NCBI GenBank assembly: GCA_002269645.1 | Contig: NIVC01004551.1 | Span: 1-42,236 of the forward strand | Length of the DNA stretch: 42,236 nt | Reading direction: 5' to 3' | Source: Macrostomum lignano | Taxonomy: Eukaryota | Part shown: positions 1 to 42,236 of the stretch, piece after piece | Position numbering within the stretch: the stretch's first letter is position 1 | How the letters are laid out: every line of letters begins with the position of its first letter | Notes under the pieces: generated by a model | The model's database searches: none | What the model saw: only the letters and a program-made list of their open reading frames with translations | Told to the model about the DNA's origin: nothing | Translations under genes and position numbers: made by a program

Positions 1-361
1 CATTCAGGAGGGACAAGAAAGTGAAGTGGCGAGTGTACATTCCGGAGGGATAGAGAGTGAGGTGGCGAGTGTACATTCAAAGGGATAGAGAGTGAAGTGG
101 CGAGTGTACATTCAGGAGGGATAGAGATGAGTGGCGAGTGTACATTCAGGAGGGATAGAGAGTGAGGTGGCGAGTGTACATTCAAGAGGGATAAGAGAGT
201 GAAGTGGCGAGTGTACATTCAGGAGGGATAGAGAGTGAGGTGGCGAGTGTACATTCAAGAGGGATAAGAGAGTGAAGTAGCGAGTGTACATTCAAGAGGG
301 ATAGAGAGTGAAGTGGCGAGTGTACATTCAAGAGGGATAGAGAGTGAAGTGGCGAGTGTAC
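1..361. repeat. ~36-bp minisatellite (ATAGAGAGTGAAGTGGCGAGTGTACATTCAAGAGGG), ~10 copies, continues off the left edge
   Basis: Period 36 read directly (e.g. 301 to 337); lies in the intron downstream of the minus-strand exon ending at 466. Confidence 0.95.
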
Positions 362-465
362 GTTCCGGAGAGGTAGGAAAGTAGTGGTTAGTGCATGTGT
401 ATATTCAAGACGAGTGTTGAGTATAAGTACCCCCATTTAGGAGTAAGCATAGAGCACCCACCTAC

Positions 466-960
466 CTGCAATCGCACCACCTCATCAGAAATTGATCTAC
501 CGGACGCTTCAGCTGCTCCCAGACGGGCCTCGAGGTCGCCGAATCGAATCGGACCTGAACTTGTCTGCTGCTGTTGCTCTGCATATCCGCCAATATCCGG
601 TAGAGCTGAGTACCTGTTGGGGAACTGTCGCGCACTGTTGCTGTGGGAGATTGAATTTAGTGCAATTGAGTTTAAGAGATCTTCGGGTTTCTTAACTACT
701 CAAGTACAAATTGTGGCTGCTATCACCATATTTGGCTAAGCATTCAATACTAATGTGCTATTAAAGTACAACAGTTGCCTCAGCCGTTATATTTGTTCGT
801 AGCTAATAAAAAGAACATGGCCCATAAAGTCTTGCGGTGCACCCTAAATAAATAAGTATGCAGCATAATTTGAACTAATATGAAGTGTACAAAGTTTAAA
901 ACCCTTTATGCGCATTGTGTGTAAAAATTCTCACCCGCCGAGGTCGACAGCTTGAGGTGC
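466..960 (-). CDS. 5' exons of an unidentified coiled-coil protein gene (exons 960-935 and 640-466), continuing beyond the window
   Basis: Minus-strand sites: ctactatcag|960, 935|gtgaga, ctcccacag|640, 466|gtaggt. Joined frame: APQAVDLGGNSARQFPNRYSALPDIGGYAEQQQQTSSGPIRFGDLEARLGAAEASGRSISDEVVRLQ, ending in a heptad-like segment. Start codon not fixed; candidate upstream donors at ATG|gtaaca (1479) and cag|gtaagg (3724). Confidence 0.45.
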
Positions 961-1364
961 CTGATAGTAGAATGTCATTTAGTATACTTAATAGAAACTA
1001 TATTATATAGTTACTACGAGCTATTGAGCCGGAGGACCGTTACATTCTGTCTTAGTCTTCCTCGTAGACTAGCGAAAAAATACCAAAGCATGAAAGGCAT
1101 GCGAGTTCCGCTTGTCGATTGTTTTGGAGTAGCGCTCTCGGCTCCGCAATGTCGTTATAGTTTATAAAAGAAGCGTTTACCCCAAAGGGGTTTTGGGGAT
1201 GGGCGATGGAAAGGAACAGTTGATGGGGAATCGGTGCGGAGACGAGAACTAACGATTGGGAAAGACTTGGAATGTAGCAAGCCTGCTGCACAACCGTTTT
1301 GCTCACAGAGCGGAGGGAGGAGAAGGGATGAAATGGCTGAAACATAAGAGCAGCTGGGGAGTCG

Positions 1365-1476
<112 letters not shown>

Positions 1477-2531
1477 ACCATAGCAACACCCCTAGCAATT
1501 GGGTTGGCTATTCTGAATCTGAGCTCTATTGTCACATTAGAATTGGATATATTCCTTCTATGCATCCATCCAAATGCCGGCAGGAAGACCTGAATTCAAT
1601 AATCAGGTGATAGGGAGTCTCAGGTGTATTTGCCGAGTCAATTGGATTAATTAATAGCCTATATGCGAGCAAAGCCATGCATGGGAAGGAAAAATCCAAC
1701 CAGCGTAGGATACACGCCCAGCTCGTATCTAACAGCGATATTTTTTTGCGCGATGAAATTTAAAGTAGCTAAACAAAATAAAGAAGCAAACATGGTTTCA
1801 CATCCCCAGTTATACTACTTCAATCAGATAATACTGGATATTTGAACATGCAGTATCCCCGTAATTCAAACTGCTACAATTTTATGGTTCTTTAGTGAAC
1901 ATCAAAATGCTGACCAATCACATTCTACATTCAATTTAGTCGTCCTTTCGGTCAAACCTTTGATTTGAGCTAAGTGTAGCTTTGACAATAATAGTAATTG
2001 TGCTATATTATAGGTCTAATATTGTCCATGAGCAGCGTCTCTATACATGCAGTGAAGTGCAAAAGACGTTCAGTAAAGTAGCATTGATCGAGACAGTAAA
2101 TACTAGCATACTTCCCAATCACCAAAAAGAAAACATTTAACATATAGCACACCATGCGAGATGAACAAGCTAGTGCTTTTCCGTGAGCAGCATAATTTTG
2201 CAACCAAGAGGGAGCTGTGAATTTGACTCGATGTGAGCAACACAAACCTGCGCTTGCTTGGCTCTTCCAAAGTTTGATGGTTGACAAAGTGTTCACTTGA
2301 CTTGCGCTCACTTTGCATATTTTTGCTGAAGAATGTCATATAGGTGTACTAGATTGAATTTTGCTAAACAAAATATTTTACAAGATGAACTACTAAGCAA
2401 AAAATCAAATTCAACATTTCTGTTTCACACTCACTGTTAGTTTTAATATAGGGGCCTACAAATATAAAGATTAATCAAATGAATTCAAATCAAATCATTA
2501 AAAATTAGAACAGGGCAAGTGAATTAAAACT

Positions 2532-2704
2532 CAGGGGCGGATCCGGAAAATTTTTGAAGGGTGGGGGTAATCTAAACCAAGCAATTACTACCCAACATTC
2601 GAAAAAAATGCCTTGGATAGTTACCAGCCAAAAAGTATGGCCCAATTTTTTGGCGACGGCTGAGGGGGCATGGCCCCCTTGACCACCCCCTGGATCATCT
2701 CCTG
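2532..2704. mobile_element. hAT-type MITE (173 bp)
   Basis: Termini CAGGGGCGGATCC / GGATCATCTCCTG (10/13 inverted match); 8-bp flanks TTAAAACT and GTAAAACT (7/8). CAG..CTG ends with an 8-bp TSD are typical of hAT elements. Confidence 0.7.
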
Positions 2705-4296
2705 GTAAAACTACTACTCAACAGCTCTAACAAAATTGTAAAACAAGCTTAACAGATCAGCTCAACCTTTGAAGAAATGAAAAATTTTGAAAAGCTATAA
2801 TAAAAATTAACATTGATGGTATCAAGGACGACTTAAGACTAAGCAGAAGGACAGGAAACGTCGCTTTTTAAGCATCATTCGTTACAAAATCAATGGAGCA
2901 ATCAAACAGGAGTGTTATGCTTGAACATTCGATCTGCCTCCAAGATAAAACTATTTCTATTTTAGCGCCGAAAATAAAAAGTTATGGCAAACTTATTAAC
3001 GTAAGTTCCTGTTACCGCCGCGTGTTTTTTTAAGAAACGAAGTTTCAGGTCCGTTAAGTCATCCATTCATCCTTAAATGACATACGAGTATACAGAGAAC
3101 GGATCATTCCTAGCCCTCAATCAAGGAAACCTACTTTAAATTCAGAAAAGGAATAACACTAATAAAAGCTTCTTAAACATTAGAAGTATCTGAGTGGATG
3201 CAAACGCAATAAAATAAAGCTGAAGCTGTACTCGTACTCGCACAGAGAAAGAAGCACATCATTAATCTAGGAAAAATGGACCCCTTATCAATAGAGAAAA
3301 AGGTTGCTTACTTCTTGTGGGCTTCGTTTTTAACTTATAAACGAATATAAAAGCCAAGCATAGGTAAAAGACTAGTCTCAATCCCAGACAGAGTCCGCCA
3401 GTCTGGCATCAGAAATTTAAAATATTCAATGTTGCACCAGTTGAAATGTTAGTTTGTTTTCCATAGATAAAAATAGTTTCATTTTTAGCTCAATTTTACG
3501 TAAAAATATAAAAACTTTAAGTACTTTTGGGTTCAAAAAAACACTTTGCAGATAATTTTCAAGAATTAAATAAACACACATCGTTAAGCCGCTTCGTTTC
3601 GTAGAAAGATTCTAAACTAAATTCCAATTTTCGAATTTGTTACTCCACGCGGCCGCGACGCTGGTCAACAACAACAACATCTTTTTTTACGTGGCACATG
3701 CAATGCCTGCAAGCTTGCCTTACCTGCCCAGTTTTTGTGTACAGTGCTGAAACGCGGACGAAATGACATCGTCACATAATAGTTTCATATTGCTCATATT
3801 CATATTCATATTATTGATTTTTAAAATAAAGATTTTTTTAGAATGTCACCATACATATCACCTATACAAACGACTGAACACTACACCTATCTCAATGCTA
3901 GCATGGAAGCATTTAATTAGGATAATCTTTTTCATTACTACAAGTATCAATTATAATTTATAAGTAGCCTATGACAATAGGCCTATTATTGCCTCAATGG
4001 AGATAATGTATCTAGAATGCACACAGCACAGTGTTGGGCACATTCTATTATTATTAAGAAATGGCCCATTGATCTGTAGGCCTAGTATTAGTGTTAGCAG
4101 GCCTAATGGAATTTTCTCAGGGTAATAGAATAATAAGAGTTTTGTATTACTTTTCCTCACTTCTATAACCTTCTATATTTTTTCATAATGATTTTTTTGT
4201 AGAATTTCTCACTATATTTTGTACATTTTCTACCATTATCTAAAATCATTATTGTCATTAAGACTAGGCCTATATTATAGTTAATTAGGATTAGAT

Positions 4297-4934
4297 GGTG
4301 ATTCCGATTGGTCATTTCGTCAAAAACCTTTTTATTTTGTCAAAAGCCTTTTTATCAAATAGTCATTTGGTCAGTTCGTCAAAGTGTGTGCATAGTTTCA
4401 AAAGTAAATTGAAGTTACTCTAGATTAGTTGCATGTATACTCAATAGGTCAGCATTAAAAAAGAAGTATATTGCTTATTTATAATAACGTTTCTAAGAAA
4501 AGGCACAAATCGTAGTAGTTAGCTAATCAGATTACTCATAATTGCATAATAAAATATAAAAACCATGCAATTGTACCATTCTTGATACTAATATTAATGA
4601 AATAATATAATAAGAGCATAATTTCACTAAGTAAAATACTGTGTCTATCACAAAGCTAAGAATCAAGATGTAAAGGGAAAAATTAAAAGTTAGGGTTAGG
4701 GTTATCCTTTTTCATGTTTCATTCTTAGAAACCCTTCACTTAAACAAAAGGTAGTGTCGTCCTTTTGATATAGATTTATCTTGACATTAAATTATTTATT
4801 TAAAAAACTAATTAAATTATTTAAAAATTAATTACAGTGGGCTCTATTTTATCTACTGTTTGACAAAATGACCAATTTACTATTTGACAAAAAAGCTTTT
4901 GATGAAATGGTATTTTACAAAAGGACCTGGAACC
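4297..4934. mobile_element. Non-autonomous TIR DNA element with long imperfect inverted ends
   Basis: 4335-4383 matches the reverse complement of 4859-4907 at 41/49; ends GGTGATTCC / GGAACC; ATTAGAT on both flanks (4290-4296, 4936-4942). Superfamily not determined. Confidence 0.65.
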
Positions 4935-7900
4935 AATTAGATAAGCTAGGTCTATTCCAATTCTATATATTCCAAAAGACATTATTCATGCCAGAATCTA
5001 GCATGCATTTTGGCTTGGCAAGCATTTAATCCATAGTGCAGAAGGATGTCCATGTATGATAGAATATAAATTAAAATTTTGGCTTGTTGCACAATAGTAC
5101 AACAGGGATTGAAAAATGGTACTACTGCTGTATGATAAGATTCGATAGGAATGAATGCAAACATAAATATAAATATATTCTAATTTTCTAGAAAGTGCTA
5201 AGTAAAACAACAATTGTTTTTATTTACTGACTACACACAATGCATATCAGTTAGAAAAATAAAACAAAAATAACAGTTTTCTTATGTATGAATTTTGTTT
5301 TTGATTTTTTTGCTAGCAATAGTGCCATGGTGAATAAGTTTTAATAATAAGGTGGAGTTGGCTACAATTAGGGTTTTGTTGTTGTTCAATGAGGATAGGA
5401 AGCATTTTTGCCCATGGATCAGTCCTTGCAACAGGGCTCTGCCACTGGATCTATAGGGGGGCCATTCTACTAGGAGTCAAAGCCTGAGTTCCCCATAATT
5501 GAGACTAGGACTCCAGGCCTAATAGAACTATTGAATGCTATGCTACTTACTAACCTAAGCCTATAGACTAAGACACCACCAACCCACAATGGAATCAGGG
5601 ACAGTGCTAGGACAGAGTCCACCCAAGCTACCACCAACAACCAAACCCAAGTGTGTGTGCAAAAAAACTTAGAGTCTTTAGAAAGCAATCTGAGAGTGGG
5701 AAACCACAAATTCTACAGAAAAGGCTTTAAATTGGAGCAAGCCTGGAAGCTTATTGCGATGGGCAAGTCTCTTATCAGGTAGGCCAGGATGCAATCCTCC
5801 TATAGGGCTGCAAGCCTCAAGGCTTTTTTGCTATCCAGCTCTAATAAGGCCACGCCAAAGAGTTAGGGAAGGGGCACAAGGATCAAAAGGAACCTGGACT
5901 CAGCTAGTATTCCCTGATTCAGGACAAACATCTATCCTAGGACTCTAATCTACTGTCAGTGATGAGAGCCGAGACACAAAAGCAGGAAGACAACCAGAGG
6001 AGCCAGCAGATGGACCAAGGGAGCAGATGAAAACACTGAGGCAAGATCAATAAACTCCAAATAATTGGGTGGCTCAAGTGCCAAGATAAAACCAAGGGAT
6101 AAAAGCATGAGGAGATAACATGGTGGAGGATCACACAACCTCAGAGGCTCAGCCTTAGGGCTGGCATCAACTGGGCTCTACTGTACACTTTTGTGAATGG
6201 TCATCTTTCCTGCAGGGCAGGTGCAACCAAAAGGCTCAAGTCCTAATCTAGCCATACTGCAGTCCAGAATTCTAATTCACTCTAGGTACACCCCCTGAAC
6301 CAGGGCCAAGGGCCAAAATAATTGGAAAGAAAGTAGGGTTATTTTTAGATATGTTCATTGCCACTGGCAAGGACACTTAGTGATTGGGCTATTAAGAAAT
6401 AGGCCAATTGGATTGTGCATAACCCAAGAAATGCTAGGCAACCAAGGTAAAAATAGCCAGAGACTGCAATTGGGGTTTTAATGACAAGTCATTATTGTGA
6501 CATGTTTTGATAGCAAATAGACATTTTGATGATTACAAGTTAATTTTTTGACACATTTTTCTTAGCACAAAAAAATTCAATAAGTGGTCATTCTAGTTAT
6601 CAAAGGCATTCATATTATTAGTTTATAAGTTATTTTCTTAATAATATCTATGACAGAAATGTTAACAAAATTAATGTAATTTTGGGTAAATAGCAGGCAT
6701 ACAGTGACTGTATTATTTTGGTTAAATGCCTTGTCATGTAATTAATACAAGTGTTATTATTATTATTTTAAATTAGTATTTATAGCCTTTATATTATTAA
6801 ATACCTCTACTTATTGCATTGTTTAGGCCCTTATAAATTTTATAGTAAAATATGTTTAATATATTATAATAATTATATAGTCTAATGATAGCCTATTATT
6901 AAGTTACTTGATTCAAGCTCAGATAAAAAATCTAGGCTCATTTGGATTCTACTGTATGTTGAAAAAAATGTTTTGATGTGGCTTGGTTCATCTGTAAGTA
7001 TTTAATATATCTAGTTTTTTCTGAAAGATCCCAGTTACTAGGCTAGTATACATCTATAGGTTTTTGAAAAGTATTATAATAGGACCTAGTGTGCATATAT
7101 TATAATTAGTTTGCTAACAATGGCAGTTGCTTTGATAGCAAGCAAGACAAATTTTTGATAATATGACTAGACCCTTTGCTTTTAGTGCTGGTCATTTTGG
7201 TAGCAAGTAGATTTTGGCTTGGTCTAGTTGTAATTATTATTTAGTATTGGCACTTAAGCCTAAGTAGTTTTTAGTAGGTATACTAGTGATTTTTTATTTA
7301 ATTTTGTATATTTACTTCTTAAGTCAAAGGGTGCCAATCTTTCATATATGCTATATATTTTTGTACTATTTCTATAATGCAAATCTTTTAGAAGAGTTCT
7401 AAGACAAAATCAAACTACTTTGCAAAAATATGGTATTAATATGTCTATTGATTTTTTTCTAAATATATCAATTTATTTACTGAACTTGAAATAAATACTA
7501 CAGATATGATTTCATACATAAAATAGCACTTCTTTATGGATTTATACTCTAGCAAACAATGTCAACTTTTCCTATATAGGATATAGGAAAAGTTGACAAT
7601 CTGTATGCAGCATTTGGTGTGCTTATAGAGTTAATAAAGCATTGTGCTGCTGCTAGTCAGCTATTATACCAAACTCAATTATGCACCAAGACATAGGCTG
7701 GCAAGTGGTAAAGCTCAAATGATTTGCATTCAAATTGAAATTACAAGTATACTTACATACAAAAGTATACTTAAGTAAAAAGTATACTTAAGTACTTTTA
7801 TATATTTTGCTAAACTTTATTTTTTGCTGAAATTTTAATTTTCATCCTAAACTAAAGATGATCTTTTCATCTTTGCAGAAAAATCTGTCATTCTACTAAC

Positions 7901-8685
7901 AGTAGTTAAGTTCTCGTGCACTACGCGGTGCAGTCCTGGCTGATTCTCTGGTATCCCAATGGTAGTGAATTACTCCTACTTCGATACATATCGACCCAAG
8001 AATTTCCATCTCATTACCTATCTCCTGACTGTCATACTCAGCATTCGTTTGGTGCTTATATAATATTAATAGCCTGCTTGATAGATGCCGATTTTTTTAC
8101 TTGAATAATCCCATGATATTCTGTTAATCCAGCTTGGGTTTGGCAGTAGCAAATGAAGCATGCATTAGTCCATCATATATCTACCCAGTTCAGATTGAGA
8201 ATGAAGTTTTAAGCTACTTTGCATTTAATCTTAATCCTATATATGACGTATTACGCACGATTCATCTCTTTTCTGTATACTGAAGATCATTGAATTGAAC
8301 ATTATATTTGCACGTCTGCTAAGCCTTCTAAGCAATGGAATATGTTAGGCATACAATAGCCTATAGGGATTGCCCAAGAGAGCAATACATTATTCAATAT
8401 AGCTCAAGAGGTGGTGAGATTTTAAGCTTGCTTCTTGTATTGATTTGATCACTACTGTCTGGGGGATATCTAGGCCCAATTTTCGGAATCTTCTCCATAT
8501 TTCATGCACTTTCTCGTGTAGCATTATGTATGCATTTCCATCAGACTGGGTGTCTGCCTGCAGCGTCACTTGACCTCTGGTTGGCTGGTGCTTCAGCTGA
8601 AAATAGCATGGAAATTTGATGTACTTATGTTTCATATTTCAGTTGGAGATAGGTTTACATTGTTGAAATTCTCTCTGAGAAATCT

Positions 8686-11591
8686 GTGGGTTAGCAGTAG
8701 CCGTTCTACCTGAAGGATTAGTGGGTTAGCAGTAGCCATTCTCCCTGAAGGATCGGTGGGTTAGCAGTAGCCATTCTACCTGAAGGATTGGTAGGTTAGC
8801 AGTAGCCATTCTACCTGAAGGATTGGTGGGTTAGCAGTAGCCATTCTACCTGAAGGATTAGTGGGTTAGCAGTAGCCATTCTACCTGAAGGATTGGTGGG
8901 TTAGCAGTAGCCATTCTACCTGAAGGATTAGTGGGTTAGCAGTAGCCATTCTCCCTGAAGGATCGGTGGGTTAGCAGTAGCCATTCTACCTGAAGGATTG
9001 GTAGGTTAGCAGTAGCCATTCTACCTGAAGAATTGGTGGGTTAGCAGTAGCCATTCTACCTGAAGGATTGGTAGGTTAGCAGTAGCCATTCTACCTGAAG
9101 TATTGGTAGGTTAGCAGTAGCCATTCTACCTGAAGAATTGGTGGGTTAGCAGTAGCCATTCTACCTGAAGGATTGGTGGGTTAGCAGTAGCCATTCTACC
9201 TGAAGGATTGGTGGGTTAGCAGTAGCCATTCTACCTGAAGGATTGGTGGGTTAGCAGTAGCCATTCTACCTGATGGATTGGTGGGTTAGCAGTAGCCATT
9301 CTACCTGAAGGATTGGTAGGTTAGCAGTAGCCATTCTACCTGAAGAATTGGTGGGTTAGCAGTAGCCATTCTACCTGAAGGATTGGTAGGTTAGCAGTAG
9401 CCATTCTACCTGAAGTATTGGTAGGTTAGCAGTAGCCATTCTACCTGAAGAATTGGTGGGTTAGCAGTAGCCATTCTACCTGAAGGATTGGTGGGTTAGC
9501 AGTAGCCATTCTACCTGAAGGATTGGTGGGTTAGCAGTAGCCATTCTACCTGAAGGATTGGTGGGTTAGCAGTAGCCATTCTACCTGATGGATTGGTGGG
9601 TTAGCAGTAGCCATTCTACCTGAAGGATTGGTGGGTTAGCAGTAGCCATTCTACCTGAAGGATTGGTGGGTTAGCAGTAGCCGTTTTACTTGAAGGATTT
9701 GTGGGTTAGCAGTAGCCGTTCTACCTGAAGGATTGGTGGGTTAGCAGTAGCCATTCTACCTGAAGGATTGGTGGGTTAGCAGTAGCCATTCTACCTGAAG
9801 GATTGGTAGGTTAGCAGTAGCCATTCTACCTGAAGAATTGGTGGGTTAGCAGTAGCCATTCTACCTGAAGGATTGGTGGGTTAGCAGTAGCCATTCTACC
9901 TGAAGGATTGGTGGGTTAGCAGTAGCCATTCTACCTGAAGGATTGGTGGGTTAGCAGTAGCCATTCTACCTGAAGGATTAGTGGGTTAGCAGTAGCCATT
10001 CTACCTGAAGGATTGGTGGGTTAGCAGTAGCCGTTCTACTTGAAGGATTTGTGGGTTAGCAGTAGCCGTTCTACCTGAAGGATTGGTGGGTTAGCAGTAG
10101 CCATTCTACCTGAAGGATTGGTGGGTTAGCAGTAGCCATTCTACCTGAAGAATTGGTGGGTTAGCAGTAGCCATTCTACCTGAAGGATTGGTGGGTTAGC
10201 AGTAGCCATTCTACCTGAAGGATTGGTGGGTTAGCAGTAGCCATTCTACCTGAAGGATTAGTGGGTTAGCAGTAGCCATTCTACCTGAAGGATTGGTGGG
10301 TTAGCAGTAGCCGTTCTACTTGAATGATTTGTGGGTTAGCAGTAGCCGTTCTACCTGAAGGATTGGTGGGTTAGCAGTAGCCATTCTACCTGAAGGATTG
10401 GTGGGTTAGCAGTAGCCATTCTACCTGAAGAATTGGTGGGTTAGCAGTAGCCATTCTACCTGAAGGATTGGTGGGTTAGCAGTAGCCATTCTACCTGAAG
10501 GATTGGTGGGTTAGCAGTAGCCATTCTACCTGAAGGATTGGTGGGTTAGCAGTAGCCATTCTACCTGAAGGATTGGTGGGTTAGCAGTAGCCATTCTACC
10601 TGAAGGATTGGTGGGTTAGCAGTAGCCGTTCTACCTGAAGGATTGGTGGGTTAGCAGTAGCCGTTCTCCCTGAAGGATTGGTGGGTTAGCAGTAGCAATT
10701 CTACCTGAAGGATTGGTGGGTTAGCAGTAGCCATTCTACCTGAAGGATTGGTGGGTTAGCAGTAGCCATTCTACCTGAATGATTGGTGGGTTAGCAGTAG
10801 CCATTCTACCTGAAGGATTGGTGGGTTAGCAGTAGCCGTTCTACCTGAAGGATTGGTGGGTTAGCAGTAGCCGTTCTACTTGAAGGATTTGTGGGTTAGC
10901 AGTAGCCGTTCTACCTGAAGGATTGGTGGGTTAGCAGTAGCCATTCTACCTGAAGGATTGGTGGGTTAGCAGTAGCCATTCTACCTGAAGGATTGGTAGG
11001 TTAGCAGTAGCCATTCTACCTGAAGAATTGGTGGGTTAGCAGTAGCCATTCTACCTGAAGGATTGGTGGGTTAGCAGTAGCCATTCTACCTGAAGGATTG
11101 GTGGGTTAGCAGTAGCCATTCTACCTGAAGGATTGGTGGGTTAGCAGTAGCCATTCTACCTGAAGGATTGGTGGGTTAGCAGTAGCCGTTCTACCTGAAG
11201 GATTTGTGGGTTAGCAGTAGCCGTTCTACCTGAAGGATTGGTGGGTTAGCAGTAGCCATTCTACCTGAAGGATTGGTGGGTTAGCAGTAGCCATTCTACC
11301 TGAAGAATTGGTGGGTTAGCAGTAGCCATTCTACCTGAAGGATTAGTGGGTTAGCAGTAGCCATTCTACCTGAAGGATTGGTGGGTTAGCAGTAGCCATT
11401 CTACCTGAAGGATTGGTGGGTTAGCAGTAGCCATTCTACCTGAAGGATTGGTGGGTTAGCAGTAGCCATTCTACCTGAAGGATTAGTGGGTTAGCAGTAG
11501 CCGTTCTACCTGAAGGATTGGTGGGTTAGCAGTAGCCGTTCTACTTGAAGGATTGGTGGGTTAGCAGTAGCCGTTCTACCTGAAGGATTGG
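8686..11591. repeat. 35-bp minisatellite (GTGGGTTAGCAGTAGCCATTCTACCTGAAGGATTG), ~83 copies
   Basis: Period 35 read directly; highly homogeneous with a few recurrent variants; no spacers. Confidence 0.98.
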
Positions 11592-12930
11592 TTGGTCAGC
11601 ACTTGCGAAATAGCTCGTATTTTATTCTCTTGCGCTTCAATAGTGCTACTTCTAAATCTTTAAGTTGACAAAAGCAGTCCGCGTGCCCAGATTATAAAAA
11701 GACAATCATATTGCTGTTTTTCTTGGCACAATCGGGTCGGGTTGTATTTACGAGCTATAGCTTGATTCCTTCGCCTAATCTGATTTACTACCGGAACAGA
11801 CTGTAGATTCCCTAATAAAATGATTTGGATTTTACAAGCTACAATACAAGTTCACTACCGGTAATCTTATTGCACCATGGAGAAGTCGTGACAGTTCGAT
11901 CAAAACTTGAAAAAACTGGCAAAGTACATGTGAAATAAATTAATGTTTTTAAACGTCAATGAATGTTCACAAGTGGGTTCAGTTCAGTTAAAATGCTTCA
12001 GGGACTCGTTTATTGACCAATCGTTGGCGCTTGCACAGTCTGAGGATTTGGGAGGGTGACGGGAAGTATTAGCGTATGTGACCTCGAGGTCGCTTCTCTC
12101 TACTTAGACCTTCTGGTGATTAGAAGGCACGGGTAGCAGCAGAAAGAGGGAGGGTGGGGGTAATTTATTGTCCACTCGTCTCATCCTTTTAGTTTTGCCG
12201 CCTCTTTTGATTTTCGGCCTTTGTGACCTGGCCCAGCCCGCCGGCAAAAGAGGTTATAACCAGTGCATGGCGATTGCTAATTGACGCTGTTGTGTAGGCG
12301 ACTTGTATTGCAGCGTTGCAGCGTAGCCCCTAGCCCCCCCCACCTCTGTAGTAAGGGAATAGGGACAATGTATGAGACGCAGGGCAAAGGATTACAGTAG
12401 AGAAATTCTGTAAGCTCTCTCTCTGCGTCTTGCGTCGTCATTGGCTGGCTGCTTTATTGTTGGTTTTTAATACGACATACGCAACTGACTCTTCTTGGCT
12501 CCCTTGGCCTCTCGCTATACGCGTCTATTGCAGTGCAGTGCAAATCCCCAATACAGGCTGGCTAGCTACAGCAGCCCTCCTCTGTCTCCCTTCCTGTCGT
12601 AGGCCAATCCGCTTTGCTTGGCTTCCTCCCTATCCCACCCCACCCTACTTGCGGTGGAGGGGAGGGGGTTATTCCAGGGCGGACTACTTGTGCGCAGGAG
12701 CGTCCGTCACCTTGTCGCTAGGCAAATATAGCCAAAGATATATCTGCTTATATATACCGTGTACCACCGCATAGATCTTTCTGTGTTGTTTCGCCTCTTT
12801 GCCAGCTTGTCTGTAATAAAAAATAGGGAATTAAAAAATATTCTTTATTTCCCTGTTCATCAATTCATTAATAATATTTTACTCGGTAATCTGGCCAACA
12901 TTTAGTATTATTTTATTATCATTTTTACAG

Positions 12931-13015
12931 CCTGGGGTCCAATGCGAGGCTGACTTTCCTGTACGGCGGAAATGCCACCAGCTAACACGCCCGCCACTTG
13001 ACAAGGTTTAGTACT
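12931..13015 (+). promoter_or_regulatory. DAGL 5' UTR segment with two short uORFs
   Basis: Acceptor atttttacag|12931, candidate upstream donor tct|gtaagc at 12410; uORFs ATG 12942-12953 (MRG*) and 12972-13001 (MPPANTPAT*). Confidence 0.4.
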
Positions 13016-16000
13016 ATGCCAGGTCTAGTACTATTCAATCGGTTGTGCTGCTTCAGCTCGGACGATTTGACCTTGCCATCCATTGCCTTGCTGGCTTGTC
13101 ATCTGTTGCAGTGAGTATCAGTATTCTGGGCTTTGATTTTTTGTCGATATCATTGATGACGAAGAAGTGTATTGTCATTTCTATGCCTTGAGCTCGTAAT
13201 ATCTTAGCGCCTCAGGGCCAGATGGATAATCCAGCTCATGGCGGCGGGCCAGATGAGCGAGGAAGAGAGAGAGGGAACGGAGCAGAGAGGAGATGAGAGG
13301 AGAGAGTAGAGAAGAGATGAGAGAGGAGAGAAAAGAGGGGAGAGAGAAGAAATGAGAGCGTGAGGAGAGAAGAAATGAGAGAGGAGAGAAGAAATGAGAG
13401 AGGAGAGAAGAAATGAGAGAGGAGAGAAGAAATGAGAGAGGAGAGAAGAAATGAGAGAGGAGAGAAGAAATGAGAGAGGAGAGAAGAAATGAGAGAGGAG
13501 AGAAGAAATGAGAGAGGAGAGAAGAAATGAGAGAGGAGAGAAGAAATGAGAGAGGAGAGAAGAAATGAGAGAGGAGAGAAGAAATGAGAGAGGAGAGAAG
13601 AAATGAGAGAGGAGAGAAGAAATGAGAGAGGAGAGAAGAAATGAGAGAGGAGAGAAGAAATGAGAGAGGAGAGAAGAAATGAGAGAGGAGAGAAGAAATG
13701 AGAGAGGAGAGAAATGAGAGAGAAGGGATGAGAGAGGAGAGGAGGAGATGAGGAGAGATGAGATGAGACGAAAGTAGAGAAAAGAGGAGAGAAGAGACGC
13801 AAACCCTGAGCGGGCCGGATTGCTATTGTGAAGTTTCAAAGGTCCCGATGGCCGGATGGAGAGGCTTTGCGGGCGGCATGTGGCAAAAAAACATTAGCAC
13901 CAATTTAGCTCCGCAGTCTACACTTTTCAGGAAACAAGACATTTATTTCCACCAGCTAACGAGGGTTGGAGGGGGAACAGCAGAAAATTCCTGATGACAT
14001 TTTGGCATCGCGGGTCCAAAATCAGGATGCCACAATCGTGATTTTGTATAGTCTAAAAGTAAAGTCATATTCTTCAGAGTCAAGATGCCATTGCAGATTT
14101 ATTGCAATAACTCTAGATCGACATACTTTAGTACTTTACACGCGGCATTATTATACCCTTACACTCGTCCCCCATAGAAATAAACGACTTGAGTATAGCT
14201 TTCAGTAGATAGTAAATTCGTTGCTTCAAAAATAATCCATATGGAACTCAATTCCTGCATTAGACCCACCTTATTACACTAGTCTTAGTCCTGGCCTTGT
14301 GTTTTACTTTCTTTCCTCTCCCCCCCCCCAGTTTTATACTCGCAAGGAATTGCTAGCTAGCCTAGCACTGACTTCGCCTCGAGCAGTGCTTTCAATTCTC
14401 ACACACTCTCACATTCTGTCTCCACCTCTCTCTCTGTCCCGGTGGCGACCACCATGTGAAACATTAGGAGCAAAGATTCTTATATTATTTAAATTTCAAC
14501 GTTTAAACGTATATTTAATTTTCCCCTCTCCTCTCCCCCTCTCCTCTCCCCTTCTCCTCTCCCCTTCTCTCCCCTCTCGTCTCCCCCTCCTCTGTCCCCT
14601 CTCCTCTCTCCTCTTCTCTCCCCTCCTCTCTCCCTCTCCTCTCTCCTCTTCTCCCCCTCACCTCTCTCCCCCTCTCTCCCTCTCCTCTCTCCTCCTCTCC
14701 CCTTCTCCTCTCTCCTCTTCTCTCCCCCTCCTCTCTCCCCTCTCCTCTCTCCTCTTCTCCCCCCTCACCTCTCTCCCCCTCTCTCCCTCTCCTCTCTCCT
14801 CTCTCCCCTCCTCTCCCCCTCAACTCTCTCCTCCTCTCCTCTTCCCCTCTTCTCTCCCCCTCTCCTCTCTACTCCTCTCCTCTCTCCCTCCTCTCTCCCC
14901 TTCCCGCCTCCTCTCTCCCCCTCCTGTCTCCCCCTCCTCTGTCCCCCTCTCCTCCCTCCGCTCCTCTCTCACCCCTCCTCTCCCCCTCCTCTCTCCCCCT
15001 CTCCTCACTCCCTCTCTCCTTTCTCCCCTCTCCTCTCACCTCTCCCCCTCTCCTCCCCTCTTTCTTTTGTATTCTCTCTCGTCTCTCTCTACCTCTCCTG
15101 CTGCTCTCCTCTTTCTCCCTATCAGTCCTCCCCCTCTGCATTCTCTATCCTTTCTCTTCAAAAGCCACACAGACAATAGTCTGTCTGTCTGTTTATGCAT
15201 TCATCAATACCACGCCATCACTATGAGTGCAGCAGTGCTTAATTACTATTAAAACTCAATTAATTATACAAATGCAGCAGAAATCAATAGAATAATTAAG
15301 ATTCAGCACAAATTTAAAGTATAGTTAATCCAATTTCAATCTAGCTTATCTTGGTAGAATACGCAGAATTTGCCAACGAATCTCTGTAGACTTTGAATTC
15401 GATGTCAAAGTGAAAGCTTGGATTTATTCGTAGTAGGCTAGCTAGATCTCCTTATATGGCGGTTATTGCGCTGAAACCCTATGCTAGCTAGAGGCTGGAT
15501 AGAGGGCAATCCTATCTTATTCTGCTAGTAATAAATATTCTCGATTAGTTATTTTTATTGATCTCTACATACAGTGGCATAAGCTGGATGTAGTAGTTAT
15601 TATGGCTAGTTTGTTCTTAGCTTAACCCGCTATGCCTGCCTGCCCGCCTGCCTACTAGGCGCTAGCAAGTACTCTCGAGTGTGTGTGCATTCTGCGCTAA
15701 GCCGAGCTTTGCCGAGCCTAATCTTCAAGCTAGGGGAAAGAGCTGAGAGGGAGCGAGGCGAAATTGTGGAGGACAGATTCTCCTGTCTTTTCCCTGTGGC
15801 CCTGAATCACGCACGCATCGTGATGAGCTCGATGAGGGTGCAGGCCTCTGCTGCTGCCACTCACTGTGTTGAGTGCACTCGATAAGAAAGTCTTGAAGAA
15901 TTTTTTATGCACTAATTATAATCTTTATCGGAGAAACTCAGCCCTAGATAGGTTTTTTAAACTGTCTTTACATTTTCTTTGACAATCATGCTTTTTAGAA

Positions 16001-19000
16001 TATCGAGATTTTGCTGACTTGACTTATTGACTGCTAATTAGGCTTATAGGAGTGCTAAGTTGCTTGTTAGAGTGCTTAGGTAAATGATTGAAGAGTGCTA
16101 AGTGGAATGATTGGAGTGCCAAGTTGAATGATTGGAGTGTCAATTTGAATGATTGAAGTGCTAAGTTGAATGATTGGAGTGCCAAGTTGAATGATTGGAG
16201 TGTCAATTTGAATGATTAAAGTGCTAAGTTGAATGATTGGAGTGCTAAGTTGAATGATTGGAGTGCTAAGTTGAATGATTGGAGTGCTAAGTTGAATGAT
16301 TGGAGTGCCAAGTTGAATGATTGGAGTGCTAAGTTGAATGATTGGAGTGCCAAGTTGAATGATTAGAGTGCTAAGTTGAATGATTGGAGTGCCAAGTGGA
16401 ATGATTGGAGTGCTAAGTTGAATGATTGAAGTGCCAAGTTGAATGATTTAGAGTGCTGACTATGATGCTAAGTCATGTTTCCGGGTGCTAAACACCTGTA
16501 GACAGTTTAGGCTATACTGACAGACAGTTAAAGAGCTGTTTTTATATTTTTGCTTTTAGGCAAAATTTCCTGATAGAGACTTCGATTTTCCTTCAACCGA
16601 GCATCCCATTTTGGGCCTGCTTTTTCTCTCTGTGCCAGTGTGTTAGCGACCTTCCTAATTGCTGCAGTCAGTCGGATAAACCCATCCATCCATCCATCTT
16701 GTTAGTGGCATTGTTTACCTTGAGGAATGGAATGAACGTTTTTTTAACATGCCACCTGGCTTGCTGGTCAACTGTCAGGGTATGAGATTTGTCGCATAGA
16801 ATAAGAGTGCATATGGCTGACTGCCCCTCCCCGTAAAGTGCATAGCTATTAATGTCCTGTCCGTCAGCATCTGTTTGGCATGTGGTGGTTATTGTAGTGC
16901 TAATATAATAATAGGTTTGAAGTATTAGCGTCAACACAATTTAGGCACTGGCAAATCTGTGTGTTTTGTGTGTGTTTTTCAGGCTTCCCTCTGTGAGTAT
17001 TAATCGTTACAGTTTGGGGTTTCGCTGACCTGACTGACTGACACTAAGTGGCACTAATTGTCGCATAGATCAAGCCAGATTGCCAAATGTCGAGGGGTAG
17101 GCTTGATTAATGGGGCAGTAATGTTGTGTCTATGGTTTTATCGTTTGGTAACGCTCAAGCAGAACTGCTGTTAGCGCTGGCGGTGGCACGGTGTTGCCAA
17201 AGGCGATACTTTAACTTTGTTTATATGAACGAAGTTCACTATGTAAATTGACTGTTTTAATTTGACACTTCTGTTCAATCGACAATGTTATTTCTTACAC
17301 TTATTAGTTAGAAAATTAAATTAGGTTTAGCAATTCGAGTCTATGGTTACTCATACTGGTGCTTTTTCTTTGATCTAACCGCAGGCTAGCTGGACTTTCG
17401 TCGCTTCTATCGCTGTTAGCGTCGCCGCAACGGCATGTCAGCTTGTACCACTCCCACTCCTATCTGGCTGCTGCCGGGAGCAATGCAACAACCCCATCGA
17501 GTCTAGGAGAGTCGCTAATTGTTTCCCGATGCAAAATTGCCGCAATTGTGTCTGCTGCTACAGTTGGCTTCAGAATATTTTTATTGCTGTCTTGCTGTCT
17601 ACTAGAAGCAGCCTGTGTGATTGCCAGTTGTTGGCGATGCTGCTGCTGCTGCTGCGTTGACGATGATAACGACAACGAGAAAGGCGTCGCTGGCGATACG
17701 CGGAGTCTGGGGCGTCGATGGCATCGATGTGGCACGGCCATGACTCGGCTGGTGAAGACCAGGCTGTGTGAGTGTCTCTTCTGTCTCCCGTGTGTCTCTT
17801 CTGTCTCCCGTGTGTCTCTTCTGTCTCCCGCGTGTCTCTTCTGTCTCCCGTGTGTCTCTTCTGTCTCCCGTGTGTCTTTTCTGTCTCCCGTGTGTCTCTT
17901 CTGTCTCCCGTGTGTCTTTTCTGTCTCCCGTGTGTCTCTTCTGTCTCCCGTGTGTCTCTTCTGTCTCCCGTGTGTCTCTTCTGTCTCCCGTGTGTCTCTT
18001 CTGTCTCCCGTGTGTCTCTTCTGTCTCCCGTGTGTCTTTTCTGTCTCCCGTGTGTCTCTTCTGTCTCCCGTGTGTCTTTTCTGTCTCCCGTGTGTCTCTT
18101 CTGTCTCCCGTGTGTCTCTTCTGTCTCCCATGTGTCTTCTGTCTCCCGTGTGTCTCTTCTGTCTCCTGCGTGTCTCTTGTGTCTCTTCTTGTGTCTCTTG
18201 TGTCTCTTCTTGTGTCTCTTGTGTCTCTTCTTGTGTCTCCTCTGTGTCTCTTGTGTCTCTTCTTGTATTTCCTGCGCGTCTCTTGTATTTCCTGCGCGTC
18301 TCTTGTATTTCCTGCGCGTCTTTTGTATTTCCTGCGTGTCTCTTTTTGTGTCTCACCGTGTCTCTCGTTCTGTCTCCTGGTGTGTATCTTGCGAGCCATG
18401 TCTCTTGTTGCTCTCCCACTCTTTTTCCAGCGTCTAGCTCTTTTTATATATTTTACTTATTTTTTTCTCTAATCTGTCTTTCAGCTTTCTGTATCGCTCT
18501 GGCCGATCATTTTTGTCCATATTTTTCCTTGTTTTCCTTGAATTTTATATGAATTTAGTCATGCCATGTCTTTGTCTAGTTTAAAAACAATTGCTAACCG
18601 CCAAAAGCATTAAGTAGGTCAATTTGTTAATCAGAGAGGGTTTTTCATGTCCATCTTTGTACAAATGTCATACTGCTATATAATAGTCTTCCATACTACT
18701 AATTGTTGCAGTCTGAGTGCGTGCGAGTTGCCGCCAAACGAATTCTTCGGCCCATTGCAGACCAATTAATTCTTTTTCTCTCTTACGAATATTATCAGAT
18801 AGGGCGAGGCTAGTCTTCGTTGGTCTTTTAACTGGACTTTTGAAAGTGCATATACTGGATATATACAGTCTAGTAATCTAATCGATAATGTAGAAAATTA
18901 ACGCGGAAAGTCTATTTAATTTAATGCACTTCTCTCTACCCTAACCCTTCACACACTCACTATCCCATTCACACCCTCTTTTCCTACCCCTTCACACCCT

Positions 19001-20277
19001 CCCTGCCTACCCCTTCACACCCTCCCTGCCTACCCCTTCACACCCTCCCTGACTACCCCTTCACACTCTCTTTCCCTACCCTTTCACACCCTCCCTGACT
19101 ACCCCTTCACACCCTCTTTCCCTACCGCTTCACACCCTCTTTCCCTACCTCTTCACACCCTCTTTTCCTACCCCTTCACACCCTTCCTCCCTACCCCTTC
19201 ACACCCTCCCTAACCCATTCACACTCCCTTCACACCCTCTCTCTACTCCTTTCTCAACTCTCTCCGTCTACTCCTTCACACCCTCTTTCCCTACCCCTTC
19301 ACACCCTCTTTACCTACCCTTTCACACCCTCTCTCCCTACCCCTTCGCACCCTCCCTAACCCATTCACACTCCCTTCACACCCTCTCTCTACTCCTTTCT
19401 CAACTCTCTCCGTCTACTCCTTCACACCCTCTTTCCCTACCCCTTCACACCCTCTTTACCTACCCTTTCACACCCTCTTTCCCTACCCCCTTCACACCCT
19501 CTTCCCCTATCCCTTCACACCCTATCAACCTCTACACTCTCTTTCTACCCTCTTCACACACTCCCTGTACCCTCCACATCCTCTCTTCCTATTTTCTTCA
19601 CACCCTCTCTCTTCATACCGCTGTATCACCCTCTTTCTCTACGCCCTCTTCATCCTCTAATAGTAATGTGTATATTACTGTGTACTGTGTAGTATTACCA
19701 TATATATATAATACCACATATATAAATTAGTCTACGCGTCTACTTTGCAAAGTTAATCAAGTACAGCAGCAGAATTGACACTCTATACTTTTTACCCGAG
19801 TCAGTATTTATTGAGTTCTTCCGTTTCTACGTGTAAATAACGACTAGCGCAAGCCGAACTTTTCATTTCCAGTCGTTCACTCGGTCCTGATTGAAATTCT
19901 AAGAAGTCTCGCAAGCCAAAGGGGGTTTGGGCGGCTTTTTAGTTCCGAATAAATTTATCCAGTTTCATCCCGAGATCCGCCTTTCAATCATCTCTGCGGC
20001 TGAGAAAAACACCAGACCTAAGGGAAACTAGTCTATACTTGCTCTGTTTTAGTCCACTGTGTACTGCGGCAGTGGCGGGTGTAGCTCTGCCCTGATGCTA
20101 CTGGGTTTTGGTGTGCAAATTCTGGTCAGAATATATCTACTGTAGCTCGCTTAGCTAATAGAAGTTATACTACTTTATTATTCTGTTCATTATTTTCATG
20201 CCCGTCTGCCTTTGTGTCTGTATTAGTGTCTCCCTTAGCGGCTGTCTATGGACACCGAGATAAACAGACAGTGCCTT

Positions 20278-20320
<43 letters not shown>

Positions 20321-20361
20321 TAGTGTCTGTCTGCTGTCTGTCTGTCTGTCTGTCTGTCTGC

Positions 20362-20397
<36 letters not shown>

Positions 20398-20417
20398 AGT
20401 CTGTCTTAGTGTCTTAG

Positions 20418-20450
<33 letters not shown>

Positions 20451-20453
20451 TAG

Positions 20454-20526
<73 letters not shown>

Positions 20527-20562
20527 TAGTGTCTGTCTGCTGTCTGTCTGTCTGTCTGTCTA

Positions 20563-20594
<32 letters not shown>

Positions 20595-20628
20595 CCTGTC
20601 TTAGTGTCTGTCTGTCTGCCTGTCTTAG

Positions 20629-20701
<73 letters not shown>

Positions 20702-20738
20702 GTCTTAGTGTCTGTCTGTCTATCTGTCTGTCTGTCTA

Positions 20739-20821
<83 letters not shown>

Positions 20822-20861
20822 TAGTGTCTGTCTGCTGTCTGTCTGTCTGTCTGTCTGTCTA

Positions 20862-20916
<55 letters not shown>

Positions 20917-20930
20917 TAGTGTCTGTCTGC

Positions 20931-21023
<93 letters not shown>

Positions 21024-21052
21024 GTCTGTCTTAGTGTCTGTCTGTCTATCTA

Positions 21053-21105
<53 letters not shown>

Positions 21106-21106
21106 G

Positions 21107-21139
<33 letters not shown>

Positions 21140-21153
21140 TAGTGTCTGTCTGC

Positions 21154-21242
<89 letters not shown>

Positions 21243-21312
21243 TAGTGTCTTAGTGTCTGTCTGTCTGTCTTAGTGTCTGTCTGTCTGCTGTCTGTCTGTT
21301 TGCCTGTCTGCC

Positions 21313-21385
<73 letters not shown>

Positions 21386-24300
21386 TAGTGTCTGTCTGTC
21401 TGCTGTCTGTCTGTTTGCCTGTCTGCCTGTCTGCATTTAGTTTTTAGTATCCGTTTTGGCCATACCATCTGTATGATTGCTCTGTTGCTCAATCCTTTGT
21501 CGCTCTATCCCCAAATGTCTTCACAGAAGTCTGGGGTGTAGACATGGCCAGTGTTGGACTTGCCGGCGGATGTAGCCGAGGACAAAAGCGAATCGCAAAG
21601 GGAAAGTGTGTAGCCAGTCAAATGTTCCCCTCTGCAGTTTCTTCCTCATTTGCTTGTTTGTGGCTTCTTTTTTCAAATCCCGCGGGTCAGCCAGCAGCCA
21701 GCCAGCCTCTGCTGTGGGTGTAAGGGGTTGGGTTGGCACAGTTTAGGACACGGTCAGAGAAAGCTCCTGGGAAAGCTGCTTTGCCCGCGTCTAGTAATAA
21801 GCGAAATGGCGAAGGTAGCCGCCCTGAAAAACCGTTTGCTTAGGTTAAATCGTTGCTGAGGAACGTGGAAGGTTGAAAGACGGGACTAAAAAAGATTTTT
21901 TTGTGAAGAAGGGAGGGTTGAAAAGATAAATGAGTAGAGGTAGAGAGAAAAAAGAGTAGAAGAAAGAGAGCAGAGATGGTACGGTAAGAAATTAGAGGAT
22001 AGGGTGAGAGAGTAGAGGATAGGGTGAGAGAGTAGAGGATAGGGTGAGAGAGTAGAGAGGATAGGGTGGGAGAGTAGAGGATAGGGTGAGAGAGTAGAGG
22101 ATAGGGTGAGAGAGTAGAGAGGATAGGGTGAGAGAGTAGAGAGGATAGGGTGAGAGAGTAGAGGATAGGGTGAGAGAGTAGAGAGGATAGGGTGAGAGAG
22201 TAGAGGATAGGGTGAGAGAGTAGAGAGGATAGGGTGAGAGAGTAGAGAGGATAGGGTGAGAGAGTAGAGGATAGGGTGAGAGAGTAGAGAGGATAGGGTG
22301 AGAGAGTAGAGGATAGGGTGAGAGAGTAGAGAGGATAGGGTGAGAGAGTAGAGGATAGGGTGAGAGAGTAGAGAGGTTAGGGTGAGAGAGTAGAGGATAG
22401 GGTGAGAGAGTAGAGAGGATAGGGTGAGAGAGTAGAGGATAGGGTGAGAGAGTAGAGAGGATAGGGTGAGAGAGTAGAGGATAGGGTGAGAGAGTAGAGA
22501 GGATAGGGTGAGAGAGTAGAGGATAGGGTGAGAGAGTAGAGAGGATAGGGTGAGAGAGTAGAGGATAGGGTGAGAGAGTAGAGAGGATAGGGTGAGAGAG
22601 TAGAGGATAGGGTGAGAGAGTAGAGAGGATAGGGTGAGAGAGTAGAGGATAGGGTGAGAGAGTAGAGAGGATAGGGTGAGAGAGTAGAGGAAAGGGTGAG
22701 AGAGTAGAGGAAAGGGTGAGAGAGTAGAGGATAGGGTGAGAGAGTAGAGAGGATAGGGTGAGAGAGTAGAGGATAGGGTGAGAGAGTAGAGAGGATAGGG
22801 TGAGAGAGTAGAGAGGTTAGGGTGAGAGAGTAGAGGATAGGGTGAGAGAGTAGAGGATAGGGTGAGCTAGTGAGGGTATTGAGAGATAGCGTATTGAGAG
22901 AGTAGAAAGTGGGGAGACAGGGTGAGGAGGCAAGTAAGACGATGGGAGAGAAGATAAGAGAGATTGGACAGCAGAAAGTTGCTTATCAGTCACAGACTGA
23001 CTGTCGAGTGTCACAATTTGGTCTAGGAAGTGAGCAGCCATCCTCCACTAGTTATGTTTGAGCACCGCTGATCCGAATTAGTACTCTTATAGATAGAAGA
23101 TAGATTCGCGTGCATCTGCTGCCCTCCCGACTTTCCAATTCCCTCTTCTTGCCCGCCAGCGTTGCGCTTGAAATGATTTGCATACCGCATCCCATGTTGA
23201 ACCAGAGCCTGGAGTTGCAACTCTTCCCCCCGTCCATAGCCATCCCAGTTTTTTGACAACTGTAGGCTGCACACACAAGAACTTGCAGTCAGCCTATAGT
23301 TGTCTAAAAATTGGATGTTTGAGTCGGGGAAGAGTTGTTGCTCTTCTAGATTTTCCTTGGTTCTCCTTGGCTGGGCCTCGAGCATTTCTAGCCTGGATCT
23401 ATTCATCTATCTAGCCGTTTTGCTGTCTATTCCGCCCAGAAGTATTCCCCATAATCTAATTTATGCGCATTTTGTGTATGCTGGCTACTTGACTCTGCTG
23501 TTTATTGCAGTTCTCCTAGTATTGGAAATTGCCTGGCATCTGATCAGCCTGCCAGTCCTTGCACTGCTACTGCTGCCTTGGTCGCTGCTTCAACACTTGC
23601 CGGAGAAGATTTCCCAGCTAAAGGACTGTTCTGATCGATCAGTGTCTGTGCGCCTATTGGCTGGTAAGCGCCGGCTGGGCTGATGAGGCTTTGCTACATG
23701 TAGCTTTGACGGGGAGACTGTTAGAGACTCTTAGTGTCTGCAGATTGACAATATATACTCGCACGTTAGGTTGAGAATAGAATGGACACTGAGAGTGAGA
23801 AGAGGGTGAGATAGACACTGAGAGTGAGAAGAGGGTGAGATAGACACTGAGAGTGAGAAGAGGGTGAGATGGACACTGAGAGTGAGAAGAGGGTGAGATA
23901 GACACTGAGAGTGAGAAGAGGGTGAGATAGACACTGAGAGTGAGAAGAGGGTGAGATAGACACTGAGAGTGAGAAGAGGGTGAGATAGACACTGAGAGTG
24001 AGAAGAGGGTGAGATGGACACTGAGAGTGAGAAGAGGGTGAGATGGACACTGAGAGTGAGAAGAGGGTGAGATAGACACTGAGAGTGAGAAGAGGGTGAG
24101 ATGGACACTGAGAGTGAGAAGAGGGTGAGATGGACACTGAGAGTGAGAAGAGGGTGAGATAGACACTGAGAGTGAGAAGAGGGTGAGATAGACACTGAGA
24201 GTGAGAAGAGGGTGAGAGAGACACTGAGAGTGAGAAGAGGGTGAGATGGACACTGAGAGTGAGAAGAGGGTGAGATAGACACTGAGAGTGAGAAGAGGGT

Positions 24301-27300
24301 GAGATAGACACTGAGAGTGAGAAGAGGGTGAGATAGACACTGAGAGTGAGAAGAGGGTGAGATAGACACTGAGAGTGAGAAGAGGGTGAGAGAGACACTG
24401 AAAGTGAGAAGAGGGTGAGATAGACACTGAGAGTGAGAAGAGGGTGAGATAGACACTGAGAGTGAGAAGAGGGTGAGAGAGACACTGAGAGTGAGAAGAG
24501 GGTGAGATAGACACTGAGAGTGAGAAGAGGGTGAGATAGACACTGAGAGTGAGAAGAGGGTGAGATAGACACTGAGAGTGAGAAGAGGGTGAGATAGACA
24601 CTGAGAGTGAGAAGAGGGTGAGATAGACACTGAGAGTGAGAAGAGGATGAGAGAGACACTGAGAGTGAGAAGAGGGTGAGATAGACACTGAGAGTGAGAA
24701 GAGGGTGAGAGAGACACTGAGAGTGAGAAGAGGGTGAGATAGACACTGAGAGTGAGAAGAGGGTGAGATAGACACTGAGAGTGAGAAGAGGGTGAGAGAG
24801 ACACTGAGAATGAGAAGAGGGTGAGAGAGACACTGAGAATGAGAAGAGGGTGAGAGAGACACTGAGAGTGAGAAGAGGGTGAGAGAGACACTGAGAGTGA
24901 GAAGAGGGTGAGATAGACACTGAGAGTGAGAAGAGGGTGAGATGGACACTGAGAGTGAGAAGAGGGTGAGATGGACACTGAGAGTGAGAAGAGGGTGAGA
25001 TAGACACTGAGAGTGAGAAGAGGATGAGATAGACACTGAGAGTGAGAAGAGGGTGAGAGAGACACTGAGAATGAGAAGAGGGTGAGAGAGACACTGAGAA
25101 TGAGAAGAGGGTGAGAGAGACACTGAGAGTGAGAAGAGGGTGAGATAGACACTGAGAGTGAGAAGAGGGTGAGAGAGACACTGAGAATGAGAAGAGGGTG
25201 AGAGAGACACTGAGAATGAGAAGAGGGTGAGAGAGACACTGAGAGTGAGAAGAGGGTGAGAGAGACACTGAGAGTGAGAAGAGGGTGAGATAGACACTGA
25301 GAGTGAGAAGAGGGTGAGATAGACACTGAGAGTGAGAAGAGGATGAGAGAGACACTGAGAGTGAGAAGAGGGTGAGATGGACACTGAGAGTGAGAAGAGG
25401 GTGAGATAGACACTGAGAGTAAGAAGAGGGTGAGATAGACACTGAGAGTGAGAAGAGGGTGAGATAGACACTGAGAGTGAGAAGAGGGTGAGATGGACAC
25501 TGAGAGTGAGAAGAGGGTGAGATGGACACTGAGAGTGAGAAGAGGGTGAGATAGACACTGAGAGTGAGAAGAGGGTGAGATAGACACTGAGAGTGAGAAG
25601 AGGGTGAGATAGACACTGAGAGTGAGAAGAGGGTGAGATGGACACTGAGAGTGAGAAGAGGGTGAGATGGACACTGAGAGTGAGAAGAGGGTGAGATAGA
25701 CACTGAGAGTGAGAAGAGGGTGAGATGGACACTGAGAGTGAGAAGAGGGTGAGATAGACACTGAGAGTGAGAAGAGGGTGAGATAGACACTGAGAGTGAG
25801 AAGAGGGTGAGATAGACACTGAGAGTGAGAAGAGGGTGAGATGGACACTGAGAGTGAGAAGAGGATGAGATAGACACTGAGAGTGAGAAGAGGGTGAGAT
25901 AGACACTGAGAGTGAGAAGAGGGTGAGATAGACACTGAGAGTGAGAAGAGGGTGAGATAGACACTGAGAGTGAGAAGAGGGTGAGAGAGACACTGAGAGT
26001 GAGAAGAGGGTGAGAGAGACACTGAGAGTGAGAAGAGGGTGAGATAGACACTGAGAGTGAGAAGAGGGTGAGATGGACACTGAGAGTGAGAAGAGGGTGA
26101 GATGGACACTGAGAGTGAGAAGAGGGTGAGATAGACACTGAGAGTGAGAAGAGGGTGAGAGAGACACTGAGAGTGAGAAGAGGGTGAGATAGACACTGAG
26201 AGTGAGAAGAGGGTGAGATAGACACTGAGAGTGAGAAGAGGGTGAGAGAGACACTGAGAGTGAGAAGAGGGTGAGAGAGACACTGAGAGTGAGAAGAGGG
26301 TGAGATAGACACTGAGAGTGAGAAGAGGGTGAGATAGACACTGAGAGTGAGAAGAGGGTGAGAGAGACACTGAGAGTGAGAAGAGGGTGAGAGAGACACT
26401 GAGAGTGAGAAGAGGGTGAGATAGACACTGAGAGTGAGAAGAGGGTGAGATGGACACTGAGAGTGAGAAGAGGGTGAGATAGACACTGAGAGAGAAGAAG
26501 GTGAGATAGACACTGAGAGTGAGAAGAGGGTGAAATGAATACTGAGAGTGAGAAGAGGGTGAGATGAATACTGAGAGTGAGAAGAGGGTGAGATAGACAC
26601 CGAGAGGGAGAAGAGGGTGAGATGGAGAGTGAGAAGAGGCTGAGATTGACACTCATAAGAGGATGAGATAGACACTGAGAGTGAGCAGACAGTAAGATAG
26701 ACATTGAGAGTGAGAAGAAGGTGAGATGGATACTGAGAGTGAGAAGAGGGTGAGATAGACACTGAGAGTGAGAAGAGGGTAATATTGAGAATGAGAGGAG
26801 GGGTGGTTCAGATTGAAAAAAATCGTGAAATATTATATCTTTGACAAGATTTGATATGACCTCCAAATTATCATTCAAACGCGTATGGTTCTACTGTAAG
26901 TAAGTGAATCAACCGCCCGCTGTTTTTTCTCTTCTCCTGTCAGCCGTATCTGCAATCGATTGGACAGTGGCTCTGCTGATTTCCGGCGCTCTGATCTGCC
27001 TGCTGCATCGGCTCGGCTGCGACCCTTGCCGCTGGCGTCGGTTGGGCGCGCGAAAACATGACCGCCGCGGAAAGAAGCTCATCGATAGTCGCAGCTGTTA
27101 CCATGACAACCTGATTGACGCCGACGGGGATAAGTTAGTCTATTTCAAGAAACTATTGTCATTTCCTATGCAGAGTTGAGAGAAATGTGCGATTAGAAAG
27201 TCTTCTGCTGACATACAAACAGACAGACAGACAGACAGACAGAAACAAGATAGAACAGTGGTTGCTACAATCCATGTCATCAGTGTTCTCACAATCACCC

Positions 27301-30300
27301 CGCCCGTCCGCACGCCTGCAATGTTTGGCAGCTGCGACAGCAACAAGAAGCTGCCTGGCCAGTTGCCACCGCTTCCACCGCCCCCGCCGACGTCCATACG
27401 CCGTCGTCAGCTGTGCTGCCCACCGTTTACCTCACGATCGACTTCGTCGTCGTTGCCGTTCGGCCTGACCGACGCGGCGCTGCGACTGACGCCACTGTTC
27501 GCGGATCTGAATCTGGTGGCCTCCGACCTGGCCGCCGGCCTGGTGCTGCTGCGAAGGCAACAGCGCCTTCGGCAACGATCGGAGCTTAGCGTGAGCTTTT
27601 AGGACCCTTCTGTTGCTTTTATAGGGCCTTTGTCGTGGCTTTTGTAGGGCCTAAGTTTTGGTTTTTATATAGCCTTCATAGTTGCTCTCAGACGTCAAAC
27701 TTTTATTGCGCCAAGGATAAGAGGCTTGAAAATGAAGTCTAAGTAAGATTTTCTAAAAAATTTAGTATTGCTTTGTCGCCAGGTATTATGAGTAATTTGT
27801 TTGTACTTTTAATCCTCCGTCCGAACCTAGGAGGGCTCCAAGCGCGTGCTGGACTACATGTCCGGCCGGCCTATCTACTCGGCCACGCGATTCTTCAACT
27901 TGGCCAATCCGACCGACAGAATCGAAATTGAATTGGCTTTGTACTGCGCCAAGCTAATACTGGTTGCCGAAGCCTGTTGTTGTCATGGCAACCGTAGCGT
28001 CACCGGCGCAGTTCGGCACAGTTTAAATCGACAAGGCGTTAGCGACGCCCGCTTTCGGTTAACCTACGCCAGCCGCAATTGTTTTGCCGGCTACGACGCT
28101 TTCACGCGGAATATTTTTGTAGTTGTAGCGCCAAGCGTTACTGTCGCTTCGTCTACTACTACTAGCGCTAGTAGTACGCTGAGGATGCCTTCAATGAGCG
28201 AGCTGGAGAGCGGAGTTGCGCCGATACCGCTTCCGGCCGGCGTTGATGGCGGCGCCGAGTGGCTGGGCCACGCGGGGTCAATTGGCGCCGCTATTCAACT
28301 AGGCGCCGAATTGGCGCGCCATCGCGTACTGGAGACTGCGGCGGCTGCTGCCGGCGATGTAAACGTTGAGTCGAGCTTCGTTGAAGTGATGCTCACCGGT
28401 CATGGCGTTGGCGGCGGCGCCGCGGTCATACTCACTTTGATGGCGCTGGCGCGCGGCGAGGCTTGGGCCAGCCGATCGCGCGTAACGGCTCTGGCGCCGC
28501 CCGGTGGTTTACTCGGCCGGGAGGCGGCCACGCTAGCCAGACGGTTCTCTACCGCCGTTGTCATCGGACGGGATGCCGTCGCTCGACTGGGTTTGGCGCA
28601 GGTTGCGACGCTGCGTCGTAGAATGGTGCGGCTTCTGAATGGCTGCCGAGCGCACCGGTGGAGCGTCATTGGCGGACATTGGCTTGGTAAGGATCTCACT
28701 GATCAGGGAGTGAGTTGGGCGTGTCCGAGTCATCAGGGAGGAAGGTGGGCGTGTCCGAGTCATCAGGGAGGGAGGTGGGCGTGTCCGAGTCATCAGGGAG
28801 TGAGGTGGGCGTGTCCGAGTCATCAGGGAGTGAGGTGGGCGTGTCCGAGTCATCAGGGAGGGAGGTGGGCGTGTCCGAGTCATCAGGGAGTGAGGTGGGC
28901 GTGTCCGAGTCATCAGGGAGTGAGGTGGGCGTGTCCGAGTCATCAGGGAGGGAGGTGGGCGTGTCCGAGTCATCAGGGAGTGAGGTGGGCGTGTCCGAGT
29001 CATCAGGGAGTGAGGTGGGCGTGTCCGAGTCATCAGGGAGTGAGGTGGGCGTGTCCGAGTCATCAGGGAGTGAGGTGGGCGTGTCCGAGTCATCAGGGAG
29101 TGAGGTGGGCGTGTCCGAGTCTCCAGGGTGGGAGGTGGGTGTGTCCGAGTCATCAGGGAGTGAGGTGGGCGTGTCCGAGTCGTTGGGTGAGGTGGGTGCG
29201 TCCGAGTCTCCAGGGTGGGAGGTGGGTGTGTCCGAGTCATCAGGGAGTGAAGTGGGCGGTTTTCTCCTATAAATTTCAGCCAGCCGCCGTTTGTCTCTCT
29301 GCTGTTGCAATAGCCGTCACAAGCAACTGCAAGAGTCAGAGGATACCCTGAATGCGTCGCCTGGAGACGAGTTGGCCGACACCAACGCCGCAATGTCGTC
29401 ATCCGACTCGGCGTCGCCGAGGACGTATCCGGCTCTGCAGTTGCCAGGCCGGGTACTGCACGTAGTCCGTGCTCGAAATACCGACGGCAAGCCGGTGTTT
29501 CACGCTTTGAAAGCCGACGGCACCGATTTTGACGAGGCAAGTTAAAATTATTCAATACTAATTAGGTGACGAGGCTTTTCAGCCTGAAGAGACTCTTATA
29601 GTTGCTCATGCCGTTTACCCATTTCTACAGATACTCGCCTCTCCGTCTATGCTGCGCGATCACTCGCTTGGCTACGCCCAGTTCGCCTTGGCCGCCGTCC
29701 TCTCCGACTACGACAGATTGCAGCCGTCGCCGCGCGGCTCTCCAGGCACACTTCGTCCAGCGGCGCAAAGTTTCGCTGCTGCTGCGACCTCGATCGAACG
29801 ACGCCTAGGGATTCAGACAGACTGCGGGGCCGGCAGCGAGACAGAGGACAAAAGAAGTTATTCAATTGTTCAGCAAAACAATTTGGCTTCGTCGCCGTCT
29901 CAAATGTCGGTAGAGTCGGATATTGATAGTGACCTTCTTTCTTCGTCGATTATGGGTGCGCCGATCGATTCCAACGGCGCCGCCGCAGGTGACAAAATGA
30001 TCATCAGCTCGACAGCCGAACCGGCGGCAGCTTCGGCCTCCGCCCTGCTGTCGATGATGTCGCATTCGCACACTGTGCCAGCCTCCGTGCTTCGAAATTT
30101 CGGCTTGCCACCGTCAGCGTCCAGTATGCCGTATTCGAACGGCCAGGCGCCCATAGCAACGCCCGAATCCTTATCTTTAGCATCGGTGGCTTCCTCATCT
30201 CTGTCTGAGTTAAGCAGCTCCGGCGGCGGCTACCGGCGCTCCAGCGCGGCGCCCGCTCCCGCCAACCGGCCCCTGTCGGACCTGTTCGGCTACTGCTACT

Positions 30301-30854
30301 ACCTGTTCCCGGATGAGGAAGCCGGTCGCCGGCGTCCGTTCGACGATATTTTGCCCAGGCCGCGAGTTAATTTCGCGTGCATTGCGGCTGCAATGTCCAA
30401 TTCAACAGGTCCGTCTGTGCCAGTTGCTAGGGGCGATCTTAACAACCGGTCGTCTGTAGGCAATTATTCAACATCGTCATCGTGCGAGACCATCACCGAC
30501 TGCGTTGTAGCCGACTCAGAGGCTCCTGTCGCTGTTGCTGTTGCCTGCAGAGTCGATACTAAAGAGGACGATGACGGAAATCTCGACGATTCGGCTAGCG
30601 TGCGGAGCAGCGACTTAGAATCGGCCGAGCGGACACCCAGACTGCTGCGCTCCGGTGTTAATCTTCGCTTACTATCCGTAGATGATGCTGAAGATGAAGA
30701 GGACAACAATAATTATACGGCGGATTCTAGTGATGAAGATGGCAATGATAGCGACAATGAGGAGGGCCGGCTCTACATGACAATGGATAGCGACGCGTCC
30801 GGGGTTAGCATTCAGACTGTAATAGCCGGGACTCGCGGAGGAGACTATGTCTGA
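13016..30854 (+). CDS. DAGLA: Diacylglycerol lipase alpha-like 4-TM lipase-3 protein, predicted catalytically inactive; exons 13016-13110, 17385-17767, 23511-23663, 26944-27133, 27332-27590, 27831-28686, 29280-29536, 29631-30854 (3417 nt, ~1138 aa)
   Basis: Phases all compatible. Motifs match DAGL: [21 protein letters not shown] (cf. MPGIVVFRRRWSVGSDDLVLP), [80 protein letters not shown]; long Ser/acidic tail as in the alpha type. Exon 6 acceptor (27332) is the least certain. Confidence 0.88.
13285..13795. repeat. GA-rich array with 19-bp core (GAAATGAGAGAGGAGAGAA), DAGL intron 1
   Basis: Period 19 (13391 to 13410). Confidence 0.93.
14521..15135. repeat. CT-rich low-complexity polypyrimidine tract, DAGL intron 1
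   Basis: Almost only C and T, no fixed period. Confidence 0.93.
16085..16460. repeat. 21-bp minisatellite (GTTGAATGATTGGAGTGCTAA), ~18 copies, DAGL intron 1
   Basis: Period 21 read directly. Confidence 0.93.
17770..18345. repeat. 20-bp minisatellite (GTGTCTCTTCTGTCTCCCGT) grading into two related units, starting at the DAGL exon 2 donor
   Basis: Period 20; first copy overlaps gtgagt at 17768. Confidence 0.95.
18930..19660. repeat. Degenerate ~23-bp C-rich minisatellite (CCTACCCCTTCACACCCTCTTTC), DAGL intron 2
   Basis: Recurrent CCTTCACACCCT core with variable spacing. Confidence 0.85.
20277..21434. repeat. (TCTG)n microsatellite with recurrent TTAGTG interruptions, DAGL intron 2
   Basis: Direct reading. 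Confidence 0.97.
21500..23480 (-). mobile_element. Possible degenerate LINE ORF2 5' region (APE endonuclease plus linker) split by a tandem array
   Basis: Minus translation [14 protein letters not shown]...[16 protein letters not shown]...GYGRG...LVQHGMRY...LSSIY resembles APE blocks; [11 protein letters not shown] beyond the array resembles the post-APE linker. Many stops and frameshifts; recognised from memory only. Confidence 0.3.
21995..22870. repeat. Purine-rich 20/22-bp minisatellite (GAGAGAGTAGAGGATAGGGT, with or without AG), often alternating, DAGL intron 2
   Basis: Direct reading. Confidence 0.96.
23785..26780. repeat. 29-bp minisatellite (GAGATAGACACTGAGAGTGAGAAGAGGGT), ~100 copies, filling DAGL intron 3
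   Basis: Period 29; explains the three ~1000-aa minus-strand ORFs. Confidence 0.98.
27219..27242. repeat. Short (ACAG)n tract in DAGL intron 4
   Basis: Direct reading; reverse orientation of the TCTG arrays. Confidence 0.85.
28702..29262. repeat. 30-bp minisatellite (GAGTCATCAGGGAGTGAGGTGGGCGTGTCC), ~18 copies, filling DAGL intron 6
   Basis: Period 30; bounded by donor g|gtaagg (28687) and acceptor tttcag| (29279). Confidence 0.96.
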
Positions 30855-31087
30855 GCCTCCGGGGCAATTTATGAATTTGAGTACTGCTGTAAATCAAGGC
30901 TGCAGAAGTCGATTTTAACGACTCAAACGACTGCAATGCGACGGAGAGGCGACTGTTAGCGCTTAACTTTCTACTAACTCAAGTAGACCAAATAGAGCTG
31001 TAGTAAATGCGAGATGCAATTCTGCAGCGACTCCAGCACGCCTCAGATACGAGTCTACGGCCCCAGAGTCTTTTCAGAGTCGCAGAC

Positions 31088-31093
31088 AATAAA
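31088..31093 (+). terminator. Candidate DAGL polyadenylation signal AATAAA
   Basis: ~235 nt after the stop, followed by T-rich sequence. Confidence 0.4.
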
Positions 31094-31216
31094 ACTCCTC
31101 AAATTTACTTTTTGGCGACTCTTTGATGACTTGTACCGTGACATCTTGTCGTTTTAGAGTCGTCTAGTGTCACTTCTTTCCTATTTTACCTGTGTTTCCT
31201 GCACAGTGCTACCTGG

Positions 31217-31527
31217 GGGTTGTAGCCTGGTGGTTAGAGCGTCGGACTCATGACTGGAAGGTCCGGGTTCGATTCTCGACCGACTCGAAACAATTTGTGT
31301 CATTGAGCAAGAAGACGCTTAACTCTGCATTGCTTCAGTTCACCCAGCTGTAAAATGGGTGCCAGCATTAGCTGGGGCAATTGAGGGTGTGTGTGTGTGT
31401 CGACCCCCCAGTCCCCTCACACACACACACCCAGCCCCCCAGTCGGTTGCACATCTGCCTCATCGCTGCGCATCTGAAGGGGAGGTGTAATCAATTTATG
31501 GCAGGTGTAATCAATTATTATTATTAT
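31217..31527 (+). mobile_element. tRNA-derived SINE with CORE-like domain and (ATT)n tail
   Basis: A box TAGCCTGGTGGTTAG, B box GGTTCGATTC, then TGTGTCATTGAGCAAG...CTTAAC...CAGCTGTAAAATGGG (cf. MIR/CORE CCTTGGGCAAGTCACTTAAC...CTGTAAAATGGG); TACCTGG on both sides (31210-31216, 31528-31534). Confidence 0.85.
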
Positions 31528-32160
31528 TACCTGGACGACTGGAGCGACGCAAGTGACTCCGAGACGCTTCTTGGCCGGAGTACCGTTTTCATGGGGAAAG
31601 GTCATGCCCGTTAGGATTAATTACGAGCTAAGAGACATAGGATTTCCGTATTCAAATTCCTCCAATGCGGGCCAAAAGTTGGTTTGCGCATTTGTTTTGT
31701 CTTATTGACTACCTGAACGTACCTGACGTGCGCTGTTTAACCGTGTTTTCTATGCTCGTTTCAAATTAGGACCTATTACAAAGAATTTTAAAGTGCAATT
31801 GAATATCGCACGTATTACAATATATCCTATATACTAAAAATGAGTTGTCTGTATGTGGGTAGGTAGGTAGGTATGCGATAGATTTCAGATTTCAGTTTTA
31901 TGTTTTGGCGCCATGAGTACACACGCTTTGTACTGTTGTTACGTAATCTCACGCTAAATATATTGTCTGATCATGATGGATTAGTATGCATAGTCTGCCT
32001 ATTGAGCCTTTATTTTATATTATTGACCTTTTATGCACGTTGGGTATGGAATTAAAAAGAAAGTTTATTATGACTTTCTATTGTGTCCATCGTAGAAGTT
32101 CGATTTGCTGTAGTCGAGCACAAATATTTGGCAGCATCAAATTCGAATCCTATAAGTATT

Positions 32161-32644
32161 GGCACCCTGCCTAATTGATCTGGGCACCCTGTCTAACTGA
32201 TCTGGGCACCCTGTCTAATTGATCTGGGCACCCTGTCTAATTGATCTGGGCACCCTGTCTAACTGATCTGGGCACCCTGTCTAATTGATCTGGGCACCCT
32301 GTCTAACTGATCTGGGCACCCTGTCTAATTGATCTGGGCACCCTGTCTAATTGATCTGGGCACCCTGTCTAACTGATCTGGGCACCCTGTCTAATTGATC
32401 TGGGCACCCTGTCTAATTGATCTGGGCACCCCGTCTAACTGATCTGGGTACCCTGTCTAACTGATCTGGGCACCCTGTCTAACTGATCTGGGCACCCTGT
32501 CTAACTGATCTGGGTACCCTGTCTAACTGATCTGGGCACCCTGTCTTATTGATCTGGGCACCCTGTCTTATTGATCTGGGAACCTGTCGATTTGATAATT
32601 GATCTGGGCACCCTGTCGATTTGATAATTGATCTGGGCACCCTG
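32161..32644. repeat. 22-bp minisatellite (GGCACCCTGTCTAATTGATCTG), ~22 copies
   Basis: Period 22. Confidence 0.96.
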
Positions 32645-32667
32645 TATGTAGCATACATTGGCTCTAT

Positions 32668-32905
32668 ATCTGACAGATATTGACACCATGTCTAAAAGAT
32701 ATTGGCACCATATCTGACAGATATTGACACCATGTCTAAAAGATATTGGCACCATATCTGACAGATATTGACACCATGTCTAAAAGATATTGGCACCATA
32801 TCTGACAGATATTGACACCATGTCTAAAAGATATTGGCACCATATCTGACAAATATTGACACCATGTCTAAAAGATATTGGCACCATATCTGACAAATAT
32901 TGGCA
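32668..32905. repeat. 44-bp repeat (dimer of two 22-mers), ~5 copies
   Basis: GACACCATGTCTAAAAGATATT + GGCACCATATCTGACAGATATT. Confidence 0.93.
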
Positions 32906-33430
32906 CGATTTCTAACAACTTTTGCTATGCCATTAGTGACATTGTCGTTATCTAACCCCCCTTAAGTGATACCTAACAGACTGCAGATAGCTGACCTGAG
33001 CTTGCCACTGGCATGTCGTCTCCTATAATAATTTTTATTTCCATGCATATCTCTCTATCTTCTATTATTAAATATAATTTTTAATAGAAGTCCAAACTAT
33101 GTGCCTTAAAATCTTATATGATGTAATCTAGTCCTACCGTTTTTTATAGTTTTTTTACCTTGCCTGCACAAATTGTAGAAATTTATGTTTTTATTTTTTG
33201 TTTTGCGATATGTGCTTTCCGTTTTTTCTGTTTATTTTTTCTGCACTTTTATACATCTGTGTTTGTGCTTTGGGCGGAAACATTAGACAATAAAATAAAT
33301 TAAAGCAACTGGAAAATTCTCTAAAGTTCACGTATTAGGCTGTGTGTTATAATCCTTTAATTTCTTTATCTGTAAATCTCTAAATCTCTAAATTCTCTAG
33401 TAAATAATAACATACTTTCGAATACTTGCA

Positions 33431-33441
33431 CCGCCATTTTT
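33431..33441 (+). promoter_or_regulatory. YY1/Pho-like motif CCGCCATTTT upstream of RARS2
   Basis: Matches the CGCCATnTT core common in housekeeping promoters; 107 nt before the ATG. Single motif match only. Confidence 0.35.
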
Positions 33442-33547
33442 GAATTTTCATTCTTATTTTTCTTTAAGAACGACATAAATGTCCTTATTTCTACTGCATG
33501 TAAGCTGAGCGAATATTAGCTCTAAATTAATATCAATTTTACATTGA

Positions 33548-36500
33548 ATGTCGGCGCCGGTAGCCAAGCGCGTCAGCGATGCGGTTTCGGCTGTAATCCG
33601 AGCCGGGCCCGCCTACGGCCTGGCCCAGCCTGTCAGCGTTGAATGGCGCGGTGCGCGATGCCAGCTGCCCCAGCCGGGGCCGCAATCGGCGCCAGTGTTT
33701 GTGGATTTCAGCTCGGTCAATGTGGCCAAACCTTTGCACGCTGGTCATCTTCGAGCCACGGTGTTGGGCAATTTTGTGGTGCAGATTAATAGAGCATTCG
33801 GGCATCGGGTTATTGGGATTAATTATCTGGGCGATTGGGGCAGGCAGTTCGCCCTGCTGCTGGCTGGGATGGAGAGCTTTGGACGGCCTGAGCTGCTTGG
33901 GTCGGAGGATGATCAACAGGTAAGCCTGCTGGATATTGGGGCCTTATGGACTAGCATTATTCTTGAAATAATGCTGGAGACTGATTCCTGATTTATGTCG
34001 GAGACTGGAACCCTTAGCTGATGTCGGAGACTGGAACCCTTAGCTGATCTCGGAGACTGGAACCCTTAGGTGATGTCGGAGACTGGAACCCTTAGCTGAT
34101 GTCGGAGACTGGAACCCTTAGGTGATGGCGGAGACTGGAGCCCTTAGCTGATGTCGCAGATAGTGTCGCCTGCCCCGCACGCGCAGGTGTCAGAGCAGGT
34201 CAGCCGGCTGGCGGTGCAGCACATGCAGTCCGTGTACGCCAGGGCCGGCACCGAACTGCCAGCCGAAGCGGTCGAATCCGCCTACGCCCGTTTAGAATCC
34301 GGCGAGCCGCAAGCTATGCGGCTCTGGCGCTTAGCCAAACGGCACTCACTGGCCGAACTGGACGCCTGCTATCGGCGCCTGTCAGTCAGCTTTGACCGGC
34401 TCGAGTTCGAGTCCGATTATGCCAAGCAGACTGGCAAACTGCTGGCTCTGCTGGATCGGCGCGGCCTGTTAGCTGCGGCGCCGGACGGAGCCAAACTGCT
34501 CCGGCTTGCCGACAGCGCCGACGACGAGGCTGTGGTGCAGAAGCGGGACGGCAGCTCGCTGTACTTTGGCAGAGACCTGCTGGCTGCTCTGGATAGGTGC
34601 GCTTGTTTGTGTTGTAATAACTTTCTAGTAAATTGTTATTGCTGCACATGAGTAAGACTCGCTAAATTCTTCTCATCTCCCTTCTACCTTATCGCCTCCA
34701 GCTCTTTCAGTCTCTCTCCTTCCCCTCACCTCTTCTCCCCTCTCCTTCTCTCCCCTCTCTTCTCCCTCCCCCTCTCCTTCCCTTCCCTCTCTTCTCCCTC
34801 CCCTCTCCTTCTCTCCCCTCTCTTCTCCCTCCCCCTCTCCTTCCCTTCCCCTCTCTTCTCCCCTCTCCTTCCCTCCCCTCTCTTCTCCCTCCCCCTCTCC
34901 TTCCCTTCCCCTCTCTTCTCTTCCTCTCCTTCCCCTCCCCTCTCTTCTCCCCCTCTCCTTCCCTTCCCCTCTCTTCTCTTCCTCTCCTTCCCCTCCCTCT
35001 CTTCTCCCCCTCTCCTTCCCCTCCCCTCTCTTCTCCCCCCTCTCCTTCCCTCCCCCTCTCTTCTCCTCCCAGCTCTTCTCCCTCCTCTCTGTCTCCTTCC
35101 CCTCTCCCCACCTTATCGGCTCCTTTTTCTATTCTGATGAAATAATAAGAGAATAAGAGAAAACGAGCGTATTTAGAAGCGCCCGTATTTAATAGCTACG
35201 ATTCTTTGAAAAGTCTAAGCCTTAGAAAAGTTTCAATAGCCTTAGAAAATCTCTTCTATCCAATGCAGAGCCGACAATCTAGGCTGTGGACGCGCCCACT
35301 ACGTTGTTGAATCGGCCCAGCGGCTGCACTTTGACCGTCTTGGCCGCGCCCTGACCGCCCTGGGCCGTCCGGACCTGGCCAATCCGTCACCCTGGCCGAT
35401 GCACGTCGAATTCGGCCGAGTGGAAGGCATGAGCACCAGGCGGAGCGGCTCCGGCGGAGTGGTACTGCTCCGCAACATACTCGACGTTGGCCAAGCCAGG
35501 ATGCTCGAACGATCGAAAGCGTCGCCAAATCGACGAATCGACGGGTCCGACGCTTCATCGATTGCTGATAGGCTAGCCGCCAGCGTCGTTGCCATGGAGA
35601 TGATGCGAGTGCGCCGGCTGCAGCCGGTTAAGTTCAGCTGGGACAGCGATAATTCGGCTGTTGGCGCTCAGTACTGCCATGCCAGGTGCGATTCAATGAC
35701 TGAGAGAACAGAAGTAGCTTACCTGACGGTCATGGGCCGGGTAGATATGTAGCAGGGTCCCTGAACACCCATTGGATAGCAGTAGCATCAGCCCCTGAAG
35801 ACCCAAGGGATAGCAGTAGCATCAGCCCCTGAAGACCCAAGGGATAGCAGTAGCATCAGCCCCTGAAGACCCAGGGGATAGCAGTAGCATCAGCCCCTGA
35901 AGACCCAAGGGATAGCAGTAGCATCAGCCCCTGAAGACCCAGGGGATAGCAGTAGCATCAGCCCCTGAAGACCCAAGGGATAGCAGTAGCATCAGCCCCT
36001 GAAGACCCAGGGGATAGCAGTAGCATCAGCCCCTGAAGACCCAAGGGATAGCAGTAGCATCAGCCCCTGAAGACCCAAGGGATAGCAGTAGCATCAGCCC
36101 CTGAAGACCCAAGGGATAGCAGTAGCATCAGCCCCTGAAGACCCAAGGGATAGCAGTAGCATCAGCCCTGAAGACCCAAGGGATAGCAGTAGCATCAGCC
36201 CCTGAAGACCCAAGGGATAGCAGTAGCATCAGCCCCTGAAGACCCAAGGGATAGCAGTAGCATCAGCCCCTGAAGACCCAGGGGATAGCAGTAGCATCAG
36301 CCCCTGAAGACCCAGGGGATAGCAGTAGCATCAGCACCTGAAGACCCAGGGGATAGCAGTAGCATCAGCCCCTGAAGACCCAGGGGATAGCAGTAGCATC
36401 AGCACCTGAAGACCCAGGGGATAGCAGTAGCATCAGCCCTGAAGACCCAGGGGATAGCAGTAGCATCAGCACCTGAAGACCCAAGGGATAGCAGTAGCAT

Positions 36501-37158
36501 CAGCCCCTGAAGACCCAAGGGATAGCAGTAGCATCAGCCCCTGAAGACCCGGGGATAGCAGTAGCATCAGCCCTGAAGACCCGGGGGATAGCAGTAGCAT
36601 CAGCCCCTGAAGACCCAGGGGATAGCAGTAGGATCAGCCCTGAAGACCCAAGGGATAGCAGTAGCATCAGCCCCTGAAGACCCGGGGGATAGCAGTAGCA
36701 TCAGCCCCTGAAGACCCGGGGGATAGCAGTAGGATCAGCCCCTGAAGTTCTCTGGTGAGAGAAAAAAGCAACCAGCCCCAAACCCTTGCAGGCTGTGCAG
36801 CCTCGCCAGCAAAGCAGCCAAAGCCGGTATCAGCAGCCCAGACGATGGCAGTAGTATCGATCTGGCATTGAATTTAGCTGGACCCAAGGCTGCTACAGCG
36901 GCTAACGAACTGGCCGAGCAATTGCTAGCCTATCCGGACACGGCTCTAGAAGCCTTTCTAACGTACGAGCCATGCGTATTAGTGGCCTACACTAATAGAT
37001 TGGTGTCGCGCGCAAATGCCTGTCTGCGCGTCCTACCCGTGCTGACATGCGCCAAAGATAGCGGCGCGATTGGCCGATTGGCGCTGTTTAACTCGACCCG
37101 GTCGGTGCTGGCCTCCGCTATGCGACTGCTTGGCTTGACTCCGATGCTTAGCATTTGA
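33548..37158 (+). CDS. RARS2: Mitochondrial-type arginyl-tRNA synthetase; exons 33548-33919, 34187-34596, 35269-35685, 36792-37158 (1566 nt, ~521 aa)
   Basis: VDFSSVNVAKPLHAGHLRAT (HIGH), NYLGDWG, DGSSLYFGRDL, HVEFGRVEGMSTRR (KMSKS equivalent, mito/bacterial type), QYCHARL, C-terminal LRLLGLTP-like end; GT-AG introns with compatible phases. Exact start codon less certain. Confidence 0.92.
33996..34156. repeat. 26-bp minisatellite (GATGTCGGAGACTGGAACCCTTAGCT), ~6 copies, RARS2 intron 1
   Basis: Period 26. Confidence 0.93.
34705..35110. repeat. CT-rich polypyrimidine tract, RARS2 intron 2
   Basis: Direct reading. Confidence 0.92.
35775..36747. repeat. 34-bp minisatellite (GATAGCAGTAGCATCAGCCCCTGAAGACCCAAGG), ~28 copies, RARS2 intron 3
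   Basis: Period 34 (35775 to 35809). Confidence 0.97.
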
Positions 37159-37392
37159 TGCCTTTATTCTGCATATTTCTGCCTATATGTGCTAGTTTTA
37201 CTACTCATTCGACAGGCATTAGTAGTCTATTGACCAGTTTGTCTGTTGATTTTTAGTCTTTGTAGCTGAATTGTTTGCCGAAATCATTTCCATTATAGTA
37301 GAATAATAGTAAATATATGTTCAGTGGATCAGTATTTTTTATTAACAAAATGCCTTCAATCTTTTTGTTTTGCATTGCGGTTTTTACAACAA

Positions 37393-38178
37393 GTGAGGGT
37401 CACATTGCACAGTCACACGAGGGTCACATTGCACAATGCACAGCCACATAAGGGTCACTTTGCACAGTCACATGAGGGTCACATCTCAGTCACATGAGGG
37501 TCACATCTCAGTCACATCAGGGTCACATTGCACAGTCACATCAGGGTCACATTGCACAGTCACATGAGGGTCACATTGCACAGTCACATGAGGGTCACAT
37601 TGCACAGTCACATGAGGGTCACATTGCACAGTCATATGAGGGTCACATTGCACAGTCACATGAGGGTCACATCTCACAGTCACATGAGGGTCACATTGCA
37701 CAGTCACATCAGGGTCACATTGCACAGTCACATGAGGGTCACATTGCACAGTCACATCAGGGTCACATTGCACAGTCACATCAGGGTCACATTGCACAGT
37801 CACATGAGGGTCACATTGCACAGTCACATGAGGGTCACATTGCACAGTCACATCAGGGTCACATTGCACAGTCACATGAGGGTCACATTGCACAGTCACA
37901 TGAGGGTCACATTGCACAGTCACATGAGGGTCACATTGCACAGTCATATGAGGGTCACATTGCACAGTCACATGAGGGTCACATCTCACAGTCACATGAG
38001 GGTCACATTGCACAGTCACATCAGGGTCACATTGCACAGTCACATGAGGGTCACATTGCACAGTCACATCAGGGTCACATTGCACAGTCACATCAGGGTC
38101 ACATTGCACAGTCACATGAGGGTCACATTGCACAGTCACATGAGGGTCACATTGCACAGTCACATGAGGGTCACATTG
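37393..38178. repeat. 24-bp minisatellite (GAGGGTCACATTGCACAGTCACAT), ~32 copies, between RARS2 and NEK2
   Basis: Period 24, with two related 12-bp halves. Confidence 0.97.
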
Positions 38179-38316
38179 CTGATCGCCTCAGTTACTCATG
38201 CGCTCTCATTGCTGAGATTCTATCTGATAAATCGGAACTTTCTATACTATTCCAGTCGCAGCAGCAGCCACCTCAGTTGATCTCGACTGCTGCTGAAGAG
38301 CGTCAGCAACAGTCCA

Positions 38317-40982
38317 ATGAGGATTCGACAGCAGCCCCCGCCGCCGCTGCCCAACCGGCGGTCATTCAGCTTCGGGCGGCGCTATGGGGGCCGACACTCT
38401 TCGTCGACACGCAGTCGCGGCTCGAATGCTTCGCAGGGCCCAGCGTCAGGCAGCGGCGGCGGCGTCGGCGTCGGCAGCGGCAACGGCAGCGCCCTGGCCG
38501 ACTACGAGGTCGTCGAAGTGATCGGGCGGGGCAGCTCGGGTGTGGTGAAAAAAGTCCGCCGCTTAAGAGACGGCGCCAGCTTTGCTTGGAAAGAGATCGA
38601 CTTTGGCGACATGTGCGACGTCAGGAAACAGATGCTGCTGACCGAGATTAACCTGATAATCCAGCTGCGGCACTGCAATATCGTGCGCTGCTATAACTAT
38701 ATAATTGATCGGGAGGCGAAGCGGGCCTACATTATCATGGAGTACTGCCCCAATGGCGATCTGGCTGCGCTTATTAAACAGCATAGGAGAGACAAGTGAG
38801 CTGTGATTTAGATTTTCTAAGTGCGCTCACACAGGGCAATGAATTCATTTAGCAAGTGTCACATTTGCCTCCTTCCTCCCTACACAGAAAGTACATCCCT
38901 GAAGATGACATCCTTCGCTGGCTTTCACAGCTCGCTCTGGCTCTACGCTGCTGCCACTGTCGCCAAGGTGTCAAAGCGGTGCTGCACCGGGACCTGAAGC
39001 CGGCCAATTGTTTCCTAGATGCCGGTCGAAGCATCAAACTTGGCGACTTCGGCCTCGCCAGAGTACTGGCCGGAGATGCCAGCTTTGCTAGCACCTACCT
39101 GGGCACTCCCTACTATATGAGTCCGGAGCAGGTGTGAATCGGGGAAATTTTCGTACTAACTATGCTTAAGATCAGAAGTACTTTTGTCCGACAAAGATTA
39201 GTTTGCGCTTTTTAAAAACATCACTGTAAAGTACTCATGTACCCTAAAAGTACTCTTGCACTGTAAAGTACTCATGTAGCCTAAAAGTAATCTTGCACTG
39301 TAAAGTACTCATGTACCCTAAAAGTACTCTTGCACTGTAAAGTACTGATGTACCCTAAAAGTACTCTTGCACTGGAAAGCACTCATGTACTGTAAAGTAC
39401 TCTTGTACCCTATAAGTTCTCCCGTACTGTAAAAGTGCGTTTCTTCTTTGTGTCCCTTTGTGCCTGTGGGTATCCAAATTTTTATATATACGCTATATTT
39501 GAGCTATAAAAGTACATTTCTCCCGTATTATTTACTCTTTTATACCTTTTTAGAAACAAAATAAACCCAGACTCACCCTGCCGCCTCACCCGCAGGTGAA
39601 ACTGTGCGGCTACACTGAAAAATCGGACATGTGGGCCCTTGGCGTGGTCGCTTACGAGCTGGCCTGTTTAAGGCCTCCATTTAATGGGTCCACTCACGAC
39701 CAGTTAGTGGCGGCTATTTTATCTGGCAGCTATCGCCCCTTGCCAGATGTTTACGGAGAGGTGAGAGCCGTCTGCACTTTATTTTTAGTCTACTACTTAA
39801 ATTTATTAATGCTACCACTATGTTTTCTCTGTGCTCCTGCTGTCTTCTAAGATCCTATAGTTTATTCTGGGACCAGATCCATTGTACTTTGAATTATCCC
39901 ATTGCGTCCTGAATTATCCCGCTGCTTCCTGAATTATCCCCATTGTGTCCTGAGTTATCCCATTGTACCCTGAATTATCCCCTTGTACCCTGAATTATCC
40001 CATTGTACCCTGAATTATCCCCTTGTACCCTGAATTATCCCATTGTGTTCTAAATTATCCCTGTGTCCTGAATTATCCCATTGTGCCCTGAATTATCTCA
40101 TTGTGTTCTAAATTATTCCTATGTGTCCTGAATTATCGCATTGTACCCTGAATTATACTATTGTTCTGAAATATCCCATTGTGTTCTATGATATTCCATC
40201 AACATGACACTTTTTCGCATCACCTCCATCGCTCACAGCCTCTCCGCTCCATCATCGCCGACCTGCTGCAGCCGGACCCGGACAGACGCATCTCCGTTGA
40301 GCAGCTGCTCGACCGGCCTTCAATTCGCGACCGCCTGCCGCCCGATGAGCTGCCGGAGCCCAGCCTGCGCCGCTGGCTGACGAGCAGCGCCGGCTGGCTG
40401 ACAGCCTTGGCCGGCTTCGCGGCTGTTGAAGTCGCGCGAACGAGAGCTGGACGCTCGCGCAGCCGCAGCTGACGAGCGCGAGGCTCGGCTGGCCAAGCGC
40501 GAGGCCGAGGTAGCCAGGCGGGAGGCGCGCGCCAGACTGCTTAACGACCGACTGCGGACTAGCACCTCTGACCGACTTGAGTATTGTAAGCTTGGTTTGA
40601 GCACACTGTCAGATCCAGTTTGAGCACACTGTCAGATCCAGTTTGAGCACACTGTCAGATCCAGTTTGAGCACACTGTCAGATCCAGTTTGAGCACACTT
40701 ATGATCTTCTGCATCAACTCTCTCCAGGTGGACTCAAGCGACAAGGAGAACAACTTCAGTTTGGGAGTCGCCTCGTGCGCCGACTCAAACTCGACTGCTT
40801 CAGCTGCCGCATTTGTCTCAGCATCCTATGCTGCATCTGCATCCGCGTCGCCCGTGGCTCCAGTACACGATGAAGGCGTTGGTGACGCCTGCGGCTGCGT
40901 TGACGAGAAGGAAGAGCCGCCGCCTCAGTTGCACCGGCCTGTGCCGCGGCCGAGACGAACCTTGCAGAGGGAAGCCAACTAG
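38317..40982 (+). CDS. NEK2: NEK2-like NIMA-family kinase; exons 38317-38795, 38888-39131, 39596-39760, 40239-~40585, 40728-40982; frame breaks in exon 4 as assembled
   Basis: DYEVVEVIGRGSSG, WKEIDFGDM, KQMLLTEIN, MEYCPNGDL, VLHRDLKPAN, KLGDFGLAR, GTPYYMSPE, EKSDMW closely track NEK2; downstream E/R coiled coil and KEN box. Kinase exons are in phase; 3' part needs frameshifts; start uncertain. Confidence 0.88.
39222..39435. repeat. 37-bp repeat (18+19 dimer, CTGTAAAGTACTCATGTACCCTAAAAGTACTCTTGCA), NEK2 intron 2
   Basis: Period 37 (39261 to 39298). Confidence 0.88.
39885..40180. repeat. 20-bp minisatellite (CCCTGAATTATCCCATTGTA), NEK2 intron 3
   Basis: Period 20. Confidence 0.9.
40599..40699. 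repeat. 23-bp minisatellite (TTTGAGCACACTGTCAGATCCAG), ~4 copies, NEK2 intron 4
   Basis: Period 23. Confidence 0.92.
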
Positions 40983-41149
40983 TCACTGGCCTAACTGGCT
41001 TTTATGATATAGTTGCCTGGCTTAGTAAATCTTGTTTTGCATTGTTGTGTCGCATTTTTTTATTCGATTTTATTAATATTATTATTGTTACTGACCTGCT
41101 GACTGGGTCTCTGTGGGTCATGGCTGCGTAATTAGCTTCCAATTTCATC

Positions 41150-41518
41150 TTGCCTGTTTGTCTGTCTGTCTGTCTGTCTGCCTGTCTTAGTGTCTGTCTG
41201 TCTGTCTGTCTGTCTGCCTGTCTTAGTGTCTGTCTGTCTGTCTGTCTGTCTGCCTGTCTTAGTGTCTGTCTGTCTGTCTGTCTGTCTGCCTGTCTTAGTG
41301 TCTGTCTGTCTGTCTGTCTGTCTGCCTGTCTTAGTGTCTGTCTGTCTGTCTGTCTGTCTGCCTGTCTTAGTGTCTGTCTGTCTGTCTGTCTGTCTGCCTG
41401 TCTTAGTGTCTGTCTGTCTGTCTGTCTGTCTGCCTGTCTTAGTGTCTGTCTGTCTGTCTGTCTGTCTGCCTGTCTTAGTGTCTGTCTGTCTGTCTGTCTT
41501 AGTGTTTGTCTGTCTGTC

Positions 41519-41565
<47 letters not shown>

Positions 41566-41604
41566 TAGTGTCTGTCTGTCTGTCTGTCTGTCTGCCTGTC
41601 TTAG

Positions 41605-41649
<45 letters not shown>

Positions 41650-41685
41650 GCCTGTCTTTAGTGTCTGTCTGTCTGTCTGTCTTAG

Positions 41686-41756
<71 letters not shown>

Positions 41757-41769
41757 CTGCCTGTCTTAG

Positions 41770-41826
<57 letters not shown>

Positions 41827-41860
41827 GCCTGTCTTAGTGTCTGTCTGTCTGTCTGTCTAC

Positions 41861-41892
<32 letters not shown>

Positions 41893-41997
41893 CTGCCTGT
41901 CTTAGTGTCTGTCTGTCTGTCTGTCTACCTGTCTGTCTGTCTGTCTGCCTGTCTTAGTGTCTGTCTGTCTGCCTGTCTTAGTGTCTTAGTGTCTTAG

Positions 41998-42030
<33 letters not shown>

Positions 42031-42109
42031 GCCTGTCTGTCTGCCTGTCTTAGTGTCTGTCTGTCTGTCTGTCTACCTGTCTTAGTGTCTGTCTGTCTGC
42101 CTGTCTTAG

Positions 42110-42147
<38 letters not shown>

Positions 42148-42148
42148 C
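41150..42148. repeat. (TCTG)n array with CCTGTCTTAGTG interruptions, 36-bp higher-order period at its 5' end
   Basis: CCTGTCTTAG at 41181, 41217, 41253. Confidence 0.97.
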
Positions 42149-42236
42149 CTACAATTGCGAAGTATTTCTCAAATGTGAACAGTCATTGTACGATACATGT
42201 ATAATATTATTCTAACTATTGTAAATACTTAGTGAT

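Follow-up and report, generated by a model that had tools for sequence, protein, structure and literature searches.

Diacylglycerol lipases (DAGLs) make 2-arachidonoylglycerol. The DAGL-alpha proteins, exemplified by human DAGLA, Drosophila inaE, and invertebrate DAGL-alpha, share an MPGxV...SDDL start, four transmembrane (TM) segments, and a DLxxVxSDxxAGLxLL block. Their class-3 lipase domain bears the motifs PPGGLL, GxD, and SPxMxxDH; a CC motif marks a loop insert, and the long tail carries P[LI]A[ST]PE[ST]LS and ends in a hydrophobic residue.

The class-3 lipase fold can serve signaling instead of catalysis, as evidenced by the plant proteins EDS1, PAD4, and SAG101. SAG101 has no catalytic triad. 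In animals, non-catalytic alpha/beta-hydrolase-fold proteins include neuroligins, gliotactin, neurotactin, and the ChE-like domain of thyroglobulin, but these belong to the cholinesterase-like family rather than lipase class 3, and the domain is extracellular. Dead alpha/beta-hydrolase paralogues are a well-known kind of protein, whereas a DAGL pseudoenzyme is apparently undescribed; the literature searched for DAGL pseudoenzymes or flatworm DAGLs yielded nothing relevant beyond general reviews.

Here, we analyze a window of 42,236 nucleotides of Macrostomum lignano DNA (GenBank assembly GCA_002269645.1, contig NIVC01004551.1, positions 1 to 42,236 of the forward strand). It contains a gene with the shared DAGL-alpha features listed above, its lipase domain being of class 3 by modeled fold, and with glycine in place of the family's serine nucleophile. 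We propose, with a probability of roughly 60%, that this gene is a maintained and transcribed DAGL-alpha-type pseudoenzyme, specific to its lineage, with a non-catalytic role.

Gene structure

The gene comprises eight exons spanning 13016 to 30854 on the plus strand and encodes a product of 1138 amino acids that is DAGL-alpha-like throughout, from its MPGLV start through four TM segments and a class-3 lipase domain to a long tail.

13016 to 13110, plus strand: exon 1, with the ATG, the 31-residue DAGL N terminus, and the start of TM1; donor GTGAGT
17385 to 17767, plus strand: exon 2, with the remainder of TM1, TM2, and a poly-Cys run in a 13-residue stretch; splice sites cgcag/G and T/gtgagt
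23511 to 23663, plus strand: exon 3, with TM3 within a 22-residue stretch; acceptor at 23511, as in GenBank model P0161
26944 to 27133, plus strand: exon 4, with TM4 and a basic juxtamembrane segment
27332 to 27590, plus strand: exon 5, with a CC motif and a conserved 16-residue block (canonical form DLDVVPSDVVAGLVLL); matched in tblastn by all DAGL queries
27831 to 28686, plus strand: exon 6, with the bulk of the lipase-3 domain
28702 to 29258, plus strand: array of 18.7 copies of a 30-bp tandem repeat, which fills intron 6
29280 to 29536, plus strand: exon 7, with an inter-strand loop containing a CC motif and a 10-residue stretch; GC donor at its end (GAG/GCAAGT)
29631 to 30854, plus strand: exon 8, with an 11-residue stretch that includes His742 (29661 to 29663), the tail of about 400 residues, and the stop codon

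Exon 1 was matched to residues 1 to 31 of DAGLs by tblastn with seven DAGL queries, and an identical exon is present in P0161, an RNA-seq-derived model of another copy of the gene that also agrees with the exon 2 junction. All exon joins use AG acceptors and GT donors, with the sole exception of the GC donor (GCAAGT) at 29537, and the 1138-codon frame runs through them uninterrupted. Hydropathy places four hydrophobic segments at approximately residues 18 to 43, 96 to 114, 161 to 179, and 212 to 236, and these are also helices in an AlphaFold model. The frame length matches exactly the figure of about 1138 codons predicted from the sequence at the outset, where four TM segments and retained splice sites had also been noted.

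One alternative for exons 2 and 3 (donor 17751, acceptor 23300), which gives 1203 amino acids, was dropped, as the RNA-derived GenBank model uses donor 17768 and acceptor 23511, giving 1138. Exon 3 has an open, in-frame extension upstream to 23300, and the exon also reaches further upstream in the older models P0002 and P0162; an alternative acceptor upstream of 23511 is possible.

A tail of the DAGL-alpha type

Three features of the C-terminal tail stand out.

30150 to 30176, plus strand: PIATPESLS, a form of the family motif P[LI]A[ST]PE[ST]LS
30288 to 30356, plus strand: GYCYY motif in a 23-residue stretch, inside a 49-residue tblastn stretch
30840 to 30851, plus strand: C-terminal GDYV, followed directly by the stop codon (to 30854)

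Of 101 long-tailed DAGLs, 63 have the first motif. By tblastn, the 49-residue stretch (30264 to 30401) shows 67% identity with the canonical M. lignano DAGL-alpha tail. An ending that resembles a class-I PDZ ligand is found in 64 of 97 long-tailed DAGLs, of which 48 end in ESSV; the protein described here ends in GDYV, as noted at the outset and confirmed by direct reading. A tail of about 400 residues with both PIATPESLS and GYCYY marks the protein as being of the DAGL-alpha subtype.

Relatives in M. lignano

An exhaustive HMMER search returned 621 matches, 19 of them at E <= 1e-30, and the top matches whose names were looked up were DAGL-alpha; the best match outside Macrostomum was Lingula DAGL-alpha (E = 1.5e-38). 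By this sequence comparison, the locus clearly belongs to the DAGL family by descent. Neither this search nor the homologue searches revealed an orthologue from another species, and so the gene is known so far from a single flatworm species, unlike the ancient and widespread neuroligin-type proteins.

The original prediction called for a search for putatively active paralogues, and judging by their motifs, M. lignano has two such Ser-bearing DAGL types. One is represented by P0035 and P0159 (BOX15_Mlig016446g1, Mlig003648g1, and Mlig005828g1), and the other is represented by P0045 and P0275 (the type of UniRef A0A1I8HGW0). Both retain IRGTLS, GHSLG, GKD, and the histidine. They are the closest relatives of the glycine-bearing gene: they share derived states with it and are approximately 38% identical to it in the C-terminal half of the domain, but they differ from it in having intact active-site motifs and in evolving more slowly. 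The three M. lignano types formed a clade in 100 of 100 bootstraps of a neighbor-joining tree, from which other flatworms were left out and in which long-branch or composition effects could matter. The glycine-bearing copy is the fastest evolving of the three, at a distance of 1.86 to the outgroups versus 1.21 to 1.35 for the Ser-bearing paralogues, and its protein distance to these paralogues is 1.3 to 1.9. Also, the gene and the canonical DAGL-alpha each have a NEK-like kinase on their downstream side, and the two kinases are paralogous. These data are best explained if the locus holds a lineage-specific paralogue of M. lignano sn-1 diacylglycerol lipase of the DAGL-alpha type.

Loss of the serine and of other active-site motifs

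The active-site region shows the following features.

28125 to 28136, plus strand: VAPS in place of the family IRGT (R460A, G461P, and T462S in the alignments)
28137 to 28205, plus strand: Ser/Thr-rich insert of 23 residues (463 to 485), aligned to a gap in canonical sequences; pLDDT below 50, predicted to be disordered
28404 to 28406, plus strand: Gly552 codon GGC at the nucleophile-elbow position, GHGVG where the family has GHSLG
28572 to 28574, plus strand: Asp608 codon GAT at the position of the triad aspartate, in GRD (28566 to 28574), where the canonical motif is GKD

Direct reading of codons 28398 to 28412 gave GGT CAT GGC GTT GGC, which encode G-H-G-V-G. In MAFFT alignments, Gly552 shares its column with the serine of GHSLG, and A460-P461-S462 lines up with R-G-T. 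The predicted elbow, LTGHGVGGG with GGC at 28404 to 28406, is therefore confirmed. In the exhaustive HMMER search, serine was kept in 147 of the 148 best cluster representatives, the sole exception being a model of this same gene, and it was present in 110 of 113 further DAGL-alpha sequences, the remaining three being fragments without that region. Across these sequences, the change from serine to glycine is unusual and not a product of chance.

That VAPS stands in the place of IRGT, as had been proposed, was upheld by alignment, although the coordinates first given for it, 28128 to 28136, span APS only. The Ser/Thr insert after it was also seen as described. A local alignment that set ASSTL under IRGTL, with retention of the threonine, was unsupported by MAFFT with either sequence set; the arginine and glycine of IRGT are gone under both pairings. 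Beyond RGT, L463V and S464T alter the IRGT(L)S motif, and elsewhere, TDL has become SEL, YGWP has become YCAK, and DHMP has become DHSL. The losses of RGT, TDL, and YGWP are, by alignment, independent of the elbow change, an independence that had been claimed for RGT. The aspartate and histidine of the triad are retained, as anticipated: Asp608 aligns to the family column, as does His742, which lies in an RDH at 29655 to 29663. Their retention may reflect inertia and not function.

Structural modeling agrees with these alignments. In the AlphaFold model, a strand (545 to 551), residue 552, and a helix (553 to 567) form a strand-turn-helix elbow with a pLDDT of approximately 92, and so the structural check proposed at the outset put Gly552 itself at the elbow of a confidently modeled lipase-3 core. 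Pfam Lipase_3 (PF01764), which has a gathering score of 22, gave 24 bits for exon 6 alone and 21.4 bits for the complete protein, with matches to profile positions 63 to 135 only. A sequence search of the PDB gave nothing meaningful. By Foldseek, the modeled fold corresponds to that of class-3 lipases and of the lipase-like domains in the EDS1 family, and EDS1, PAD4, and SAG101 were the top PDB matches, at an identity of 13 to 16% and over the lipase-like domain only. The plant proteins differ in being soluble, without TM segments or a DAGL tail, and in their C-terminal EP domain, which mediates heterodimer formation and the binding of nucleotide-derived ligands; a Pfam search of the 1138-residue protein did not find an EP domain. 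There is no evidence for common descent with the EDS1 family beyond membership in the fold family.

Given Gly552 and the loss of RGT, the product should not hydrolyze diacylglycerol by the serine-hydrolase mechanism, and we regard it as almost certainly dead as a serine lipase. The protein might still be an enzyme if another nucleophile (for instance, a nearby Thr or Cys) or another chemistry (for instance, acyltransferase-like) made use of Asp608 and His742. These two residues are kept in a confidently modeled fold, and Thr549 lies three residues upstream of the elbow. Nevertheless, the elbow glycine is flanked by Gly, Val, and Ala (GHGVGGGAA), leaving an apex without a usable side chain; the RGT motif is lost too; and all 147 other representatives have serine. 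Moreover, replacement of the serine at the same position by alanine (S443A) abolishes the activity of DAGL-beta (PMC2173631). We consider such alternative chemistry very improbable.

Copies, sequence errors, and transcription

The window carries the glycine (GHGVGGG), as do two further contigs of GCA_002269645.1 (L001, with model P0001, and L002, with model P0161) and older gene models, of which P0003 shows it directly. Recovering the other copies by a homologue search with indexed words required masking of poly-Ala and poly-Ser and a paralogue query, as the raw catalytic region gave two self-matches. Since the residue recurs in both further copies and in the older models, the glycine is not a sequencing error. 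Only one base separates AGC from GGC, so a sequencing or assembly artefact, or restoration of serine by an alternative exon or RNA editing, deserves mention. The chance of either is negligible, as the same codon context recurs in the window, both other contigs, and P0003, and RGT, TDL, and YGWP were lost independently. No second elbow or GxSxG(A/G)G motif occurs in the six frames of the window, and tblastn detected no alternative serine-encoding exon. A-to-I editing changes A to G, never G to A.

The three copies are 98 to 100% identical, and unique intron DNA is as similar as the exons. An apparent excess of exon conservation over introns between copies was dropped, since the 95% figure behind it reflects tandem-repeat slippage, with unique intron at 98 to 100%. 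Frame-breaking 1-bp differences occur at 27919 in L001 and at 29826 and 30430 in L002, and the window copy has none of them. All 1-bp differences in L001 and L002 lie at homopolymers or create them, and an older model reads D-K-I at the 27919 site; for these reasons, we take them to be PacBio assembly errors, short of proof.

The GenBank annotation of the NIVC assembly derives from genome-guided RNA-seq assembly (PMC5730564), and the RNA-seq-derived model P0161 has the same exon chain. Because the GenBank models of the copies derive from RNA-seq, the gene yields transcripts that are spliced as modeled. Its gene ids and the term "diacylglycerol lipase" were absent from the searchable Macrostomum literature and from the supplements of one paper.

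Maintenance or decay

The 1138-codon coding frame contains no stops, whereas each of the other five frames has 30 to 50. A stop would arise from approximately 3.3% of point substitutions, and with a divergence above one substitution per site, neutral drift should have broken the frame many times. Family-conserved positions are retained at 40 of 65 sites in one alignment and at 63 of 135 sites of the catalytic region in another. Between copies, dN/dS is approximately 0.35 (9 nonsynonymous and 9 synonymous changes; binomial P = 0.025), a value drawn from 18 changes in total among copies that are 98 to 100% identical.

The main rival to a maintained gene is a duplicate that is transcribed but has no function and is decaying into a pseudogene. 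By this account, the serine was lost through decay of a redundant copy in a neopolyploid genome, with no non-catalytic function gained. The massive recent duplication in M. lignano is compatible with decay, as are the two types of Ser-bearing DAGL, which could take over the function, the full-protein Pfam score just under threshold, the 1-bp frame-disrupting differences in two of the three GenBank copies, and the weak between-copy selection signal. However, eight exons have stayed free of stops with every splice site intact despite their divergence from the paralogues, the tail motifs survive, as do family motifs elsewhere than in the active site, and the apparent frameshifts are of the homopolymer type and absent from the window copy. 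We therefore view decay as unlikely and the gene as quite probably maintained and functional. An intact, maintained DAGL-family gene without a serine nucleophile or RGT motif was the core of the original prediction, and it is supported by homology, glycine in three copies, RNA-seq models, the elbow model, the lack of an alternative serine-encoding exon in the window, Ser-bearing paralogues, and the retained tail motifs.

What a DAGL without its serine might do

If the gene is indeed a maintained pseudoenzyme, its product would be a non-catalytic, four-TM membrane protein with a DAGL-like fold that still displays a DAGL-alpha tail with its terminal valine. Such a protein could scaffold the partners of active DAGL-alpha or divert them as a decoy, or it could associate with the active enzyme itself, instead of working as a lipase. 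Tail-mediated scaffolding or competition is the mode of action that we tentatively infer. The roles suggested at the outset, namely sensing of diacylglycerol, scaffolding by the tail, and modulation of an active paralogue, are hypotheses, of which scaffolding by the tail alone has gained indirect support. A bolder idea, for which the odds seem poor, is that this class-3-lipase pseudoenzyme has a genuine signaling role and is the first such case in an animal: a membrane-resident dead DAGL-alpha that would bind tail partners, active DAGLs, or diacylglycerol and thereby tune the site or strength of 2-acylglycerol or endocannabinoid-type signals.

The impact of the finding is limited by its occurrence in one species so far, by the duplicate-rich genome, and by the fact that loss of catalytic residues in a redundant paralogue is a common outcome. 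Nevertheless, the DAGL family joins the enzyme families with pseudoenzyme members. A dead copy that has kept its fold, beside Ser-bearing copies, provides a natural experiment on non-catalytic roles of DAGLs (scaffolding by the alpha tail, for example) that in mammals are difficult to tell apart from catalysis, and it does so in M. lignano, where RNAi and transgenesis are established. If the signaling role were true, the gene would be an animal counterpart to the use that plants make of lipase-like EDS1-family proteins.

Gene Model

The gene was rebuilt manually and by tblastn against DAGLs in a 42-kb window whose composition is eukaryotic, with GC-rich exons and introns full of tandem repeats.

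Exons of the dead DAGL (manual and tblastn model)
13016-13110, + strand, exon 1
17385-17767, + strand, exon 2
23511-23663, + strand, exon 3
26944-27133, + strand, exon 4
27332-27590, + strand, exon 5
27831-28686, + strand, exon 6
29280-29536, + strand, exon 7
29631-30854, + strand, exon 8

Joined, the eight exons give an open reading frame of exactly 1138 codons, in agreement with the frame of about that length in the original prediction, and their chain is identical to that of GenBank model P0161. The splice sites, said to be retained, are all canonical except for one GC-AG intron, and hydropathy places the expected four transmembrane (TM) segments within the first 240 residues. The dead elbow was also found as described, with GGT CAT GGC GTT GGC at 28398-28412 encoding GHGVG (GGC at 28404-28406, Gly552), as was VAPS in place of IRGT (28125-28136), followed by a Ser/Thr-rich stretch. 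Moreover, the catalytic Asp and His are indeed kept, in GRD at 28566-28574 (Asp608) and RDH at 29655-29663 (His742), and the protein ends in GDYV with the stop codon directly after it.

The GC-AG intron is intron 7 (29537-29630), which has a strong GC-donor consensus (GAG/GCAAGT) and a junction shared by the GenBank protein models. The exon 6 frame stays open across 27831-29348, a 506-codon stretch that includes the 30-bp repeat array of intron 6, whose unit is a multiple of three; retention of this intron would insert ~18 SHQG(G/V)RWACP-like decapeptide copies, with a stop before His742. The exon 3 frame is open for 70 codons 5' of its RNA-supported acceptor (23300-23510), and 29 residues of the translation resemble the canonical DAGL PRxSMxYxLYxRL segment preceding TM3. 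This segment, part of which is taken in by the older gene models P0002 and P0162, may reflect an alternative acceptor or be what is left of an exon that was once longer. Also, a six-cysteine run lies directly C-terminal to TM2 (window 17625-17670; residues ~112-126), and more CC/CCC motifs occur at residues ~302, 408, and 650, with CC in canonical DAGLs at the latter positions. The run and these motifs are possible palmitoylation sites. Long, highly regular tandem arrays fill most of the intron and intergenic DNA.

Tandem arrays of the window
8686-11601, 35-bp unit, x83
20278-21433, (TCTG)n, x291
21994-22866, 42-bp unit, x21
23785-26780, 29-bp unit, x104
28702-29258, 30-bp unit, x19
32161-32915, 22-bp unit, x20
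35759-36747, 34-bp unit, x29
37394-38179, 24-bp unit, x33
41154-42146, (CTGT)n, x248

DAGL Identity and Active-Site Loss

In its ancestry and its architecture, the protein belongs to the DAGL family and is of the alpha type. HMMER, run exhaustively over 1.84 billion cluster representatives, found 621 matches, the best of which, besides three M. lignano entries, were ~1000-aa proteins of 31-36% identity; those named are sn-1 diacylglycerol lipase alpha from Lingula (E = 1.5e-38), Apostichopus, Artemia, and Argopecten. Exon 1 was identified by tblastn as the DAGL N-terminus MPGxVxFxRRWSxGSDDL. The Pfam Lipase_3 match spans elbow to Asp only and, for the full-length protein, reaches 21.4 bits where the threshold is 22.

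Among the best 148 of the 621 matches, GHSxG occurs in 143 and a variant motif with Ser in 4, and the sole representative without the elbow Ser is a poor model of the same M. lignano gene. The elbow motif was missing from 3 of 113 additional DAGL-alpha sequences, all three of which are incomplete fragments. MAFFT alignment places Gly552 in the Ser column and A460-P461-S462 below R-G-T. Of the 135 catalytic-region columns conserved at ≥90% across 48 non-Macrostomum DAGL-alphas, the protein keeps 63; the losses also include YGWP, TDL, the GKD lysine, and the DHMP proline. Judged by this alignment, the active-site loss is greater than one codon. The protein falls outside the active DAGLs because both Ser and RGT are missing.

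An AlphaFold2 model was built from the P0161 sequence, whose TM module and lipase domain are identical to the window product except for F97L, with an alignment of 51 DAGLs. Mean pLDDT was 70, and the lipase core reached 85-96. Strand 545-551 leads through residue 552 into helix 553-567, a classic nucleophile elbow, and the Ser/Thr insert (463-485) is predicted to be disordered. Foldseek against the PDB returned class-3 lipase folds at a target-normalised TM-score of ~0.5, namely the EDS1, PAD4, and SAG101 lipase-like domains, Rhizopus, Rhizomucor, and Thermomyces lipases, and feruloyl esterase A; there was no solved DAGL structure among these matches. In human DAGL-beta, Ser443Ala abolishes activity, as does Asp495Ala (Bisogno et al. 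2003, PMC2173631). Because the modeled elbow residue is Gly and its neighbors are only Gly, Val, and Ala, serine-hydrolase catalysis would not be possible.

Genomic Copies

Protein searches assign the window to Macrostomum lignano, a free-living flatworm. The protein is 99-100% identical to the GenBank proteins BOX15_Mlig033520g1 (P0001) and BOX15_Mlig008655g1 (P0161) and to M. lignano UniRef models. The contigs of the two GenBank proteins, NIVC01001199.1 (L001) and NIVC01003067.1 (L002), have unique DNA 98-100% identical to the window and yet are distinct sequences, and so represent separate copies or alleles. Such multiplicity fits with the neopolyploid M. lignano assemblies, which are known to be redundant (PMC5730564, PMC10733133). 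The apparent divergence between copies (the 95% figure) is mostly due to tandem arrays.

The GHGVGGG elbow is shared by the window, L001/P0001, L002/P0161, and the older-annotation model P0003. A six-frame scan of the window found no second elbow-like coding segment, nor did nine DAGL queries match a second elbow region there by tblastn. A-to-I editing could not restore AGC, since it acts in the opposite direction. Together, these observations all but rule out an artefactual glycine or a serine restored elsewhere.

One-base-pair deletions break the frame in L001 at window 27919 (L001 9735) and in L002 at positions matching window 29826 and 30430, cutting the annotated proteins to 664 aa and 824 aa. 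Both L002 deletions are G4-to-G3 runs. Since an older model reads Asp-Lys-Ile (GACAAAATC) at the 27919 site, the L001 deletion resembles the collapse of an A4 run to A3. All three, lying at homopolymer runs, are probably PacBio consensus errors of assembly Mlig_3_7.

Expression and Constraint

The NIVC GenBank annotation is a genome-guided RNA-seq transcriptome (StringTie/TACO) from which novel transcripts below 0.5 RPKM were dropped if they lacked de novo transcript overlap (PMC5730564). The RNA-seq-based Mlig008655g1 and Mlig033520g1, which have the same junctions, are therefore evidence for transcription and splicing.

A duplicate that is transcribed but has no function is the main rival explanation. 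Direct selection tests bear on it weakly, given the near-identity of the copies: the window and L001 differ by 9 nonsynonymous and 9 synonymous changes (dN/dS ~0.35; one-sided binomial P = 0.025, a weak test), with none and two, respectively, in the two lipase-domain exons. The coding frame, however, has 0 stops in 1138 codons, against 30-50 in each of the five other frames, and ~3.3% of possible point substitutions create one. That the frame is open although the protein stands 1.3-1.9 substitutions per site from its paralogues is not easily explained by neutral decay, and we consider a functionless duplicate unlikely.

Paralogues and Origin

At least two Ser-bearing DAGL types occur in M. lignano. 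The P0035/P0159 type (BOX15_Mlig016446g1, Mlig003648g1, Mlig005828g1) is the canonical short DAGL and has IRGTLS, GHSLG, GKD, and RDHLP; it carries an insert of >10 heptad repeats, TPEA(V/N)QS, that begins after the TDL motif and lies ahead of the pre-elbow helix. The P0045/P0275 type (UniRef A0A1I8HGW0 type) also has IRGTLS and GHSLG, and its tail is long and of the alpha type. In neighbor-joining trees with 48 DAGL-alphas from other phyla, the three types from M. lignano fall into one clade (100/100) in which the dead copy groups with P0035 (88-100/100); the two have derived residues in common, including LTGH, Y516Q, and H711R. The dead copy is the most divergent (median outgroup distance 1.86 versus 1.21-1.35; terminal branch 0.94 versus 0.38).

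Genes downstream of the dead DAGL
33548-37155 and 38281-40979, + strand, arginyl-tRNA synthetase and NEK-like Ser/Thr kinase

At the matching GenBank locus, the synthetase carries tRNA-synt_1d and DALR_1. In the fused model P0275, the canonical DAGL-alpha is followed directly by a NEK-like kinase gene, and the two kinases are paralogous (two aligned blocks, 59% and 51% identical). These paralogous neighbors suggest a segmental or whole-genome duplication far older than the recent polyploidy. Timing from the trees is rough, because they are neighbor-joining only, from a sample without other flatworms.

Tail and Possible Role

The protein keeps the lipase fold, TM module, Asp, and His, and its tail of ~400 residues keeps PIATPESLS (P[LI]A[ST]PE[ST]LS occurs in 63 of 101 long-tailed DAGLs) and the 23-residue GYCYY-type motif, around which a 49-aa stretch matches the canonical M. 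lignano DAGL-alpha tail at 67% identity. The C-terminal residue is Val; a class-I PDZ-ligand-like end is found in 64 of 97 long-tailed DAGLs, 48 of which end in ESSV. Eroded active-site motifs alongside persisting targeting and interaction motifs are the pattern expected of a pseudoenzyme with DAGL-alpha location and tail binding. Such a protein would go where DAGL-alpha goes and bind what its tail binds. We propose, with a probability of about 0.35, a noncatalytic role as scaffold or decoy, in which the protein may also associate with active paralogues; a DAG-binding "sensor" role may also apply.

Cholinesterase-like adhesion proteins, such as neuroligins, are animal precedents for dead alpha/beta-hydrolase folds (PMC5943944), and the dead DAGL most probably acts like other proteins of this kind. 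Plant EDS1/PAD4/SAG101, its best structural matches, are precedents within the class-3 lipase fold; unlike them, it is without an EP domain and has no sign of membership. Full-text literature searches found no paper on a DAGL pseudoenzyme or on this gene. The core of the original prediction, a maintained DAGL pseudoenzyme, is supported by the intact gene, the lost Ser and RGT, the RNA-seq models, and the paralogues. Dead alpha/beta-hydrolase paralogues are well known, and the dead DAGL is an apparently undescribed one, known to date from a single species that is rich in duplicates and also has active-looking paralogues.
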